The notes under the pieces: generated by a model
Database searches by the model: none
The model's input: only the letters and a program-made list of their open reading frames with translations
What the model was told of the DNA's origin: nothing
Made by a program: the position numbers and the translations under genes
In this document: positions 1 to 64,000 of the stretch, in pieces
How positions within the stretch are numbered: the first letter of the stretch is position 1
Layout of the letters: the number at the start of each line of letters is the position of its first letter
NCBI GenBank assembly: GCA_965198235.1
Contig: OZ240248.1
Location: forward strand, 4,256,001 to 4,320,000
Length of the DNA: 64,000 nucleotides
Direction: 5' to 3'
Origin: Candidatus Poribacteria bacterium
GTDB taxonomy: Bacteria > Poribacteria > WGA-4E > WGA-3G

Positions 1-2155
1 CCCTCGTCAGCAATTGTCTTGGTATCTCATAACGGTCCCTATATGTATTGAGATTTTCATTGTAAACCAACCACAAGTCATTCCCTTCACGGAAATTATA
101 TCGAAACCGAATATTCGTTGAGAACCGATCACTGGCAGTATTGTATTGCACAAAAGCATTCAGGGAAACTTGTGTGTTTAGAGCTGCCCGTGTCCGAAGC
201 CGAACGACATGTGCATTAAATCCCTGATTGCGTTCAGGGAAACGGACGATATTGACTTCGTACTCACTGCTCATTTCTAAATGTCGTGACACATTCCAAG
301 TCGGTTCTATACCAAAATCAAGTCGCCAACCGTCATAAAATCCGCCGAAAGCCCAATCGAAATCCGCGCGGAATAAGCTTCCACTGGGGGTCTCAAAACC
401 CCCTTCAGTCTTGAAATTGGTGTAGTTTCCCGCCGGGATCACCGTATCTTCGGGAAAATCTTCATCTTCGGGCAGATCTTCATAATCCATCTCAAAGTCT
501 ATCCAGACATCTGCCCCAGACTTCCACTGCAGATCGGTATCATAAGCGAGATGCGCGGATTCCACAGATCTATCTTCATTGCGGAGTACAATGAACCCGG
601 AAAACTGTAGCGGGCTTACTTTTCTAATTGAGGTTTCCTCCCCCATTAGCCAATCATAAGTAGCCTTTCCTCGCAGCAGCGTGAAATCCTCTCGCCTTGT
701 ATATCCAACCCCTGGCAAAAAATCTTTGCCGCTTCGGGCTGCGGCAAGCTGATAATCAAATCCAACATCGGTGCGGCGAGTGAGTTCTGTAAGAAACATC
801 GCTGTATCGAAAAAATTGGATGCTTGCTTTTGAATGATTTCGTCTTCAAAGGTTTGTCCCCACTTAATGGTTAAATATTCTTTTCCAAACAGCCGGAAAA
901 TGCCGTCAAGCCCATACGCGAAGTTGTAATTTCCTTTTTCGTCAATACGGTTTGTTACCATGATGCCAGCGTAGGAATATGGGTTGAGAACTTGCCGACG
1001 TAGCCGTAGCACTCCGAAGTTTTCTCTCGGGATGTCCGCCTTACGTGCGGTTTGCAGGTCAAGAAAACCGAGGTCCCAATTCCCGATACGTCCAACAAGT
1101 CTTGCCCCACCAATGATGGGAATCTGTTCACCACTTCGGATGCCGATGCGGCGGCTATGAAAAAGTCGAGCACGATTGACGAAATTGAAGGAAAAAAGCC
1201 CGGAACGTTCTTGAAAGAATTGCCTTTTTTCCGGGAAGAAGAGCGAAAACCGGCTTAGATTAACTTGTTGATCGTCTGCTTCCACCTGGGCAAAGTCAGG
1301 GTTTAGTGTTGTATCCAAAGTCAGGTTGCTGGTGACATTATATTTAATATCGACCCCAATATTTCTTGCCAATTCATTTTTGAGATGGTAGACGGTCTCG
1401 GCCTCGTTGAAGGTGGGTGTCTGTTCAAATCCGCCAATAGCGTAAGGCGTAAAGTAAACTGGTTTCTGACTGTAAACCTGATCTAAAAGTACAGGGTGTG
1501 CTCGAGATGGGGTATCAATATCACGCTCCGGAGACAGGTCTGGAAAGACCAGTCGTTCGTTTTTTCGGGCAATATCTCGATAGGTGATTAACCCCATGAC
1601 AACCCTACCCTTTTCATCCTGAAAACTTAGGCTGGAGAACGGAATACGCATTTCAACGAACCACCCCTCTTCATTCTGAACTGTGGCGACATCCCAATAG
1701 GTATTCCAGTTCTCGTTCTCCGATTTGCCATCATCAAAGATGGCTTCATCGCCTCGAATACCAGCCGGGGTTGTCCAAAATGATAGGGCACTGTTCCTAT
1801 CGTTGAAGGTATCAAGAATGATTCCGAACTTATCATCCTTGCTCGATCTGTCGCGATAGAGGGAGTTCACACGAATCCCGGAGGGATCGGTATCATAACA
1901 TCGCGCTGAACAGTAGAAATAATCCTGATCATAAGCAATTCTGATTTCAGTTCTCTCGGTGGGTTCACCCTTATAAGTGGGTCTATTCATGGTCATGGGT
2001 AGTGGCTCAATCTTCTGCCATCCGGGTTCGTCACTGAAGCCATCAATTTGGATAGATTCCGTCAAACGGGTTAACCGTATAGGTTCTTGGGCGTTAATGA
2101 TGTTCGCAGAAACGAAAAGAATTAAAATCACGCCCACTATCGCAGATTTAGACAT
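1..2155 (-). CDS. Secreted CBM9-like/DUF5916 family protein, 3' end runs off the window (absent from ORF track)
   Basis: Manual translation from ATG at 2155 (RBS GGAAGG upstream): signal peptide MSKSAIVGVILILFVSANIINA, then GWFVEMRIPFSSLSF and GVDIKYNVTSNLTLDTTLNPDFAQVEADDQQVNLSRFSLFFPEKRQFF, typical DUF5916 motifs. Frame was spot-checked, not read end to end. Confidence 0.85.
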   Translation of the reverse strand, partial: MSKSAIVGVILILFVSANIINAQEPIRLTRLTESIQIDGFSDEPGWQKIEPLPMTMNRPTYKGEPTERTEIRIAYDQDYFYCSARCYDTDPSGIRVNSLYRDRSSKDDKFGIILDTFNDRNSALSFWTTPAGIRGDEAIFDDGKSENENWNTYWDVATVQNEEGWFVEMRIPFSSLSFQDEKGRVVMGLITYRDIARKNERLVFPDLSPERDIDTPSRAHPVLLDQVYSQKPVYFTPYAIGGFEQTPTFNEAETVYHLKNELARNIGVDIKYNVTSNLTLDTTLNPDFAQVEADDQQVNLSRFSLFFPEKRQFFQERSGLFSFNFVNRARLFHSRRIGIRSGEQIPIIGGARLVGRIGNWDLGFLDLQTARKADIPRENFGVLRLRRQVLNPYSYAGIMVTNRIDEKGNYNFAYGLDGIFRLFGKEYLTIKWGQTFEDEIIQKQASNFFDTAMFLTELTRRTDVGFDYQLAAARSGKDFLPGVGYTRREDFTLLRGKATYDWLMGEETSIRKVSPLQFSGFIVLRNEDRSVESAHLAYDTDLQWKSGADVWIDFEMDYEDLPEDEDFPEDTVIPAGNYTNFKTEGGFETPSGSLFRADFDWAFGGFYDGWRLDFGIEPTWNVSRHLEMSSEYEVNIVRFPERNQGFNAHVVRLRTRAALNTQVSLNAFVQYNTASDRFSTNIRFRYNFREGNDLWLVYNENLNTYRDRYEIPRQLLTR

Positions 2156-2360
2156 CACATTATTTTTCCTTCCAACGCATCAAAATGCGTTATGTCTGGG
2201 GTTGATGCGTGTTTGATGAAATGATGATAATATGGATTGTTCATTGTCTAAATCAAGTTCTATAAATTTACAAGGGACTGCGATTCAGAATGCATATCTT
2301 ATTTTTAACGGAAAAAGACGCGCTTTGCATCTGTTTGAAGCAGGCCCACATGCCTATCGG

Positions 2361-2384
2361 GTAGGAACGATCTCTCAATCGCGG
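2361..2384 (+). repeat. GTAG-type REP-like palindrome (degenerate)
   Basis: GTAGGAACGATCTCTCAATCGCGG resembles GTAGGAGCGATCTCCGAATCGCGA at 38966 and GTAGGAGCGATCTCCTGATCGCGAT at 62801. Confidence 0.6.
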
Positions 2385-2412
2385 CCATTTGGTATAAGAA
2401 GGAAAAAGGGTG

Positions 2413-3165
2413 TTACCATGTCCGAGTGAAATTCATTCTACCCGTAAGCCCAGTTTCACCTTCCTCTTTCTTTGTCTCATATCCGAGATATAAGCCGAGG
2501 GTGTTATTTTCTCCATAACCGACGTTCAAACGTCCACCGAAATTGAGTGCCCACAGTCCACCGCCATCGCCGAGACCGAGCACGGCTTCAGCCTGTGGAC
2601 CAACCGCGACAGTGTCATTAAGAGCGTATGTGAGATAATTACGGGTGTAGAGTTCGTTTAGGCTTTCGTTATCAAATATCGACTTGACTGTACCGATTGT
2701 CCAATGAAAACCATAGATTTTACCGGCAGGTAAAAAAGCAAATATTTGTGGAAATAGGGCATTTGGACCGTCCGCAGTGGTATAATCAAACCCAACACCG
2801 AGCATCGGGAGCAGAATAAGCGTCAAGTTGTCACTCTTCACAACAGGGAATGAAACCCCCATATCAAACTCACCGAAATGATCGTTAACATAGATGTTGG
2901 AGTCAAACGCAACGCCACCGAGGGGATGGCTGGCACCAATTAAAAAATAAGTACCTAAGCTATCAACATCAATTTGAAACCAGCCTGTAATATTCGGTTT
3001 TTCTTCCATCGGCTTTTCTTCTGCTTTTTCACCTTCCATTTCATGACCATCGGCGAAGGCAGTAGAGAAACCAACAATAGACATCACACAAACTATTAAC
3101 ACGACAATAGCTAATGTAAAGACTTTATTGAAAATCTGTACAGGACAGATGAGACGATTGTTCAT
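2413..3165 (-). CDS. Putative outer-membrane beta-barrel protein
   Basis: Start at 3165 after AAAGGAGA; N-terminal signal/TM segment, alternating amphipathic beta strands, C-terminal aromatic (NFTRTW). Confidence 0.6.
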   Translation of the reverse strand: MNNRLICPVQIFNKVFTLAIVVLIVCVMSIVGFSTAFADGHEMEGEKAEEKPMEEKPNITGWFQIDVDSLGTYFLIGASHPLGGVAFDSNIYVNDHFGEFDMGVSFPVVKSDNLTLILLPMLGVGFDYTTADGPNALFPQIFAFLPAGKIYGFHWTIGTVKSIFDNESLNELYTRNYLTYALNDTVAVGPQAEAVLGLGDGGGLWALNFGGRLNVGYGENNTLGLYLGYETKKEEGETGLTGRMNFTRTW

Positions 3166-3282
3166 GAAAATCTCCTTTGCTTGATGGGACAGAGACATCA
3201 AAACTTGCCCTAAAAATTATTTCAAAATCTGATTGCAGTAATTTCTCGTCAACAATTATAGAGAGTCATCTTTCGGCTTTTA

Positions 3283-3404
3283 TAGGACTTACGCAAATTT
3301 GGAGTCGATGCCGACCTTGAGCGGATATTACCGAAGAACGCGCAATGAATTGCGCTACTACGAACGAAAGACCGCACGAAAACGGGTGAACTGCGTAAGT
3401 CCTA
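3283..3404. mobile_element. MITE family A copy 1 (TIR TAGGACTTACGCA, 5-bp TSD TTTTA)
   Basis: TAGGACTTACGCA at 3283 and TGCGTAAGTCCTA ending 3404; TTTTA at 3278-3282 and 3405-3409. Confidence 0.85.
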
Positions 3405-3406
3405 TT

Positions 3407-4096
3407 TTAATTAGCTTGCTCAACCTGTTCCATAAGCCACTCCACTTTACTCGGATCTTTTATACCCTTTGATGCTTCAACACCAGAACAGAGGTCGATG
3501 CCGTGGGGACGAATTGTCTCAATAGCGGCTTTGACATTCTCCGGACGAATCCCACCTGCGAAGAAAACGGGCAGCGGACTCTCTGCAATGAGCTCAGCAG
3601 CGACATTCCAATCACAGGTTTTTCCTGTACCGCCGTATCTCGGTTTCTCAAGACTTACATCAACGCTATCAAACAGCAGGAAATTCGCGCCAGCATCTCG
3701 GTACGCCAGCATCTCTTCTCGAACAGCCGGGACATCCACATTTTTAGGACTTCCCGCCGGCAAATAGACAGACTTCCAGAACTCACATGCGCTTGTGCGC
3801 TTAAGTTCCTCAACCTGCTGTGGAGACTCCTGTCCAAGGAGTTGAACGGCAAATGGCTGAACCTGCGAGACTATTTCTTGGATGTCGGACGTTGAGCGGT
3901 TATAGAGTAGAATTACGGTAGGAATAGGACTCTCGCTTGCAATTTCGGCGGCTTGAGTCGCGGAGCGTGTCCGTTCAGATACGGCAACATCAACCAACAC
4001 CCCGATGTAATCCGCTCCCGCATCAGCAGCAAGTCGAGCATCATGGATAGAGGTAGTGCCACAGATTTTGACACTGCAGCCGGATTCTTTAGACAT
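3407..4096 (-). CDS. trpF: Phosphoribosylanthranilate isomerase
   Basis: VKICG, GADYIG, YGGTGKTCDW, FAGGIRPENV, GIDLCSGVE motifs. Confidence 0.9.
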   Translation of the reverse strand: MSKESGCSVKICGTTSIHDARLAADAGADYIGVLVDVAVSERTRSATQAAEIASESPIPTVILLYNRSTSDIQEIVSQVQPFAVQLLGQESPQQVEELKRTSACEFWKSVYLPAGSPKNVDVPAVREEMLAYRDAGANFLLFDSVDVSLEKPRYGGTGKTCDWNVAAELIAESPLPVFFAGGIRPENVKAAIETIRPHGIDLCSGVEASKGIKDPSKVEWLMEQVEQAN

Positions 4097-4181
4097 TTTT
4101 TAATTATTCCTTGCGGTTCAGTGACGTGGTTTGAAATGTGGCGGTTTTTCCTTGGAGTCGCCCTCCATTTCATTACGGGCT
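4097..4181 (-). repeat. Hairpin element ending CCGCAAGGAATAATTAAAAA directly at the trpF ATG
   Basis: Shares the 5' hairpin (AGCCCGTAATGAAATGGAGGGCG) and 3' end with copies at 25527, 35284, 48673 and 49167. Confidence 0.75.
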
Positions 4182-4285
4182 TGGTTTTTGAGCGAATAAG
4201 AAGATAGCAAAACTACTGACCGCTGATTACAGCATCATAATTTGGGGGCACTGCCACAATGCCTGACCACTACACCTTACTTAAT

Positions 4286-4407
4286 TAGGACTTACGCAAT
4301 TTTGTTCATAGCCCGCTCGCTTAGAGAGGGATCGTATAAAAAACGCAGGCGTTGTGTGGCACAACCTAACAGGTTATGCTACAAAAGAGGACGCTGCGTA
4401 AGTCCCA
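4286..4407. mobile_element. MITE family A copy 2 (5-bp TSD TTAAT)
   Basis: TAGGACTTACGCA ... TGCGTAAGTCCCA; TTAAT at 4281-4285 and 4408-4412. Confidence 0.85.
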
Positions 4408-4446
4408 TTAATAAGGTACTGAGGACCTCATCCACACAATAACTAC

Positions 4447-4806
4447 TCACTCTTCAAAGATGGTTTGCCGATCGGCATCCGAATAACAGATAATCATCGT
4501 TACGGGTTGCCAACCGGTGTTGACGGCATTGTGCTTGACATTACGTGGAATACGCAGCATCATTCCCGGTCTGAGCGGGATAACCTCATCTCCCAACCTG
4601 TGATCGCATTCACCTGAAAGAACATAGATAAGCTCCTCACAGTTCGGATGATAGTGGGTAGGATTGCCTTCACCGGCGTTAATATAGACAATACCAAACG
4701 TCATCTCAGCTTCTGGATCAATCTGATCGTTACAGAGCCACTTAATCGCGCCCCACGGGAATTCAAGCGCGCCGGTATCGTTGCTGTTAGTTAACGTTAT
4801 TTCCAT
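4447..4806 (-). CDS. Cupin domain protein
   Basis: HYHPNCEELIYVLSG and IPRNVKH cupin metal motifs. Confidence 0.85.
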   Translation of the reverse strand: MEITLTNSNDTGALEFPWGAIKWLCNDQIDPEAEMTFGIVYINAGEGNPTHYHPNCEELIYVLSGECDHRLGDEVIPLRPGMMLRIPRNVKHNAVNTGWQPVTMIICYSDADRQTIFEE

Positions 4807-4957
4807 AGTGGTTTCCTTTTTTTAAACTTCATCAAACTTCGCCAGCGGCGGTGGGGTTCGTTCGCTGAACAACTGCCTACATATTTCCGGGCTTTACTAT
4901 AAAGTGCCGGCAAGGAATGTCCAGTGGACATTCTGATCTTCAAGCATAAACTATTGT

Positions 4958-5121
4958 TAACCCAAGCCACTTTTTTATTCACATAGCACCCCTCTGGGAT
5001 GCGGCTTCTCGAATGGCCGATTTTCTATAGACATAACACCCCTACGGGGTGTAAAAAGAAGTTTTTACTTGAAAAATCTATGTTCAAACGTTCAAGACCT
5101 ATTAGGTAGCAACTTGGATTA
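4958..5121. mobile_element. MITE-like family B copy 1
   Basis: Ends TAACCCAAG / CTTGGATTA overlapped by direct repeat TATTGTTAA; internal CACATAGCACCCCTCTGGGATGC and TATAGACATAACACCCCTACGGGGTG hairpins shared with 23943-24200. Confidence 0.65.
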
Positions 5122-5161
5122 TTGTTAAAAACCTTTCGCATAGTCAACGCTTGGCAACCCA

Positions 5162-6007
5162 TTAAAAAACTTCAAAACAAATTAAACACTGCAAGGCATA
5201 CGCTTGTAGTCCCATCGTAGGCTCTTCGTGAAGATAGCCGATAGGAGCAGAGATAGCCCGCACACTGCGAATTTGCATATCAAGTGCCCGATGTGTATGT
5301 CCGAAGAGCGCATGCGTGACAAGAGGCTCCTGTAAGCATTGTGTACCGAGATGCTTGCTGCCCATGAACGCCTGAAAAAAATCCCACGGCAACTCACCGC
5401 GGTATCGGATACACTCCCGAAACGGAACATGGTGTGTGACGACAACGATACGTGATACATCGTCCCGAATAGAGGCAATCTGCGCCTCAAGATCTGCTTC
5501 AAAACGCCGGGCAACAACAGGATCAGGAGCCTCCCATTTGGCGTACCGCTTATCGTTCCAGACGGCTCCCATCAACTCCTTTTCGGCATATTGATTATCG
5601 GAGAAATCGTACCCATCCGGGGCAAAACTATAATCGTACCAGCCGATAGTCCCACAGAAACCGATTTTCTCCCTGACAAAGGGTTCATCCATCAACGGAT
5701 GAAATCCGCACGCATAACAAAGTTCCGAAATAATCCCGCATTTCTGTTCACTTGTAACGTTAGAGGTCTCAATAGCCCAGATGTCATGGTTACCGGGGAC
5801 AAACACTATCTCACATGCCAAATCCGCAAGGTGAAAGGCATTCAGCGTTTCAGAAAGCTGAACTAAATGTCGTGCGAGATCTCCAGCGAGCACTAAAACG
5901 TCAAGTTCTGCTGCCCTAACAGCATCAATGAGATGCGGCACAAGTGCCTTGTTCCAAGGCGTAACGTCCGTGTGCAAGTCTGAAATGAGTCCAATTTTCA
6001 TTTTCAA
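5162..6007 (-). CDS. Metallophosphoesterase (calcineurin-like)
   Basis: SDLH, AGD, GNHD, THH, GHTH motifs. Confidence 0.9.
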   Translation of the reverse strand: MKMKIGLISDLHTDVTPWNKALVPHLIDAVRAAELDVLVLAGDLARHLVQLSETLNAFHLADLACEIVFVPGNHDIWAIETSNVTSEQKCGIISELCYACGFHPLMDEPFVREKIGFCGTIGWYDYSFAPDGYDFSDNQYAEKELMGAVWNDKRYAKWEAPDPVVARRFEADLEAQIASIRDDVSRIVVVTHHVPFRECIRYRGELPWDFFQAFMGSKHLGTQCLQEPLVTHALFGHTHRALDMQIRSVRAISAPIGYLHEEPTMGLQAYALQCLICFEVF

Positions 6008-7452
6008 TCGTTAGAAAATTCCAAACCCCTGAAAACCTCATCCAGAAAGATACGCACCCCACTGTCATCGTCCTGCTGGTACTGTTGAAGCTGGCGTTCC
6101 AACGCTCGGATTGAAGGCACATCGCCGATTTTCGCAATAGCGTCTACAAGTGTGAGTTGAATCGCGGATTCAGTGCTGTTTTCCAAGGCATTAATCAATC
6201 GATCCCGCGCCTTAGATCCACCAATGCCCCCGAGTGCAGAAGCAGTAATATCCTTCGTGCTGGTGTCTCCCTTTTCAAACGCAGTAATAAGAGCATCAAC
6301 AGCGGGTTCACCAATCTGACTGAGTGCTAACCCAGCTTGAAAGCGGATGCCGGGAATTTCTGCGGAGTTTTCAAGAACAACAATGAGAGGATCGATCGCA
6401 GAAACGGGTTTGAGAATTCCGAGCATAGCAAGACAGGCGCGTCGAATTTCCTGCTCCGGTTCCACTTTAATTTGGATGTATTCTTGCACAAGCTTAGCGA
6501 GTTGCCCTTCGTTAATTCTTTGATAAAGTGCTTCGGATCTGTGTCTGAATTGCGTCCCGAAGGGAGCCTTAAGGGTAGCAGTATTCTCGGTCCTATCCAC
6601 AGTGAGTAAACCGAGGATCGCAGCAGATTCCAACTGCCGTGCCTGAAGACTATCGGCTGGAAGTTGGTTCACATCCGCGCTTTGAAACTCCTGAAAAAGG
6701 TCATTTAGGACACTCAATTCAACGAGGTGCTGAAGACTATTAATTGATTCTTTCCGGAGTGAGAACTCTGTGCTATTTTCGAAGAGGTCCACGAGTGGCT
6801 CAATCGCACGGATATCGCCTAAGTCTCCGAGCGCGTCCACAGCGGCAATTTTCACGCCTATTAATTCAGTGGTTCGGAACGTAAACTGCTTTTTAGAAAG
6901 CTTTCCGAGCGTCTTCTTGTAATCATCAAGACTATAAATTTTGCGCTCATCGACAATCTTCTCAACGATGTCCCCTACCTGAATATCGGTATTCGCTGCG
7001 GGGGTACCGGGTTGAATCTGTTTGACACGCACAGTGCCACTGCCTTCAACGCTGAGCCCTACCTTATCTCCCTGTCTGCGGAGAGCGATACGCAGTGGTG
7101 GCTTATCTTTTAAATGAAGAATGAAGTTATTATCCTCATCCAGTACCTGCTTTATCGCACTGTTAAAGTCTCCAACGTCTCGGACAGGGTATTCTGCAAT
7201 GACATAAGAGATAAGTTCACCGCTCTCAAGCTGTGCTCTATCTGCGGGTCCACTCGGTGTCGTATTCAAAACAACGACACCGCTTGTCGACCAGCGATCT
7301 TTCAGGTCACTGTCTAACTGCTGCACCTGCATTTTTAGGCGTTCATCGTAATACTGATTATCACATCCGAGTCCCAGCATTAGTACAAAAAGGAGTGACA
7401 CGATAAACACCAAGTAGTGAGGTTTGTTAAACCGTGTTATTTTCTTTCGCAT
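6004..7452 (-). CDS. Lipoprotein with PDZ domains and HEAT repeats
   Basis: Lipobox-like LGLGC; PDZ motifs (SGPADRAQL, QPGTPAANTDIQVGDIV); HEAT units (AVDALGDLGD, ASALGGIGG); start 7452 preferred from RBS GGAAGG. Confidence 0.75.
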   Translation of the reverse strand: MRKKITRFNKPHYLVFIVSLLFVLMLGLGCDNQYYDERLKMQVQQLDSDLKDRWSTSGVVVLNTTPSGPADRAQLESGELISYVIAEYPVRDVGDFNSAIKQVLDEDNNFILHLKDKPPLRIALRRQGDKVGLSVEGSGTVRVKQIQPGTPAANTDIQVGDIVEKIVDERKIYSLDDYKKTLGKLSKKQFTFRTTELIGVKIAAVDALGDLGDIRAIEPLVDLFENSTEFSLRKESINSLQHLVELSVLNDLFQEFQSADVNQLPADSLQARQLESAAILGLLTVDRTENTATLKAPFGTQFRHRSEALYQRINEGQLAKLVQEYIQIKVEPEQEIRRACLAMLGILKPVSAIDPLIVVLENSAEIPGIRFQAGLALSQIGEPAVDALITAFEKGDTSTKDITASALGGIGGSKARDRLINALENSTESAIQLTLVDAIAKIGDVPSIRALERQLQQYQQDDDSGVRIFLDEVFRGLEFSND

Positions 7453-7552
7453 ACAGGATCCTTCCATTTTATAGCAAGTTTAGCCCCTTCCGAGTAACGG
7501 GCGGGGCCCGGCGTTGCCAGCTGCGCCGAAGGGGACGAGAACGGCTCACAGT

Positions 7553-8437
7553 TCAATTAAGAGGAATGACGACATCCCGGCTGCTCTGTTCTTTCAAAGC
7601 CTCTAAGAGAGGTTCCACAACTTTTTCGTCACCGAGGACTGCCAACGCTCGAATCGCATCAACACGCAGGGATGACCCTTTATTTTGCACAATTTTGACT
7701 AACTCCGGCACAGCAGCACCCCCGATCTTGCCGAGTGCTTCTACAGCAAGCTGGCGGACCTCAGGTTCCTCCCGGTCGCGCTTCCATCTCGCAGAACCGG
7801 ACTCAATCAACGCGGCGAGTGCTGGAATCGCTTGTTCACTTCCAACCTCTCCGAGTGCCTTGACGGCATTCAAGCGAGTTTCCGTTCTTCGATGATCCAG
7901 AAGTTTTACCAAAATAGGGACAATCGTCCCCGGATCCTCCCTACCGAGATGCCCAAGTATCCAATGTGCATTATGCCTATCGCGATTGTCACTCGACTTA
8001 ATCGCCTTTTGGAGTTGGTTGAGAAGCCGCTTCCGGTCGCCTTGTTTATAGACTCGTTTCAGAGCATCAAGTGCAGCATTTTGGACATCCAAGTCGTCAT
8101 CACGGAGTGTCTCAAAAACGAGTCTTTCGAGGTACTTCCTCTGCTCGGCTTGATACGCGAGGAACATCTGTTTGCCTCGCTCCGTGATCGATGCTCCCTC
8201 CCAATCAGTGGTGTTCGGCTCGTAAAATTCCTGCGAGTTGTAAAATCCGAGCAGATAGTATGCCTCAGCATTATCAATCTGTTGCTGGAGCGCAAGTTTA
8301 AATTCTCGGACAGCGCGTTCCTCTTTGCGTCGTTTATCCGATTTAATCAGTTCCTTACCCTTCGCGAGGTTCTCGTTCTGGGTGCCACACCCAATTACAA
8401 AGAGCATAAGCGCGAGGGCAAGCCAGATTTTTTTCAT
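7553..8437 (-). CDS. HEAT-repeat lipoprotein, possibly C-terminally truncated
   Basis: Lipobox FVIGC; HEAT units NAVKALGEVG, LAVEALGKIG, DAIRALAVLG; ends abruptly at a repeat-like sequence. Confidence 0.75.
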   Translation of the reverse strand: MKKIWLALALMLFVIGCGTQNENLAKGKELIKSDKRRKEERAVREFKLALQQQIDNAEAYYLLGFYNSQEFYEPNTTDWEGASITERGKQMFLAYQAEQRKYLERLVFETLRDDDLDVQNAALDALKRVYKQGDRKRLLNQLQKAIKSSDNRDRHNAHWILGHLGREDPGTIVPILVKLLDHRRTETRLNAVKALGEVGSEQAIPALAALIESGSARWKRDREEPEVRQLAVEALGKIGGAAVPELVKIVQNKGSSLRVDAIRALAVLGDEKVVEPLLEALKEQSSRDVVIPLN

Positions 8438-8625
8438 AGTCGATTTCTCCTATGCCACTGTCGGTCAGTGCCACCTTTAACTTCAAAGCGATTCAATATG
8501 TCTGGCGGTTTTCTGAATCTTCATCGCGGCAGGTTATGCCTACTAATAGGGAGTGAGCCGTTCCGTAGATACTTGCTAATACAGCTCACTTTAACACCCA
8601 ATTGAACGAAACAGGACTCACACCA

Positions 8626-9189
8626 TTAGGCATTAAGCAGTTCCTGCTGTTCGCCGCCGGGCTCAGCAGCTTGATCCTCATCTCCGCCTGTATCTTCCGG
8701 TTCCTCTACTTCTACTTCTGCTTCTTCTTCTTCTTGTTCTTCTGCATCAAGTGCCTTCTGCAGGGTAACAAGTGGCTTTTCAATGAATCCCCAATCCTTA
8801 TATCTCTGGATAACATTCGTTTCTGAGGATGGAAGTTCAATTTCAAGGGTTTTCGCGCCATCTTCTGCAGCGGTAGCCTCCGCAGCTTTTATGAGATGGT
8901 CTGCTACCCCTAATTGCCGAAACGGTCCGGATACAGCGAGATTCCCGACTTGGGCTGCCTCAGGATCGCTGGAATCCTTGCTCACAGTAATCTGTCCGAT
9001 TGGGTATCCACTCGACTCCGCAACGAGTCGATGGGTCTGACCGTCCGATTCCAAATCGGCTTGCAGTTCCTTCGTAACCTGTGTTTTGGTTTTTTCAGGA
9101 AAACAAAATGCGTGTAAATGTGTCGCATCGTCTTCTTCAGCCGGGCGTATTTTGAGTGCACCGGTCAAGCCAAAGTCTTGATTTGCCAT
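8626..9189 (-). CDS. GNAT family N-acetyltransferase with acidic tail
   Basis: LAVSGPFRQLGVADHL acetyl-CoA motif, YKDWGF. Confidence 0.8.
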   Translation of the reverse strand: MANQDFGLTGALKIRPAEEDDATHLHAFCFPEKTKTQVTKELQADLESDGQTHRLVAESSGYPIGQITVSKDSSDPEAAQVGNLAVSGPFRQLGVADHLIKAAEATAAEDGAKTLEIELPSSETNVIQRYKDWGFIEKPLVTLQKALDAEEQEEEEAEVEVEEPEDTGGDEDQAAEPGGEQQELLNA

Positions 9190-9352
9190 GTTATTCTCCT
9201 TTAGTTTTTACCAAGGTGCCGGCATTTTCGCGTACTGCGGGGCAGTACATCTCGATACCCAGCATCTCTACACATCTATTATGCCATTGTAATACAATCT
9301 ATTTCACATTACAAGCACTTTTCAAAGTGTTATCATCTGAAAGCGAAACGCG

Positions 9353-11818
9353 CTAAGGAATCGATGTTTCACTTCCCGTTTCAGTATCATCGGAACTTCC
9401 AACTCGAATAGATGCGGATCGTTCGGAGACTTCAACAGGGTCTTCCGCTGTTGCTCCATCAAGCTCTTCCTGCCCAATTCGCAATTGCCGTTCTGCATCC
9501 ACAACATCTCTATTAATCTTGCCAATACATCGGTTGAGTTTATCAACAAGAGCAGTATGACCACTCATAGCACGACGGATTTGGCGGAGTTGGTCGATGA
9601 CAAGTCGAAAGGCTCTGACAAAGTCGCCTGCATCTAAACGGGCATACTTCTCAAGCGTGTCAAAGTCACAACCTCGACTCCAAGCAAGCATCGCAGTGCA
9701 GAGTCGGAGTTCTAACAGAGGTGTGATTTCAGTCACCTTATGCTTAACCTCTAAAGACTGTATGAACGAAATTTCAGAACTGACTGTATAAATCTCTTCT
9801 AACAAACGTTCGTCTTTGAGGGGCTTAAAGTATCCATCTTTACGAGGTTCGGTGACAATCGCCACCATGAGACAGTTAATTGCGTCCTCCGTGAGCCTCT
9901 CAAAAGAACCGCTAAACAGTAATTGGGTTAACTGGACCTCATATCCATAGATATGGGCAGCGGTGCGCCCGCGCGGCAGAAGGGTCCGTGCTTCAATGTA
10001 TCCGAGTTCTTCAAGCACCTTCAAACGGGCTGCTATCTGTCGCTGCGGATCGTTCTCAACAAACGTTGTCTTCTTCTTGAGTTTCTGAAGCCGCTCTTCC
10101 TCCTTGCGAATGGTTTTATATCTCCCAGTACACGTGGACAAGTGCTGGCATTCGTCACAAAGACTCGGCTCGCGACTCGCTTGAAAACGTTTAATTTTCT
10201 TGTGAACGGTCCTCAACCTCTTCGCGCGTTCATTTTTCCGCTTCTTTCCCCGCGTCTGTGATTTGATCTGCGCCATCTCTACATGCAAACGCTGCAGATT
10301 TTTTTCACGATCTCGTTTCTGGCGATAATGCTTTTCGATCTGCACACTCCCATCAATACCCTCGTGAATACACTCCGGTTTAGGGAGTATTTGAAGTTTC
10401 CCCGTCTTATCCTCAATCTGCTTGTTGAGCTTAGCGACCCGCACACGGTTTTGATGATTGCTCAAACTCATCGTGTAAACATCGTAAATATCGTCGCCAT
10501 ATTTCTGATAAAGATTGAGAATACTGGAATAGGAAAGATTGAATTGACTCTCTATCGGTTCAATCTTATCAGAAACAACACCTCGAGTCTCGTTTGAATC
10601 GGCGTATGAGGACATAATTTGAGCATAGACATAACCGATGGTGTCAATACCGCGTCTGCCAGCGCGCCCTGACATCTGATGATATTCTCGTGCTTTGAGA
10701 TACCGAAATCCGAGTCCATCAAATTTTTCAAGGCTGTCAAAAACCACCGAGCACGCTGGCATATTAATACCCACAGCGAACGTTTCGGTGGTAAAGAGGA
10801 GTTGAATGAACCCGGAGGTAAACAACCTCTCAACGACCTCTTTAAGCGTTGGTAGCATACCGGCGTGATGATAGGCGATCCCACAACTGACTAATCTGCG
10901 AAATTCGGCAATCTTCCTTTCTTCAACGATGTCAAATTGGAGGCAGAGTTCATCAAATTGCTTTAAAATCTGTGCGGTCTGTTTTTTATTAAGCAACTGT
11001 AACTGCGATCCGACCACCAATGAAACGGCGTTTTCTTCGCAGCCTCTACGACTAAAACAGAAATAGAGGCAGGGAAGCTGCTTTTCTCGACAAAGATGTG
11101 GAATAAGACTTGTCTCTATAAAATCAGCGGGAAGTGCCTGAGGTATTTTATCTTCAAATGGGTCGGATTTTCGTCCACGCGCATCGTGCTGTGCCCGCCT
11201 CCGAAGCGCGGAGATATGCTCTACACTACCGATGCCGTAATCTTTAAAATAGAGGTAATGCTCCAAAGGAACCGGACGTTTTAATTCTTCGACTATCTCG
11301 ATGTCGATATCCCGCACACTTTGCATCCACTCTGCAAAAGGGTTAATGTTCGGGATCGTTGCACTCAGACAGACAAATTTAATATGTTGAGGGGCGAAAA
11401 TGAGGCTCTCTTCCCAGACGGTGCCGCGCTCAATATCATTAATATAATGGATTTCGTCAAAGATGACGTAAGAGACATCTTGTAACCGTTCAATGTCGTC
11501 AAAGATAGTATTCCGAAAAATCTCGGTAGTCATCAACAGTACTTGCGCATACGGATTTAGGACCACGTCGCCTGTAACAATGCCGATTTTTTCCCCATAT
11601 TCCGCGTAAAAATCCCGATATTTTTGATTACTGAGGGCTTTGATCGGTGCGGTGTAGATAACACGCTGGTTCTCTTTAAGACACTTTTCGACGGCGTACT
11701 CAGCGATGACAGTTTTACCAGCACCTGTCGGGGCAGTGACAATCACTGAGGCATCCCGATTAATCGCCGCGATCGCTTTCTCCTGAAACCGATCCAGTTG
11801 TAACCCTTTGTACAGCAT
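9353..11818 (-). CDS. Ski2/HelY-like DEAD/DEAH box RNA helicase
   Basis: APTGAGKT, YTAPIKALSNQK, DEIH, SAT, HHAG, TETFAVGINMPA, QMSGRAGRRG, C-terminal DSHCT-like region. Confidence 0.9.
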   Translation of the reverse strand: MLYKGLQLDRFQEKAIAAINRDASVIVTAPTGAGKTVIAEYAVEKCLKENQRVIYTAPIKALSNQKYRDFYAEYGEKIGIVTGDVVLNPYAQVLLMTTEIFRNTIFDDIERLQDVSYVIFDEIHYINDIERGTVWEESLIFAPQHIKFVCLSATIPNINPFAEWMQSVRDIDIEIVEELKRPVPLEHYLYFKDYGIGSVEHISALRRRAQHDARGRKSDPFEDKIPQALPADFIETSLIPHLCREKQLPCLYFCFSRRGCEENAVSLVVGSQLQLLNKKQTAQILKQFDELCLQFDIVEERKIAEFRRLVSCGIAYHHAGMLPTLKEVVERLFTSGFIQLLFTTETFAVGINMPACSVVFDSLEKFDGLGFRYLKAREYHQMSGRAGRRGIDTIGYVYAQIMSSYADSNETRGVVSDKIEPIESQFNLSYSSILNLYQKYGDDIYDVYTMSLSNHQNRVRVAKLNKQIEDKTGKLQILPKPECIHEGIDGSVQIEKHYRQKRDREKNLQRLHVEMAQIKSQTRGKKRKNERAKRLRTVHKKIKRFQASREPSLCDECQHLSTCTGRYKTIRKEEERLQKLKKKTTFVENDPQRQIAARLKVLEELGYIEARTLLPRGRTAAHIYGYEVQLTQLLFSGSFERLTEDAINCLMVAIVTEPRKDGYFKPLKDERLLEEIYTVSSEISFIQSLEVKHKVTEITPLLELRLCTAMLAWSRGCDFDTLEKYARLDAGDFVRAFRLVIDQLRQIRRAMSGHTALVDKLNRCIGKINRDVVDAERQLRIGQEELDGATAEDPVEVSERSASIRVGSSDDTETGSETSIP

Positions 11819-11850
11819 CCAAACCTCCCTTGCGTAATGTTATAAAAGTA

Positions 11851-11879
11851 ATTGTAATAGATACGTTATTTTTTGTCAA
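11851..11879 (-). promoter_or_regulatory. Sigma70-type promoter for the helicase
   Basis: TTGACA-N17-TACAAT on the minus strand. Confidence 0.65.
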
Positions 11880-12041
11880 GCGAAATTTTTCTCAGGTGAG
11901 AGGAATCCAAAGCTGCCATAGGCATAATCTACAAGTCGCGCCCCAATCTTCTGTAGGAATAAATCTCCCTATCACGATTCCATTGACGACTCACAACCGA
12001 TAGCTGCAAACTAAGCCACCCTATGCCTCTACCGTTTCTCC

Positions 12042-12070
12042 TTGACATCCTCCACTTTTCATGTTATTAT
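12042..12070 (+). promoter_or_regulatory. Sigma70-type promoter for the 12124 ORF
   Basis: TTGACA-N17-TATTAT with extended -10 TG. Confidence 0.65.
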
Positions 12071-12123
12071 GGTATTAAGAGCGTTTAAACCGGGTTCCAT
12101 ATCGAAGTTAGAGGTGAAAACTT

Positions 12124-12633
12124 ATGCAAAACGCTAAAGGGAGACGAAACCAAGCGTCAGATACCTATGGAAAGCATATCTTGGCGATTCTGATATGTGT
12201 CGTGCTTTGCGGTGTCATCGCATGGGCACAAAAAAGCGGCGATGAAAACAAGAAAGGCATCACCTTGGTAGATCTCGGCGTTACAGAGGCACAGAAAATC
12301 GAACTTGAAGAATTGTGGGACCTGAAACGTCAAAAGGACATTCAGGCAATCAATGACTTGAAAACCTTAAATCGACTTGCAAAGGATTCGCTTGTAGAAG
12401 ATACAGAGATTCAAGAAACCTTGGACGAATTCCGAGCGAAACGGAAGGAAATGCGGGGACAGATTAAGGAGATCGAGGAAGAGTTGATTCAGACATTGCC
12501 GACGCAAGCCCAACTCCATTTAACGCTTATGGGCGTGTTAGATAACGGTATCCCACGTAGAACAAGAAAGGCACAAACCAACAAAAACACAGACAAAACG
12601 CCTAAACCGCCTTCAGAACAGCAGACGCAATAA
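12124..12633 (+). CDS. Secreted helical protein (Spy/CpxP-like, tentative)
   Basis: Signal/TM segment, then charged helical region with LGVTEAQK and LPTQAQ motifs. Confidence 0.5.
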   Translation: MQNAKGRRNQASDTYGKHILAILICVVLCGVIAWAQKSGDENKKGITLVDLGVTEAQKIELEELWDLKRQKDIQAINDLKTLNRLAKDSLVEDTEIQETLDEFRAKRKEMRGQIKEIEEELIQTLPTQAQLHLTLMGVLDNGIPRRTRKAQTNKNTDKTPKPPSEQQTQ

Positions 12634-12639
12634 AAAAGG

Positions 12640-12712
<73 letters not shown>

Positions 12713-12729
12713 ACGCAAAGATTGTTTTA

Positions 12730-12758
12730 ATTATATCACATATTCTCAGGGAATGCAA
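12730..12758 (-). promoter_or_regulatory. Promoter of tRNA-Ala
   Basis: TTGCAT-N17-TATAAT on the minus strand just upstream of the tRNA. Confidence 0.6.
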
Positions 12759-12781
12759 AAAAATTTACTTTTTTTGGAAAA

Positions 12782-13618
12782 ATGACAAAAAAATCGCAAA
12801 CAGACCCATTTTTCTCCTTCGCGAACCTTGGTAATAACGAAGTTCAACTCGCAACGGGTGCCCTGCTCATCGCGCAAAGCGAGTACCGCGAACTCGATAT
12901 TGAGAATTACCTCCACCAACTTGATGAGATGGCGGCTGTGGTTCGGGAACGGATCCAAGAGGCAACGCTACCTGAGCAACACATCACCGAACTGAATCGA
13001 TACCTCTTTCAGGAAAAAGGGTTCACAGGAAATACCGACAACTACTACGCACTCGGCAACAACTTCCTCAACTTTGTCCTTGATAAAAAGACAGGGATTC
13101 CAATTACGTTAGGCGTTGTCTATATCGAAGTCGGTAGACGCGCTGGGTTACCACTCGTCGGCGTAAATTTCCCAGGGCATTTTCTTGTAAGATACCAACG
13201 TGAACATTTAGACATCCTGCTCGATGTATTTGAAAACGGATCTTTCATGTGCGAAGACTCACTCCGGGCAAAACTCCAAGAAACCCTCGGTGACTCGGCA
13301 CCGCTGGAATCGAGTATGTTAGCTGAAGCCACAGATAAAGAGATCCTTGCACGCATTTTGCGGAATCTGACGCGCGCCTACACGCTCCTTGAGAACTACG
13401 ACAAAGCACTTACAGCCGCTGAACGCATCACGTGGCTGTTGCCGAACGCCCCCGCGGATTATCGCCTGCTCGGTTACCTACATTACAAAAATCATGCGTA
13501 CAGCGAAGGTATTGCGGCTTTCGAGACATATCTCCAACTCACAGACGCACCCTCCGATGCCACGGCGGTCGAGCGAAACATACAACACCTCCAAAAACTC
13601 CTCTCACGCCTGAATTAA
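12782..13618 (+). CDS. SirB1/transglutaminase-like domain protein with C-terminal TPR
   Basis: GFTGNTDNYY, GIPITL, GVNFPGHFL, ILARILRNL, TPR-like C-terminus. Confidence 0.85.
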   Translation: MTKKSQTDPFFSFANLGNNEVQLATGALLIAQSEYRELDIENYLHQLDEMAAVVRERIQEATLPEQHITELNRYLFQEKGFTGNTDNYYALGNNFLNFVLDKKTGIPITLGVVYIEVGRRAGLPLVGVNFPGHFLVRYQREHLDILLDVFENGSFMCEDSLRAKLQETLGDSAPLESSMLAEATDKEILARILRNLTRAYTLLENYDKALTAAERITWLLPNAPADYRLLGYLHYKNHAYSEGIAAFETYLQLTDAPSDATAVERNIQHLQKLLSRLN

Positions 13619-13619
13619 G

Positions 13620-13774
13620 TAGGACTTACGCAATTTTTCTATGAGCACCTCCGTATGACGCGCCGCTGGCGAGGTGTTTTTGCTGGGGGTTTTTGCTTGG
13701 GGTTTTTGATAGGGTGTTTCCTCTGCGGATTTCCCCTAGAAACCTCGCCAGCAATGGATGTTGCGTAAGCCCTG
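13620..13774. mobile_element. MITE family A copy 3 (5-bp TSD TTAAG)
   Basis: TAGGACTTACGCA ... TGCGTAAGCCCTG; TTAAG at 13615-13619 and 13775-13779; contains palindrome GCTGGCGAGGT..AACCTCGCCAGC split by a low-complexity insert. Confidence 0.85.
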
Positions 13775-14002
13775 TTAAGTTTACGCCAACACACGCATTA
13801 TCACCTACACAAAAAATATGACTTTTTTTCACGGACGTGATATACTGAGTCCGAACGTCCTGTTAGCGGATGCGCACGGTGCGGCGGATTTCCGCTTTCA
13901 AGCCCGTGGCGGTCCGTATAACGGTTAATGGCAAACACTACATTTGAATTTCAGCGGTTTCTGGAAAAATCCCAACTCAAATTAACAATGGAGGAGATAA
14001 CA

Positions 14003-14785
14003 ATGAAGTACCTGGAACGCTATTGCACCTGGGTATGCGCTGCCCTGCTTCTGCTCAATTTATCATTGCCAGCACTGGGACAGAGCGAAAAGGCAGAAAC
14101 CCTTGTTGGACACTGGACATTTGAGAAAGGTGTCGAACTGGAAGATCTCACGGGTAACTTTCCCGACATTCAGCTCATGGGTGCTACAATCGAGGATGGG
14201 CAATTGAATGTTGACCTCGGTAAGTGGGCAATCGCCAGTGGATATGATGGACCGGATATCGGAGAAAAGACGTTGGTGTCGTGGGCTATCATGGATAACC
14301 TTGATGTCCAGAAAGGCTCAATATTAACCATCGATCGTCTCTCCGATCCCACATTCGACGCGATCGTTTTTGGGGAACGCCAACATCATCGCTGGATGGC
14401 AGGTAGCGGTTGGTTTCACCGCACCCAAGATCCGAAACCTGGGTTCGAGGAAAAGAAAGCGGGAGAACTTATTATGATGGCAATCTCGTACGCAGACGAC
14501 GGTGGCACGGCACGTGTGAGGCTATATCGAAATGGGGACGAAATTGGCGACTATACTTTTGGTCAATTCGTGACCTTTGATAACAAGGATGCCGAGGCAA
14601 TTTGGGGGAAGCGTCACGGGGGTTTAGGCGGAGGTCCTGGAGATCTCGACGCTCACATTGAGGATTCACGCATCTACGCCTCTGTTCTGAGTGAGGCAGA
14701 GATCAAAAAATTGCTGCCGGACACGCTTGATGTGGAAGCGCACGGTAAGCTTGCTACCACATGGGCACGACTGAAAACGGAATAG
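14003..14785 (+). CDS. Secreted LamG-like (concanavalin A) domain protein
   Basis: RBS GGAGGAG; signal peptide; LVGHWTFE, RLYRNG, IEDSRIYASVLSEAEI; C-terminal GKLATTWARLK. Confidence 0.8.
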   Translation: MKYLERYCTWVCAALLLLNLSLPALGQSEKAETLVGHWTFEKGVELEDLTGNFPDIQLMGATIEDGQLNVDLGKWAIASGYDGPDIGEKTLVSWAIMDNLDVQKGSILTIDRLSDPTFDAIVFGERQHHRWMAGSGWFHRTQDPKPGFEEKKAGELIMMAISYADDGGTARVRLYRNGDEIGDYTFGQFVTFDNKDAEAIWGKRHGGLGGGPGDLDAHIEDSRIYASVLSEAEIKKLLPDTLDVEAHGKLATTWARLKTE

Positions 14786-14814
14786 GTATCTGGACATTAG
14801 TTTTTGTGTTAGGT

Positions 14815-14845
14815 GTCCCGGAGGGTTTTGGAACCCCTTCGGGAC
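14815..14845 (+). terminator. Stem-loop after the LamG gene (possible terminator)
   Basis: GTCCCGGAGGGTT-TTGG-AACCCCTTCGGGAC; no clear U tract. Confidence 0.4.
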
Positions 14846-15006
14846 TTCCACAAGAGCGATCTAATACTAATTACGGTGGTCAAGGAAAAATTGGAATTTG
14901 AATTGACGACCAAAAACCTTTATACAAAAAATTGTGCTTCAAAAAATGTGATGACAGAAAGAAACCATGAACACTATTTTACAAAAAGGAGTAATCAGTA
15001 AAAAAG

Positions 15007-16404
15007 ATGTTAACCAAAGCCAACATTGAACATGAAAAATCAAAACTAGGCTCTCCATTTTTTGAGGATGCCCTCGCCCCGACTCGCGATGAAGCGACAC
15101 TTCTGCCCCTGCTTGATAACCTCGGTAAATTACCAGCAGGATTTAATGGTGAACTTTTTATCCCACTTCTCACGCATGTGAACCCGAAGATCCGCATGCT
15201 CGCAGCAAAAAATGTCGGCAAACTCAAAGATGAAAAGTTTTTAACAGAACTTTCACAATTGGTATCCACCGAAAAAAATACTTTCGCCCGTCGCGAGGCG
15301 ATTTCCGCGATTGGACGCATGAGAAGCGAAAAGGCAATCCCGGTTTTGACTCAGTACCTCACCGATGCAGACCCAAAGGTCATTCTACAAGCACTGCGCG
15401 GGTTACTCTATTTTAAAGAAAAGCCGGAAGTTCAAAGTGCGTTAGACTCTTTGCATAAACACCCGAATGAACTCATCCGAGAGCATCTCGCTAACGAGGT
15501 GAAAAATAAAAGTGAAAGATCGCAAGGTGTGAAAAAAGATAGGCATCACTCAACCAGCCTAGATACTCTCAAAAACGTGATTGTCCACGCCGACGTGCAA
15601 AAGACACTAAAAGTAATTCCAGATGAGTCAATCCATCTCACTTTTACATCGCCACCCTATTACAATGCTCGAGATTACACAATTTACGAAAGTTACGAGG
15701 CATATCTTGACTTCCTAACTGCTGTCTTCAAGGAAACACATCGTATTACCAAAGAGGGACGGTTCTTTGTGCTTAACACATCTCCTGTTATCTTGCCTCG
15801 CATTAGTCGCGCCCATTCCAGCAAACGATATGCCATTCCGTACGACATACACCCACGCCTTACTGAAATAGGGTGGGAATTTATCGATGACATCGTTTGG
15901 ACGAAACCCGACTATGCTGCCAAAAACCGAAACGGAGGGTTTTTCCAACATCGTAAGCCTCTTGGGTACAAAGCGAATTCTGTCACTGAAAACGTCATGG
16001 TATACCGAAAGAAAACAGATAAGCTCATCGACTGGAACATCCGTCAGTACGACGATGAAACCATTGCCGCAAGCAAAGTTATGGGAGAGTATGAAAAAAC
16101 GAACCTGTGGCATATTAATCCTGCGACCGATAAAGTTCACCCAGCAGTCTTTCCGCCTGAATTGGCAGCGCGTGTCGTGCGATTCTATTCCTTTAAAGGA
16201 GATCTCGTTTTCGACCCATTTGGAGGTAGTGGGACTGTTGGAGACGTTGCCCTAACTCATGAAAGGTACTTTCTTCTCTGTGAAAAAGAAGCAGAATATG
16301 TTGAACGCGCGAAACACTTACTTAATACAGCTTTGTTTACTCAGTCAAAACCTCGGGTTCTTTCGCTTACTGAATTAAAATCTGCCCTTGTAGAAAGGAA
16401 TTAA
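15007..16404 (+). CDS. HEAT-repeat-fused beta-class DNA methyltransferase (N4-C/N6-A)
   Basis: N-terminal HEAT units (LAAKNVGKL, EAISAIGRM, QALRGL); TSPPYY precedes DPFGGSGT; HPAVFP. Confidence 0.88.
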   Translation: MLTKANIEHEKSKLGSPFFEDALAPTRDEATLLPLLDNLGKLPAGFNGELFIPLLTHVNPKIRMLAAKNVGKLKDEKFLTELSQLVSTEKNTFARREAISAIGRMRSEKAIPVLTQYLTDADPKVILQALRGLLYFKEKPEVQSALDSLHKHPNELIREHLANEVKNKSERSQGVKKDRHHSTSLDTLKNVIVHADVQKTLKVIPDESIHLTFTSPPYYNARDYTIYESYEAYLDFLTAVFKETHRITKEGRFFVLNTSPVILPRISRAHSSKRYAIPYDIHPRLTEIGWEFIDDIVWTKPDYAAKNRNGGFFQHRKPLGYKANSVTENVMVYRKKTDKLIDWNIRQYDDETIAASKVMGEYEKTNLWHINPATDKVHPAVFPPELAARVVRFYSFKGDLVFDPFGGSGTVGDVALTHERYFLLCEKEAEYVERAKHLLNTALFTQSKPRVLSLTELKSALVERN

Positions 16405-16409
16405 AATCT

Positions 16410-17402
16410 ATGACCGTTACTGGTATTGTTATCAAAAATATCATCCGAAAACTGCTCGCAGGACAAGACTACCGCTCCGAAGTTTTGACTCTGATCAATG
16501 CCGAGTTCTTACAATATGTTGTTGACTTTTTCAAACGTGTCGCTTGTGCAAAGTTGGATAACAAAGACGTGACTGTTGATTGGTACAAAAAGGAGCTCCT
16601 TTGTTCAGACTTACTTTCCAAAGAAGAGGTCGCTATTCATTCAGGTCTGAACATGAAAACAATCTCAAATATGTACAATTCAGCGAGTAAGTCAATTGTC
16701 TTGGAAGCATCGCTAGAACATTACGATGCGCTCTACGATGCCATCAACAGTTTAACTGAACAAGATAGCATAGATGTGGCTTTCACAATAAAATTTCGGG
16801 ATGTGAGCGTTGATTTGAATATTAACGAGAGTTTGATTGTAATCAATACACTCGCTGTCAAACGTTCAGCACTTCGAGGCGGATTATGGAGCACTGCTGG
16901 AAAACAAGTAGAAAAACCGTTAATGGTCGCCCTTTGCGCCCTCTTCCAAGTGCCGAAAAAATACTTTGATCAGACAAATCTTCCAGAATCAGAGCGAGAA
17001 TCCGATTTCTACCTGTTTGACGGTACAGGAAAGGCCTACCCCTGTGAAGTGAAGTTAATGGGAAAAGGAAACCCTGAAAGCGCGGATGCGGTGTACGCCA
17101 GGGACAGCCGCGTGTTGGTCGCGAACACACTTTCAGACTTGAATAAAGAACAAATGGATTCAAACAACATTCTCTGGGTTGAACTTCAAACTGAAAATGG
17201 ATATAAACGATTTGAAGAGGTCCTAAAGACCTTATCTATCCCTTACAAACCCTTTACCGGAGATCTCCAAGGAGCATTAGATAAAATTTTGTCCGTCATT
17301 CTGTCTGACGATGTCCAAGAGTCAGTAACCCCTCAAGTCGTTTTAATCGAAAGTGAACAAGATAGCGATTCCGGCTCACAATTACTGGTTGAATTTGAAT
17401 GA
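16410..17402 (+). CDS. Type II restriction endonuclease, CfrBI-like
   Basis: Directly follows the MTase; IIRKLLAGQDYR, GGLWSTAGKQVEKPL, ESDFYL and CEVKLMGKGNPES (PD-(D/E)xK) resemble the CfrBI family. Confidence 0.78.
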   Translation: MTVTGIVIKNIIRKLLAGQDYRSEVLTLINAEFLQYVVDFFKRVACAKLDNKDVTVDWYKKELLCSDLLSKEEVAIHSGLNMKTISNMYNSASKSIVLEASLEHYDALYDAINSLTEQDSIDVAFTIKFRDVSVDLNINESLIVINTLAVKRSALRGGLWSTAGKQVEKPLMVALCALFQVPKKYFDQTNLPESERESDFYLFDGTGKAYPCEVKLMGKGNPESADAVYARDSRVLVANTLSDLNKEQMDSNNILWVELQTENGYKRFEEVLKTLSIPYKPFTGDLQGALDKILSVILSDDVQESVTPQVVLIESEQDSDSGSQLLVEFE

Positions 17403-18079
17403 AAATTTTAGGTATTGACACCTCAACTCCTATCGGGAGTATTGCTTTAATTGATGGCGATAATTTAGTGGCGGAGCATACGCTCAACATCGTCCAAGCA
17501 CACTCCTCCAGACTTATGCCTGCAATTGATAGCGTCCTGAAATGGGGCAACATCACAGCAGAGACTCTGGACGGATGTGCCGTTGGTATCGGACCTGGAT
17601 CGTTCACCGGTATCCGCATCGGTGTCGCGACGATCAAATCCCTCTGCTATGCCCTCGACAAACCGATTGTTGGTGTCTCGACCTTGGAGGCAATCGCCTA
17701 TAACCTCCGATCGACAAACGGTGTCATCTGTCCACTTCTCGATGCCCGACGGAGTGAAATCTATGGCACTGCTTTCCACGGTGGCACCGAATGGCAACGT
17801 CTTAGCGAAGACCTCTGCTTACCCATCGATGCTTTCCTCGATCAACTCAATACAGATGTCCCCTCAAATGGCACTCTCAATTTCGTTGGGGATGGACTTT
17901 TGACGTACGGAAACGCAGTCCGAGAAAGACTCGGTGGGAATGCACACTTTGCCAATCCTATTTTCAACGTTCCACGAGGGGCAACGATTGCACACCTTGG
18001 GACACAACGTCTACAGCACGGAGAGAGCGATAGCTATTGGACTTTGGCACCAAATTATGTTAGAATTGGATTGTATTGA
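17399..18079 (+). CDS. tsaB: tRNA threonylcarbamoyladenosine biosynthesis protein TsaB
   Basis: ILGIDTS, HSSRL, GPGSFTGIRIG, DARRSEIY, PNYVR. Confidence 0.93.
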   Translation: MKILGIDTSTPIGSIALIDGDNLVAEHTLNIVQAHSSRLMPAIDSVLKWGNITAETLDGCAVGIGPGSFTGIRIGVATIKSLCYALDKPIVGVSTLEAIAYNLRSTNGVICPLLDARRSEIYGTAFHGGTEWQRLSEDLCLPIDAFLDQLNTDVPSNGTLNFVGDGLLTYGNAVRERLGGNAHFANPIFNVPRGATIAHLGTQRLQHGESDSYWTLAPNYVRIGLY

Positions 18080-18123
18080 GGCTGAAACATTTCGCTGTAA
18101 ATCTGCAATAGTCAAGGTAACAC

Positions 18124-18396
18124 ATGTATATCAGCAGATTGGAATGGGACGAATACCGCATTGAACATATTGCTCGGCATAACATAGAACCCGATGAAGT
18201 GTGGGATGTCTGTGAAGATCCACACCATTTAGCCCGTCGTCACGGACAAAATCGATATCTTGTTTACGGACAAACAGCAGACGGACGATACTTGTTTGTT
18301 GTCTTGGAGAGTATCGGAGGAACTATGTATAAACCTATTACCGCGCGAAATATGACTGTCCACGAAAAACGAAACTTTAGGAGGCAGAAAAAATGA
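18124..18396 (+). CDS. BrnT family toxin
   Basis: LEWDEYRIEHIARH, GQTADGRYLFVV, ITARNM. Confidence 0.8.
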   Translation: MYISRLEWDEYRIEHIARHNIEPDEVWDVCEDPHHLARRHGQNRYLVYGQTADGRYLFVVLESIGGTMYKPITARNMTVHEKRNFRRQKK

Positions 18397-18656
18397 AAGA
18401 GTTGCACGTACCCGAGTTTTCAACTTATGAAGAGGAAGCTGATTTCTGGGATAACTTAGACACCGCAGATTTCATGGAAGACGATGACCAGTGGTTTCGC
18501 TTTGAAACACCACACAAACGGGGGATTCGTGTCGCAATTCTTCCCGAAATCGCTGAAGAACTCAGGCAAAAAGCACAAGCGCAGGGTGTATCAATTGAAA
18601 CTTTAGTGAATACCCTTTTGATCGATCACGTACGGGAATCAACACACCCGAATTAG
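18393..18656 (+). CDS. BrnA/CopG-like antitoxin
   Basis: PEFSTYEEEADFWDNLD, C-terminal RHH-like region; ATGA overlap with the toxin. Confidence 0.78.
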   Translation: MKELHVPEFSTYEEEADFWDNLDTADFMEDDDQWFRFETPHKRGIRVAILPEIAEELRQKAQAQGVSIETLVNTLLIDHVRESTHPN

Positions 18657-20087
18657 ATGAACCGTATCTTTAAAAACACGTCCTCCCTTTTTAGTGCCCA
18701 CCTTATCGGCCGCCTCGGCTCACTTGTGATAACGATTTGGCTCATGCCTCGTTATTTTACGGAAAGTGAACTCGGCGGCTATTTTGTTGCGATTGCCCTC
18801 ACGAACCTTATTGCGACTCTCACAGAATTGGGGTTACAAAATCCACTCATCCGAGAGATGACGTTGCATCTGCAACAGACCCGGCACTACCTCGGCAACG
18901 CCCTCATCGTTCGCGTCATCCTCTCCATTATCGCATACGGCATCATGATTATCAGCGGGATATTCCTCTATTCCCCGGTAATCGTAAAGATGATAATTTT
19001 TTTAGGATTGGCAGAGATTGCCAATTCTTTGGCACAATTGTATCGATGCGTCTTCCGCGCGCATGAGGAGATGAAATATGAGGCTTTAACTGTAATAGCC
19101 GAGCGGGGTGCATTTCTTGTCATCGGCGGTGGCGCGATTCTACGCGGATACGGACTCGTGCCTGTCTGTCAGGTGATGCTGGTAGCAAGTTGTATTAACC
19201 TGATTTTAAGCGTTGGACTCACCCGACTCCGCTTCACTTCGCTCCGTTTCCAACCGAGTCGAGAGATCGTGAAAGTGCTGATGCAACAGGCATTGCCATT
19301 CGCGATTGGTAACCTTTTCAATCTGCTCTATTTTCGCGTTGATGCAATTATGTTGTCAAAACTGAGCTCAGAAGGGATAGATGCGAATACATGGTACGGT
19401 TTGGCGTATACGATTGTCAACGCCTTCACGATTCTACCGGGAGCGTTCATGATGGGTGCGATGTTCCCCGTTCTATCCCGCGCATGGGAAAGAGAAAAAG
19501 GGAGATTTCCCGGAGCATATACGTTCGGTATGCGATGGATGGTGCTGAGCGGATTTCCGTTAGCGGTTGGACTCTCGACACTATCTCCGGAAATTACGGC
19601 GGTGTTGTTTCCAACCTATACAGCGAATGAAGTAGCCAAAGTGTCAACAGCACTGCAATGGCTCAGTTGGGCGGGCGGACTCATCTTCGTGACGACAGCA
19701 GTGTTGGCGGTGCTACGAGCGACAGACAAACGCCGCGCTTTCTCAGTCCTCATGGGAACAACCGCACTCCTGAATATCTGCCTGAATCTATACCTAATCC
19801 CGCGTTTCAGCCATGCTGGCGCGGCGATAGCGATGGTTATAAGCGAGGTATTTCTGCTCATTTTTGGGATCGGCTACATTTCAAGAAACATTATCAAATT
19901 CCGGGAAACCCCTCCTATATTCCCCACCGTTTTGAAAGCATCCATCCTCTCTGCTCTGATGGGCATCGGTTTGGTCATGTTAAAGGGTTCCTTCTCCATT
20001 TGGGTGCTGATTCCGTTGGCAGTGCTGTTTTACGGTGGAGGGATCACCATTCTGGGGGAATTCCGGGAAAGACTTAGGTTCGATTAA
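18657..20087 (+). CDS. Polysaccharide flippase (Wzx/MOP family)
   Basis: Many TM helices; IFKNT, ELGL, RVDAIML, LNLYLIPRF, GAAIA. Confidence 0.85.
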   Translation: MNRIFKNTSSLFSAHLIGRLGSLVITIWLMPRYFTESELGGYFVAIALTNLIATLTELGLQNPLIREMTLHLQQTRHYLGNALIVRVILSIIAYGIMIISGIFLYSPVIVKMIIFLGLAEIANSLAQLYRCVFRAHEEMKYEALTVIAERGAFLVIGGGAILRGYGLVPVCQVMLVASCINLILSVGLTRLRFTSLRFQPSREIVKVLMQQALPFAIGNLFNLLYFRVDAIMLSKLSSEGIDANTWYGLAYTIVNAFTILPGAFMMGAMFPVLSRAWEREKGRFPGAYTFGMRWMVLSGFPLAVGLSTLSPEITAVLFPTYTANEVAKVSTALQWLSWAGGLIFVTTAVLAVLRATDKRRAFSVLMGTTALLNICLNLYLIPRFSHAGAAIAMVISEVFLLIFGIGYISRNIIKFRETPPIFPTVLKASILSALMGIGLVMLKGSFSIWVLIPLAVLFYGGGITILGEFRERLRFD

Positions 20088-20093
20088 TAGCCC

Positions 20094-23000
20094 TTATTTC
20101 ACTATCACCACTCGTTGTGTTGCGGCAAAGTCTCCCGCCACGAATTGTAAAAAGTAGACACCGCTTGAAACAGGTTCGCCTGTTTCATTCCGTCCATCCC
20201 AATAGGCGGCCCGTTCCCGTGTCAGATAATATCCGACAGGCTTGAACCCAACAGAAATTGTTCGGACCAAATGACCACTGACATCGTAGATTTTCATGCT
20301 CACATCTGCCGTTTCCGCCAACTGGTACGGTATCCATGTCTCAGGATTGAAGGGGTTGGGGTAATTCGGCAGTAATTTCGTTTCTGTCACGTCTTGATTG
20401 GCGTTTGCCAGCCAAGAATGTAAAAACCGAATCGCCATCTCAACACTCTGCGATTTCTCTGGGACGGCTTCTAATTCATTCAGGGCACGCCGGACGACAA
20501 TAACATCTCCAGGTGAGGACGGTGTACCTTTGACAATGTCCATCAGAGAAGGTGCAGCGGAGACTACCTTTTCACCGAGACGTTCCGCAACAAACACGAG
20601 ATCAAGGATATTCACCTGCCCATCTTTGTTGACATCTGTCCTCGGATTGGACGGTAGCTTTTGTCCAAGATTCTGTCCCACAAGAATTATATCAAGAACG
20701 TTGACAATTCCGTCCTGATTGACATCCCCACTGGATTTCACACCTTTTGCTGTAATAAACAAATCCGCCCAATGTGCCCAGTCCCAATAGTTATTTCCAC
20801 CGGGGTCGGTCCCCAATTCCAGTAATACGGTCTCACCTGCATGCTCAGAAAGGAGGATTTGTGCGTCTGTCCATCCTGGAGCCTTTGTGAAGTGTTCAAA
20901 TCGGTTTTGTCCATTTAGAAGCACCGCAAAAGAGACACCGTCACTACCAGCATTCTCATCCAACAATCCCATCGAAAAAGAGAACATTATTTCTTCTGCT
21001 TGAGGCAGAGAAAGTGAGAATTGGAGAACGGACTGACCATCTTCTGGGGGGTGGGCATTAATGGACTTCTTTTCCACACCACCTACAATTCCATGGCTCC
21101 GCTCGCCTGAACCGTAAACATTCCCAAGTCGAAAGACACTATCAAACTGGAGACCAACAATAAATTCGGCATCTCTTAGATTGTAGGGGGTGCCTACTCG
21201 TTGGGCAGGGCCAAATAAAAAGAGAATTTGTGTAGGTAGTTTCGTATTGAGAACATATTGCTCTTGCCCTATATGCCTCACTGTATCAGGGAAGCTCCTT
21301 ATCGGTTCATTGGGAAGGTAAAATCCTACTTTCGTAAACGCATCCGATGGTTCAGAGACGATTTTAGGTTCTCCCCACCTTGCCCAATCCCATCCAGTAT
21401 CTTTTTTGGGGCCTGGGTTCGTAGTAAGGCGGAGTTTGACATCTTCACCTCGGTAGGTTGTCAAATCCAGATGAATTTGCTCCCACTTCTGTTCTGTGTA
21501 ATGTTGACGAAAAATTTCATCGTCTTGGACAGAGACGATGAAAGTTACACCATCAGAATTTTCAGAACCCTCAGCTAACCCAATATCGAATTCCAAACGG
21601 ATGTGAGGACTATCCGGTAGCGAAAGGTTCCACTCCCCAAATGTATCACCCCTGATACCTTGCCAAGGAGGGTGTGCATCAATCGCGGACTTACGAACAC
21701 CAGCGATGGAAACCTCCGTTTTCTGAAAAGTCGCCCCTTTTTGTCGTGGCAATTCCTTACCCTTGTGAACGATGCCCGTCCCTAAAAGATGAATTTCTGA
21801 TAATAAATCAATTTCGTGAGAGATACTCATCCTTTCGAGTCGAAATAAAACTGCATTTTCTGTCACACGCGATCCCGTCACAGAAACACCATCTGGCAAG
21901 GCGTTGATATGCGCTTGAGAGAAATCGCGCGGAGTGTCGCTCAAAAAATAAGATTCCTCAGGATGCAATCCGAGTAGTGTCGTTTCGTTGTAGGCGCGCC
22001 AATGTGGTATATTCCGCTGGGTCCTCACCTGCGTCACACCTAAAACGCGTTCATACCCCAGACTTTCTTCAGGTAGAACAAACGTAGCCCCCGTTTTTGT
22101 TTTTTTCAGTGCTGCAATTTCGCCGTTTTCTCCAACATATTGAAATAAAGTGTTAGGTGTCCAGTCGGATTCAAAGTCAGGTTTGAATCCTCGTTGCTGC
22201 CATGTTCGCGCAATTGAAAGTAACTCCTGTGTCCTCACCCGTTCAGGCCCCAAGTCAGCTACTGACGAGAGCCGAAGCGTTGGTAAAACGCCCCAATTCT
22301 CATACGCATCCAAATATTCTTGGTAAAGTGGTGGACTTCCATCTGGATTAGGTAATCCCAGATAGCCGTAGGGTAATGTATAAGGAGAGAATAAGAAGAC
22401 ACTAATCGGGTGTGGGGTTCCCCGTGGCGTGGGGTCCCATAGTGGTGGGAGTTTCCAACGTTGCGCGAAACTTTCACGGAAGAAGGTGACTTCATGAAGG
22501 TGCTCACCACTAAAAATAACGCCTGGCATTGCTTCCGCCAATTCCTCATGTGCTAACACGTTACCTTGACCGGCATTTAATCTTTCAATCAGTCCGTTTG
22601 CATCATTAATGACAAAGTGACTAACATCCAAGTGGAACGCATCCACTTTGTACTTTTCCCATACGTTTTTCAGCTGCTGGAGAAGGATTTTTCTAAACGT
22701 AGAATTTGCAAGATTAATAAAGGCATGACGTCCAGCAGACTCTGTTCGTTCCCACCACCATCCAACAAGATTTCCGTTCCATGGGTCCCGAAATTGGAAT
22801 TCTTGAAATTCCGCGTAGAGGGGATGATAGGTTGAGACTCCAACGAGATTTGCGTGAGGCATCACTCGAAATCCGTGTTGGTGAGCAGCTTCAACAAAAC
22901 GACCAAACTCAGGTTTCGCTGTATAATCGGGATAATTAACATCATAATCATCCCTACGCCACTGATTCAAATACAGCAAGGTTTTTGCGGGATCAACCTG

Positions 23001-23918
23001 CTCCGCTAACTTATCTAATATACCGACATCCAAACCAGGATCGATATAGGTAACGACCAGACCAATCTCTCCAACCCATGCTGGCATCTCATCCAATCGC
23101 CAGGGTTTGAAAGTCTGTTCCATCCACTCCCGATACTGCCTCGCAGGCACACACCAATCGCCGCTATATGTATTGAGTCGCCATACAACAGATTTCGCAG
23201 AGGTAAGTGCGTCGAAAGGTGCTTGGTTTTGTGTCTCAAAACCGAGTGCAAAACTCTCTATATATTTTTCATAGTGGAGGACTTTGAATTGGAAGGTTTC
23301 ATCTGCTCCCCGAACGGAAAAACCACCCTGTTCCCCTTGAAGAATCGCGAGTTGTACTTCCCAACTACCGGGATAATTGAAACTTCTGGAGGTAAATGGG
23401 GACATCGTATTAATGATTTGCCCACCCTCTGCCGGAAGAATAAGGTCCAGATTCCTGACATTTAGATTCCCACACCCCCACTGAATGCCATAGACACCTG
23501 CTGTGTCGGAAGTCCCTTCCTGTTCAATCAGTAGATCGCCTGATCTCGCGTCAATTCCTATGAGCAGGCGAATCCGGTTTTGTCCCTGACGAAACACGAT
23601 TTCTGCTTTCAGCGGCGCGACTTTCCTTGCCTGTGTTAGCGTCGCTTGGTCTGTCCAGACAGGTCCAACATTTCTCCTCAACAATCCACTGCGTCCGCTG
23701 ATACCTGAAGGCACACCGCCGACAGAAGGGAGGGTATAGGCTTCTTCTGTTAGTTTATTATAGAGTTGGGTGATAACACCGTCCATGAACTGGACTTGAT
23801 AGGTATCGGTTTCGACAAAAACGTTATTGTCAACGACCTTAATCTCGGCAGATTGCACGACTTGAGAACAAAACAAGCAGAGTATTCCACTCAGAACGGC
23901 TATGCCTAAACGGCGCAT
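20094..23918 (-). CDS. Large secreted putative glycoside hydrolase (DUF6259-like) with two CBM-like modules, dockerin and FlgD-Ig/T9SS-like C-terminus
   Basis: Signal peptide; YDVNYPDY, GFRVMPH, DAFHLD; two AHPP..SDGV..DWAxW modules; GDVNQDGIVNVLD and DVNKDGQVNILD; LLPNYPNPFNPETWIPYQL..WDGRNETGEPVSSGVYF. Confidence 0.75.
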   Translation of the reverse strand: MRRLGIAVLSGILCLFCSQVVQSAEIKVVDNNVFVETDTYQVQFMDGVITQLYNKLTEEAYTLPSVGGVPSGISGRSGLLRRNVGPVWTDQATLTQARKVAPLKAEIVFRQGQNRIRLLIGIDARSGDLLIEQEGTSDTAGVYGIQWGCGNLNVRNLDLILPAEGGQIINTMSPFTSRSFNYPGSWEVQLAILQGEQGGFSVRGADETFQFKVLHYEKYIESFALGFETQNQAPFDALTSAKSVVWRLNTYSGDWCVPARQYREWMEQTFKPWRLDEMPAWVGEIGLVVTYIDPGLDVGILDKLAEQVDPAKTLLYLNQWRRDDYDVNYPDYTAKPEFGRFVEAAHQHGFRVMPHANLVGVSTYHPLYAEFQEFQFRDPWNGNLVGWWWERTESAGRHAFINLANSTFRKILLQQLKNVWEKYKVDAFHLDVSHFVINDANGLIERLNAGQGNVLAHEELAEAMPGVIFSGEHLHEVTFFRESFAQRWKLPPLWDPTPRGTPHPISVFLFSPYTLPYGYLGLPNPDGSPPLYQEYLDAYENWGVLPTLRLSSVADLGPERVRTQELLSIARTWQQRGFKPDFESDWTPNTLFQYVGENGEIAALKKTKTGATFVLPEESLGYERVLGVTQVRTQRNIPHWRAYNETTLLGLHPEESYFLSDTPRDFSQAHINALPDGVSVTGSRVTENAVLFRLERMSISHEIDLLSEIHLLGTGIVHKGKELPRQKGATFQKTEVSIAGVRKSAIDAHPPWQGIRGDTFGEWNLSLPDSPHIRLEFDIGLAEGSENSDGVTFIVSVQDDEIFRQHYTEQKWEQIHLDLTTYRGEDVKLRLTTNPGPKKDTGWDWARWGEPKIVSEPSDAFTKVGFYLPNEPIRSFPDTVRHIGQEQYVLNTKLPTQILFLFGPAQRVGTPYNLRDAEFIVGLQFDSVFRLGNVYGSGERSHGIVGGVEKKSINAHPPEDGQSVLQFSLSLPQAEEIMFSFSMGLLDENAGSDGVSFAVLLNGQNRFEHFTKAPGWTDAQILLSEHAGETVLLELGTDPGGNNYWDWAHWADLFITAKGVKSSGDVNQDGIVNVLDIILVGQNLGQKLPSNPRTDVNKDGQVNILDLVFVAERLGEKVVSAAPSLMDIVKGTPSSPGDVIVVRRALNELEAVPEKSQSVEMAIRFLHSWLANANQDVTETKLLPNYPNPFNPETWIPYQLAETADVSMKIYDVSGHLVRTISVGFKPVGYYLTRERAAYWDGRNETGEPVSSGVYFLQFVAGDFAATQRVVIVK

Positions 23919-23942
23919 GCAATTTTCCTCCTAAAACTTATA

Positions 23943-24200
23943 TGACCTAAGCACATAGCACTCCGCTGGAGTGCAAGAGATTGTGGACCCCCGGTTTCTA
24001 TAGACATATCACCCCGCTGGGGTGAGAAAAACACCTGAAAAACCTTATTGAAATCCGCAGAAATCCGCAGAAATCCGCAGAAACACCCAAGCAATACGCA
24101 GAAATACCCAAGCAAAAACACCCCTATCAATACGCAGAAATACCCAAGCAAAAACACCCCAAGCAAAAACACCAAAATTTGTTAGTAGCAACTTGGGTTA
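23943..24200. mobile_element. MITE-like family B copy 2, containing a low-complexity tandem array
   Basis: TGACCTAAG ... GTAGCAACTTGGGTTA; same internal hairpins as 4958-5121; array at 24050-24173. Confidence 0.65.
24050..24173. repeat. Low-complexity tandem array (GAAATCCGCA x3, CAAGCAAAAACACC, CAATACGCAGAAATACC)
   Basis: Direct reading; 44 bp at 24080-24123 match 35352-35395 with one mismatch. Confidence 0.85.
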
Positions 24201-24254
24201 TTTTAGCGAAAAAAATCGTGACTGGGCGGTCGCTTCTACATGAAGAGAGACCCA

Positions 24255-25526
24255 TCAAGAATATAGCCCCCGTAGCACCTCAAAATAATTAGGGAACGTC
24301 TTGCTGACACAGTCTGGATTATTAATCCGAATCCCTTTTGCCTTTAAACCGACGAGCGAAAATGCCATCGCCATACGATGGTCATCGTAGGTATCAATTG
24401 CAGTGGGGGTAATAGGGGCGGGTGAAATTTCGAGTCCGTCTCGGTGTTCAACGACAGGGACACCTAACTTTCGTAGTTCTGTCACCATTGCATGGATTCG
24501 GTCGGTCTCTTGCCAGCGTGTGTGTTCAATGTTTCGGATGGTTACTTTGCTATAGGCGAACGGAGCAATCGCCGCGAGGGTTAGAGCAGTATCCGAAATC
24601 GCCCTCATATCCACATCGATCCCTTTCAACTGGCTCGGTCCAGTAACGGTAATCCCAATGTCAGAAACAGTGACCTGACACCCCATCTGCTCCAAAATAC
24701 GCACAAACTGAACATCGCCTTGCACGGAATCTAAGTGCAAATGTTGGACAGTGACACGTCCACCGGTGAGCGCAGCAGCAGCAAAGAAGTAAGAGGCGTT
24801 GGAGGCATCCGGCTCAATGTTATAGATACGCGGCTGATACCGCTGTCCACCTTCAATCCGAAAATATCGATAGCCTTCCCTGACGACCTGTACACCAAAC
24901 GCCTCCATGACTGCCAATGTGATGTCAATATAGGGCATTTCGCGGTCCCCGACGACCTCAATCTCTACGTCGTTTTTAGCATAGGGTGCGATGAGTAGCA
25001 ACGCCGTCAAGAATTGACTGCTCTTACTGACATCAAGTCGGGTCTTTCCACCCTCCAGTCCGTTTGCTTCGACGATGACAGGAAGATGTCCATTGTCATA
25101 TTGCGAGCGTGCCGAAACTCCAATTTGCGTCAGGGCATCCAGTAAATCGGAGATGGGGCGGCCGTGTCGCATCGGTTCATCGCCATCAATGACGAACCTC
25201 CCATGACCTAACGAAACGTAGGCGGTAAGCGAACGTGAAGTGGTCCCTGAGTTTCCGATATAGAGTTCAGCACTCGAAACCGGAATGTCCCCGCCATTTC
25301 CATGCACATCAAACCTCGCCTGCTTCTCATCAGCGTTAATCTCGATACCGAGCTTCTGCAGAGCATTGCACATATAGCGCGTATCATCGCTGAAGAGAGC
25401 ACCCGTTAGAGTCGAAGCCCCGCGTGCCAACGCGGCAACTAACAACGCGCGGTTGGTATAACTTTTGGAACCCGGCACCACAATCGTGGCATCAAGCGAT
25501 TTACGAATCGGCTGTATCTCAATCAT
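24255..25526 (-). CDS. aroA: 3-phosphoshikimate 1-carboxyvinyltransferase
   Basis: PGSKSYTNR, GNSGT, SSQF, EPDAS, ETDRI, DHRMAM, KTFPNYF. Confidence 0.95.
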   Translation of the reverse strand: MIEIQPIRKSLDATIVVPGSKSYTNRALLVAALARGASTLTGALFSDDTRYMCNALQKLGIEINADEKQARFDVHGNGGDIPVSSAELYIGNSGTTSRSLTAYVSLGHGRFVIDGDEPMRHGRPISDLLDALTQIGVSARSQYDNGHLPVIVEANGLEGGKTRLDVSKSSQFLTALLLIAPYAKNDVEIEVVGDREMPYIDITLAVMEAFGVQVVREGYRYFRIEGGQRYQPRIYNIEPDASNASYFFAAAALTGGRVTVQHLHLDSVQGDVQFVRILEQMGCQVTVSDIGITVTGPSQLKGIDVDMRAISDTALTLAAIAPFAYSKVTIRNIEHTRWQETDRIHAMVTELRKLGVPVVEHRDGLEISPAPITPTAIDTYDDHRMAMAFSLVGLKAKGIRINNPDCVSKTFPNYFEVLRGLYS

Positions 25527-25615
25527 TTTTTAATTTTACCTTGCGGTTCGTTCAGGCGGATTAGGTATTTAACGCGCCGCTCCGTATATCCGTCCTCCAC
25601 TACGTTACGGACTAC
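25527..25615 (-). repeat. GTAG-hairpin element ending CCGCAAGGTAAAATTAAAAA at the aroA ATG
   Basis: GTAGTCCGTAACGTAGTGGAGGACGGA...AACCGCAAGGTAAAATTAAAAAATG. Confidence 0.8.
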
Positions 25616-25633
25616 GCGCTTAGGATTATTGTT

Positions 25634-25679
25634 AAAATCCGTGTTCTCCGCGTTTTCCGCGCACTTCCGCGATTCAGAC
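25634..25679. repeat. 9-bp periodic repeat ending CCGCGATTCAGAC
   Basis: TCCGTG/TCCGCG units at about 9-bp period; related to 62194-62240. Confidence 0.6.
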
Positions 25680-25756
25680 TTTTTTCTCTATATCCGCCTT
25701 CCACTTCGTTACAGGCTGCGTTTTCGCTGTAAATTATTGTATCCTGAAAAACTCGT

Positions 25757-26656
25757 TCATTTAGCAATCCGTGCTTCCGATAATAATTGTCGAAGTTCGT
25801 CCTTCGCAGATTCACTAACGGGCAGCAACGGACCCGTTGTATAGGCATTACAGACTCCTAAAATCTCCAGACACGCCTTCATACCGCTAACGCCCTGTCC
25901 ATAGGTATACATTTTGCCAAGCCGAAGTAGCAACTTCTGTAACCGGTGTACTTCGTCAATATCTCGTGCTTTTGCGGCGTTGTAGAGCGCGACAGATTCT
26001 TTCGGAGCGACGTTTGAAACCGAGACGACACCACCGTCAGCACCGAACAGCACGGCTGCACCGAGCGCAGTATGCGAACCGAGCATGACAGAGAAATCTG
26101 CCTTGTCACCGAGCAAAGCCAAGAGGCTGAGGCAGTTCGTCCAATCGCCGGAACTGTCCTTAATTCCCACAATGTTATCGCAAGTTTCTGCGAGTTGGGC
26201 AACGATATAGGGTTTAATCATTGTTTTGACGGTTGAAGGGATATTGTAAATGAAAACAGGGAGTTCCGTGCTTGCGGCAACATCGTAATAGAACTCGATC
26301 AGGTCCGCATCGTCGGTGGAAGGGTAATAGTAACCGGGTGTCGCGGCAACCGCATCAACGCCGAACTGTTCGGCGACTTCAATGTTTTGGATAACGCGCT
26401 GGGTGCTTGTGTCCATCACACCACAAATAATGGGCACACGACCCCCAATCGCTTTCACAGCGATGTCCATTGCTCGTTCGCGCTCCGTATTCGTCAATGT
26501 GGTAAATTCGCCAGAAGTTCCCAATAGATAGATGCCGTGGACACCGTTGTCAATCAAACGATTGAGTTGATTAATAAACCCGAACTCATCAACGCGCTCT
26601 TTTTCATCAAGTGGCGTTATCGTCGGTGAAAAAATGCCTTCAAATCGGATACTCAT
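25757..26656 (-). CDS. Dihydrodipicolinate synthase/N-acetylneuraminate lyase family protein
   Basis: TITP, GTSGE, IYNIP, GIKDSSG. Confidence 0.88.
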   Translation of the reverse strand: MSIRFEGIFSPTITPLDEKERVDEFGFINQLNRLIDNGVHGIYLLGTSGEFTTLTNTERERAMDIAVKAIGGRVPIICGVMDTSTQRVIQNIEVAEQFGVDAVAATPGYYYPSTDDADLIEFYYDVAASTELPVFIYNIPSTVKTMIKPYIVAQLAETCDNIVGIKDSSGDWTNCLSLLALLGDKADFSVMLGSHTALGAAVLFGADGGVVSVSNVAPKESVALYNAAKARDIDEVHRLQKLLLRLGKMYTYGQGVSGMKACLEILGVCNAYTTGPLLPVSESAKDELRQLLSEARIAK

Positions 26657-26924
26657 GAATCCCTCCTATGGGGAGTAATTGCTATCTTTCTCACTAATAT
26701 GGCTTGCAAGGAATACAGGATCGAATTATCTGTCAGACTTAAAATTTCAGTGTAGCAGAATCCGATTTAGATGTCAAGTGGATCCGAAAAACCAAGCAAG
26801 TTTCAGTTTGCCAATTATGCCGAAAATGTGTTATGATGCTATCGAACCCAATCGGTTTACACGTTCCGTATCGACCAAAATGAGTAGAAGATAGACGCTG
26901 CAGTACACCAAATGGGAAATCAAA

Positions 26925-28748
26925 ATGAACATCCGCACCCAATTAACATTCAGGTACATAGGTATTGTGCTTTTAGTGTTACTCGCAATGTATTTCTATC
27001 TTGCTACGATGCTCAAAGACTCCATGAGCAGTCGTATTACCAGCGAATTGGAAGTGCAGGCAGCATTAACTCGGGAATTTCTCATTGAAAAACTCCCTAC
27101 CAAGGAGAACTTTACTTACCACCTAATAGATCCTCTCGTCGATAGACTCGGAAAGGCTAACAACGCCCGTGTGACCTTCATTGGCTTAGACGGTGTTGTC
27201 TGGGGTGATACAGAACGGGATGGACAGGCACTACGTGCCATGGACAACCAACTCACGCGTCCAGAGGTACAGGATGCCATCAAGAAAGGAAGCGGTATTC
27301 GAGACCGATATAGCGATACAACACAGACAGAATTTCGTTACTTTGCCCTTCCAATACATCGCAACGTGGGCACGGAAATTTCTCCAAACGGACAAAGAAC
27401 CTTGATTGGCATCTGCCGCGTCGCGCTTCCGATGGTAGCCGTCAATACAGCAATTGGCAACCTCCGACGGATGGCTCTAATTGCGAGCGCGGCGGGACTA
27501 ATTCTCACAATCGTATTTAGCGTCTTTAGCACCAGTGCCATCACTAAACCGATTAAGAAATTAACCCAGATGACCCAATCGCTTGCTGCTGGCAACATAA
27601 ACTCGCGTGTACCCGTCGATTCCAGAAATGAACTCGGACAACTCTCGCAGAACTTTAACCTGATGGCAGACAGGATACAGGAACAGATTGACAAGATCTC
27701 CGAAGAGCACCGACGTTCCGCAACCATTTTGACAAACATGGGAGAAGGTGTACTACTCGTGAACGGTGCGTCTGAAATTACCTACGCCAACCGAACGGCT
27801 ATCTCTATGTTGGAACTCCCTGACCCTTATATCGGCAAAGCCTTGATCGAAATCAACCGGATTCCAGAACTACAAGCACTCCTGAAAAAGGCAGAGCAGA
27901 CAGAAACCATCGCGTTCGCAGAAATCCAGCTGGGTAACCTGAGAGAACCAGAAGCAGAGGTCACGGTTGTTCCCGTTTCTGCGGGTCAAGAGTACGTTAT
28001 CGTTATCCATGATGTCACTAAGGAACGGCAATTAGAGCGGATTCGCGCTGACTTCGTAGCGAACGTCTCACACGAACTCCGTACTCCACTTACAACGATC
28101 CGAGGTTACGCCGAAACCTTACTCAGTGAGAATTCCGTTCGGACAAAGACAGGTGAACAGTTTATTGTGAAAATTCTCAATCACTCCGCCCGACTTACAA
28201 GATTAATCTCGGACCTATTGGAACTCTCTCGGCTCGAGTTGGGTGAAGTAGAATTGAAACACTCGCCCTGTCACCTCAATACCTTCTACGAACCACTTTT
28301 AGACGTGTTTGAACCGCTATTAGAGGAATCAGGATTGGTTTTAAAATGGGAGATTTCTGAAAAGCTTCCGAAGGTTAACGTAGATCAACAACTTTTCATG
28401 CAGATTTTCGTGAACCTGATCGATAATGCCATCAAATACACACCCGATGGCGGAGCAATTACCGTTTCAGCAGAGATCTGCTATCGAGAAGAAACTGAAG
28501 GTTTCGACACAACCTCGGAAGAGATTATCCTAAGTGTAAATGATACAGGTATCGGTATCCCGATGGAATCTCAATCTCGCGTGTTCGAGCGGTTTTACCG
28601 TGTCGACGCAGGACGTGCCAGAGAAATGGGCGGCACCGGATTAGGATTGGCAATCGTTAAGCATATTGTACGCTGTCACAATGGAAGGATATGGCTGGAA
28701 AGCACACTCGGGCAAGGCAGCACATTCTACGTCGCTGTGCGATTATAA
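26925..28748 (+). CDS. PhoR-like sensor histidine kinase (TM, HAMP, PAS, HisKA, HATPase)
   Basis: FVANVSHELRTPLT, NLIDNAIKY, DTGIGI, FERFYRVD, GGTGLGLAIVKH. Confidence 0.9.
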   Translation: MNIRTQLTFRYIGIVLLVLLAMYFYLATMLKDSMSSRITSELEVQAALTREFLIEKLPTKENFTYHLIDPLVDRLGKANNARVTFIGLDGVVWGDTERDGQALRAMDNQLTRPEVQDAIKKGSGIRDRYSDTTQTEFRYFALPIHRNVGTEISPNGQRTLIGICRVALPMVAVNTAIGNLRRMALIASAAGLILTIVFSVFSTSAITKPIKKLTQMTQSLAAGNINSRVPVDSRNELGQLSQNFNLMADRIQEQIDKISEEHRRSATILTNMGEGVLLVNGASEITYANRTAISMLELPDPYIGKALIEINRIPELQALLKKAEQTETIAFAEIQLGNLREPEAEVTVVPVSAGQEYVIVIHDVTKERQLERIRADFVANVSHELRTPLTTIRGYAETLLSENSVRTKTGEQFIVKILNHSARLTRLISDLLELSRLELGEVELKHSPCHLNTFYEPLLDVFEPLLEESGLVLKWEISEKLPKVNVDQQLFMQIFVNLIDNAIKYTPDGGAITVSAEICYREETEGFDTTSEEIILSVNDTGIGIPMESQSRVFERFYRVDAGRAREMGGTGLGLAIVKHIVRCHNGRIWLESTLGQGSTFYVAVRL

Positions 28749-28768
28749 ACACGCGAGAATAAATAACG

Positions 28769-29446
28769 CTAAATTTTCCACACCTCTTGCGTGTAAGCCA
28801 TCTCCCAAAAAAGGTACTCATAACGGCTACTCAACAAGAAATAGTTCTTAATCCGTTCTTTTTGAGAGGTGCTATGTTCGGCTGTGAGATTGTTGAGCAG
28901 ACCCCGCAGCGACTTACCCAGCGATAGGAATTCAGGAGAGGCGTACATCTCAATCCATTCCTGATAGAGCGGTTCCGGCGAACCGCCTTGTTCGGCAAGC
29001 GTTGTCCCGATCTCGGCGTAGCCCCACTGACACGGTAGAACCCCCGCAACGACATCCGCCAAAGTCCCGACCTGTGCGACATCGAGCAGATGCCGGGTGT
29101 AAGCATGCGTCGTAGGTGCTATGGGTGCGGCTTCCATCTCAGCGGCGGAGATACCAAATTTCGCACAATACCCACGATGCAAATCCATCTCAGTGTTCAG
29201 TGTTGAATTGAGAAGCCCCGCAAACATCGCCATCGTCGCTTCGTCGGGTGCTTTGATAACACCGTGCGCAAATACACGACTATAGTCCAACAGGAAGAGA
29301 TAGTCCTGAATGAGGTAAAATTTAAATTTTTCTGTGGGGAGACTCCCATCAGCAATACCCCGAACGAACGGATGCTTAAGGTCAGCTTCCCAAATCGGTG
29401 CAGCAGTGTGTCTGAGTTCATCGGTAAATCGTCCATTTTGTGCCAT
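28769..29446 (-). CDS. tenA: Thiaminase II / aminopyrimidine aminohydrolase
   Basis: HPFV, YLIQDYLFL, LPCQWGY, YQEWIEMY, EYLFWEMAY. Confidence 0.92.
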   Translation of the reverse strand: MAQNGRFTDELRHTAAPIWEADLKHPFVRGIADGSLPTEKFKFYLIQDYLFLLDYSRVFAHGVIKAPDEATMAMFAGLLNSTLNTEMDLHRGYCAKFGISAAEMEAAPIAPTTHAYTRHLLDVAQVGTLADVVAGVLPCQWGYAEIGTTLAEQGGSPEPLYQEWIEMYASPEFLSLGKSLRGLLNNLTAEHSTSQKERIKNYFLLSSRYEYLFWEMAYTQEVWKI

Positions 29447-29522
29447 AGTCTTGTTGAAACTCCTTGAAAATATGCTATAATCTTTGCTGTGTATCATATC
29501 CTAACAACAAAAGGATGTCAAA

Positions 29523-30410
29523 ATGTTTGAAAAACTCGGAATAGTAACCAATATCTGGTCTGAAGAGGTAGAAAACGGGGCGCGCTTCGATGAACTTATG
29601 GTGGAATTCGGCGCGAACGGATTTAAGGATATGGAGGTCCGCGAAGGCGATTACCTCCGCAACTCCGAATTCGGGGAACTCATTCAACAACTCGAATCCG
29701 CGATGCCTGACTACACCGCCACAGAATACAAAACTATCTGTGATGCTATCTGGACAGAACAACCTTACGAAACGAAACATTCCTCGCTCTTTGCAGAGGT
29801 TGCATCTTTCGTCCAAAAAGCATCCGGACTTACCTTGAGTTATGCCAGGTCCCATCCTTGGCTCTCATCCCCAAAGGACAGTGAAGCAGACACACAACAG
29901 ATTGTTACGGCGAAGAAGTTGGCATACCTACTCTGCCCAGCGCGACCGCGGCTTCGTCTCGTCGATCCCGACACCGAAGGAGACATCAACGAATCCGCTG
30001 CTATCGCCAACCTAAAGCATTACAATGCACTCTTACCGGACTTTCCGATGATTTTTGCCGTAGAGAACGCTCGACAAACCGCTACACTGACCTTGAAGTT
30101 AGCCGTCGCGGGCGGTGCCAAACTCACCTACGACGAAACAAACACATACCGCGCTGACGGGACAACGGTGAATCCGCCAGACGAATTCTGGGGTGCCGTC
30201 AAAATGGCGGATCTCACCTCGGTCCATTTCAAACAGAAAACCGAAGACGGTGTTCTCTCAGAAGTAGATGACGGCTTTGTCGATTTTCGGGCAATTGCCG
30301 AACGCTTGAAAACACAACACTATACCGGCGATCTGCTACTCGAAAACACTCCGACTGCGCATTCTCTGCAAGATGCCCTGCGGAGTCGAGAGTATCTGCT
30401 CGGTTGCTAA
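29523..30410 (+). CDS. Xylose isomerase-like TIM barrel protein
   Basis: FAVEN, TYD, SVHFK, GFVDF, YTGDLLLE. Confidence 0.65.
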   Translation: MFEKLGIVTNIWSEEVENGARFDELMVEFGANGFKDMEVREGDYLRNSEFGELIQQLESAMPDYTATEYKTICDAIWTEQPYETKHSSLFAEVASFVQKASGLTLSYARSHPWLSSPKDSEADTQQIVTAKKLAYLLCPARPRLRLVDPDTEGDINESAAIANLKHYNALLPDFPMIFAVENARQTATLTLKLAVAGGAKLTYDETNTYRADGTTVNPPDEFWGAVKMADLTSVHFKQKTEDGVLSEVDDGFVDFRAIAERLKTQHYTGDLLLENTPTAHSLQDALRSREYLLGC

Positions 30411-30443
30411 GAAGATATCCACAATACGAGACAGATCACTCAT

Positions 30444-31259
30444 CTACATCGTCTTAAGCTTACCCCACGTGGTAGCGAGTTTCGCTTTCGGAGAAACTGG
30501 CAATATTGTATCTAATCCGAGTTCACGGATCATCTCTGTCTCTTCAAACGTAAGTGCGACACCGTTGAAAAGGGCGACGTGCGTAATCGAAACGGAGAAG
30601 AAGCCACCGGGGAGTTTATTACATTCTAATAGACACCCCATGAGGAGTGGATAAGCCTCCTGCGTCAAGTCATTTCCCTTGATGACCTTCGCGGCAACCT
30701 CTTCGCCATCTCTGTAGATAAAAGAGTCTGCATCGCGTGTGACGACTGCAGCGACAAACTGCCATGTGTTAACCTCCATCGTCCCTGCCGGACTGATGAT
30801 ACTTCCATTATCCGAGCCGTTTGCTGAAGTTTCTAAGCGGATCGCGCCGGGACCGGTGTCACCAATATCGAGAATCCAACCGCCGTTCCAGCACCACGCG
30901 CCTTTGGAGATGATACCTTTTCCATCACCCGGTGCAGCAGGATTCAACCATGCGACTAAAGTAAAATCATTCTCCCCAACGTTGACGGTATCACTGTGCG
31001 GAATCTCAAGATAGTCGTCCTTGCCATCAAATTTGAGGGCTGGACCGAGGTCACTATCTATCCATTTCGGATCCCCCTCGATTGTCCCATCGTTGCCGTT
31101 CCCCGAATGATCCTTTACCGTGTTGCCTTTACCTTCATCAAAGAGCCAGACACCTGCCAAGGTGCCTAAATCTATTTCAGCATAGCCTATCGCCACTGAA
31201 GCAAGCAGCATCCATACAAGGACTATGTATATCCAAGTCGTATTAATTTTCATTCTCAT
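30444..31259 (-). CDS. Secreted LamG domain protein
   Basis: VWLFDEGKG, DHSGNGNDG, ALKFDG, WQFVA; C-terminal AKLATTWGKLK. Confidence 0.85.
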   Translation of the reverse strand: MRMKINTTWIYIVLVWMLLASVAIGYAEIDLGTLAGVWLFDEGKGNTVKDHSGNGNDGTIEGDPKWIDSDLGPALKFDGKDDYLEIPHSDTVNVGENDFTLVAWLNPAAPGDGKGIISKGAWCWNGGWILDIGDTGPGAIRLETSANGSDNGSIISPAGTMEVNTWQFVAAVVTRDADSFIYRDGEEVAAKVIKGNDLTQEAYPLLMGCLLECNKLPGGFFSVSITHVALFNGVALTFEETEMIRELGLDTILPVSPKAKLATTWGKLKTM

Positions 31260-33358
31260 TCTCCTTTTGACAGCCGTTTAATCGTAAATCCGTTCCACAC
31301 CCAACGTTTTTTATCTGTATAAATCACTTGGGTTAGACGCTCGTCGGTAATAGTAACAGTGTATCGTCTCTCCGCAGATTCATCCGCTGAGGTAAGACGT
31401 AGTTTCTGGAATTTCTTTTCGCCGTTCGCAATCAGGTTAATCTCCACCGGTGCAACGATCCCCGCGTAGAAATAACACGTTATCTCATAAGTGCCATTGG
31501 GGAGTGCGATTCTGAAAACACCATCCTCTTCACCCCAGAGGTTATCTTGATACAGAAGAAGATTCGGTTCACCTACTGCCAAGACCTCGCGTATGTCCCG
31601 CGCAGATTTCGTGTTTTCGGTATGCCAATATTTGAGTTCAAAACCACCTCCGCCGGTTCTGAATCTATCCTGCACAGATTTCGACATCCAACCATACCGA
31701 CCGTCTGTATAGCCCGTGTCCTTGTATATAAGGATGTGCCCTGGAGCAGTCTCTGCATCGCGCGGTTGCATGTCGAACGTGATTGCAGTCGTGTCCTGCC
31801 ATAATTGCGCGTCTGGTGCTGCTCTCTTTCGCCGGTAAAGCCGATTAAAGTTAGTTGAATGGATCACTTCATAATCTTGAACAAGATCTCCAACACCATC
31901 ATACTCTGTTCGCCAAACAAGGACATAGTCCGCCGGCATTTTCCTGTTCTTGTAGCGCAGCGGAAAATGATCCGTGCTGGGCTCATAGTTCTGAAGATAC
32001 ACAACACCGTTCTCTAACGCCAGATAACCCTCTATATGCTCAAACGGAAGAATGTATTTAAAATCCCAATTAGCCGAATCAGGTGTCCCTCCCCATGAAC
32101 CCGGACGACTTGCGAGAACAGTATTCGGTTCTATCATCTGCGCTGATGAAAGTGCTTCTTTAGCGTCTCTGTCCATCAGATAGTAGGTTTGAACGTGATA
32201 GCCGAGATGCCATAGTGCTAAAACAATCAGGATTCCACCAAAGGCATAGTCAACGAATCTATGAAAGCTAAAACTAAAGAACGGAAGCAGCGCGAGTAAA
32301 ATATAGATATGTATCCGATCGCTGATCCACATACCACCAGAGCGCAAACTCCACGGGGATTTGAAATAGATGAAGGTTAGTATGAGAGCAATCAGCAAAA
32401 ACGCGTCCGTCCGATCCACAATTGCGGTAACACCTCCATACCCTCCGCTTTCCGATTTCGACGAGGCACGGAGCGCATAGATTTTGCGTACCCTGTCGAT
32501 TATGGTGAGCAAAAAGGCGATAGTAAGCACAACGAGGAGAAGGTTGCCTATTAGGATATGGGCATCCCGAAAGGAGACAATGGAACCGATGGAGAGAAAG
32601 TACTTCATTAATCCTTCAAAACTCCTATGGAAACCACCTCCCTCTCGTTTCACAAGATAGTAGGACAACAGGATTACATAAGCAGGGAGCATAGAACCCA
32701 AGAAAAGCAAGATAGGTTTCAGCTGCGTAGCTAACCGCACACGAGGAGATTCTAAGACTTCATAAATATAGAGGAAAACACCGAGGAACGTTAGGGATAC
32801 TGTAAGCAGGGCGTAGGATTGAAAGTGCGTGAGATAGACAACTGTGAGCCATACATAGACCGTGACAAACGCTCTCGGACTGAGTTTATCCTTGCATCGC
32901 CACCACCCCCCAAGTGCGAAAAAAAACAGTGAAACACTCAAAGCGAAGTTATAGAACCCCATGTGAAGCAAATAGTTATAGGCAAAAATGAAACCGACCA
33001 AGCAGAAGAGCGTCTTACTTTTCTGAATACCGTTGAGGAGATAGAGGAGGGAAAGCGGTAGGAGTCCTATGCAGAGGCTAAAAAATATCTTTTCGCATAC
33101 AAGCGGCGGAAAGATATACATGAGACCTGCCATCAGTGCGTGGGATGTCCAATTCGGAAAAAGCGTCGGATTAAGTTCGTAAACTTCCCGCAGCATGTAG
33201 TTTTCGTGATTGTGATATACCTTTAAGACGTGTGCGTTATGGGCATGGGCTGGTCCATCCTGAGTGCAGGTATATTTGAACAGCCAAACGGGCAGAATAT
33301 GCACCACCAAAAGCACAATCACGACAATGTGCTGGATAGATAATCGACGCGCCTTCAT
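31256..33358 (-). CDS. Polytopic membrane protein (GT-C-like) with C-terminal galactose-binding-like beta-sandwich
   Basis: TQDGPAH after TM1, PNW, MGFYNF, about 12 TM segments; C-terminal TFDMQP..GRYGW..FRIALPNGTYEIT. Confidence 0.55.
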   Translation of the reverse strand: MKARRLSIQHIVVIVLLVVHILPVWLFKYTCTQDGPAHAHNAHVLKVYHNHENYMLREVYELNPTLFPNWTSHALMAGLMYIFPPLVCEKIFFSLCIGLLPLSLLYLLNGIQKSKTLFCLVGFIFAYNYLLHMGFYNFALSVSLFFFALGGWWRCKDKLSPRAFVTVYVWLTVVYLTHFQSYALLTVSLTFLGVFLYIYEVLESPRVRLATQLKPILLFLGSMLPAYVILLSYYLVKREGGGFHRSFEGLMKYFLSIGSIVSFRDAHILIGNLLLVVLTIAFLLTIIDRVRKIYALRASSKSESGGYGGVTAIVDRTDAFLLIALILTFIYFKSPWSLRSGGMWISDRIHIYILLALLPFFSFSFHRFVDYAFGGILIVLALWHLGYHVQTYYLMDRDAKEALSSAQMIEPNTVLASRPGSWGGTPDSANWDFKYILPFEHIEGYLALENGVVYLQNYEPSTDHFPLRYKNRKMPADYVLVWRTEYDGVGDLVQDYEVIHSTNFNRLYRRKRAAPDAQLWQDTTAITFDMQPRDAETAPGHILIYKDTGYTDGRYGWMSKSVQDRFRTGGGGFELKYWHTENTKSARDIREVLAVGEPNLLLYQDNLWGEEDGVFRIALPNGTYEITCYFYAGIVAPVEINLIANGEKKFQKLRLTSADESAERRYTVTITDERLTQVIYTDKKRWVWNGFTIKRLSKGE

Positions 33359-33545
33359 AATTGTCTCGCTCTTAGACAGCCACCTTTTGCATAAATAGAA
33401 CCGAATGTTGCTATTCTACAAGAACTGAGCCGCGGGGTCAATAGAAATCGTGAGGACATAGAGTTTATACAAATTGCTCCGCTGCTGGCGCGGTTTGACC
33501 TCCCCTAACAGCGGAGCGTATTACAAACAAATGTAACTGTATAAA

Positions 33546-34388
33546 CTAAAATGCGGTTTGAGTTCGTGTATCTTCTGCCTGCGTGTCACTCGAAGATGCA
33601 GCTTCTTGATTCTCGGGTTCCTCAGGTGCTGGAACTTCGCTCTCCTGGGAAGCCATCGTTAATTGCTTTATACGCTCGCACAGTTCATCTAACAACTGTG
33701 GTGACGTTTCGGCTGCCTTCAGTTCAGCAGAAAGCTGCGTCCACTGCATCTCGCTCATATCGTTCCGAGATTCCACACCATATTTACGTTTGATGTAATT
33801 CCAGAGATCTGCCTTATCGATGCCTTTCCCTTCAAGCGGTCCCGCCAGATTGTTAGCGATTGCAAAAGCCGCTTTTTGGGCGTTAGCGATATTTCCACCA
33901 CCCTGTTGTAACTGCGGTTGTTGCGTCGCATTACCACTCCCTGTTTTTCGGTTCAGATAGAAATTCAGTACCTCGCGGATGACCGGCACGGGTATCAACT
34001 GTTTAATTGCGTTGCGTTGCGCTTTATGAATTGCTTTGGTGAACGCGAACGGATCGGAGCGTCCGCCAGCCATCTTCAGTTGCTCATACGCGCCGTAACG
34101 AGACGAACCCGTGATTGTATCGACTGCTTTCGCAGTAGCAATCCAAGAATGCTCGCGTTCCTCATAATCGATCTCTTCGATCTGGATACCGCCCCGGCGA
34201 TTTGCGGCTTCGTTAATACCGGCTAAGGTCAACCCTTCAACAGTACGACCACCCTGTTTGAAGGAATAGACATAATCCTGAATCGTCTGTCCAGTCATCA
34301 ACTCAATGATAGCCTGGTCATCCACCTGATCGACGACCTCATATTCAGCGGCAACTGGAACCATTTCGTTGTTTTTTTCTTCAGCCAT
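33546..34388 (-). CDS. Putative Rad52/RecT-like single-strand annealing protein
   Basis: Beta-beta-beta-helix core ending FAFTKAIHKAQRNAIKQLIP, Q-rich linker, small helical C-terminal domain. Confidence 0.5.
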   Translation of the reverse strand: MAEEKNNEMVPVAAEYEVVDQVDDQAIIELMTGQTIQDYVYSFKQGGRTVEGLTLAGINEAANRRGGIQIEEIDYEEREHSWIATAKAVDTITGSSRYGAYEQLKMAGGRSDPFAFTKAIHKAQRNAIKQLIPVPVIREVLNFYLNRKTGSGNATQQPQLQQGGGNIANAQKAAFAIANNLAGPLEGKGIDKADLWNYIKRKYGVESRNDMSEMQWTQLSAELKAAETSPQLLDELCERIKQLTMASQESEVPAPEEPENQEAASSSDTQAEDTRTQTAF

Positions 34389-34472
34389 GATGTCCTCCGA
34401 TTTTTAAATATACAACCTAAATATACAATTAGTATAACATATCATTAGATATATATCAAAAAAAAATGCTAT

Positions 34473-35282
34473 TTAATCGTCGGCAATGCCCGTAGTGATC
34501 TCGACCTGTTCTTTGTCTGTTACGATCCGTTCAATGTAGAGTGTGAACGTATACGTCTGATGGTTTTCGTATTTTTGAAGGTTTGAAGGAAAGAAACCAC
34601 CCCCTGCCACATCATCTACAATCCAAAATGTCACGTTTCTATTATTCGTGTCAAGCGTCATCGCGCCTGAATAATTTTTTACCAATTCGGGGTCTACATC
34701 ATCTCGAATCCCCAGCAGTTCATTTAGCCTCTTAAGTGAAACGGTCTCATTGTGAAGGCGCACTGTTTTTCCGACATAAGTTTGACCAGCAGCCACAATC
34801 TGTTCAAGTGTCGTGTCGATAACTTCAACATCCGCTTTCGCGGTGTGTTCAGGAACATCAGACCAAATGGTGAAGAAACGCTCTCCGTCTGTAGTTGTGC
34901 CCTCGGAAATATCTTTTATAAGGAGTGTGAAAGTGTAAGTTGTATGACCCCGAATATGTCCGAGATCGCTCCCCATGTAATTTGAATAATAGTGGCGCAG
35001 AAACTTAGCGTTCGAGTCTGTGATGAAAAAACGGACTTTATTGTGATGCGTAAACAATTCTAACGTTGGGGGAACCCCATCAGCACTCGGATAAATTCTG
35101 CCAGCAGCGGTAATCGTAACCTTCTGTCCCTTGTATTTTGAGTTGATGCCGTTTACTGCAACATCGCTGACAATATCAGTGAGTGTGACAGGTTCGACGT
35201 TGAGGGTTTTCGGATGAAATTTCGCACAACCCCCAAATATAAAAATAGCAAAGCAAGCACATAAAGATGTAAAAAGTTTCAT
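34473..35282 (-). CDS. Hypothetical lipoprotein with an internally duplicated domain
   Basis: Lipobox IFGGC; two repeats (YKGQKVTI..TYTFTLLIKDI and YVGKTVRL..TYTFTLYIERI). Confidence 0.65.
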   Translation of the reverse strand: MKLFTSLCACFAIFIFGGCAKFHPKTLNVEPVTLTDIVSDVAVNGINSKYKGQKVTITAAGRIYPSADGVPPTLELFTHHNKVRFFITDSNAKFLRHYYSNYMGSDLGHIRGHTTYTFTLLIKDISEGTTTDGERFFTIWSDVPEHTAKADVEVIDTTLEQIVAAGQTYVGKTVRLHNETVSLKRLNELLGIRDDVDPELVKNYSGAMTLDTNNRNVTFWIVDDVAGGGFFPSNLQKYENHQTYTFTLYIERIVTDKEQVEITTGIADD

Positions 35283-35283
35283 G

Positions 35284-35416
35284 TTTTTTAATTATACCTT
35301 GCGGTTAAATAGCGTGTGTTAGAACTATCAGATGCGTTCCTTAAATCTGAAGAAACACCCAGGCAATACGCAGAAATACCCAAGCAAAAACACCCTGCGC
35401 CGTTGTTGCAGGCTAC
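35284..35416 (-). repeat. GTAG-hairpin element ending CCGCAAGGTATAATTAAAAAA just before an ATG, carrying a low-complexity insert
   Basis: GTAGCCTGCAACAACGGCGCAGG-[GTGTTTTTGCTTGGG...]-...AACCGCAAGGTATAATTAAAAAA-C-ATG. Confidence 0.78.
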
Positions 35417-35509
35417 CGTTTGGTTTAAGAATTATAACGACTTCTATTTAACATGTCAAATTATACGGGAAACTCATCCAATTCGCTCAAAAAACATCAC
35501 TCTATAAAG

Positions 35510-35538
35510 TTGATCTTCATTCCGAATTCTGCTATAAT
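35510..35538 (+). promoter_or_regulatory. Sigma70-type promoter
   Basis: TTGATC-N17-TATAAT with extended -10 TG. Confidence 0.6.
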
Positions 35539-35572
35539 AGCAATAAACCAAGCATCGGAGCATTGACGAACA

Positions 35573-37177
35573 GTGATAACTCCACTTCTCCACATGCAAG
35601 CAATTACCAAAGACTTTCCCGGCGTGCGTGCCTTAGATAACGTCTCTTTCGAGGTGCATCCGGGTGAAATTCATGCCTTGTGTGGAGAAAACGGCGCGGG
35701 CAAATCAACATTGATTAAGATTCTCGGCGGCGTTTACCCATCCGGAACCTACGAGGGACAACTGCACATTAATGGAAACGAGCAGCAGTTCCATACCGTG
35801 CGCGACGCAGAACACGCCGGGATCGCCGTTATTCATCAGGAACTGGCGCTTATTCCAGAGATGACGGTCGCCGAGAATATCTATCTCGGCAAAGAGCCGT
35901 GCCAATTTGGCACTATTGACAGGCATCGTCTCTATCACGAAGCGGATGAACTCCTCTCGCAGTTCGGATTGGCGATTCCACTCCATAAACCCGTCCATGA
36001 ACTCGGTATCGGACAACAACAACTCGTAGAAATCGCGAAGGCCTTAGGGCGTAGTTTGCAAGCCCATATTGAGCAGCGACGCAGCTTGCAAGCCAACATC
36101 AACACGTCAAGCAATGCACTGTTACTTGTGCTTGACGAACCGACAGCCGCCTTGACCGAGAGCGAGGTAGACATCCTCCAGCAAATTTTGACCCAACTTC
36201 AAGAAAAGGGTGTAGCCTGTATCTACATCACCCATAAACTCAAGGAAATTTTTCAAATCGCTGACCGCGTGACGGTGCTACGGGACGGCAAAACCGTCGC
36301 AACGCAATCCATTAAATCATCTGAATGCACCGAAGAAATGCTCATTTCACAAATGGTCGGACGCGAGTTAACCGCTCTCTTTCCGAAAAGGCGAACAATC
36401 TCTACCCTTGAAAACGGGTCAAGCCAAGAAGATGTAGCCCTCCGAGTGGAAAACTTAAGCACCTATCCCTCAGAACCGCCGCAGCTTGAAGACATAAATT
36501 TTCAGGTGCGACGCGGGGAAATCCTCGGCATCGCAGGCTTAATGGGCGCAGGAAGGACAGAATTGATTAGTACCATTTTCGGTGCTTACGACGGTAGATG
36601 GAGCGGAGAAATCGTTATAGATGGTGCCGCTGTTCAGATTCACTCCCCGCTCGAGGCAATACAGCACGGAATGGCACTCGTCAGCGAGGATCGGAAACGC
36701 TACGGCCTCCTCTTAGACGTAGATGTCGTTCGGAACATAACGCTTGCGAGTCTCGATTCATCGTCAGACATCACGTCACACGGGATAATCAATGATAACG
36801 AAGCACTTAAAACAAGTGAGTACTACGTAGATTCCCTCCAGATTAAGACAACTTCGCTCGAAGTCCCTGTGAACCACCTCAGCGGTGGAAATCAACAGAA
36901 AGTCGTTCTCGGCAAATGGTTGATGACACATCCGAAGGTGCTATTTCTCGATGAACCGACACGCGGCATTGATGTCGGTGCGAAAGCAGAAATTCACATG
37001 CTGATGGCAAAACTCGCACAAGAGGGTGTCGCAATCGTGTTTGTATCCTCCGAGCTCCCAGAAATCCTTGGTATGAGCGATCGGGTCATGGTCCTACATG
37101 AAGGCAAGATCACGGGTGAATTCATCAACGATAATCTGACACAAGAGGAAATTTTGCGATGTGCAGCCGGAGCCTGA
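35573..37177 (+). CDS. Sugar ABC transporter ATP-binding protein (XylG/RbsA-like)
   Basis: GENGAGKST, IHQEL, LDEPT, GLMGAGRTE, LSGGNQQKV, DEPTRGIDVGAK. Confidence 0.92.
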   Translation: MITPLLHMQAITKDFPGVRALDNVSFEVHPGEIHALCGENGAGKSTLIKILGGVYPSGTYEGQLHINGNEQQFHTVRDAEHAGIAVIHQELALIPEMTVAENIYLGKEPCQFGTIDRHRLYHEADELLSQFGLAIPLHKPVHELGIGQQQLVEIAKALGRSLQAHIEQRRSLQANINTSSNALLLVLDEPTAALTESEVDILQQILTQLQEKGVACIYITHKLKEIFQIADRVTVLRDGKTVATQSIKSSECTEEMLISQMVGRELTALFPKRRTISTLENGSSQEDVALRVENLSTYPSEPPQLEDINFQVRRGEILGIAGLMGAGRTELISTIFGAYDGRWSGEIVIDGAAVQIHSPLEAIQHGMALVSEDRKRYGLLLDVDVVRNITLASLDSSSDITSHGIINDNEALKTSEYYVDSLQIKTTSLEVPVNHLSGGNQQKVVLGKWLMTHPKVLFLDEPTRGIDVGAKAEIHMLMAKLAQEGVAIVFVSSELPEILGMSDRVMVLHEGKITGEFINDNLTQEEILRCAAGA

Positions 37178-37218
37178 AAGCTTTATAACCTCAACTTCAC
37201 GCGAAATCGCAACGACAA

Positions 37219-37719
37219 ATGGAAAACAGAAATCAGACCTTTAAAACAGAAAGCCCAGAGGAAACGCAAATCCTCGGTGAAAAATTGGGCAAAACGCTCA
37301 AGCAGGGCGATGTCATCGCACTCGTCGGGGACCTTGGTACTGGCAAAACCTGTTTGACACAAGGCATCGCACGCGGCATCGGCATCGCGCCAGATGAGGT
37401 CGTCAACAGCCCTTCCTATATTCTGATTAACGAATACAATGGGGCAATACCGATCTATCACATCGATCTGTACCGACTCGAAGACAGCGAGGAGATCGCC
37501 GAACTCGGACTTAGCGAATATATAGAAGGCGATGGAATTTGTATCATTGAGTGGGCAGAGCGGATGACAGACACACTGCCTGATACCTGTATAAAGATAC
37601 ACATAACGCTTGCAGACGCAAACGCCTCACACGGCGGTGAAGTCTATGAGTCTATACCACAAAACCCTGAAGATGAAAACATCCGACACATCGAAATCCA
37701 ATATCCTATATCTCGATAG
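37219..37719 (+). CDS. tsaE: tRNA threonylcarbamoyladenosine biosynthesis ATPase TsaE
   Basis: GDLGTGKT, SPSY, HIDLYRL, IEWAE. Confidence 0.93.
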   Translation: MENRNQTFKTESPEETQILGEKLGKTLKQGDVIALVGDLGTGKTCLTQGIARGIGIAPDEVVNSPSYILINEYNGAIPIYHIDLYRLEDSEEIAELGLSEYIEGDGICIIEWAERMTDTLPDTCIKIHITLADANASHGGEVYESIPQNPEDENIRHIEIQYPISR

Positions 37720-38944
37720 TGGTTCGGGCATCGGGGGTGGACAACGAAGCCTCCTGCTTTTGCTCAATCTATTAGATAAGGATCGCTTTACGCCTTTTGT
37801 GGGGTGCCTTGGCGATAGCCCTTTTGCCGCGGAAGCAGAAAAGACTGAGGCAAGTGTCGTCCCACTGTCTCTACCCGCCGCGCACAACAAAACCGATTCT
37901 TCATATAGTACTTCGATTAGGCAGGTCTGGCATGAGCGTGCCCGTGCGTATCTCGTCGGAGATTTCTCGGCTAAAAGGGATAAGAGTCGGCGATTTACCT
38001 TCCGCGATTTACTTGAAGACTTCCAGCAGCTTGGGGTTATCCTCCAACTCCATCGGATGGTAAAGCGGCATGCGATTGATCTCATTCACGCAAACTCGCT
38101 TTCGGTGGCACTGCTCGGCGGCATCGTTGCGAGGATAAACCGTATCCCCATCCTGATGCACAAACGCTACGCTACTTCCTATGGCATTTTGGATCGGATC
38201 TGCGAAAGACTTTTGCACCGCGTGATTCTCGTCTCGGAGGCAACACGCTGGAATTTTGCGCCTACAGCAAAGCAGACGTTAATCTATAATGGTGCCGACT
38301 TAGACGCTTTTCAAGCATCCCCAAAAGAAGTGGAAACCCTCCGAGCAGAACTCCTTCCCGATGCGTCTGACGCTTCAATACTCACCGGAGTCGTGACTCG
38401 GATTACACCAGAGAAAGGTATCCACTTTTTAGTCAGAGCGATAGCAGAACTCAAAGGGCTTTCCTCAATGACTGGGGCAGACATTAAACTTCTTATCGTC
38501 GGCGGTCCTTACTTCCAAAAAGATGTTGACTATATGAACGAATTAAAACAGGAGGTCGTAGATTTAGACGTTGAAGGCTCCGTCGTTTTCACTGGATTCC
38601 TGCCGGATACGCGGGTTGTCACAAGCCTGCTCGACATCGTGTTGGTGCCATCTATTATCCCAGAAGCATGCCCGCGCACCATCATTGAGGCGATGGCAGT
38701 CGGCAAACCGGTCATTTCCACACCACTCGGCGGGAGCAAGGAACTCGTCACACCCGAAACAGGGATCTTAGTGCCACCTGAAGACGCATCGGCGATTGCG
38801 GATGCTATCGCAACGCTGGTAACCAATCAAGAACAATTGAAAGCAATGGGAAAAGCCTCCCGCAATCGTGCCGAGCAGTTGTTTAGCAGCGAAAAGAACA
38901 CCGCTTTGACGGAGGCTGTCTACGCTGAACTGCTAACAGCATGA
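37673..38944 (+). CDS. Glycosyltransferase family 4
   Basis: GGGQRS, IHAN, IYNG, RITPEKG, EACPRTIIEAMAVGKPVI. Confidence 0.88.
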   Translation: MKTSDTSKSNILYLDSGSGIGGGQRSLLLLLNLLDKDRFTPFVGCLGDSPFAAEAEKTEASVVPLSLPAAHNKTDSSYSTSIRQVWHERARAYLVGDFSAKRDKSRRFTFRDLLEDFQQLGVILQLHRMVKRHAIDLIHANSLSVALLGGIVARINRIPILMHKRYATSYGILDRICERLLHRVILVSEATRWNFAPTAKQTLIYNGADLDAFQASPKEVETLRAELLPDASDASILTGVVTRITPEKGIHFLVRAIAELKGLSSMTGADIKLLIVGGPYFQKDVDYMNELKQEVVDLDVEGSVVFTGFLPDTRVVTSLLDIVLVPSIIPEACPRTIIEAMAVGKPVISTPLGGSKELVTPETGILVPPEDASAIADAIATLVTNQEQLKAMGKASRNRAEQLFSSEKNTALTEAVYAELLTA

Positions 38945-38965
38945 TAAGAGGTCTCCGCGTTCCCA

Positions 38966-38990
38966 GTAGGAGCGATCTCCGAATCGCGAA
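38966..38990 (+). repeat. GTAG-type REP-like palindrome
   Basis: GTAGGAGCGATCTCCGAATCGCGAA, near identical to 62801-62825. Confidence 0.75.
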
Positions 38991-39055
38991 TTCTTCTGTA
39001 CAATGCACAAATAAATAAAAACTGCATGTCTCTGCCATACTAAAAAGGAGTTATC

Positions 39056-40069
39056 ATGAGAGAGAAAACGATTAGTCCGGGGCAAGGTGCACAAGCGAGC
39101 CAAGGACAAGTGAGACAAGTGTCCCAGTTGTTTGGTGAAGGCATCGGCGACACCGCCGAATGGGTCGAGATCCACCGCACCAGCGATGAATGGGAAGTGA
39201 GACTTATCCAAGCCACTTTGAGCGCACAACAAATCCGATGCCGCCCCATCGAATTAAAGGAGGAACGCCAAACTGTCCTCCTCGTCGAACCTGAACATCA
39301 GGTAACAGCAATGGAACTGATAAGCCGCATTGACGCAATCGTCACAGATAATGAAATAGCGGCACAATCCGAAGAAACAGCGGAAGCACTCAAGCAACGC
39401 GATATGACCGTCGTTCAGGAAGACACAAGCCAACAGGTGGACCCCGGCGATTCGACAGAACTCGTCTTTGCCGAACGCGAAGACATCGGCAGTGTCGTCT
39501 ATGTGCCTGGAAAGGGATACGAACTCCGCGCCGGTCCTGAACCGTACATCACCGTACCAGAGGGCGACTGGGAAGAGTTTACTGACTTTAGCGCGCAACG
39601 TCAGGAGTTCGTAATACTTCTGCGCCACGAATACCCCGACCTCTTCGAGTGGATTCAAGAGGGAAAACTACTCGCAGAATTCATCCGTCTCATCGAGATG
39701 ACGTATCAAGAGGGCGCGCCGCCCCTTCCACACCGATCCAGCAATGCTACTGATGAAGAACTCGATGCGACCCCTTACCATCCGCTTGCTCAATTGAGTC
39801 TCACTGTCGCCGTGATTTCGCTCATTGCAGTGCTTTTTCAGATCCCGTGGCAGGTAAACCTCGTGCTGGCAGTTGTTGCTGTGGCATCGGCGGTCGCCGC
39901 CAAATACCAGATCGATGTCAGTGACGGAAAATCAACAGGTGTTCCGATGGCTCTGAGCGCGATTGTGCTTGCGTGTCTCGTTGTAGTCTTTGCGTGGTGG
40001 CTGGATCAGCGTCCGGAACCGGTAGAACCGGCGAATCCATCCGTCCGTGAATTTATTGACGATCGGTAG
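39056..40069 (+). CDS. Hypothetical membrane protein (N-terminal DUF2007-like, three C-terminal TM helices)
   Basis: RBS AAGGAG; WVEIHRTSDEWEVRLIQATL; hydrophobic C-terminus. Confidence 0.6.
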   Translation: MREKTISPGQGAQASQGQVRQVSQLFGEGIGDTAEWVEIHRTSDEWEVRLIQATLSAQQIRCRPIELKEERQTVLLVEPEHQVTAMELISRIDAIVTDNEIAAQSEETAEALKQRDMTVVQEDTSQQVDPGDSTELVFAEREDIGSVVYVPGKGYELRAGPEPYITVPEGDWEEFTDFSAQRQEFVILLRHEYPDLFEWIQEGKLLAEFIRLIEMTYQEGAPPLPHRSSNATDEELDATPYHPLAQLSLTVAVISLIAVLFQIPWQVNLVLAVVAVASAVAAKYQIDVSDGKSTGVPMALSAIVLACLVVVFAWWLDQRPEPVEPANPSVREFIDDR

Positions 40070-40115
40070 AGCGAGCAACACCAGTTATCCATTCATATCC
40101 AGGAACAAAAACGTA

Positions 40116-40144
40116 TTGATTTCTTGTATAAAATGTAGTATACT
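40116..40144 (+). promoter_or_regulatory. Promoter of the darT-like operon
   Basis: TTGATT-N17-TATACT. Confidence 0.55.
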
Positions 40145-40176
40145 TTTTCAAACCCAGCATAAGAAGGAAATACATC

Positions 40177-40845
40177 ATGCAGGAGATAACACTCTCCGAA
40201 ATACAGCAAATTTGTCACGAACGGGGTATCAACACACTTTGCCATTTTACCCGGATAGAGCGTTTACCTAGCATTTTACACCGTGGGCTACTAAATCGTA
40301 ATTTTCTAGAGACACTTCCTTCAAAAATTAGACCCCAATTTCCTGATCCAAATCGAGATGATGGATACAAAGATGCAATTTGCTTGAGCATCAGCTTCCC
40401 AAACTATAGAATGTTTTTCAGTAAAACAGGGCATACCAACCAACGCGAATGGGTCGTTTTGCTGCTTGACGCGAGAATATTATGGGAAAAGGATTGTGCG
40501 TTTTGCCACCAGAATGCGCGCTTTGAACCTGTACTCGGTGTTCGATTGGGGGACAGGAAAAAACTCGCGTCATTAAAAAGAATGTTCCAGAATTGGGATT
40601 TTCACGCAACAGGTTTAAGGTACCAACGTCAGCAAATACCTGATAATTATCCAACACACCCTGAAGCGGAAGTTCTTGTATTTGACTCAATTCCAGCAGA
40701 GTACATCAACGAAGTCCACTTCTATGATGACACTGCTTTGCAAACGTGGCTGAAGGACAATCCAGGAACTTATTCTCCAAAGTTTTACGCTAATCGGCAA
40801 TATTTTGGACCTAGATGTGATTACAAAATATGGCAAAATCAATAA
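40177..40845 (+). CDS. darT: DarT-like DNA ADP-ribosyltransferase toxin (DarT1 type)
   Basis: LCHFTRIERLPSILHRGL, RDD, ICLSISFPNYRMF, PTHPEAEVLV. Confidence 0.82.
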   Translation: MQEITLSEIQQICHERGINTLCHFTRIERLPSILHRGLLNRNFLETLPSKIRPQFPDPNRDDGYKDAICLSISFPNYRMFFSKTGHTNQREWVVLLLDARILWEKDCAFCHQNARFEPVLGVRLGDRKKLASLKRMFQNWDFHATGLRYQRQQIPDNYPTHPEAEVLVFDSIPAEYINEVHFYDDTALQTWLKDNPGTYSPKFYANRQYFGPRCDYKIWQNQ

Positions 40846-40872
40846 CATGAATATTAGCAGGAGCCAAGTATA

Positions 40873-41583
40873 ATGGCAAAACGCCCTATTTTTACTCCCA
40901 ATCTCAACAAATTTCCGTATGTTGATGCGATAGATATAGAGTTTAAATGGCACTCTGGCTTTGCAAAATTGCAGTTGCAAAAGTCCATAGCATCTTTGCA
41001 TGAAGCCGCCGAAAAACTGAATAAGATCTCTCCAATTTTGGAAATATCGGGAAAATCTGCGTCGGACTTAGGGATTAGCTTGAGTGCATTTAATCTGTCA
41101 TTGAAAACACCAAACGGTCAGAGAATGAGTGTCGAGTGTGCATATCAGGGAAGCAAAGTGTTTGAAAATGGCGGTCCCTACCACGAACTCTATTTGGCCT
41201 CAAGTCGAGAAGCGAAAACGGATGAACGGTTAAAGAATTCAGGGGAATTAATTGCTTTCAACTTCTGCGGAGAAGATTTCCCTATTGAACCCAAAACGGC
41301 TTTCTATGACTGGCTGTATATGACCGCGCTGTCGGAGAAAAAAACAGATTTTGTGAAAGAACTCGGGGTGTTTCAAGGTTTTTCAGACATCGTCTTCAAC
41401 CCTAATCGCTCGCTCAACTGTCAAGCACATGCAGCTGCTTTATTTGTTGCTTTGTCCAAAAACGAATTGATCAATGAACAGATACTTCAAAACAAAGAGC
41501 GTTACTTGGCACTCATAACAGGCAAAGCACAATTCCCATCAGTCCAACCAACTCCACGCCAACTTACTCTATCGTTCCGGTAA
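40873..41583 (+). CDS. DarT1-associated NADAR family antitoxin
   Basis: MAKRPIF, KSIASLH, LEISGKS..LSAFNL, SVECAYQGSKVFENGGPY, AFYDWLY, FNPNRSLNCQA. Confidence 0.8.
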   Translation: MAKRPIFTPNLNKFPYVDAIDIEFKWHSGFAKLQLQKSIASLHEAAEKLNKISPILEISGKSASDLGISLSAFNLSLKTPNGQRMSVECAYQGSKVFENGGPYHELYLASSREAKTDERLKNSGELIAFNFCGEDFPIEPKTAFYDWLYMTALSEKKTDFVKELGVFQGFSDIVFNPNRSLNCQAHAAALFVALSKNELINEQILQNKERYLALITGKAQFPSVQPTPRQLTLSFR

Positions 41584-41844
41584 ATGCGTTTAAACAGGAA
41601 ACATCAAAGGACATTGAAGGCTATTTTTAGCACACAGATCCCTGCCACGTTGCAATGGCGGCGGATTGAAGCCCTCTTCATAGCACTTGGTGCCACAAAA
41701 GAAGAAGGACGCGGATCTTCTGTGACCTTCAAACTAAAGGAGGAGCATGCTACGTTTCACCGACCTCATTCTCAAAAAGAGGCAAAACGGTACCACGTAC
41801 GCGATGCGCGAGATTTCCTTAAAAAAGTAGGAATAACACCATGA
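41584..41844 (+). CDS. hicA: HicA family toxin, copy 1
   Basis: KHQRTL, WRRIEALFIALGA, EGRGS, FHRPH. Confidence 0.85.
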   Translation: MRLNRKHQRTLKAIFSTQIPATLQWRRIEALFIALGATKEEGRGSSVTFKLKEEHATFHRPHSQKEAKRYHVRDARDFLKKVGITP

Positions 41845-42095
41845 AAACAATAACACACAGAGGATTTACAGCAGAAATCATCTATAGTCAAGAAGATGAG
41901 TGTTTTGTGGGCCATGTTGTCGATCCTAGTGATGATATTATAGGTTTCCACGGAAACACAGATGCTGAGTTGCGTGCTGCCTTTGAAGACGTAGTGGATC
42001 TTCACATCAAGGTCAAAGAGCAACCAGAAAATCCGTCGCAAAAGCACGTCGCTAGCAGGATCCTAGCACGCCTACGACAAGCCTTCAATTTGTAG
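41841..42095 (+). CDS. hicB: HicB family antitoxin (short), copy 1
   Basis: HRGFTAEIIYSQEDECFVG, IIGFHG..ELRAAFEDVVD. Confidence 0.82.
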   Translation: MKTITHRGFTAEIIYSQEDECFVGHVVDPSDDIIGFHGNTDAELRAAFEDVVDLHIKVKEQPENPSQKHVASRILARLRQAFNL

Positions 42096-42240
42096 CAGAG
42101 ACCCACACCGCTCGTTCTTGAGAAGTAATTTTATTGGACCAAGTACAGATGTGGTTACTGCCTTACCGGCTTTTCTGATGCAAATACAGTATACCTTTCA
42201 TAATTCAGCCAGAGGTAGTGCTTGTGAGCGGAAGGCAGCC

Positions 42241-44187
42241 ATGTCAGAAAAAAGACAATCCCAAATCGGAACTGGAGCTGAAACAACCTCGCTCCTTCCG
42301 CCGCTCGCCATCGGTGTGGCTCTGATCCTTCTCAATGCATATTGGATCGCATTAGTCAGCGGTATCCACCACTCTTTGAATCCTGCCTATGCCTCTCTGT
42401 TTATCGCCCCAATCGTCAACCTCTTTTTTGCGGTGCTGATCAATACACTGCTAAAGCGGATTCGTCCACAACTCGCCCTGAGCCGTGCCCAACTTCTCTT
42501 AGTCTATCAGATGTTGGTAATGCTTTGTGTGGTCTCCGGGCACAATCCGATGGACTTCATTCTGGGAATCCTCGCGCATCCGTTCTGGTTCGCCACCTTT
42601 GAAAATGAATATGCAACCCTCTTCCATAGGTATATCCCGTCTTGGTTAACGGTTGAAGATAAAGGTGCACTCACCGGTTTCTTTGAAGGAAACTCGACCC
42701 TATACACACCAAGACACCTGTTAGCATGGATAGGTCCTGTGCTGCTCTGGTCGTTTGTCACGTTCATCCTCTTTTTCATTTTGATGTGTTTCAACAGCAT
42801 CCAGCGTTTGCAGTGGAGCGAACGGGAACGACTCAGCTATCCGATTGCACAACTCCCTATAGAGATGACCACCCCACGTTTTTTTTCAAGAAGATTACTG
42901 TGGCTGGGGTTCAGCATCTGTGCAGTGATAGAACTCCTCAACGGACTCCACTTCCTTTACCCCTTTGTGCCCGGCGTGCCTCTCAAAATACCCGACTTTG
43001 GGGCGACACTCTTTACGACGAAACCTTGGAGCGCGATTGGATGGTTACCCCTCTTCTTTTACCCTTGGGTCATCGCGCTGACGTTTTTCGTGCCGCTCGA
43101 ACTCTCGTTTTCAGTCTGGTTCTTTTTTCTGTTTACAAAATTTCAGTTGATTGTAGGGAGCATCGGCGGCTGGAAATCGCTGCAAGGTTTTCCGTATTAC
43201 AATCAACAAGGAATTGGCGCGTGGTTGACGCTCGCGATTCTAATCCTATGGACAAGCCGTAAGCACCTCAAAACAGTATTTACTACAGCTTTGAAGTCCT
43301 CTGACAACGGCATCGCCGCTCACAAAAACGAACCGTTTCAATATCGCACCGCTCTACTCGGCATCTTAGTCGGCACAACAATCCTCGTTATCATCTTCCA
43401 TCAGGCGGGTATGTCTGTCGGAATTCTCCTCGCCTTTCTATGTCTCTACTTCCTCATGTCCATCGCCATAACGTATGCAAGGGCAGCAGTCGGTGTGCCA
43501 TATCATGAAGTCATTTGGACGCATCCACAACTGATGATCGTCTCGGTTTTAGGGGTCCGACGGACGGGTGCGGCGAACCTGACACTTTTCTCTTTTTTGT
43601 ATCCCTACGTTCGCGACAACGTCTCGCATCCAATGCCGAGTCAGTTAGAAGGGTTCAAAATGGCGGAGCGCGCACCAGTTTCGCAGAAAAAGATGGCGAT
43701 CGTTATGATAGTCGCCCTATTGGTTGCCACCCCTGTCTCTTTCTGGGCATATTTGCATCTCATCTATCAACACGGTGCCGTGCGAACTGAGGGGTACATT
43801 ATCGGTATCGGCATTGAAACTTTTGAACGTTTGCTACTGCCGTGGTTACAACAACCCCATGCTACAGATAGCACAGGATTGAGTTTCACGGCATTCGCCT
43901 CGCTGTTCACGTTGGGATTAATGTTCCTGAGAAGACAGTTTATTTGGTTTCCTTTCCACCCAACGGGCTACGCACTCGGTTTATCAGCAGGAATGGTTTG
44001 GGTCTGGAGCGCAATCTGTGTCGGTTGGATCATCAAGGCGGTCCTACTCAAATTCGGGGGGTTGCGAATCTATCGGAAGGCTGCCCCATTCTTTGTTGGG
44101 GTGATTTTGGGTGACTTTCTGACCGGAACGTTTTGGAGTTTAGTGGGTGCCATTTTCGGGATACCAGTATATCGGGTCTGGTATTAA
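42241..44187 (+). CDS. Large polytopic membrane protein (DUF6785/DUF6784-like, putative transporter)
   Basis: QWSERERLSYPIAQLP, PLELSFSVWFF, WFPFHPTGY, PFFVGVILG; many TM segments. Confidence 0.7.
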   Translation: MSEKRQSQIGTGAETTSLLPPLAIGVALILLNAYWIALVSGIHHSLNPAYASLFIAPIVNLFFAVLINTLLKRIRPQLALSRAQLLLVYQMLVMLCVVSGHNPMDFILGILAHPFWFATFENEYATLFHRYIPSWLTVEDKGALTGFFEGNSTLYTPRHLLAWIGPVLLWSFVTFILFFILMCFNSIQRLQWSERERLSYPIAQLPIEMTTPRFFSRRLLWLGFSICAVIELLNGLHFLYPFVPGVPLKIPDFGATLFTTKPWSAIGWLPLFFYPWVIALTFFVPLELSFSVWFFFLFTKFQLIVGSIGGWKSLQGFPYYNQQGIGAWLTLAILILWTSRKHLKTVFTTALKSSDNGIAAHKNEPFQYRTALLGILVGTTILVIIFHQAGMSVGILLAFLCLYFLMSIAITYARAAVGVPYHEVIWTHPQLMIVSVLGVRRTGAANLTLFSFLYPYVRDNVSHPMPSQLEGFKMAERAPVSQKKMAIVMIVALLVATPVSFWAYLHLIYQHGAVRTEGYIIGIGIETFERLLLPWLQQPHATDSTGLSFTAFASLFTLGLMFLRRQFIWFPFHPTGYALGLSAGMVWVWSAICVGWIIKAVLLKFGGLRIYRKAAPFFVGVILGDFLTGTFWSLVGAIFGIPVYRVWY

Positions 44188-44259
44188 CATCATAACAGAT
44201 ATGACACAATTTCTCCAACCCAACTCACTCTACTCTTCTGGTAAACTCAAATTTTTAAG

Positions 44260-44288
44260 TTGACACTTCAACCGGTATATGGTAAAGT
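44260..44288 (+). promoter_or_regulatory. Promoter of the second hicAB
   Basis: TTGACA-N17-TAAAGT with extended -10 TG. Confidence 0.6.
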
Positions 44289-44318
44289 TAAGAGTCAAAG
44301 TACACCCACGGTTAGCGT

Positions 44319-44585
44319 ATGAATGTCCGTCTAAACAAAAAGCATCAAAAAACACTGGAGGCTATTTTTGGTACACAAATCCCATCCACGTTGCAGTGGC
44401 GGCGGATTGAAGCCCTTTTCGCAGCACTTGGTGCGACAAAAAAGGAGAGAAAAGGCTCTGGTGTAGTTTTTCAACTGAACGAAAAAAGAGTTACATTCCA
44501 CGTCCCTCCTCCTCGGAAAGAAGCACAACGGTACCAAATTAGGCGCGCACGAAATTTTCTAGAAGAAGTAGGAATAACTCCATGA
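44319..44585 (+). CDS. hicA: HicA family toxin, copy 2
   Basis: Paralog of 41584; FHVPP instead of FHRPH. Confidence 0.82.
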   Translation: MNVRLNKKHQKTLEAIFGTQIPSTLQWRRIEALFAALGATKKERKGSGVVFQLNEKRVTFHVPPPRKEAQRYQIRRARNFLEEVGITP

Positions 44586-44833
44586 AGACAATGACATACA
44601 AGGGATATACTGCTGAAATCCACTACAGTGACGAAGATGGTTTTTTCGTCGGCGATGTTGTGGGCATTGACAATATCATTTGTTTCCACGGAAATACCGA
44701 CGAAGAACTACGTATTGCTTTTGAAGACGTGGTAGATCTCTATATTGAGGCACTGGAGGAACCAGAGAATCCGCCGCAAAAGCACTATGCGTGGAGGCTT
44801 CTGTCGCGTCTACGTCAAGCATTCCATCTATAA
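44582..44833 (+). CDS. hicB: HicB family antitoxin (short), copy 2
   Basis: MTYKGYTAEIHYSDEDGFFVG, ICFHG..ELRIAFEDVVD. Confidence 0.85.
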   Translation: MKTMTYKGYTAEIHYSDEDGFFVGDVVGIDNIICFHGNTDEELRIAFEDVVDLYIEALEEPENPPQKHYAWRLLSRLRQAFHL

Positions 44834-44893
44834 AAGCAGAGGGTTTGCTCCGTCCATTATCGGAATAAAACCACGAAAATAAGGAATTTACCG

Positions 44894-45592
44894 GTGAAAA
44901 CATGTCTCATTGTTTTTGCTAAGAATCCGGTGCCGAACCAAGTCAAGACGAGGCTCGTCCCAACCCTCTCACCGGAACAAGCGGCAACATTGTATACGGC
45001 GTTCCTCACAGATTGGTGCGAAACACTCGCCAAACTCCGCGGTGTGGACCTAATCATCGCCTATACACCCGCAGAGGCACGCCACGATTTACAAGCGTTA
45101 ATCGGAGACGACACCATCTACATCCCGCAAATAGGCACTGACCTCGGGGAACGACTCGCCTCAGCAACACAGTGGGCAGCCGAACACAGATACACGAAGA
45201 TTTTACTCGTCGGGTCCGATAGCCCGACACTACCGATTTCATATATCTCAAAAGCATTTACACTGCTCGACTCGCGGGACATCGCCATCGGACCGAGTAC
45301 AGATGGCGGTTATTACCTCATCGGCTTTTCTGTGGATACCTTGGAAACAACAGTCCCTCACATATTTGAGGAAATCGCGTGGAGCACAGCGGATGTTTTT
45401 CAACAAACCGTAGCAAGTATCCGTTCGCTAAAGGCAACCTTAGGGCTCCTACCGCCGTGGTATGATATAGATACGGCTGAAGATTTGGCGTTTCTGCACG
45501 CACACATATCAGCGATGCGACTCGCGGGCGAAACAATCCAAGCCGTCAGAACAGAATCTCTACTGACAGATTTTCTAACTATGGGAATCTGA
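44894..45592 (+). CDS. DUF2064 / TIGR04282-type glycosyltransferase
   Basis: FAKNP..VKTRL, QIGTDLGERL, GSDSP, GPSTDGGYYLIG, DIDTAEDL. Confidence 0.85.
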   Translation: MKTCLIVFAKNPVPNQVKTRLVPTLSPEQAATLYTAFLTDWCETLAKLRGVDLIIAYTPAEARHDLQALIGDDTIYIPQIGTDLGERLASATQWAAEHRYTKILLVGSDSPTLPISYISKAFTLLDSRDIAIGPSTDGGYYLIGFSVDTLETTVPHIFEEIAWSTADVFQQTVASIRSLKATLGLLPPWYDIDTAEDLAFLHAHISAMRLAGETIQAVRTESLLTDFLTMGI

Positions 45593-45734
45593 GCTGTGCT
45601 CCATTACATTCCGCACAGGTTTGTGTTAAAGTTGCCAACCTTTTGAAAGGTCCAGAGGTTCTCGCCTGAGCTGAAACCATCGTGGAACGATGCTCAGATT
45701 TGATAAGTTAAAAAAAGGAAAAGGAGAATTAATA

Positions 45735-46466
45735 ATGGGACAATTAGATGGAAAATTTGCAATTGTGACCGGTGGAAACAGGGGAATCGGAAGAGGGATT
45801 GCGAGAGGGCTTGCCGCTGAGGGAGCAAATCTCACAATCGCCGCAAGGGACGCGGATCTCCTTGAAGAAACCGCTAACGAATTCCGCGCAAACGGCACCA
45901 AAGTGTTGACTGTCCCCACCGATGTAACGGACGAGGAACAGATCAAAGCACTCTTTGAAAAAGCGATGGACGAGTACGGTCGTTTGGACATCCTCGTAAA
46001 TAACGCAGGGGCATTCAATGGGGGTCCCATAGGTGAACTCGCAACGGAGGATTGGGATTGGGTTATTAATGTAAATCTCCGTGCGCCGTTTATCTGCACA
46101 CGCGAGGCATTTGCAATTATGAAGGCACAAGGTGAAGGTGGACGTATCATCAACGTCGGGAGTATCTCTGCCCATCGTGTCCGGCCCCGTACAGCCCCCT
46201 ACAGTGCCAGCAAATTCGGCATCTGGGGACTAACACAGGTGACAGCATTAGAGGGAAGACCTTACGGTATCACAGCGGGTTGTTTGCAACCCGGTAACAC
46301 CTATGTAGAGCGACATCAGAACCGTCCACAGGAACCTATGGAACCGATGATGGACGTTGATGATCTCGCGCAAGCCGCTGTTCTCATGGCGACGCTCCCG
46401 CCGAATATCAATATGTTGGAAGCAACAGTCCTGCCGATCGGTCAACTTTATGTCGGACGAGGATAA
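45735..46466 (+). CDS. Short-chain dehydrogenase/reductase
   Basis: TGGNRGIG, NNAG, YSASK. Confidence 0.92.
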   Translation: MGQLDGKFAIVTGGNRGIGRGIARGLAAEGANLTIAARDADLLEETANEFRANGTKVLTVPTDVTDEEQIKALFEKAMDEYGRLDILVNNAGAFNGGPIGELATEDWDWVINVNLRAPFICTREAFAIMKAQGEGGRIINVGSISAHRVRPRTAPYSASKFGIWGLTQVTALEGRPYGITAGCLQPGNTYVERHQNRPQEPMEPMMDVDDLAQAAVLMATLPPNINMLEATVLPIGQLYVGRG

Positions 46467-46486
46467 CGCATAACCGGAGACAAATT

Positions 46487-47707
46487 ATGAAAGTCAACCG
46501 GACCCAATTTATGGAAGAAGGGTATCTCGTTTTCCGAGAGGTGGTCCCGCCGGAAGAACTGGACGCGCTTCGGGAAAGTTATGAATTAATGGTATCGCGC
46601 CAGCGAGAAATCTGGGCGAGAGAACGCGGACCGAACGAACCACCGGGTGGTGTATGGGAGACTTCGCCACAACCGCGTCTACAACTCGGACACAACCCAC
46701 TCGCAGGGCTCGTCGATGAAAAAACAGCAAGTGCTGTCGAAATCTGGGCACACGAGAACATGCAAGGGGTCAGCAGTGAACTGCTCGGTGAGGAAGACGC
46801 AGGCGTTACTGAGATGATGCTCATGTGCAGTCCAGTCAAAGACTGTGGACCCGCCACTTGGCATCGCGACCATCATCCTATTGATACCGCCCCCTTACAA
46901 GGCTATATCGACGATATTGTGGAGACGGGACCTCGCTACGTTCAGTGGAATCTCTCACTCTACGACGATAACGTACTGTGGGTGCTACCCGGCAGTCATC
47001 TGCGGGTGAATACTGAGGAAGAAAACGAGCGGCTGTTGGCAGATCCGAAAGTGCCGTTACCCGGTGCTGTTCAAACGCACCTCAACGCTGGTGACGGTGC
47101 CGTTTACATTCTGCCGATCTTGCATTGGGGAAGCAACTATAGTCGGAAGATGCGCCGCACGATTCACGGGGGGTTTTCAAACCACACCCACTATCAAGCA
47201 TTTGACTACATAGATTATCTGTCACCGGAAGTGCGAGAGATGTTCGATCGGTGGCACGAGCGCAGTCATCAGATGCTGGTATGGACGGATAATGCTCTTC
47301 GAGCTGCTATAGAAAAGGATGCCGCTGCCTACCACACGGCACTTGAAAACCTACATCCGGGCAGAGGTGAAAAGGGGAAGATGCTCTCAACCGTCTTTTT
47401 GTGCAAAGCCGCCTGTTTCGTGGCACTCAAACACGGCTATGAACTCCCAGAAATCCCAGATGACCTTCGGAATCGTGGCAAGAGCTTCCACGCAATCACC
47501 CTCAATTGGGGACCCCCCTTCGCCGAACGATTCACGAAAGAAGAAGCAGCTACGTTGTGGAAAAGGTTTAAGCCGCTTGACGCGCTACTCAAAACCGACG
47601 AAGAACTGTATCTACCGGGTTTTCAATCCGGTCCGATGCATTACTATTTCAATGAGATGCCCGCTAATTTCGGTGTCGCAGACTTCATTAAAACGTGGGA
47701 GTTATAG
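46487..47707 (+). CDS. Phytanoyl-CoA dioxygenase (PhyH) family protein
   Basis: FMEEGYL, WHRD, VLPGSH, ILHWG. Confidence 0.85.
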   Translation: MKVNRTQFMEEGYLVFREVVPPEELDALRESYELMVSRQREIWARERGPNEPPGGVWETSPQPRLQLGHNPLAGLVDEKTASAVEIWAHENMQGVSSELLGEEDAGVTEMMLMCSPVKDCGPATWHRDHHPIDTAPLQGYIDDIVETGPRYVQWNLSLYDDNVLWVLPGSHLRVNTEEENERLLADPKVPLPGAVQTHLNAGDGAVYILPILHWGSNYSRKMRRTIHGGFSNHTHYQAFDYIDYLSPEVREMFDRWHERSHQMLVWTDNALRAAIEKDAAAYHTALENLHPGRGEKGKMLSTVFLCKAACFVALKHGYELPEIPDDLRNRGKSFHAITLNWGPPFAERFTKEEAATLWKRFKPLDALLKTDEELYLPGFQSGPMHYYFNEMPANFGVADFIKTWEL

Positions 47708-48496
47708 CGGTAAACCGAGCATCCCGCTGAGATAGAAATAAGCTTCCTCGGTATAGCGCGGCAGATTTTCTGGATCTTCAACTTCCAACTCCAACGTCAG
47801 GTCGCCTTGGTAGCCGACTTCTTGGAGCGTTTCGATAATCTGTTTGAGCTTGAGTTCACCACGCCCAATACCGACAGATACGGTGCCGAGATGATCCTTG
47901 AGATGCACTGCATAGATACGGGAACTGAATTGACGAATTGCGGCAAGTGTGTCGACACCCGACGAGTGAAAATGTCCTGTATCTATGCAGACCCCTACTC
48001 TTTCGTCGGGAATAGCGTCTAAAACCGTTTGGAAATCCTCCGGTTGTTCAAGCACATTCCCGTGATGTGGTTCAAGCGTCAACTTGATTTGACTCTCTGC
48101 TGGCATGCGCTGTAACACTTCGCTCACGCAGGAGGCAACCCTGTCCAATGCACCGGGTTCTGTTCTCGGTTGTGCCCCACTCGTTGTCAGGTGTGTTGCA
48201 CCGAGTCCTTCGGCGACCTCAACACATCTCGCGATCGCCCCTGCGCGTGCGTCAACATCGGCACTGTCCTGTCCACCCCATCCGGGTGGATAGAGTCCTG
48301 CACACTTCATACCGGATGCGTCAACCTTTGCCTTCATATCGTCTATGTCAAGAGCATGAGCAGCGTCAACACTCCAGATGAGCGGTCCATGAATTTCCAT
48401 CAGTCGGTAGCCGATCTGTGGTGCGTATTCCAAAGTTGCGGCGACCTCATCTTCGGCGTAGCCGCGGTAACAGATAGAAGCACAAATAATGTCCAT
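47702..48496 (-). CDS. Sugar phosphate isomerase/epimerase
   Basis: LEPH, DTGH, VHLKD, GRGEL, YQGDLTLE; start at 48496 chosen because the upstream extension is repeat-derived. Confidence 0.85.
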   Translation of the reverse strand: MDIICASICYRGYAEDEVAATLEYAPQIGYRLMEIHGPLIWSVDAAHALDIDDMKAKVDASGMKCAGLYPPGWGGQDSADVDARAGAIARCVEVAEGLGATHLTTSGAQPRTEPGALDRVASCVSEVLQRMPAESQIKLTLEPHHGNVLEQPEDFQTVLDAIPDERVGVCIDTGHFHSSGVDTLAAIRQFSSRIYAVHLKDHLGTVSVGIGRGELKLKQIIETLQEVGYQGDLTLELEVEDPENLPRYTEEAYFYLSGMLGLPL

Positions 48497-48533
48497 ACGT
48501 TTCAATATTGGCTTACAAACTTCGCCAATCTCC

Positions 48534-48587
48534 TTTTTAATTGTTCGCAAAGCGTTTAATTTTTTAATTGTTCGCAAAGCGTTTAAT
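48534..48587. repeat. Perfect 27-bp tandem duplication
   Basis: TTTTTAATTGTTCGCAAAGCGTTTAAT x2, at the AATTAAAAA end of a variant GTAG element (48534-48648, minus strand). Confidence 0.9.
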
Positions 48588-48672
48588 GAAGTAATTAGTC
48601 TATTGACGGTTTTCTCTCATATCCGCCTGCGCCGTTGTTGCAGGCTACCGTCTTAAGTTAATTTTCGTAACC

Positions 48673-48761
48673 GTAGCCCGTAACGGAGTGGAGGGCGGAG
48701 TTAAGGAGAGGATGTCTATGATTCAAATTCACGTCGTTTCCCCGCAAGGTAAAATTAAAAA
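48673..48761 (+). repeat. GTAG-hairpin element ending at the yjbQ ATG
   Basis: GTAGCCCGTAACGGAGTGGAGGGCGGA...CCGCAAGGTAAAATTAAAAA-ATG. Confidence 0.8.
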
Positions 48762-49172
48762 ATGATTCAGCAAATCGAAATAACCTTACCCGAATACCCG
48801 CGCGGTTTCCATCTCGTCACAGATGAGATTATGAAATCGCTCGATGAATTGCCGAAAGAAGGTATCCTGCACCTCTTTATTAAGCACACCTCAGCAGGTT
48901 TGACCATCAACGAAAACGCAGACCCGACGGTACGTGAAGACTTTGCCAACAGTTTCGACCGTCTCGTTAAGGAACGCGAACCGTTCTATAAACACACAAT
49001 AGAAGGCGATGACGATATGCCAGCGCATATCAAAGCGTCACTCGTCGGCTTTACCGTCTCCGTCCCAATTACCAACCATCGCCTTAATTTAGGCATATGG
49101 CAGGGCATATACTTGTGCGAATTCCGAAACAGCGGTGGCAGACGAAATCTAACAGCAACACTTTACTTTTAA
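48762..49172 (+). CDS. yjbQ: YjbQ / UPF0047 (secondary thiamine-phosphate synthase-like)
   Basis: HTSAGLTINENADP, EGDDDMPAHIK, LGIWQGIYLCEF. Confidence 0.92.
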   Translation: MIQQIEITLPEYPRGFHLVTDEIMKSLDELPKEGILHLFIKHTSAGLTINENADPTVREDFANSFDRLVKEREPFYKHTIEGDDDMPAHIKASLVGFTVSVPITNHRLNLGIWQGIYLCEFRNSGGRRNLTATLYF

Positions 49173-49254
49173 TTATTCCTTGCGGTTCGGTTAGGTCAAT
49201 TGGGTAAATAACGTCACTCGCCGTATATCCGCCTGCGCCGTTGTGGCAGGCTAC
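49167..49254 (-). repeat. GTAG-hairpin element, inverted, overlapping the yjbQ stop codon
   Basis: Minus strand GTAGCCTGCCACAACGGCGCAGGCGGA...AACCGCAAGGAATAATTAAAA. Confidence 0.8.
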
Positions 49255-49298
49255 GGTCTCGTTGCTATATTATGGGTGGATGTCGTTCCTAAGTAGGA

Positions 49299-50060
49299 TT
49301 ACGACAAAGCACTATAGAGTTCTATATGTCGTTGCAGCACTGCATCTGAATCCGGCGGGTTAATAACCTCAATAGAGACGAACCCGTCGTATCCATCCTG
49401 TGCGAGAAGCGTAAGCGAATCTTTTTCCGTGTCTGGCAAGGGTCCACTGTCGCCGAAGTTGACATGCGCATGCCGCACTTTGCCGCGCAGATGCACATAA
49501 GCGACATTGATCGATTCCCCATGTCGAACATGATGTGCAGCGTGCCAATTCGCAAAGGTGTTCTGTGCCCCTGCTCGGTGTAAAGTCTCGGTTACGTAAC
49601 TGGCGATGAGATTGCCATGTGTCTCTAAACAGAGTGCGACCCCTGCTTCGCCTGCCAAGCCGTCGCAAGCACGAATGCCTGCCGCTTCCCAATCCAAAGT
49701 CTGGGACACCTCAACAGGTGTTTCTGGCACCCGATCCCCGAAAATCCGAATATTCTTTGCGCCCATCGTCTCGGACAAGTCAATATACCGTTTAAGTAGA
49801 TCCACCTGTTCGGCGCGTTTTTGCGCGTCCGGATCTATGAACCTCACCCCAGTCGCAATGCAGGAGAGTTCAATACCGCTATCGGCAAAGCGGCGGCGCG
49901 CATCCTGAAGTTGCTGCGGTGTTGAATCCAACTCCACGCCGTGTCCGTGATCCCATTCCACGCGGAGTTCTAAGTGTTCGTAATTGTAGTGTTTCGCTTT
50001 GTCAATGAGTTCCGCCAGTGTTAACGGCGGACACACAGACGACATAAAACCAAATCGCAT
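49299..50060 (-). CDS. Sugar phosphate isomerase/epimerase
   Basis: LELR, IRIFG, LETH, HAH, YDGFVSIE. Confidence 0.82.
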   Translation of the reverse strand: MRFGFMSSVCPPLTLAELIDKAKHYNYEHLELRVEWDHGHGVELDSTPQQLQDARRRFADSGIELSCIATGVRFIDPDAQKRAEQVDLLKRYIDLSETMGAKNIRIFGDRVPETPVEVSQTLDWEAAGIRACDGLAGEAGVALCLETHGNLIASYVTETLHRAGAQNTFANWHAAHHVRHGESINVAYVHLRGKVRHAHVNFGDSGPLPDTEKDSLTLLAQDGYDGFVSIEVINPPDSDAVLQRHIELYSALS

Positions 50061-50088
50061 GTAAGCCTCCAGTTTTGTTAGGTTAACC

Positions 50089-53000
50089 TCAATTTCCAAT
50101 ATATGAACTGCCGTCTCCCCGCTTTCTAACGTTGATCTTGACGGGCAAACGTCTCGTTAACTCCTGAATGTGGCTGATGAGAAAGATACTTCGTCCTTGC
50201 GTACGGAGTCCTTCCAATGCGGCGATAGCAATGTCAAGCGTTTCGGTATCAAGCGTGCCGAAGCCTTCATCAAGGAAGAGCGAATTGAGTTGCGCGCGTC
50301 CGCGACTCAGATCGGCGAGCGCGAGTGCCAAAGCGAGACTCGTCAGGAACGATTCTCCACCAGAGAGCGTTTCAACAGGACGTTCTTCGTTGGCATTCCA
50401 CCTGTCAATAACAGTCAAATCACCGATCCCCTCAACTTTAAGTTGGTAACGCTCAGAGGTGAGGTAGCGCAACTGCACGTTGGCGATACTGCCCATCTGC
50501 TTGAACATAATCTCCAGAGCAAAATCGCGCAAGTCATTTCTCGGAATCGTGTCATGTAACCGCTGCCAACGCTTCAATTCCTGCTCAGCTGCTCTCATTT
50601 CATCACCAAGCGACTCACGTTTTTCGAGATCGCGTTTCAAGTCTTTGATTTTCTGTTGTTGTGCACCAACTTCCAGTTGTGCTGCTTGGAGTTGTTTTCC
50701 AATTTCTTCTACTTGGGCTTCAATCCGCGCTAATGCCTCCGGATCGAACGGCGTTTCCTCAAACCGGGTTCGCAACTTGGTAATCTCTACCGCAAGCTGC
50801 TGCTTTTCGTTCTCATGCACATCAATTTGGTCGGTGAGTTCTTGGATCTGCGAATCATCTCGGAAAGCGTTGTCGTGTGCTTCTGGTGAATCAAATCCTG
50901 CCTTACTTAACTTCTCAAAGTAAGCATCGCGCGCTATTTCAAGTTTTTCGGCGGATTCTTCATACTGTTCCGCACAATGCCTATGAGTAGTCTGCTTTTG
51001 GGTGAGTAACTTTTGACTGTTCTGCAATTGCTGTTGGGCTGCATCGCGCCTGCTCTCTTTCGACTGCAGTTCCGTCTCTAACGTCTCAATAGCAACGTTA
51101 ATCTCATTCTCCGTTTCCAATCCGTCAGTTTTCTTGCGAACAGTGTCCAAAAATGCTTCTCCTTCGCGTCGATACTCGTCTATTTCGGCTCGCAATTTCT
51201 CGTGATCCCTCTGCAACCTCTCAAAGTTGTGCTGGTCTGTCTCAATTTTAGTATTCAGCAGATTAAGTTTCGCCTTTGCACTATCCCGTTCATCCTTTCG
51301 CTTCTCAACCTCCTCAATCCTCTCGCTAAACTGCTCTTTAGCATTTTCAGGGGAGATGTCGTGAAAAGCCTCCGGTAGCAATTTCCAAAAACGCTTTTCA
51401 GTAGATGTAATGTCAGTTTTCAAGTCCTCAAGAGCATCGCTGATATCCTGCAACTCTTCCTCAGTTTTTTCCAAGGCCTCTTTCTCTCGCTGAATGCCGC
51501 TCTCGCAAGTTTCAAATTGTTGTACTGCCGTTTGGCAAGCATGCGATGCCTGTATATGTGCTTGCTCGGCTTCCCTGAGGTTATCAATAGCAGTATCCGC
51601 CTCCTTAATCTGCTCGACTATCCACTCTGATGAAATATCAGGGTCCGGATATATCTCCTGCCATTCCGCGAGAAACTGTGCTATCTTGTGGTCCTGCAGT
51701 GCCGCTATTTCCGCCTCACAATCTTCAATTTGCTCAGCAGTGTTGCGTCTATTCTGTTGAGTTTGAACCTGTCTCGTTTGCAGAGCCTGCCTCTGCTCCT
51801 GCGCGGCTTGTGCCTCAACTTTCGCACTTTCTAATGCCTTTTCAGCGTCTTGCAGTCGTTCCTCGTCTTCAGGTTCTACGGCATCAGCGGACGGATGCTC
51901 CGTTGCCCCACACACCAAGCAGGGTTCTCCGGCGTGAAGATGCTGCCGAAGTTGATTGATTGGGTTTGCCAAAAGCGCGGATTCTCGCGCCGATTCACAA
52001 CGTTCAACTGCTTCTTCCAGATGCTGAGATACCTGCGCTTGGCTCGTCAATTCGGCTTCGATCTGTCCAAGTTCTGTGTCCAACGCTGCTTTTGCCTTGT
52101 TTAATTCGCGCAAATGATTTTTGGAGTTCGTCAAGTCATCTGCCGCTGATTCAATTTTTTGCGCAATAGGCTGTGCTTTGGTAGCCTTCTGTTTTCGGGT
52201 ATTCCATTCTTCCCGAGTGCCAGTTGCCAGCAGTGCATTCAGTTCAGCAGAGGCTTCTTCTAACGTAGCCTCTGCATCTGTCTTTTCCGCAAGCCCTTCT
52301 TCAAGAGTCTTAGACAATTTTTCAATTCCACGTTTTGACGACGACACTTTCTTTTCGTGCTGCGCTTTGTTCGCCGAAACCGTTTCCAACTGCTTTTCTT
52401 GTGAACCGAGTTCTACCAAAAGACCTGTTGCTTGGTTGAGGCAGTGTTGTCGATTTGACGGAAGCGGATTCTCATCTAAGAAGGTTTGCGCCGACTGAAT
52501 CTGTTCTTCCAACTGAGCTCGCTCAGTTTGTCTGCTGTCCAATTGGCTTGACAACCCTTTAATCTGTTCACCCAAGTTTTCCAAATCTGGAGTCCGTTTC
52601 CCTGCCTCCGTAAATCGATTTTCTGCTCGTTCTACATCTGCTTTTGCTTCTGCGTAGACCGCTACTTTCCGATCGCGTTCAGTGGATGCGGTCTGATACG
52701 CCTCCTCTTTTTTATCAAAATCGGCTTGGTCGGTTTTAACTTGCGCCTCTGCATCCGTTTTCTCCGTCGTTGCTACACGAAGTAACTCCTCTGCATCTTT
52801 CAGCTCCGATTTCGCGATATCGGACACCTGTTTTTCAGGACGCAGACCATTCGCACGCTGCGCTCGTTCCCGTTCTTCCTCAAGATTATCAATCTCCGTT
52901 TGCTGCTCCGAGAGTTCCGTTTGACGTTTTTCTGAGGACTGGAGTCTTGCAAAATCCTCTTTCCGCTTCGCTTCCCGCTCCATCTCCTCCTGAATCTCCT

Positions 53001-53685
53001 TGCTTTGTAGCACTAATGCCGCAACTTCCTGTTGTTGTCTATCAAGTTCCGCCTCAGCTTGTGTGAGTTGTTCGCGAGACACTTCGGGAATAGTGCCAAG
53101 TTTTTGCAAAACCTCCTGATGTTCAGCCTCAACCGCATTCACCTTGTCATTTAACGCTTGTCTGAGTATGTCATAGATGTGGATGCCCGCGGTCGCCTCC
53201 AAAATCGTCCGCCTATCTTCTCTGCTTGCTTTCAAAAACGCAGCGAACTCACCTTGCGCCAACATGACAGAGCGTCTGAAAGCATTGAAATCAAGCCCTA
53301 AGATAGATTCTACTTCTTGAGCAACCTTAGTTGTGATTAAGTCCCCAGATTCATCATACAATCGACCTTGAGGAGAACCTTTACCACTAATAGACCAAGT
53401 GGCATGATAACGCTTGCTATTTGCCTCAAAATAAACTTCAGCGAACCCCTCGGTTTCTCCATGACTGATCAGATGCCGCGGATGTTGGTTTTTCGTTCCA
53501 TGCAAGCGCGGCGTTTTTCCGTAGAGGGCGACGCAAATTGCGTCCAACAAAGTCGTTTTCCCGGCACCGGTTGGGCCGGTAATTGCTACAAGTGATGCAT
53601 CACCCAATGGCGAACTTTCAAAGTCCAGATCAACTTCCTGACGAAAACTATTCAGATTTTTAAGCTTCAGTTTACATAATTTCAT
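50089..53685 (-). CDS. sbcC: SbcC (SMC-like ATPase of the SbcCD nuclease)
   Basis: GPTGAGKT, LAQGEF, coiled coil with CLVCG zinc hook, LSGGE, LFLDEGFGTLD, ISH. Confidence 0.93.
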   Translation of the reverse strand: MKLCKLKLKNLNSFRQEVDLDFESSPLGDASLVAITGPTGAGKTTLLDAICVALYGKTPRLHGTKNQHPRHLISHGETEGFAEVYFEANSKRYHATWSISGKGSPQGRLYDESGDLITTKVAQEVESILGLDFNAFRRSVMLAQGEFAAFLKASREDRRTILEATAGIHIYDILRQALNDKVNAVEAEHQEVLQKLGTIPEVSREQLTQAEAELDRQQQEVAALVLQSKEIQEEMEREAKRKEDFARLQSSEKRQTELSEQQTEIDNLEEERERAQRANGLRPEKQVSDIAKSELKDAEELLRVATTEKTDAEAQVKTDQADFDKKEEAYQTASTERDRKVAVYAEAKADVERAENRFTEAGKRTPDLENLGEQIKGLSSQLDSRQTERAQLEEQIQSAQTFLDENPLPSNRQHCLNQATGLLVELGSQEKQLETVSANKAQHEKKVSSSKRGIEKLSKTLEEGLAEKTDAEATLEEASAELNALLATGTREEWNTRKQKATKAQPIAQKIESAADDLTNSKNHLRELNKAKAALDTELGQIEAELTSQAQVSQHLEEAVERCESARESALLANPINQLRQHLHAGEPCLVCGATEHPSADAVEPEDEERLQDAEKALESAKVEAQAAQEQRQALQTRQVQTQQNRRNTAEQIEDCEAEIAALQDHKIAQFLAEWQEIYPDPDISSEWIVEQIKEADTAIDNLREAEQAHIQASHACQTAVQQFETCESGIQREKEALEKTEEELQDISDALEDLKTDITSTEKRFWKLLPEAFHDISPENAKEQFSERIEEVEKRKDERDSAKAKLNLLNTKIETDQHNFERLQRDHEKLRAEIDEYRREGEAFLDTVRKKTDGLETENEINVAIETLETELQSKESRRDAAQQQLQNSQKLLTQKQTTHRHCAEQYEESAEKLEIARDAYFEKLSKAGFDSPEAHDNAFRDDSQIQELTDQIDVHENEKQQLAVEITKLRTRFEETPFDPEALARIEAQVEEIGKQLQAAQLEVGAQQQKIKDLKRDLEKRESLGDEMRAAEQELKRWQRLHDTIPRNDLRDFALEIMFKQMGSIANVQLRYLTSERYQLKVEGIGDLTVIDRWNANEERPVETLSGGESFLTSLALALALADLSRGRAQLNSLFLDEGFGTLDTETLDIAIAALEGLRTQGRSIFLISHIQELTRRLPVKINVRKRGDGSSYIGN

Positions 53686-54854
53686 TGTTCCTCCGAAACC
53701 ATTTGTAATAATTCATTGAAAGTTCGCGCTAAATTATCATCCGGCGGTTCACCTTCAAACCTCGACTTATGAAATTGCTCAAAGATTTCTTCGGGACGCT
53801 TCATATCTTCAACAGATATCTCGGGACCACGCGTTGTCTCCGGCAGCTCAACTTCAACAACCAAAACCTCTCCACCCCGATCACTGAAGACTTGGCGTAT
53901 CTCATCACTGATGCCGACCCTCGGTGTGTCTAATGTCAACTTGACCTGGATGTACTTGCCCTCCCAGTTCCCCGTCATTGCCGCTGACAAAACGCAATTC
54001 TCATTACCTTCAACAGTACACAATTCCTTGAAAACGGGGATCTCAATTTCTTTATCTTGGGTCAGTGAGCCATCGTCAGACACCTCCATCAGATACACTT
54101 TCTTGCGATACTCCGCTTCGTTAAACCTCAGCGGAATCGGCGAACCTGAATACCGAATTGGATAATCGGTACCCTTGATCGTCTGTGGCCTATGAAGATG
54201 CCCGAGGGCAACATAATCCACACCCTCTGGGAAATCACTGGCGTGAATAGCAGTAGCACCCCCAATCTGAATATTTCGCTCAGAATCGGTTACTTTCCCA
54301 CCTTGAACGAAGAGATGTCCCATTAAAATTTTAGGGAGTTCTACAGGCATACATGCGACACAATCGGCGTAGAATGCCTTAAGCCACTCCCGATACCGAT
54401 CGTTTCTTTCTGCCTCCGTTTGATATGAGAAATGTCGAAGCTCGCTTTCTAAGAGGTATGGAACAGCCGCAACCATGACGCGCGGGTTGTCGGGTGGAAA
54501 CAGTAAAACACATTTGGCAGGCTCGGTGGTAAGTCCAACAACGTAAATTCTGCCCATTTCGAGAAATTCCCGTGGGGCTTCCAAGTGTCGCGCAGAATCG
54601 TGATTACCCGCTGTAATCACCGCGTATGCATCAGTTTCATCAAAAAGACGATAGAGAAACCGATAATAGAGGTTTGTTGCTTCTGCTGACGGAAGGGAGG
54701 TATCAAAAATATCGCCTGAAACGAGGAGGAGATCGACTTTACGTTTCTGAATTGTTTCAAGGAGCCAGTCCAAGAATTGTTCGTGTTCGTCAAGTCGGGA
54801 ACGTTCGTGGAGTCGTTGGCCGATGTGCCAATCGGCGGTGTGCAGAATTCTCAT
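53682..54854 (-). CDS. sbcD: SbcD nuclease
   Basis: HTADWHIG, GDIFD, GNHDS, YVALGHLH, YSGSP. Confidence 0.93.
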   Translation of the reverse strand: MRILHTADWHIGQRLHERSRLDEHEQFLDWLLETIQKRKVDLLLVSGDIFDTSLPSAEATNLYYRFLYRLFDETDAYAVITAGNHDSARHLEAPREFLEMGRIYVVGLTTEPAKCVLLFPPDNPRVMVAAVPYLLESELRHFSYQTEAERNDRYREWLKAFYADCVACMPVELPKILMGHLFVQGGKVTDSERNIQIGGATAIHASDFPEGVDYVALGHLHRPQTIKGTDYPIRYSGSPIPLRFNEAEYRKKVYLMEVSDDGSLTQDKEIEIPVFKELCTVEGNENCVLSAAMTGNWEGKYIQVKLTLDTPRVGISDEIRQVFSDRGGEVLVVEVELPETTRGPEISVEDMKRPEEIFEQFHKSRFEGEPPDDNLARTFNELLQMVSEEQ

Positions 54855-55081
54855 ATTTTTCGTAAGTTTACCACCCGTTGTAGATTGTTTCGCGGATCTA
54901 ATAGGCATTATCGTAACAAATCCCAAGCCTTTTTTCAAGCAAATTAACCATTGCAAAAAAATACGGGGCATGATAGACTAAAAGCCATTCTGAAGTCATT
55001 CGCTTTTGACGTTCGCTGTCTACGACGAAAAAACAATATTTTCCCATCACTGGCAGCAGGTGGGAGTAAGGAGTTAGACCT

Positions 55082-56284
55082 ATGAGTAACAACGGACGGA
55101 CCTTAACCGCAGAACTGAAAGAAATGGAAGTCTACGGCGAAACGCGGGTCGGGTGGGATGAGAATACACCCGTCAATGAAACCGTCGATGCGGAAGGAAA
55201 TCTTTTCCCCGGCAAAAGAGGATTTGGTGTAGCAGATCCCAATTCACCCAAACGCCGTGTCTACGACGATACGGAGGTCGAAGCATTACGTGAAAAACTA
55301 CACGAGCACAACGGCATTCACGGACTTGAAATCTGCGAACCCCACGAAACCAAGAAAATCGCTCGAATCTTCCATCGCGATGGTTTCGCTGTCGTTAAAG
55401 ACCTCCTCAACGCCGAGCAACTCGCACGCTGGCGAGCAGGATGCGCCGAAGCACTTCGTGACATCCTCTCAATACCCGGACCAGGGGACAGAAAATACAT
55501 AGCCGAAACCGGACGCCTACCACATCGCTATAGCTACGGCACCTCTTCCGCTTCAAGACAGATGCTGCACCACTCCGCTTGGGCAAGCATGATAGATCTA
55601 CCGACAACAACCCCCATCGTCACAGAAATTTTCGGTTCTTCAGATTATCGTGTCTGGGGTTCAGGTGGAGACCTCTGCCTCCCCGGTGCAGTAGAGTATC
55701 AACACTTGCATCCCGACGGCAGGGATCCACAGCACCTCTCCGAAGCACGCATCAAGCAAGCAGAACTCCTCGGTGTTCAACTCCATAGAGATGACAACGG
55801 AAACCTTGATGTCCCATCAGAAAAGATGATTATGGAAATGACACCGCCGACCGTAACCATTAACTTCGTCATGTGTGATCTGACTTGGGAAAACGGTCCG
55901 ATTCGTCAGATTCCAGGGACACATACACTGCAACAGAATCCGCCGCCTCCGGGCGATGAACCCGATTGGATGAAACATTCAACGCTCGTCGGTGCGACAG
56001 CTGGTTCCGGTGTGTTCCGAGATAATCGCGCATGGCACGGTGCAACTCCCAATCTCTCAAAAGAGATTCGCGCATTGCCTAATGTCGAGTACGCCTCACC
56101 GTGGCGTTCACAACACGGTTTCAGCAGGATTATGCCGCACGAAATTTGGGAAACCTTGACACCACACGCTCAGAAATTATGTGATTGGATCAAAGCGGAC
56201 CCAGGTGTCTGGCCCCCCGGTGCCGGTATTATGCATCCGCTCGCAAGCAAGCGCGCAGAAGCAGCAAAAGGACGGAACAGTTAA
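55082..56284 (+). CDS. PhyH family dioxygenase
   Basis: FHRDGF, LHPD, ENGPIRQIPGTH, RAWHG. Confidence 0.85.
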   Translation: MSNNGRTLTAELKEMEVYGETRVGWDENTPVNETVDAEGNLFPGKRGFGVADPNSPKRRVYDDTEVEALREKLHEHNGIHGLEICEPHETKKIARIFHRDGFAVVKDLLNAEQLARWRAGCAEALRDILSIPGPGDRKYIAETGRLPHRYSYGTSSASRQMLHHSAWASMIDLPTTTPIVTEIFGSSDYRVWGSGGDLCLPGAVEYQHLHPDGRDPQHLSEARIKQAELLGVQLHRDDNGNLDVPSEKMIMEMTPPTVTINFVMCDLTWENGPIRQIPGTHTLQQNPPPPGDEPDWMKHSTLVGATAGSGVFRDNRAWHGATPNLSKEIRALPNVEYASPWRSQHGFSRIMPHEIWETLTPHAQKLCDWIKADPGVWPPGAGIMHPLASKRAEAAKGRNS

Positions 56285-56300
56285 CAGGAGGAAACAGGAT

Positions 56301-57341
56301 ATGTTAAACTGGGGCGTTATGGGTGCAGGTGGCATCGCGTATGTCTTCTGCAACGGAATACGTTTTACAGACTCCGGGCAGATTCTTGCCGTAGCGAGTC
56401 GTACCCAATCCCGTATGGACAGGCTCGTCAACGATTATTCGATTCCGCGTCAATACAACGATTACGCTGATCTGCTGACGGATGACGACATTGATGCTGT
56501 CTATATAGCGACAATTCATCCACTTCATGCGGAGTGGGCGATAAAGTGTGCCGAGGCAGGAAAACATCTGCTCATTGAGAAACCGATCAGCATGAACCAC
56601 GCCGAAGCCGCGGCTATGGTAGACGCAGCACGCGAAAATGACGTGTTTCTCATGGAAGCCTTTATGTATCGTTGCCATCCACAGGTAGCAAAGGTGGTTG
56701 AACTGATACAGGACGGCACGATCGGTGATGTTCAAGTCATCCGTGCGACGTTCGGCTACCGTTCGGGTTTCAACCCGCAGAGTCGGATCTATAACCATGA
56801 AATGGGAGGTGGTGGTATCCTTGACATCGGAGGCTATACCGCTTCAATGGCTCGGAAAATCGCAGGTGCAGCGGTGAATGAACTGTTTCTGGATCCGATC
56901 TCTGTAAAAGGAAACGGGAAAGTCGGTCCTACGGGTGTTGACCATATCGCAGCTGCGACCCTGAAATTTGAGAACGACATTATCGCGGAGATAATTTGTG
57001 CCGTTGAATGCAGTTACGGAAGTAGCGTTATCGTCTACGGCACGGAGGGAACGCTAACGATTCCGAACCCATGGCTGCCATCATCGCCTTGCCGAGGTGC
57101 GAGGACCCCGTTGCCACCTGACACAACTTTCCCCGCGACGCAACTTATCATCCAATCGTCCCAGAGCAGAGAAACCACCGAAGTGACAATCGCTGCTGAT
57201 AGGGATCTGTTTACTTACGAAGCGGATACGGTAGCCAACCATATCGCAGATCGGCAAGCACCGGTGATGTCTTGGAACGACACGCTCGGTAACATGCAAC
57301 TGCTGGACGCTTGGCTCGCAGAGGTAGGCGTTGTTCATTAA
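56301..57341 (+). CDS. Gfo/Idh/MocA family oxidoreductase
   Basis: WGVMGAGGIA, GKHLLIEKP, GGGILDIGGY. Confidence 0.9.
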   Translation: MLNWGVMGAGGIAYVFCNGIRFTDSGQILAVASRTQSRMDRLVNDYSIPRQYNDYADLLTDDDIDAVYIATIHPLHAEWAIKCAEAGKHLLIEKPISMNHAEAAAMVDAARENDVFLMEAFMYRCHPQVAKVVELIQDGTIGDVQVIRATFGYRSGFNPQSRIYNHEMGGGGILDIGGYTASMARKIAGAAVNELFLDPISVKGNGKVGPTGVDHIAAATLKFENDIIAEIICAVECSYGSSVIVYGTEGTLTIPNPWLPSSPCRGARTPLPPDTTFPATQLIIQSSQSRETTEVTIAADRDLFTYEADTVANHIADRQAPVMSWNDTLGNMQLLDAWLAEVGVVH

Positions 57342-57389
57342 GAAGTATGCAGGACGTAGAATTCCACAATCATTCAGGAGTTACTATCG

Positions 57390-58601
57390 ATGGTGAGAGA
57401 CGAAATTTTTCAGGAACGCGTTGTCCGGGTTGAAAAGCCGTCGGCGCACTTTACACTACTTCGTAACGCCGATGGCGATTTCCTCGGCGTGTCTGACACT
57501 AACGAACTCGCAACTTTTGACTATACCGACGATAAAGCGATATGGGAACAGGTCAAAGGTGCCGATGCTTACCGCCACGTCGTCACGGATATTCAACTCG
57601 AAGCCGAATCCCCTGACGCTGAGAACGGCTGCTATCTTCGTCATAATGGGGATCCACTCGCGAGTGACGGCAGCGTAGGAAACGAAGGTGCCGTGTTCTC
57701 CGTTGGACACGGTCCGGCACACCTGCCATCCGAATATCTGGAATCATTCAAGCAAAATGGATGGGCATGCCTCCCATCTATCATCGCCCTTGATATTGTC
57801 GAAGAGTTGGAACGGGTAAGTGGCACCGGTCGCTGGGAAGATGGAACCTACGATCGAAGTATTCCTCCGTTGAATCAGACCGCAGCGGTGGCAAAAATTG
57901 CAACGGAACCCGTCTCCTTGTGGCTCATGCGGCAATACATGCAGACGCAGGAAATCCGGCTTGGACATTCTCCGAGTTTCGCCATACTCCTCAAAGACGA
58001 CGGCAAGCGGAACGTTCAAGGTTGGCACTCAGATTTTCCTTACCTCTGGGGCATTGCCGGTAGTGAGGTTGTCAATCGAATACCGGTTCACAAGGTCGAT
58101 GGTTTGGTCATGGGTGTCCAGCGTAATCTGTGCGTCTCAGAATTCCGCAAGGAAAACGGGGCGACCTGTTTCAAACTTGGATCCCACATACTCGGTCAAG
58201 GTCCGCCGATAGAGTGGGGAAACGGAAATGCCTCCAGGCAGGAAGACTACCGTGAGTCCAAAGGATTGCCATACACCGGACCGGATGCAGATGTGGTCGA
58301 GGCACCGCCGGGTAGCTACATCGTCTACGATTCTCGGATTTGGCATCGCGCTGGCGTAAATCGCACGCCGCATAAGCGCGCCGCGATGTTGCAGGCGGTA
58401 ATTCCGATGTACATCATGCCGTTCATGGATACAAGTCGTCCGTACAAAGACTTTATCCACAGCCCCTTGGCAGAAGAACTGACTGCGCTTGAGCATAAAG
58501 AACTTGAGGCGATCATGGTAAATAAGATGGTTGGACCACAGGGGCATCTGGCAATCACCGTTGACGAAGAATTGACTGAGAAAATACGTCCACCTCAGTA
58601 G
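57390..58601 (+). CDS. PhyH family dioxygenase with an extra N-terminal domain
   Basis: FKQNGW, WHSD, ENGAT..GSH, IWHRAG. Confidence 0.82.
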   Translation: MVRDEIFQERVVRVEKPSAHFTLLRNADGDFLGVSDTNELATFDYTDDKAIWEQVKGADAYRHVVTDIQLEAESPDAENGCYLRHNGDPLASDGSVGNEGAVFSVGHGPAHLPSEYLESFKQNGWACLPSIIALDIVEELERVSGTGRWEDGTYDRSIPPLNQTAAVAKIATEPVSLWLMRQYMQTQEIRLGHSPSFAILLKDDGKRNVQGWHSDFPYLWGIAGSEVVNRIPVHKVDGLVMGVQRNLCVSEFRKENGATCFKLGSHILGQGPPIEWGNGNASRQEDYRESKGLPYTGPDADVVEAPPGSYIVYDSRIWHRAGVNRTPHKRAAMLQAVIPMYIMPFMDTSRPYKDFIHSPLAEELTALEHKELEAIMVNKMVGPQGHLAITVDEELTEKIRPPQ

Positions 58602-58629
58602 CATCATTAAGCGCGAAGGAGACAAAGAT

Positions 58630-59844
58630 ATGCGGAAAGCCAAGATTGCATCCGTAGGTTGTGGTTGGGTCGCAAAACGTTGGCATCTGCCAACAATCGC
58701 TGAGTTGACGAAAAGAGGGGATCTGGATTACATAGCCGTATGTGACGCAGACGCGGATACCGCTCGCGAAGCCGGTGAAGAGTACGGTCTACCTTACTAT
58801 ACGGATGTCGAGGAGATGCTGGAAAAACACAGTGACATCGACGTTGTAGACATCAGCACCGGCGATTATACACATCATCCTATCGCGAAGATAGTCGCTG
58901 AACACAAGATGCACCCGATCGTCGAAAAACCGATGGCACCCACCCTCGCCTGCTGTGATGTGATAATAGACAGTTGCAAAAAAAACGGGGTCCATTTTGA
59001 GGTCGCCGAAAACTATTTTCGGATGCCGGGGGATCGAATCATCATAAAACTCATTCAGGAAGGTGTGCTTGGTGACATTGTGCGGGTTCACTTTATCGAA
59101 CCTTCCGGACGTAGGGGGTTTGTGCACGGAGCAGGAAAGCCGCGCGGCATAGAGTCGCCTATCTCAACATTTACTTCCCACTCCGGCGTTTGCATTGACA
59201 TGGGCGTTCACCGGATGTCCCAGATTCGGTTTTATGCCCAAAGCGAACCGAAGAGAATCACCGGAATCACCAAGCAATTCGTTCCGGGACCCAACAGAGT
59301 TTACGAAGATTGGGGTCACGCGGTTATTGAATTTGAAAGCGGTGCTGTTGGTGTTTATGAAACCTCTCAGGTCGGGGAAGAAACGATTAAGTACAGACAG
59401 ATTATGGGAACGAAAGGCGTGATAACAGATGTCGATTACTGGACACCTGATTTCCCGCTGCGTGCTCTCGTCAACGGTGAAATGCAGGATATTCCGATCG
59501 AAACGGAACGGCATCAGGTTGACGGAGTAGACGTTCTTTCCAGAATCATCGTGCATACCGATCCACAGATTGTTTATGAAAACCCTTTCAGAGCTTACGC
59601 AATAGACGATTGGAACGTCGGAACCGCTGAGGAGATTATGACGATAGCGAGGGCGGCACTCACAGGAGAGCCACCGGAGTACGGCATCGGCGGCAGGAAA
59701 GATGTAGAGATGTGTATCGCTTTATATGAATCCTCACGGACGGGAATGATGCCCATCGACCTCCCGATAACGGAAACGACCGGCTATGAGCAGATGGTCC
59801 ACGACGAATTCCGCCAAAAATTCGGACACACCATTGATGCATAA
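58630..59844 (+). CDS. Gfo/Idh/MocA family oxidoreductase
   Basis: VGCGWVA, VEKPM, DMGVH. Confidence 0.88.
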   Translation: MRKAKIASVGCGWVAKRWHLPTIAELTKRGDLDYIAVCDADADTAREAGEEYGLPYYTDVEEMLEKHSDIDVVDISTGDYTHHPIAKIVAEHKMHPIVEKPMAPTLACCDVIIDSCKKNGVHFEVAENYFRMPGDRIIIKLIQEGVLGDIVRVHFIEPSGRRGFVHGAGKPRGIESPISTFTSHSGVCIDMGVHRMSQIRFYAQSEPKRITGITKQFVPGPNRVYEDWGHAVIEFESGAVGVYETSQVGEETIKYRQIMGTKGVITDVDYWTPDFPLRALVNGEMQDIPIETERHQVDGVDVLSRIIVHTDPQIVYENPFRAYAIDDWNVGTAEEIMTIARAALTGEPPEYGIGGRKDVEMCIALYESSRTGMMPIDLPITETTGYEQMVHDEFRQKFGHTIDA

Positions 59845-59960
59845 TGGTATCTATTTACAGAACCAGTTTTTCCAATTCAAAGTAGGGCGGTTTCATGAAG
59901 ATTAGGAATTTAATTCGGTAATGTGGAGGGTCCATCGTCTGAACTGTGATTTCTCTGATT

Positions 59961-60061
59961 CAGGACTTACGCAAATTGAGCACACGGTGGTAGATTTTGC
60001 CTTTTAAACCCCCTAAATCCCCCTTATCAGGGGGACTTATGAACGCGCTGCGTAAATCCTA
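59961..60061. mobile_element. MITE family A copy 4 (5-bp TSD TGATT)
   Basis: CAGGACTTACGCA ... TGCGTAAATCCTA; TGATT at 59956-59960 and 60062-60066; encloses the TCCCCCTTATCAGGGGGA palindrome. Confidence 0.85.
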
Positions 60062-60289
60062 TGATTATATGATTTATGTGATGAGAGAACTTCTTGGTTT
60101 AGAATCTCGCTTACAGGATTACCGAAATATTTATTTAAACTTCATATAACGGCACTATAAGCACTATTTAGTTCCGTAGGTTGGGTTGAGCCTCGCGAAA
60201 CTCAATTTCCTTCCCATAGCAGGCTTACTCCGTTTTACTTTTCTACTTAACCCCTAAAACATAACAACGCCAGCAGCCATGAAAAAACT

Positions 60290-60318
60290 TTGCAAATTTT
60301 TCTAATCCATTATATACT
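60290..60318 (+). promoter_or_regulatory. Promoter of aroQ
   Basis: TTGCAA-N17-TATACT. Confidence 0.55.
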
Positions 60319-60361
60319 TTTTACGGCAAAGGCAATACTTCAGAGAAAAAGGAACACGCGC

Positions 60362-60820
60362 ATGAACATTCTCGTTCTCCACGGACCGAACCTACATCTC
60401 CTGGGAAAACGCCAACCCGAAATCTACGGACACCAAACGTTATCAGACATCAACGCTATGCTCGACCGACACGCAGCGGCATCGCCTCACGCGATTACAC
60501 TCAAAATCTTTCAATCCAATCACGAAGGCGAACTCGTTTCTATCATCGGAGACCACATCGACTGGGCTGACGGTATCTTGATTAATCCTGCAGCCTACAC
60601 ACATACCAGTGTCGCCATCCGAGATGCTCTCTCTACCGTCGCACTACCCGTCATAGAGATTCATCTCTCTAACATTTACGCCCGCGAAGAATTTCGGCAT
60701 CATTCCTACATATCAGCAGTTGCTGTCGGTGTCATAGGTGGTTTCGGAACACATAGTTACACCCTTGCTCTTGAAGCAATAATCCAAATCTTACAACAAA
60801 AACTTGAACCATCGAAATAA
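60362..60820 (+). CDS. aroQ: Type II 3-dehydroquinate dehydratase
   Basis: [42 protein letters not shown]. Confidence 0.95.
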
Positions 60821-60851
60821 TAACACATCATCAAAAAGAAGGAATCCCTCT

Positions 60852-61997
60852 ATGGCAAAAAACCCTTTCATACCGTTTAGTCGCCCTTGGATTGATGATA
60901 CCGAAATCGAAGCCGTCAGTCAAGTCCTCGCCTCCAAATGGATTAGCACGGGGACCAGAGTGCGCGAGTTTGAACGTGCTTTCGCCGAATACCTCGGTGT
61001 TAAGCACGCGATCGCTGTGAGTTCCTGCACCGCCGCTTTGCATCTAAGCCTCGTTGTAACTGAGATCGGTAGCGGCGATGAGGTTATCACGACCCCTTAC
61101 ACCTTCACAGCGACCGCTGAAGCGATCCGATATGTCGGTGCTAAACCCGTCTTCGTGGACATCAACCCCGATACCTTGAACATCAACATAACCAAGATTG
61201 AGCAGGCGATAACCTCTCGCACGAAGGCGATACTACCCGTACATTTTGCCGGTCTCCCCTGTGATATGGATGCGCTATTGGACATCTGCCAAAACCACAA
61301 CCTCGTCCTTATCGATGACGCTGCCCACGCCATCCCGACCCAATACAAAGGACAACACATCGGCAACATCGGCGACTTGTCCGCATTTAGTTTTTATGCG
61401 AACAAAAATCTTACTACAGGAGAAGGCGGTATGATTACCACGAACAGCGACGCATTCGCCAAACCGCTCCGCACGATGCGGCTCCACGGAATCGACAAAG
61501 ACGCTTGGGCGCGTCAGTCACAGCGTGCCATCTGGCGATACAACATTGCTACTGAAGGTTATAAATACAACATGACCGATATTCAAGCAGCGATGGGGTT
61601 ATGCCAACTCATGAAACTCAACAAACAGCATGAACGCCGCCGAAATTTCGCGCAGGTCTATCAAACGGAACTCGCAAATTTTCCGCAAATAAGCACGCCG
61701 GTTACACCGGATAATCCGAACGAGCATTCGTGGCATCTCTACATTATCCAACTCCACACAGGCAATCGGGATGAATTCATAGAATCCCTACGCGAGGCAA
61801 ACATTGAATGCAGCGTTCACTATATCCCGTTACACCTCTTCGAGTTTTATCAGGAGCAATACGGCTACCGTGTCGGCGATTTCCCGTGTGCTGAGGCAGC
61901 ATTTGAACGCGTCGTGAGTCTACCTCTCCACCCCGGATTAACCGAAGAGAAGATTCACATCGTAATTGACACGATAGGAAAAACTTTAAGTTCATAA
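60852..61997 (+). CDS. DegT/DnrJ/EryC1/StrS aminotransferase
   Basis: SSCTAALH, DAAH, FSFYANKNLTTGEGG, GYKYNMTDIQAA. Confidence 0.92.
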   Translation: MAKNPFIPFSRPWIDDTEIEAVSQVLASKWISTGTRVREFERAFAEYLGVKHAIAVSSCTAALHLSLVVTEIGSGDEVITTPYTFTATAEAIRYVGAKPVFVDINPDTLNINITKIEQAITSRTKAILPVHFAGLPCDMDALLDICQNHNLVLIDDAAHAIPTQYKGQHIGNIGDLSAFSFYANKNLTTGEGGMITTNSDAFAKPLRTMRLHGIDKDAWARQSQRAIWRYNIATEGYKYNMTDIQAAMGLCQLMKLNKQHERRRNFAQVYQTELANFPQISTPVTPDNPNEHSWHLYIIQLHTGNRDEFIESLREANIECSVHYIPLHLFEFYQEQYGYRVGDFPCAEAAFERVVSLPLHPGLTEEKIHIVIDTIGKTLSS

Positions 61998-62240
61998 TCA
62001 TGTTCCGGAAACTAAAGAACGGGCAATGAATTGCCCTACTACAAACGGGCTTTGGGTTCATAATCATGCTCCAGAAATCCTCGGCGGGTACTGTGGTTCA
62101 ATATACCCTTAAGACGGCTGAGGCATCGCGTAGGTTGGGTTGAACGCAGTGAAACCCAACACTCTATCAAAGGCGTGGATACACAGAAAGCCCAAAAATC
62201 CGCGAAATCTGTGAAATCCGCGAGAATCCGCGATTCAGAC
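61990..62240. repeat. Cluster of REP-like palindromes and direct repeats
   Basis: 22-bp direct repeat at 61990 and 62056 around GGGCAATGAATTGCCCTACTAC; GTAGGTTGGGTTGAACGCAGTGAAACCCAAC near 62130 (relative near 60176); 9-bp periodic repeat 62194-62240. Confidence 0.75.
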
Positions 62241-62271
62241 GATACAGACATAACACCACTTCAGCAAGAAG

Positions 62272-62841
62272 ATGGACACACCTAACCCAGCCAACACTAC
62301 CCTCTACCAAATCATCCCCAGCGAAGTCTGTTTCTCGTGTGATGTCTGTTGCCGATTTTTAGAAGTAGATAGCCCCCTCGCGCCCATCTTCACAGCAACA
62401 GAGACGGAAAAAGCCATCACACACGGTGCTGATCCCGCGCTGTTCCGTTCACAAGCAGACGGAAAAAGTGCACAGATCCAGCTAAAACCGCACAACGATT
62501 TCTACATCTGTCCCTTTTTTGAACCAGAGACGAGTCACTGCACCATCTATCCGATTCGTCCGCTTGACTGCCAACTCTATCCGTTTGCACTAATGCTCAG
62601 CGCGGATGGAAACGAGGTCGTGCTCGGCGTAGACACCCTCTGTCCATTTGGCGAAACACATCTCGAAACGGAAGCCTTTCAGAAGCACATCCACCACGTC
62701 ATCAATTACGTCGAATCCGAATCGGTCACGGCGCAGATAATCGCCAACTGGAACTTGATCGGTGATTACCAAGACACCGTGGCAATTGTCCATACGCTCA
62801 GTAGGAGCGATCTCCTGATCGCGATGCTTCAGAAAAACTGA
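62272..62841 (+). CDS. YkgJ family cysteine cluster protein
   Basis: CxxCxxCC, CPFF, CTIYPIRPLDCQLYPF. Confidence 0.85.
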   Translation: MDTPNPANTTLYQIIPSEVCFSCDVCCRFLEVDSPLAPIFTATETEKAITHGADPALFRSQADGKSAQIQLKPHNDFYICPFFEPETSHCTIYPIRPLDCQLYPFALMLSADGNEVVLGVDTLCPFGETHLETEAFQKHIHHVINYVESESVTAQIIANWNLIGDYQDTVAIVHTLSRSDLLIAMLQKN

Positions 62842-62844
62842 CAG

Positions 62845-63750
62845 ATGCAACTTCAACCGCTAACCCTTAATGACAAGCCAATTTTTGACGAATACGCACA
62901 TCAGACATACACGCGTCTTTCCAACTATGCCTTCGCGCCACTCTACGTATGGAAAGAGCATTTTCAGTTTTATTGGGCACGACTCGCGGAACATCTATGC
63001 ATCTTCGCAAAACAGGGTGAAGACTATTTCATGCCGATTCTACCGATACCGTGCGATCCTGAAAACCGCACCTACCGAAATGTTATTCGCATGGCATATC
63101 AATTTATGTTAGAATCAAATCGGAATCCACACATCGCCAGAATCGAAAATGTTCCACAGAAGCTGCGGACTTATTTTGAAAAGGACGGATTCCGTGCCAC
63201 CTTGAAAGAGACTGAATACCTTTATGAAACAGTCGTACTCAGCGAGTTGAGCGGCAATCGCTTCAAGAGTAAGCGGAACGCCTATAACGCCTTTATTGAG
63301 CGTTATCCCTCGGTAGAATTTAGCCGCTACTGCACTACCGACCGCGATGCGTGTTTAGCACTCTATAACGCGTGGCACACTGCACGTGCAGCGAAATGCG
63401 ATGACGCAGTCTATTGCGCGATGCTTGAGGATTCTCGATCGGCGCACCGAATCGCGATCGCGCATGCGGAAGCACTCGGACTTCTCGGCAGGATTGTCCG
63501 TATTGATGAGGAAATCAGAGGCTATACCTTCGGATATCCACTGAATGCGGATACATTTTGTGTGCTATTTGAGATTACAGACCTTGGGATAAAAGGGCTC
63601 GCACAGTTCATCTACCGCGAGTTTTGCAAGGAATTGACGGACACCTACAGATGGATGAACGCGATGGACGATTCAGGATTAGAGAACCTAAAACGTGTCA
63701 AACGCTCCTACCATCCCAGCCAACTGCTTCTGTCATACAATATTGTGTGA
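62845..63750 (+). CDS. DUF2156 / phosphatidylglycerol lysyltransferase-like domain protein
   Basis: EYLY, LSGNRFKSKRN, GLAQFI, NAMDDSGLENLKRVKRSYHP. Confidence 0.82.
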   Translation: MQLQPLTLNDKPIFDEYAHQTYTRLSNYAFAPLYVWKEHFQFYWARLAEHLCIFAKQGEDYFMPILPIPCDPENRTYRNVIRMAYQFMLESNRNPHIARIENVPQKLRTYFEKDGFRATLKETEYLYETVVLSELSGNRFKSKRNAYNAFIERYPSVEFSRYCTTDRDACLALYNAWHTARAAKCDDAVYCAMLEDSRSAHRIAIAHAEALGLLGRIVRIDEEIRGYTFGYPLNADTFCVLFEITDLGIKGLAQFIYREFCKELTDTYRWMNAMDDSGLENLKRVKRSYHPSQLLLSYNIV

Positions 63751-63765
63751 CGGGAAATTAAAAAA

Positions 63766-64000
63766 ATGAAATCAGCACTTATTTTCCTCAATGGTTATTA
63801 CGACACACGGCATCTCGATTTTTACTGTCAAGAGATCGAAACCGCAGTGGAAAATGGTGTTCCGCTCATCTGTGCCAACGGAGGCATCCGTATATTTGAT
63901 GAATTAAATCGGGATACGGATATGTCGCTTATCCCTGATGTTCTTATCGGTGACATGGATTCGGTCCCACATCGGGGTTACAAACCCCTCCCACAAGAAG
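63766..64000 (+). CDS. thiN: Thiamine pyrophosphokinase, partial at window edge (absent from ORF track)
   Basis: Manual translation MKSALIFLNG...LICANGG...PDVLIGDMDS; note ANGG where ADGG is usual. Confidence 0.75.
   Translation, partial: MKSALIFLNGYYDTRHLDFYCQEIETAVENGVPLICANGGIRIFDELNRDTDMSLIPDVLIGDMDSVPHRGYKPLPQE

What the first reader, a model, noticed from the sequence alone, without database searches (positions are those of the whole stretch)
4097..4181. Dispersed hairpin element whose 3' end sits at start codons
An 85-135 bp element has a 5' hairpin (usually GTAG followed by CCCGTAACGGAGTGGAGGGCGG-like or CCTGCAACAACGGCGCAGGCGG-like sequence), a variable middle, and a fixed end CC-GCAA-GG-W-A-W-AATTAAAAA (GNRA mini-hairpin plus A run). 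That end abuts the ATG of trpF (4096), aroA (25526) and yjbQ (48762), and lies 1 nt from the ATG of the lipoprotein gene (35282). A fifth copy overlaps the yjbQ stop, and a variant lies upstream of the 48496 gene. Four unrelated genes therefore share nearly the same 20 nt before the start codon. Inference: either a mobile element that targets or supplies translation initiation regions, or a spreading cis-regulatory RNA.
Basis: partly seen in the sequence, partly recalled or inferred. Interest (0 to 1): 0.78.

Follow-up and report, generated by a model that had tools for sequence, protein, structure and literature searches.

The report
Dispersed repeat ending at start codons
A roughly 90-base repeated DNA element, present about 240 times in this sponge-symbiont (Poribacteria) genome, sits with its A-rich end flush against the start codons of over a hundred unrelated genes and in several cases has replaced their normal ribosome-binding site.

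Summary
The genome (Candidatus Poribacteria, 5.17 Mb) holds 240 copies of CCGCAAGG followed by an A/T-rich tail. In 116 of 240 a start codon opening an ORF of at least 60 aa lies 9-14 nt after the core (83 at exactly 12 nt), against 4.4% at random intergenic positions. The element is modular: a 5' hairpin with covarying stems, often headed GTAG; a variable middle; a mini-hairpin; then 12 A/T-rich bases. It occurs in every genome searched in the genus (2-289 exact matches), with 1 match in 16 genomes of sister families. Orthologous loci differ in presence and absence. At four genes an element-bearing allele ends at the ATG where other genomes carry a canonical Shine-Dalgarno leader or overlapping ATGA stop/start codons. 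Two-thirds of copies lie between co-oriented genes. One copy sits just downstream of a perfect sigma-70 consensus promoter, so it is most likely transcribed as 5' UTR or intercistronic spacer. I found no RAYT link, reverse transcriptase, Rfam match or conserved small ORF. My best reading is a lineage-specific mosaic repeat that carries a portable, largely SD-independent translation start region. The closest known kind is Neisseria REP2 and the Borrelia IR repeats. How it spreads is unknown.

The parts
4097..4184 (-). Copy 1 (trpF front). The head is CCAA instead of GTAG. It has hairpin GCCCGTAATGAAATGGAGGGC, a subfamily II middle and tail CCGCAAGGAATAATTAAAAA. The ATG of the PRAI gene is at 4096-4094.
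   Evidence: (nhmmer 4182-4097, 52 bits)
25527..25615 (-). Copy 2 (aroA front). GTAG is at 25615-25612, with hairpin TCCGTAACGTAGTGGAGGACGG and tail CCGCAAGGTAAAATTAAAAA. The ATG of the EPSP synthase gene is at 25526.
   Evidence: (74.8 bits)
25672..25720 (-). Head-only module (hairpin GCCTGTAACGAAGTGGAAGGCGG) upstream of copy 2, with no tail.
   Evidence: profile positions 3-51
35284..35416 (-). Copy 3 (lipoprotein front), 133 nt. GTAG is at 35416-35413 with hairpin CCTGCAACAACGGCGCAGG. An inserted T/G-rich module follows, then tail CCGCAAGGTATAATTAAAAAA, then C, then ATG at 35282.
35431..35459 (-). Perfect sigma-70 consensus promoter-like site (TTGACA-17-TATAAT). It ends 14 nt upstream of the GTAG of copy 3, which places that element in the predicted 5' UTR.
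   Evidence: 12 of 12 matches; the TATAAT and its flank are conserved in G006, G018 and G024
48524..48577 (-). Two tandem 27-nt variant tails (AAACGCTTTGCGAACAATTAAAAA) upstream of the 48496 start. Here the mini-hairpin CGC-TTT-GCG stands in place of CC-GCAA-GG.
48582..48649 (-). Head plus middle of an element (GGTAGCCTGCAACAACGGCGCAGGCGGATA...). It points towards the 47702-48496 gene, divergent from copy 4.
   Evidence: profile positions 3-72
48673..48761 (+). Copy 4 (yjbQ front), 89 nt. GTAG is at 48673-48676 with hairpin CCCGTAACGGAGTGGAGGGCGG and tail CCGCAAGGTAAAATTAAAAA. The ATG is at 48762.
   Evidence: (60.2 bits)
49167..49254 (-). Copy 5, 88 nt, lying after the stop of 49299-50099(-). 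Its tail overlaps the stop codon of yjbQ on the other strand. It is not in front of a gene and is present at this site in G006, G014, G018 and G024.

Best explanation
This is a lineage-specific, modular (mosaic) intergenic repeat of one Poribacteria genus. It has multiplied to hundreds of copies and is transcribed as part of mRNAs, either as a 5' UTR or as the spacer between cistrons. The 5' module is a REP-like hairpin, often headed GTAG or GTAA. Its stem sequence is free but its pairing and its loop (G-W-A-A-Y-G-N-A-R-Y-G-G-A) are kept. The 3' module is a small GC hairpin (CC-GCAA-GG, or CGC-NNN-GCG in variants) followed by 12 A/T-rich bases. That 3' module serves as the translation initiation region of the downstream gene, with the start codon directly after the A-run. 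When the element arrives in front of a gene, it takes the place of the native Shine-Dalgarno leader or of an overlapping stop/start junction. Initiation would then rest on an unstructured A/U-rich leader, with at most a weak, over-distant SD-like AAGG. The 5' hairpin may stabilise or delimit the RNA. Shown here: the family, its anatomy, its flush position at start codons, its orientation bias, its presence/absence polymorphism, and element-bearing alleles standing where other genomes have SD leaders. Inferred: that the tail drives translation, that the element is RNA-active, and that it is mobile. The means of spread is unknown.
For: Genome-wide position: 116 of 240 copies have a start codon opening an ORF of at least 60 aa at 9-14 nt after the core (83 at 12, 15 at 13, 8 at 14, 6 at 11, 3 at 10, 1 at 9; ATG 100, TTG 10, GTG 6). 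Controls give 4.4% at random intergenic and 7.8% at random genomic positions. A further 42 copies have a start within 16-60 nt, about a dozen of them as tail+AGGAG+ATG, and 24 are followed by another copy in tandem. The 116 downstream proteins fall into 94 BLASTP clusters, the largest of 6.

Other genomes: in other Poribacteria MAGs, 46 of 82 copies abut a start.

Orientation: 161 of 240 lie between two genes that are both co-oriented with the element, against 35 antisense to both.

Alleles without the element. At aroA, 22 of 30 genus genomes have an ATGA stop/start overlap with the SD inside the upstream gene, and 8 have an element or fragment ending at the ATG. At the gene near 50061, the window and G004 have AAAACTGGAGGCTTAC-ATG, while G006, G014, G018 and G024 have elements flush to the ATG and no SD. 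At the gene near 53685, the window has CGGAGGAACA-ATG, while G006, G014 and G024 have the element flush. At yjbQ, four relatives have a TATAAT-like box, a leader and a GGAG SD, while the window has the element flush.

Ordinary genes use a canonical SD: GGAG peaks at -11 and AAGG at -13, and the 16S rRNA ends ...CACCTCCTTTCT. The element's AAGG sits at -16.

Variants swap CC-GCAA-GG for CGC-CTA-GCG or CGC-TTT-GCG. They lose AAGG but keep the hairpin and the A/T-rich tail.

In all 5 window copies folded, the MFE structure leaves the bases just before the start codon unpaired; in two of the five part of the A/T-rich tail is paired.

A perfect TTGACA-17-TATAAT sits 14 nt upstream of copy 3's head, and promoter-like boxes lie upstream of other first-gene copies.

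The hairpin covaries: pairs 8-24, 9-23, 14-18 and 13-19 exceed 1000 of 1000 shuffles.

Lineage: exact matches in 24 of 24 genus genomes searched besides G000 and in 1 of 16 outside the genus, with copy number 2-289. 78 of the 80 listed loci in genome contigs are Poribacteria or unnamed MAGs.
Against: There are no expression or TSS data. The only RNA evidence is assembled contigs of RNA libraries, which cannot show starts or strand and may contain DNA. Fold energies equal those of shuffles. The tail is no purer in gene-front copies than elsewhere (70 of 116 against 29 of 58 fully A/T, p=0.2), so its conservation may serve propagation rather than translation. 28 copies put the tail against the stop codon of a convergent gene, and 30 have no obvious partner. 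No transposase, reverse transcriptase or clean target-site duplication was found. AAGG (or AGGAG in the sister family) may still work as a distant SD. The direction of change at polymorphic sites (gain or loss) was not rooted on a tree.
Confidence: 0.55

Rival explanations
1. Portable leaderless promoter. The W-A-W-A-A-T of the tail would be a -10 box lying at -12..-7 relative to the A of the ATG. Transcription would then start on the start codon, and the genes would be translated as leaderless mRNAs.
For: In GG-TATAAT-TAAAAA-ATG the hexamer is exactly 6 nt before the A. The two key -10 positions are nearly invariant (A 233 of 240, T 233 of 240). 133 of 240 copies match TATAAT in at least 4 of 6 positions. 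The spacing to the start is very sharp (83 of 116 at one value), as leaderless initiation would require. In the window, yjbQ has lost the ancestral TATAAT-like box and leader. The scan calls TTCACG-16-TAAAAT and TTGACC-16-AATAAT at two copies. AAGG is dispensable in variants that keep CATAAT.
Against: Only 15 of 240 copies have at least 4 of 6 matches to a -35 box, and only 8 of 240 pass the two-hexamer criteria. 96 of the 116 flush copies follow a co-oriented gene. A perfect consensus promoter lies upstream of copy 3, making that element a 5' UTR. 16 of the 116 flush starts are TTG or GTG. Contigs of RNA libraries run from the element into downstream coding sequence, which is weak evidence. 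Outside the repeat, TATAAT at -12 is rare (6 of about 2100 genes).
Confidence: 0.2
2. Selfish repeat with an A-run or tail-directed insertion preference. On this view the flush position is a by-product of where A-rich targets lie: before ATG, before AAAGGAG, and after TAA stops. The tail is merely tolerated rather than serving as an adapted initiation region.
For: In G006 a full element lies between a pre-existing tail-only sequence (AAGGAAAATTAAAAAA) and the ATG, where G018 and G024 have the tail only. Head-to-tail arrays of period 85 and tandem 21-nt tails exist. The fragment in G012 aroA is flanked by AAAT on both sides. The tail abuts convergent stop codons in 28 copies. The native yjbQ leader already ends AATTAAAAA. 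Tail conservation does not depend on context. 32 copies are 3'-only, against 2 that are 5'-only.
Against: At the genes near 50061 and 53685, the allele without the element has no A-run or tail at the junction, and the SD is absent from the element allele, so this is not a simple insertion. The downstream ORFs stay intact and conserved, so the tail must at least permit translation. No enzyme is known, and no RVT_1 is present.
Confidence: 0.15
3. A structured cis-regulatory leader, such as a binding site for a protein or a small RNA or an RNA thermometer, that puts many genes under one control (a regulon spread by a repeat).
For: The hairpin loop sequence is conserved (411 matches to the loop motif in the genome) while the stems covary. 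The mini-hairpin next to the start region is kept through compensatory variants. By analogy, REP2 repeats in Neisseria mark co-regulated genes (PMC3184786, passages read).
Against: There is no Rfam match at E<=5. Fold stability does not exceed that of shuffles. The tail is predicted open rather than sequestered. No CsrA homologue was found. The downstream genes are functionally miscellaneous. Many copies are not in front of genes.
Confidence: 0.08
4. Classical REP/REPIN elements mobilised by a RAYT (Y1 transposase).
For: A GTAG or GTAA head stands 5' of an imperfect palindrome in 90 of 163 full-length copies. The genome has 3 RAYT-like and 3 IS200/IS605-like Y1_Tnp genes.
Against: The RAYT-like genes are flanked by a different palindrome (GCACTCCGCTGGAGTGC and relatives). 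None of 35 Y1_Tnp loci from 31 genus genomes has the element beside the gene; the 3 distinct element hits found there lie near the ends of their loci, about 1.2 kb or more from the transposase gene. Copies are single and directional rather than inverted pairs.
Confidence: 0.02

Closest known systems
Neisseria REP2 repeats and Borrelia plasmid IR-A/IR-B repeats (as described in Delihas 2011, PMC3184786; passages read)
   Same: Both are dispersed repeats of about 100-180 bp without terminal inverted repeats. Both have stem-loops near the 5' end. Both lie immediately upstream of unrelated ORFs and contribute the mRNA 5' UTR and translation start region.
   Different: REP2 is described as carrying its own promoter, RBS and ATG, and has about 26 copies. 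This element has about 240 copies. As a class it lacks a sigma-70 -35 box. It has no canonical SD, with AAGG at -16. It does not include the ATG, because tandem junctions lack it. It is mostly intercistronic. Sequence relatedness was not tested, as no REP2 sequence was at hand.
MIRU (mycobacterial interspersed repetitive units; Supply et al. 1997 as summarised in PMC3184786, passage read)
   Same: Both are 40-100 bp units in intercistronic regions of operons, occur in tandem arrays, and have ends that touch the adjacent genes.
   Different: MIRUs are described as containing ORFs whose ends overlap the flanking genes. Here there is no conserved small ORF: the median open frame before the tail TAA is 14 codons, and 28 of 98 have an ORF of at least 10 codons.
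REP / BIME / REPIN elements with RAYT transposases (Nunvar 2010 and Bertels & Rainey 2011: search listing only; properties otherwise recalled)
   Same: Both have a GT(A/G)G head before an imperfect palindrome, high copy number, a mosaic combination with other motifs, and an intercistronic position.
   Different: There is no RAYT association and no inverted-pair arrangement. This element has a long directional 3' module ending at start codons.
Putative mobile promoters (Nijveen, Matus-Garcia and van Passel 2012, PMC3575422; whole text read)
   Same: In both cases near-identical upstream sequences are shared by non-homologous genes within a genome.
   Different: That survey compared only -150 to -50 relative to the start codon, so it excluded the region concerned here. 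The conserved part of this element is -1 to about -40.

Membership tests
REP/REPIN-RAYT | GT(A/G)G head 5' of an imperfect palindrome | tested here: met
   GTAG in 69 and GTAA in 21 of 163 full-length copies. The stem covaries. The defining feature itself is recalled, not read.
REP/REPIN-RAYT | A RAYT (Y1_Tnp) gene flanked by the same repeats | tested here: not met
   6 Y1_Tnp genes in G000 have other flanks. None of 35 loci (110 kb) from 31 genus genomes has the element beside the gene.
REP/REPIN-RAYT | Copies arranged as inverted pairs | tested here: not met
   Copies are single or in head-to-tail arrays of period 85. Divergent pairs occur only where two genes diverge.
MITE | Terminal inverted repeats | tested here: not met
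   In the consensus, the 5' end CCGTAGCC... and the 3' end ...AATTAAAAA are not complementary.
MITE | Target-site duplication | tested here: inconclusive
   A possible AAAT duplication at G012 aroA. Tail duplication at G006 near 60850. At the genes near 50061 and 53685, 8-11 nt are replaced with no duplication.
REP2 / Borrelia IR type (gene-front repeats) | Immediately upstream of unrelated ORFs | tested here: met
   116 of 240 copies are flush with a start, against a 4.4% control. The downstream proteins form 94 clusters.
REP2 / Borrelia IR type (gene-front repeats) | Internal stem-loops near the 5' end, no TIRs | tested here: met
   The 5' hairpin covaries. A second stem (GGCG.../...CGCC, or CGG/CCG) is predicted in some copies only.
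REP2 / Borrelia IR type (gene-front repeats) | Carries its own promoter | tested here: not met
   8 of 240 pass a sigma-70 two-hexamer test. Promoter-like boxes lie upstream of the element instead. This is a sequence test only.
REP2 / Borrelia IR type (gene-front repeats) | Carries an RBS and the ATG | tested here: inconclusive
   AAGG at -16 is 3 nt beyond the genome's usual position and is lost in variants. The ATG is not part of the repeat.
MIRU | Small ORF in the unit overlapping the stop and start of the flanking genes | tested here: not met
   The head's TAG or TAA ends an upstream open frame of at least 80 codons in only 4 of 156 copies.
Any Rfam family | Covariance-model match | tested here: not met
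   Only a tRNA is found in the whole window at gathering score and at E<=5. Nothing is found at E<=10 in 48400-49400.
Retroelement-derived (SINE-like) repeat | A reverse transcriptase in the genome | tested here: not met
   No RVT_1 match in G000, which is 96.3% complete.

The most novel reading that the evidence does not exclude
A self-propagating expression cassette that homes to the base immediately 5' of start codons, or to the end of an earlier copy's tail. It would convert Shine-Dalgarno-led or translationally coupled genes into genes initiated from a shared hairpin-plus-A/U-rich leader, or into leaderless genes with the tail acting as a -10 box. Together with its sister family (CCCAGGAG...AATAAATTAAAAA-ATG), it would then have rewritten the initiation region of roughly 5-6% of the genes of these sponge symbionts.
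Probability: 0.25. Interest if true: 0.85.

Novelty: new variant of a known kind. Interest (0 to 1): 0.64.

Why it matters
Translation initiation regions are normally treated as gene-specific and slowly evolving. Here one repeat supplies the last 20-40 nt before the start codon of more than 100 unrelated genes, including core biosynthetic genes such as trpF and aroA. In related genomes the same genes still carry ordinary SD leaders or coupled ATGA junctions. That gives natural allelic pairs for asking how SD-independent initiation works in an SD-using bacterium. It would also show how operon coupling can be broken and rebuilt, and how a repeat can spread with such positional precision without a recognisable transposase. 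For annotation, the tail marks true start codons in Poribacteria MAGs. These repeats will also fragment assemblies and inflate depth in metatranscriptomes.

Tried and rejected
RAYT / IS200-IS605 link: searched in G000 and in 31 genus genomes and not found.

Reverse transcriptase (SINE-like spread, suggested by the A-rich 3' end and the 3'-only fragments): no RVT_1.

CsrA binding of the GGA motifs: no CsrA gene.

MIRU-like coupling ORF: absent.

Rfam: nothing.

Thermodynamic stability: z-scores from -0.77 to +0.24. RNAalifold on the mixed alignment predicted only the 2-bp mini-hairpin.

Long-range pairing GCGG/CCGC (columns 25-28 with 72-75): it is complementary in 76-99% of copies, but both sides are nearly invariant, and the CGC-CTA-GCG variant does not keep it. 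It is therefore unsupported.

G.T versus A.C asymmetry, to tell which strand folds: 22 against 34 over six pairs, dominated by one misaligned column. Uninformative.

Tail purity in gene-front versus other copies: no difference.

SD frequency in a -16..-4 window: confounded, because the element's own AGGA falls inside the window and the comparison set contains wrong starts.

RNA-library contigs: raised depth over the element bins and the many 'joints' are what a multi-copy repeat gives. The contig that begins exactly at 49167 can be explained by repeat-induced breaks in assembly. Regions without cover say nothing.

Literature: three searches returned no paper on Poribacteria repeats. These were Poribacteria with repeat terms, mobile promoter terms, and Poribacteria-1 / RNA motif. 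Subscription journals are not covered.

Full report
**Observation.** The motif CCGCAAGGWAWAATTAAAA occurs exactly five times in the window, against 0.04 expected; none of 100 shuffles reaches five. Read with the ORF lists, the A-run runs directly into the ATG of three ORFs: 3407-4096(-), 24255-25526(-) and 48762-49172(+). It is one base (C) short of the ATG of 34473-35282(-). Pfam identifies PRAI (trpF), EPSP synthase (aroA) and UPF0047 (yjbQ family). The fourth protein has no Pfam family but begins with a lipoprotein-type signal peptide. The fifth copy (49254-49167, -) follows the stop of a xylose-isomerase-like TIM-barrel gene and overlaps the yjbQ stop on the other strand. Upstream of the 48496 start lie an inverted head module and two tandem 27-nt variant tails. 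Its 'usually GTAG' holds for 69 of 163 full-length copies, plus 21 with GTAA.

**Organism and scale.** The window is G000:C1:4256001-4320000 of a 5.17-Mb, 48% GC, two-contig genome. The best AroA relatives are Candidatus Poribacteria MAGs (75% and 72% identity), and sponge metagenome and metatranscriptome runs hold the sequence.

- The motif has 90 exact matches genome-wide and 241 with up to 3 mismatches.
- CCGCAAGG occurs 417 times, against about 133 expected from composition. 240 of these are followed by at least 10 of 12 A/T.
- A profile search finds 243 copies: 186 full-length, 32 with the 3' part only and 2 with the 5' part only.

**Position relative to genes.**

- 116 of the 240 copies have a start codon opening an ORF of at least 60 aa at 9-14 nt after the core. 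The offsets are 83 at 12, 15 at 13, 8 at 14, 6 at 11, 3 at 10 and 1 at 9. The codons are ATG 100, TTG 10 and GTG 6.
- The same test gives 4.4% at random intergenic positions and 7.8% at random genomic positions.
- A further 42 copies have a start 16-60 nt downstream. In about a dozen of these the A-run runs straight into an AGGAG Shine-Dalgarno.
- 24 are followed by another copy (head-to-tail arrays of period 85), 28 place the tail within 30 nt of the stop codon of a convergent gene, and 30 fit none of these classes.
- The 116 downstream proteins form 94 BLASTP clusters, the largest of six, so the genes are unrelated.
- In other Poribacteria MAGs, 46 of 82 copies likewise abut a start.
- 161 of 240 copies lie between two genes that are both co-oriented with the element; 35 are antisense to both neighbours.

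**Are the start codons real?** The trpF start is at the same position in 27 of 29 genus orthologues; two use a start six codons upstream. The aroA start is conserved in 30 of 30. The starts of yjbQ, the lipoprotein gene and the genes near 50061, 53685, 60850 and 63763 are conserved in the syntenic genomes.

**Anatomy.** The alignment consensus is ACCGTAGCCTGAAACGAAGTGGAGGGCGGATCTACGGAAAGGAACGTTAAATTCCAAACCCACCTGACCGAACCGCAAGGAAAATTTAAAAAA.

- *5' hairpin.* The stem sequence varies with compensation: GCCC/GGGC, GCTT/AAGC, GCCT/AGGC, GCTC/GAGC and GCAC/GTGC. Pair 8-24 is C-G 115, T-A 32, A-T 4; pair 9-23 is C-G 77, T-A 72. The loop is conserved and has its own inner pair (14-18: C-G 111, T-A 37). 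These pairs exceed 1000 of 1000 column shuffles. Related copies can inflate such a control. The loop motif occurs 411 times in the genome, so the hairpin is a module shared with other repeats.
- *Middle.* It comes in two subfamilies (...CCTGACCGAA and ...CGTCGTTTAA) and can carry inserted T/G-rich or 'GGGGAAACACCCAAGCAAAAACACCCAC' modules. These inserts explain the 85-135 bp length range.
- *3' module.* It is the best conserved part. In variants, CC-GCAA-GG is replaced by CGC-CTA-GCG, CGC-CTT-GCG or CGC-TTT-GCG. These keep a mini-hairpin and the A/T-rich 12-mer but lose AAGG.
- *Folding.* Whole-element fold energies do not differ from shuffles (z from -0.77 to +0.24). The bases just before the start codon are left unpaired in all five MFE folds, although part of the A/T-rich tail is paired in two of them.

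**Lineage and turnover.** Exact matches occur in all 24 other genomes of the genus that were searched (2-289 each) and in 1 of 16 genomes of sister families in the same order. The high counts (127-289; G000 itself has 90) are in genomes whose TrpF is 89-93% identical to G000's. Orthologous gene fronts show rapid turnover.

- *trpF, 29 genomes.* 10 carry long elements of at least three hairpin types. 13 carry a shorter element (GTAGGAGGGATTTGTAATCCC...) with a related tail. 2 carry a sister-family unit, 1 a degenerate copy, 1 only a tail after the upstream stop codon, and 2 a shifted start.
- *aroA, 30 genomes.* 22 have the ATG overlapping the upstream gene's TGA (ATGA), with GGAG inside that gene. 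8 have an element, a variant, or a 35-39-nt 3' fragment ending at the ATG.
- *Five syntenic genomes.* The gene near 50061 has AAAACTGGAGGCTTAC-ATG in the window and G004, but elements flush to the ATG and no SD in four others. The gene near 53685 has CGGAGGAACA-ATG in the window and the element in three others. The window's yjbQ has the element where four relatives have a TATAAT-like box, a leader and a GGAG SD. Near 60850, G006 has a full element between a pre-existing tail-only sequence and the ATG.
- *Caveat.* I did not root these changes on a tree, so gain and loss are inferred from distribution only.

**How ordinary genes start.** About 2100 well-delimited genes without the repeat show GGAG peaking at -11 and AAGG at -13. 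The 16S rRNA ends ...GGATCACCTCCTTTCT. The element's AAGG lies at -16, three bases further out. In a sister family, AGGAG lies at about -19. The A/T-rich tail keeps the same distance to the ATG in both families. The constant feature is therefore the hairpin plus the A/T-rich run, not an SD.

**Is it transcribed as RNA or is it a promoter?** The tail resembles a -10 box placed for a leaderless start. However, only 15 of 240 copies have a passable -35 and only 8 pass a two-hexamer test. Most flush copies follow a co-oriented gene (96 of 116). A perfect TTGACA-17-TATAAT ends 14 nt upstream of the head of the lipoprotein copy. The TATAAT and its flank are conserved in G006, G018 and G024. Promoter-like boxes also precede other first-gene copies. 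Contigs assembled from RNA libraries run from elements into downstream coding sequence; one loose end is the gene start after copy C1:2265695. Contigs cannot show strand or ends, and DNA may be present in such libraries. I therefore favour transcription as 5' UTR or intercistronic RNA, and I keep the leaderless promoter as the main rival.

**Mobility.** I found no mechanism.

- The six Y1 transposase genes of G000, and 35 such loci across the genus, are not flanked by the element.
- The genome has no RVT_1 reverse transcriptase.
- The ends are not inverted repeats.
- Junctions range from a possible AAAT duplication to replacement of 8-11 nt.
- Tail purity does not differ between gene-front and other copies. 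This suggests the tail belongs to the element itself rather than being kept only by selection on translation.

**Comparison with known repeats.** A review that I read in passages (PMC3184786) describes Neisseria REP2 and the Borrelia IR-A/B repeats. They have no terminal inverted repeats, have 5' stem-loops, and lie immediately upstream of genes while supplying promoter, RBS and ATG. That is the closest known kind. This element differs in four ways:

- its copy number is about 240, against about 26 for REP2;
- as a class it lacks a promoter and a canonical RBS;
- it does not include the ATG;
- it is mostly intercistronic.

MIRUs share the intercistronic, end-touching habit, but rely on small ORFs that are absent here. 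The 'putative mobile promoter' survey, which I read in full, examined only -150 to -50. My searches found no paper on Poribacteria repeats.

**Verdict.** This is a real and striking repeat family. I rate it a new variant of a known kind (gene-front repeats). The exact flush placement at start codons and the alleles in which the element stands in place of the SD are the points most worth following up experimentally.

Noticed in passing
G000 genome-wide (e.g. copies listed); relatives G007/G017 trpF front: There is a sister repeat family: a hairpin with the same conserved loop (GAAACGAAGTGGA) followed by CCCAGGAG(C)AATAAATTAAAAA and then an ATG. ATTAAAA followed within 6 nt by a start of an ORF of at least 60 aa occurs 165 times without the CCGCAAGG core, against 93 times with it. 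Many of the 165 belong to this family. It probably explains the secondary GGAG bump at -20..-18.
   Followed up: partly
G000 genome-wide: A separate REP-like family, GT(A/G)GGAGGGGTTTGTAACCCCGA, has 76 copies. In other species of the genus the same hairpin is fused to a tail (GTAGGAGGGATTTGTAATCCCGACCCTATCCTAC-GCAAGGTAAAATTAAAAA-ATG). Its GTAG sometimes supplies the upstream gene's TAG stop.
   Followed up: partly
G000:C1:606918-607262, 1898775-1899119, 3853757-3854101 (L084-L086): Three RAYT-like Y1 transposase genes are flanked by their own palindromes (GCACTCCGCTGGAGTGC, CACGCCTACGGCGTG or GCACCCCTACGGGGTGC, next to CTATAGACAT). Three other Y1_Tnp genes (119838, 4381488, 4792784) are followed by a second ORF, as in IS200/IS605.
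   Followed up: partly
window 46467-46476: The window has only about 8-20 nt between two genes where five relatives have about 200 nt holding one or two elements. In those relatives, the antisense copy's tail abuts the left gene's TAA stop. The window appears to carry a deletion of the whole intergenic region.
   Followed up: partly
window 25526-25760 and relatives: In 22 of 30 genus genomes aroA overlaps the stop of an upstream gene (ATGA). In G000, G045, G007 and G017 that upstream gene is no longer adjacent, so a rearrangement breakpoint coincides with the element.
   Followed up: no
G014 near window site 56271; L185 and L187: The 21-nt tail module alone (CCGCAAGGTAAAATTAAAAAA) occurs as 2-3 tandem copies, so it can duplicate independently of the hairpin.
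   Followed up: no
inside many copies, e.g. window 35340-35395 (-) and the copies listed: Minisatellite-like T/G-rich inserts (GGGTGTTTTTGCTTGGGTATTTCTGCGTATTGC..., with repeated sub-units) lie between the 5' hairpin and the rest of the element. They lengthen copies in steps of about 21-22 nt.
   Followed up: no
5' hairpin tip, alignment columns 13-19: The hairpin tip is A-C-(GNA)-G-T with a covarying C-G/T-A closing pair. This resembles the very stable d(GCGAAGC)-type GNA mini-hairpin known from DNA (recalled, not checked). It would fit a structure formed in single-stranded DNA as well as in RNA.
   Followed up: no
window 35510-35538 (+): A second promoter-like site (TTGATC-17-TATAAT with TG, 10 of 12 matches) faces the divergent ABC-transporter ATPase-like gene at 35573-37177.
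   Followed up: no

Follow-up and report, generated by a model that had tools for sequence, protein, structure and literature searches.

One family of cyanobacteria is known for very small nested repeats, and how these arise has gone unexplained since 2008. These small dispersed repeats, SDR1-8 of the Nostocaceae, were reportedly described in that year by Elhai et al.; their units of about 20 to 27 nt are said to occur in many near-identical dispersed copies, embedded in other repeats and without a target duplication, and their mobility reportedly shows itself as presence or absence at orthologous sites of related genomes. SDR4-6 are said to have in common a conserved hairpin with compensatory changes. 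Two further groups of background observations bear on the present case: E. coli BIMEs are mosaics comparable to REP and REPIN sequences, and defence reverse transcriptases (RTs) make concatemeric cDNA.

According to PMC4390886 and PMC5861425, SDR5 inserts precisely within the palindrome HIP1, between nucleotides 3 and 4. PMC5861425 reports no SDR-like repeat outside the Nostocaceae among HIP1-rich cyanobacteria, and SDR elements are also treated in PMC2884548. BrickBuilt of Porphyromonas gingivalis (PMC4596501) is a minisatellite carried by a MITE, and its array is bounded by leader and tail subunits. GTAG-tagged REP families with alternative short and long loops are documented in PMC3733652, and REPINs are the subject of PMC3116915.

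The DNA analysed here is a stretch of 64,000 nucleotides from Candidatus Poribacteria (contig OZ240248.1), hereafter the window. It contains three tracts, T1 to T3, that we read as belonging to one family of very small, non-coding, strand-asymmetric, SDR-like nested insertion modules with slippage-prone sub-repeats, and we put the probability of this reading at roughly one half. The Poribacteria core of 20 to 25 nt falls in the same size class as the SDR units and likewise occurs in many near-identical dispersed copies. The module, too, is nested in other repeats, and as with SDR5 in HIP1 the point is precise: it follows ...GG where a palindrome has its centre or its foot. Both are sometimes associated with tandem short repeats. 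In contrast, the sequence of the module is unrelated and its phylum is another one; it is strongly strand-asymmetric (G/T) and unstructured, whereas SDR4-6 reportedly share a hairpin; and its internal polar minisatellite lets it grow from 25 to 124 nt. Mobility of the tract alone was seen here at none of the orthologous sites, and it is by size, nesting and precise placement that the module is likened to the SDRs.

With BrickBuilt, the module has in common that it is intergenic, multi-copy and found near gene starts, and that its variable tandem units lie between a distinct leader and tail, which amounts to a polar build. The defining feature of a minisatellite in a MITE, tandem units between distinct leader and tail in intergenic DNA, is thus present in the module. 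BrickBuilt differs in having a uniform 23-nt unit and small inverted-repeat ends of its own; the units of the module are heterogeneous (10 to 36 nt), its ends form no inverted repeat, and several different kinds of repeat harbour it as a guest.

Three G/T-rich tracts in the window

An earlier note on this DNA had pointed to three G/T-rich tracts with a fixed 5' start and a common vocabulary. They are indeed present at the coordinates and on the strands it gave, far above chance expectation, and both the start and the vocabulary are shared as described. The motif GGTGTTTTTGCT occurs in the window five times exactly and once with one mismatch, and all six occurrences lie within T1-T3, against a chance expectation of 0.37 (none of 100 shuffles reached six). 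A degenerate core of 19 nt, with up to three mismatches allowed, matched the window seven times, again exclusively within the three tracts, where 0.09 matches were expected. T1 is the sole stretch on the plus strand with at least 82.5% G+T over 40 nt; the minus strand has 10 such segments, T2 and T3 among them. All three tracts are intergenic.

T1 (13676-13736, plus strand) lies in the loop of a palindrome and consists of three head units with a 13-nt period, which Tandem Repeats Finder also reports, followed by one GTGTTTCCTCTGC unit and a terminal GGATTTCCCC (parse AAAE..., in the unit types defined below). T2 (24050-24173, minus strand) is, at 124 nt, the longest of the 62 tracts sampled, with the parse A A B A B C C C E and with three periods in Tandem Repeats Finder: 3.4 copies of a 10-nt unit at 100% match, 2.5 copies of a 36-nt unit at 89%, and a 15-nt period. 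T3 (35343-35393, minus strand; parse A B E) is colinear with the 3' part of T2, and its end, possibly at 35343, was judged by alignment to T2. T2 and T3 fold no better than shuffled sequences (z = -0.17 and -0.41, respectively) and are in this sense unstructured, and the DNA fold of T1 is dominated by the stem of its host palindrome (z = -2.3).

Several ordinary roles were considered. Stops within the tracts and their intergenic position rule out a coding role. Promoter-like matches in the region number 18, against 18.0 in shuffles, which leaves no sign of promoter function in the tract. Curved DNA was discarded because the T runs, as read off the sequence, are spaced 13 to 15 nt and are out of helical phase. 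Two terminator-like matches overlap the start of T1, but the regional total is 15 against 13.9 expected, and none falls at T3. Rfam gave no match at the tracts, either at gathering score (window and 20 loci) or at E values up to 1 (17 short loci).

A polar module family in the Poribacteria

A contig scan of one genome per species with the exact 16-mer GGTGTTTTTGCTKGGG as query returned at least 120 loci. Among the 120 matches listed, 54 loci carry a Poribacteria title; they come from 27 assemblies, which span short-read bins and contigs as well as chromosome-level assemblies. Conservation of the 16-mer part holds by construction, since all loci were found through the exact 16-mer, but the continuation after it was unselected, and in nearly all 56 matches of the 54 Poribacteria-titled loci it reads YRTTTC. 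The commonest continuations in these 56 matches are TGTTTCCCC (11), TGTTTCTTC (6), TATTTCTGC (4) and CGTTTCCCC (4). Among the other 66 loci listed, no continuation recurs and most look like coding sequence, although three (L030, L110 and L114, titled 'uncultured bacterium') carry the family continuation by our reading of their sequences. The three tracts are members of a phylum-wide Poribacteria family and are not private to this genome. For orientation, the window and one Poribacteria chromosome are 82% identical over an orthologous gene pair. Literature combining Poribacteria with repeat terms yielded no account of such a module.

Low-complexity tandem arrays are error-prone, and the length of T2 (124 nt) is assembly-based, so that an assembly or amplification artefact deserves mention. 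However, the same motif and grammar recur in 27 independent Poribacteria assemblies, produced with different assemblers and in some cases at chromosome level, and a tract stands at an orthologous site in two species. The occurrence of the motif in independent assemblies makes an artefact very unlikely, and we consider its probability close to negligible.

For 62 tracts, the sequence was parsed from the first exact 16-mer onward into four unit types, A, B, C and E. The parser halts at variant units in a few tracts (for instance L008 and L033), so that the parses are prefixes, and degenerate head units located 5' of the first exact 16-mer are left uncounted. Unit A, the head, is GTGTTTTTGCTKGGG or a variant ...TTTGATAGGG; unit B is TATTTCTGCGKATTG plus CTTGGG or ATAGGG; unit C is a 10-mer of the form GKRTTTCTGC; and unit E, the terminal one, is ..TTTC followed by pyrimidines. 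The polar grammar A+ (B A*)* C* E, with head, middle, 10-mers and terminal in that order, fits 62/62 parsed prefixes, and in none of the 62 parsed strings does a head unit come after a 10-mer. The usual form, found in 45/62 parsed tracts, is a core of about 25 nt, GGTGTTTTTGCTKGGG-YRTTTC-YYY, with the parse AE, one head and one terminal unit. Our best reading of the basic unit is a 20-25 nt core, (GG)TGTTTTTGCTKGGG-YRTTTC-YYY, made of related sub-repeats of 10 to 15 nt. Tract lengths are at most 30 nt in 47 of the 62 cases and 31 to 60 nt in 13, with two longer, and the three tracts of the window are unusually long versions.

This regularity changes the picture drawn by the earlier note, which had described the units as shuffled and had thought the tracts unlike simple slippage. 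A single polar order runs through all parsed prefixes, T3 matches T2 (24071-24123) at 94% identity over 53 nt without a gap, and the internal tandem duplications of T2, of 36 nt (x2.5) and 10 nt (x3.4), are what slippage produces. The tracts prove largely to be colinear variants of one element, an outcome that the earlier note had itself taken to count against its interpretation. Long arrangements, moreover, recur elsewhere: T1 is 87% identical over 63 nt, its whole length, to the tract of L033, which belongs to another species and another host, and T2 is 86% identical over 113 nt to that of L008, in another species with other flanks, and 93% identical over 74 nt to that of L049. Since they recur in other species and hosts, the long arrangements look copied or inherited as wholes, which is not what local stuttering at every site would give. 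Units differ in length (10, 13, 15, 21 and 36 nt) and are position-specific, and variant units such as GTATTTCTGCGTATTG and the ...GATAGGG link are common to different hosts and species. Such shared variants do not easily derive from independent local slippage of a short core; they need copying of long forms or a common template. On the reading that we prefer, long forms would be the core module with extra sub-repeats, gained and lost by replication slippage or unequal exchange. Self-nesting of the core was also considered as the source of the arrays and was rejected, the predicted junctions (duplicated TGTTTC ends) being absent from the parsed tracts.

The earlier note had itself proposed iterative templated synthesis at nicks in hairpins. 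In such a scheme, a nick or break at the 5' edge of a loop would leave ...GG-3', which would prime on a short C/A-rich RNA or DNA template, and the ...TTGGG end of the product would re-align and thereby repeat the head unit. The 5' junction always follows G or GG, as this would predict, and the head unit ends in GGG, so that re-priming would give the observed A-A-A runs. One variable process would also explain economically why short and long forms occur within every host family. The same vocabulary and polarity are found in many hosts and 27 assemblies, and the G-run logic of the head unit, together with the variant units shared across hosts, leaves some room for the scheme. A resemblance to telomerase or RT products is likewise visible in the G/T-rich strand, the fixed start beside a G run and the head units that end in the same G run. 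However, telomerase-like products would be permutations of one short template with ragged 3' ends, whereas the tracts have heterogeneous, position-specific units that are not copies of one template and a conserved, defined terminal unit at the 3' end that is not ragged. Synthesis of this kind also fits poorly with the single polar order, with the 45/62 tracts that have exactly one head and one terminal unit, with the recurrence of whole long arrangements in other hosts and species, with module subtypes that follow host families (see below) and with an unchanged tract length at an orthologous site in two species. The module is chromosomal, internal and stably inherited, and neither an RT or primase-polymerase nor a template locus was found nearby, in the window with its 41 ORFs or among 144 flanking ORFs. 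Having found no evidence in favour of synthesis at hairpin nicks as such, we regard this explanation as very doubtful.

In Pfam searches, the 41 window ORFs included no RT, primase-polymerase, HUH, RAYT or transposase, in agreement with the earlier note, which had seen no candidate enzyme in the window; its judgement that the tracts are not a normal IS is supported as well. Around the other loci, 144/156 flanking ORFs were searched (the 12 left out being 6 of L043, 2 of L080 and 4 of L030), and these contained no RT, primase-polymerase, HUH, RAYT or recurrent neighbour. The mobile-element genes among the 144 were single cases: a TnpB, a DDE transposase, an rve integrase and a tyrosine integrase.

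Host repeats with and without the module

Directly before the tract stands a G or GG that belongs to the host, and hosts of at least eight types (a-h) can be distinguished. Among them are such unrelated repeats as REP-like palindromes (in both orientations), TIR-MITEs and a 5' leader cassette. That each tract interrupts a different repeat family, as the earlier note had said, holds, and for hosts a and g there are clean tract-less copies in the window or in related loci.

Host a is the palindrome GCTGGCGAGG...CCTCGCCAGC, for which 10 filled cases, T1 among them, stand beside at least eight empty copies with loops of 6-7 nt; these tract-less relatives are found in L016, L017 (two copies), L019, L023, L026, L032 and L056. 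Around T1 the host forms an 11-bp inverted repeat, with the left arm GCTGGCGAGGT at 13665-13675 (plus strand), the tract right after its GGT, and the loop remnant TAGAA plus the right arm ACCTCGCCAGC at 13737-13752 (plus strand). Removal of T1 had been said to restore the palindrome GCTGGCGAGGTTAGAAACCTCGCCAGC; this is correct for 13676-13736 and incorrect for 13673-13736, the leading GG(T) being the host's. An outer inverted repeat, AGGACTTACGCAA at 13621-13633 (plus strand) with its partner TTGCGTAAGCCCT at 13761-13773, encloses palindrome and tract together. It belongs to a repeat family (D5/D16) with four copies in the window, and the same motif flanks filled palindromes in L028 and L081.

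Host b is a GTAG-tagged REP, CCGGTAGGTKCGGT...ACCGMACC, empty in L005, L021 and L115 (loop GGT-TAGAA-ACC) and filled in L020, L029, L085 and L087, with the tract in both orientations relative to the GTAG end. Host c has the form GTAGGG...CCCCTAC, host d the form GTAGGT...GGTTGAGCGG, with empty relatives at 60175 and 62129 of the window, and host f the form TTAAGAGG...CCTCGTTTAA. Host e comprises elements with CCCCCTGATAAGG. One subtype, ...GGATTTAGGGGG^TTAAA, is empty in L010, L024, L038, L050 and at 60034 of the window and filled in L074, which has exactly 20 extra bases compared with the empty copies. Another subtype is a TIR element of about 165 nt, TTATAGTAAA...TTTACTATAA, with the tract at its centre; it is all that L023 and L013 have in common, their flanks being unrelated. 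In the alignment of this MITE the tract is invariant and the remainder diverged, an invariance that is largely ascertainment because the exact 16-mer was required. No flank proved to be duplicated at the filled/empty pairs of host a, host b and the ...GGATTTAGGGGG^TTAAA element.

Host g is a 5' leader cassette that consists of a hairpin, GCCTGC-N9-GCAGGC, then CGGATAT..., and then AACCGCAAGGWATAATTAAAAA-ATG. It is filled at T3 and in L050, L046, L049, L037, L043 and L006, and empty three times in the window (48619-48653, 49225-49259 and 25690-25724). At the T3 site the hairpin reads GCCTGC-AACAACGGC-GCAGG (35394-35413, minus strand), where tract-less copies go on as C-GGATAT. The earlier note had T3 breaking this hairpin; the tract does sit at the 3' foot of GCCTGC-N9-GCAGGC, replacing its last C, but the stem is shortened from 6 to 5 pairs and not destroyed. 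The 3' end of the cassette is a conserved pre-start block, AACCGCAAGGTATAATTAAAAAAC-ATG (35282-35320, minus strand), of a family (D3) with four copies in the window (4094, 25524, 35282 and 49163) and others in L037, L043, L046, L049 and L050.

Host h, MITE B, occupies 23951-24203 (minus strand) and shows, in order, its left end AACCCAAGTTGCTAC (24185-24199), the tract and two small hairpins, one of them CACCCCAGCGGGGTG at 24010-24024. T2 does lie within MITE B, as had been noted, and L092, L109, L114 and L026 are filled at the same point, but the sole tract-less copy in the window (4940-5125, minus strand) has 23 unrelated bases there. Downstream of MITE B lies a gene (23918-20094) for a T9SS-tailed protein of 1274 aa, which starts at 23918. 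T9SS-tailed proteins are encoded in the window.

Could the tract be no insertion at all? It might have been present from the beginning as the central spacer of a single old palindromic element, the arms of which diverged into seemingly different hosts, and the empty copies would be secondary deletions. The system would then be a REPIN, BIME or MITE family of the ordinary kind whose spacer is prone to slippage. Hosts a and b do share a loop-proximal GGT...ACC and a TAGAA-like loop, and module subtypes go together with particular hosts; short-loop and long-loop alternatives within REP families are, moreover, on record (PMC3733652). However, outside the tract no similarity can be detected among MITE B, the leader hairpin, the ...GGATTTAGGGGG^TTAAA element and the GTAG REPs; with respect to the asymmetric GTAG end of host b, the tract points either way; and it is found in a loop (T1), at the foot of a hairpin (T3) and beside a terminal repeat (T2). 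We consider a common ancestral spacer quite unlikely, while noting that individual 'empty' copies could be deletions instead of pre-insertion states.

In the manner of REP, REPIN and BIME mosaics, the hosts of the tract include GTAG-tagged palindromes in which short- and long-loop variants coexist, and they are intergenic, with short conserved motifs in a mosaic between palindromic units. The tract itself differs: it is composed of G and T only, is not self-complementary and has no GTAG tag, the palindromes and tags being those of its hosts, so that the 20-40 bp imperfect palindrome with a GTAG or CGTC tag that marks REPs and REPINs is absent from it. It is also common to several unrelated palindrome families and to non-palindromic hosts, and conservation is higher in the loop than in the arms, whereas REPs usually show the opposite. 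Nor does the tract have the make-up of a MITE (TIRs and a target-site duplication, 70-300 bp): at 20 to 124 nt it lacks inverted ends, and it is two of its hosts, the TTATAGTAAA...TTTACTATAA element and MITE B, that are TIR elements.

Filled and empty copies of the same hosts, together with the two orientations, lead us to read the tract as a module that would have entered several unrelated host repeats a limited number of times, landing precisely after a G run (...GG^) at the unpaired centre or the foot of a hairpin. Thereafter, it would have multiplied mostly passively within REP-like palindromes, TIR-MITEs and the 5' leader cassette. The K=G subtype accounts for 14/16 copies in hosts b and e against 4/35 in the others (Fisher p = 2e-7), a grouping that was chosen after seeing the data and covers the 51/62 tracts that could be classified by hand. 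That module subtypes track host families suggests that most spread was passive, with composites of host plus tract multiplying after few entries, and the discrete MITE of about 165 nt that carries the module at non-homologous places points in the same direction. Independent entries were few, perhaps about eight, and rare illegitimate recombination could explain so small a number without a dedicated mechanism. In the orthologous comparisons made, no case of presence or absence of the tract alone was seen. Between the members of the one orthologous empty/filled pair (L083 versus 33234-33741 of the window), the difference comprises the entire palindrome together with the tract. Where two species could be compared at an orthologous site (L037 versus L043), the tract has retained its length and differs by 2 substitutions.

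For the first placement, our preferred guess, drawn by analogy with what has been proposed for the cyanobacterial SDR elements, is a trans-acting insertion directed by single strands or hairpins, or a short-patch conversion. A bolder version may be worth stating, even though we think it improbable: Poribacteria may carry an ultra-small insertion element (about 20-25 nt) or a loop-filling DNA synthesis activity that would recognise, in extruded hairpins, where the unpaired centre begins on its 5' side (...GG^) and write a defined G/T-rich sequence there, independently of the transposition machinery of the host repeats, and that could re-prime on its own GGG end to give polar arrays. If true, this would be a mode of sequence insertion without a described enzyme. 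A second, unrelated and phylum-wide case of very small nested repeats would also make it easier to ask by what enzyme or repair pathway 20 bases come to be written into a palindrome's centre. The present one has a defined polarity, hairpin loops with clean filled/empty pairs, and complete chromosomes in good number. Should the module turn out to be just a spacer that REP or MITE families carry along, it is ordinary.

Gene context and possible function

Genic context was assessed at 43 tract sites with 2.5-kb flanks and a crude ORF call, and 39/43 sites are intergenic. In the window, the G/T strand of all three tracts is the coding strand of the next gene. Across loci, however, co-directional neighbours lie on the same strand as the tract in 18 cases and on the opposite strand in 13 (p = 0.47), so that the co-orientation in the window is not a rule and a strand rule with transcription was rejected; the next gene is on the strand of the tract in 24/39 cases (p = 0.20). 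A strand rule with replication is not apparent in the window, where T1 is on the plus strand and T2 and T3 are on the minus strand within 22 kb; matches per complete chromosome are few.

Upstream of T3 lies a sigma-70-type promoter sequence, TTGACA-17-TATAAT (35431-35459, minus strand), that agrees with the consensus at 12/12 positions, a consensus match only. As this promoter (35459-35431) and the start codon at 35282 flank T3, the tract probably belongs to the transcribed 5' leader of the gene at 35282-34473, to judge from the arrangement of these signals. T2 probably lies in a leader as well. In such leaders the module would add an unstructured G/U-rich stretch to transcripts, and in palindromic hosts it would keep the palindromes imperfect.

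Possibly, the tract is a selected cis-acting element, kept for a role at the RNA level or as a protein-binding array, with its spread into repeats being secondary. It might serve as a G/U-rich single-stranded landing pad, as a set of (N)GGAU repeats for a CsrA-like binder, or as a rut-like site on the C-rich antisense strand, the CsrA-like and rut-like resemblances being ones that we presume. The position of T3 between a full-consensus promoter and a start codon and that of T2 upstream of a gene for a secreted protein would suit such a role, as would the co-orientation of the three window tracts and their lack of structure (z about 0). The 10-mers of T2 carry GCGGAUUUC three times, and a second family, with GTCTGAATC plus (N)GGAT repeats, occupies the same kind of place. 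The invariance of the tract in the alignment of the 165-nt MITE would also be in line with selection, but it is largely due to ascertainment through the exact 16-mer, and where sampling is unbiased mutated copies do occur (L013 at 2898 and L070 at 4598). In addition, orientation to genes is not fixed, as set out above, and no Rfam match was obtained at E up to 1 for 17 loci. We therefore regard a selected cis element as unlikely. The module probably has no function or an incidental one. In practice, it marks Poribacteria intergenic DNA and brings length variation into the leaders of genes for secreted proteins and lipoproteins.

Some minor features of sequence deserve mention. A mini-hairpin, (T/G)GGG-YRTTT-CCC(A/C), can form in a subset of tracts; it is precluded in the many copies with TTC or TGC at the end. 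Behind the C run stands an A in 9/19 tracts when K=T and in 0/8 when K=G (p = 0.026). Finally, host e shows a hairpin, CCCCCC-TGATAA-GGGGGG, followed by TGTTTTTGC; across loci, the orientation of the tracts to upstream genes is mixed.

A second family with a fixed head, and a conserved pre-start block

The G/T-rich tracts are accompanied in this genome by a second family that combines a fixed head with a stutter, in which the head GTCTGAATC is followed by three to four degenerate units of 9 to 11 nt containing (N)GGAT. Of the eight GTCTGAATC matches across 265 kb of Poribacteria sequence, seven are built in this way. Two copies lie in the window, both on the minus strand (25634-25679 and 62195-62240), each with a same-strand gene downstream (aroA at 25526 and a gene starting near 62063, respectively); further copies are found at L003:2414, L006:867, L010:4943, L029:834, and L038:2433, L-numbers denoting loci that match the 16-mer at the start of the tracts. 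The spacing of GGA within the family suggests a putative likeness to CsrA-binding RNAs.

The pre-start block AACCGCAAGG(A/T)A(T/A)AATTAAAAA is conserved, at a fixed distance from the start codon, in front of unrelated genes that include a trpF-like gene, aroA, and a lipoprotein gene, among others. It occurs in the window at 4094-4132, 25524-25562, 35282-35320, and 49163-49201, in all cases on the minus strand, and elsewhere in L037, L043, L046, L049, and L050, often with the hairpin GCCTGC-N9-GCAGGC on its 5' side. The block appears to be a common leader or ribosome-binding cassette in the Poribacteria phylum. A lipoprotein-like gene is preceded, at a distance of approximately 150 nt, by a perfect TTGACA-17-TATAAT promoter consensus at 35431-35459 (-).

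Other repeats in the window

The window also holds several further short repeat families, for example the GTAG-tagged repeat CGTAGGTTGGGTTGAGC...GAAACCCAA (60175-60205 and 62129-62159), CAGTAGGAGCGATCTCC...ATCGCGA (2359-2384, 38964-38989, and 62799-62824), GTAGTAGGGCAATTCATTGCCC (3334-3366 and 62015-62047), and CCCCCTGATAAGGGGGATTTAGGGGG (60034, minus strand), the last of which has four copies in L024, three of them spaced 48 to 49 nt. A perfect 27-nt tandem duplication, TTTTTAATTGTTCGCAAAGCGTTTAAT, is intergenic at 48534-48587 (+). In addition, a 300-nt direct repeat with 73% identity (41587-41886 and 44328-44627, plus strand) brackets a DUF6785/DUF6784 gene (42118-44187).

Defense and nuclease genes

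Adjacent ORFs at 40177-41583 (+) carry a DarT domain and a DarT1-associated NADAR domain (Pfam E = 4.5e-17 and 1.4e-84, respectively) and are predicted from these matches to be a toxin-antitoxin or defense pair of the DarT1-NADAR type. At 15007-17402 (+), a HEAT-repeat-fused N6/N4 DNA methyltransferase precedes a CfrBI-like restriction endonuclease. The genes at 50089-54971 (-), encoding an SbcC-like ATPase (1198 aa) and an SbcD-like metallophosphoesterase, are a predicted hairpin-cleaving nuclease pair, which may affect what becomes of the abundant palindromic repeats.

Tract-bearing and G/T-rich loci elsewhere

At L021:3001-4122 (+), a TnpB gene (OrfB_IS605 plus Cas12f-like TNB) is located approximately 500 nt away from a palindrome that bears the tract and from a GTAG REP that is empty (a copy of this host repeat lacking the tract). 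It is the sole such neighbor among the 144 flanking ORFs of the loci listed. Among the matches listed, two from Acidobacteriaceae records (L039:2501 and L042:2501) fall within extended low-complexity stretches made up of G and T alone, in which GGTG and GTTTT units recur. The two have a left flank, GTGGTGGAGT, in common and may represent a family of G/T-rich tracts from a different phylum that is unrelated to the one described here.
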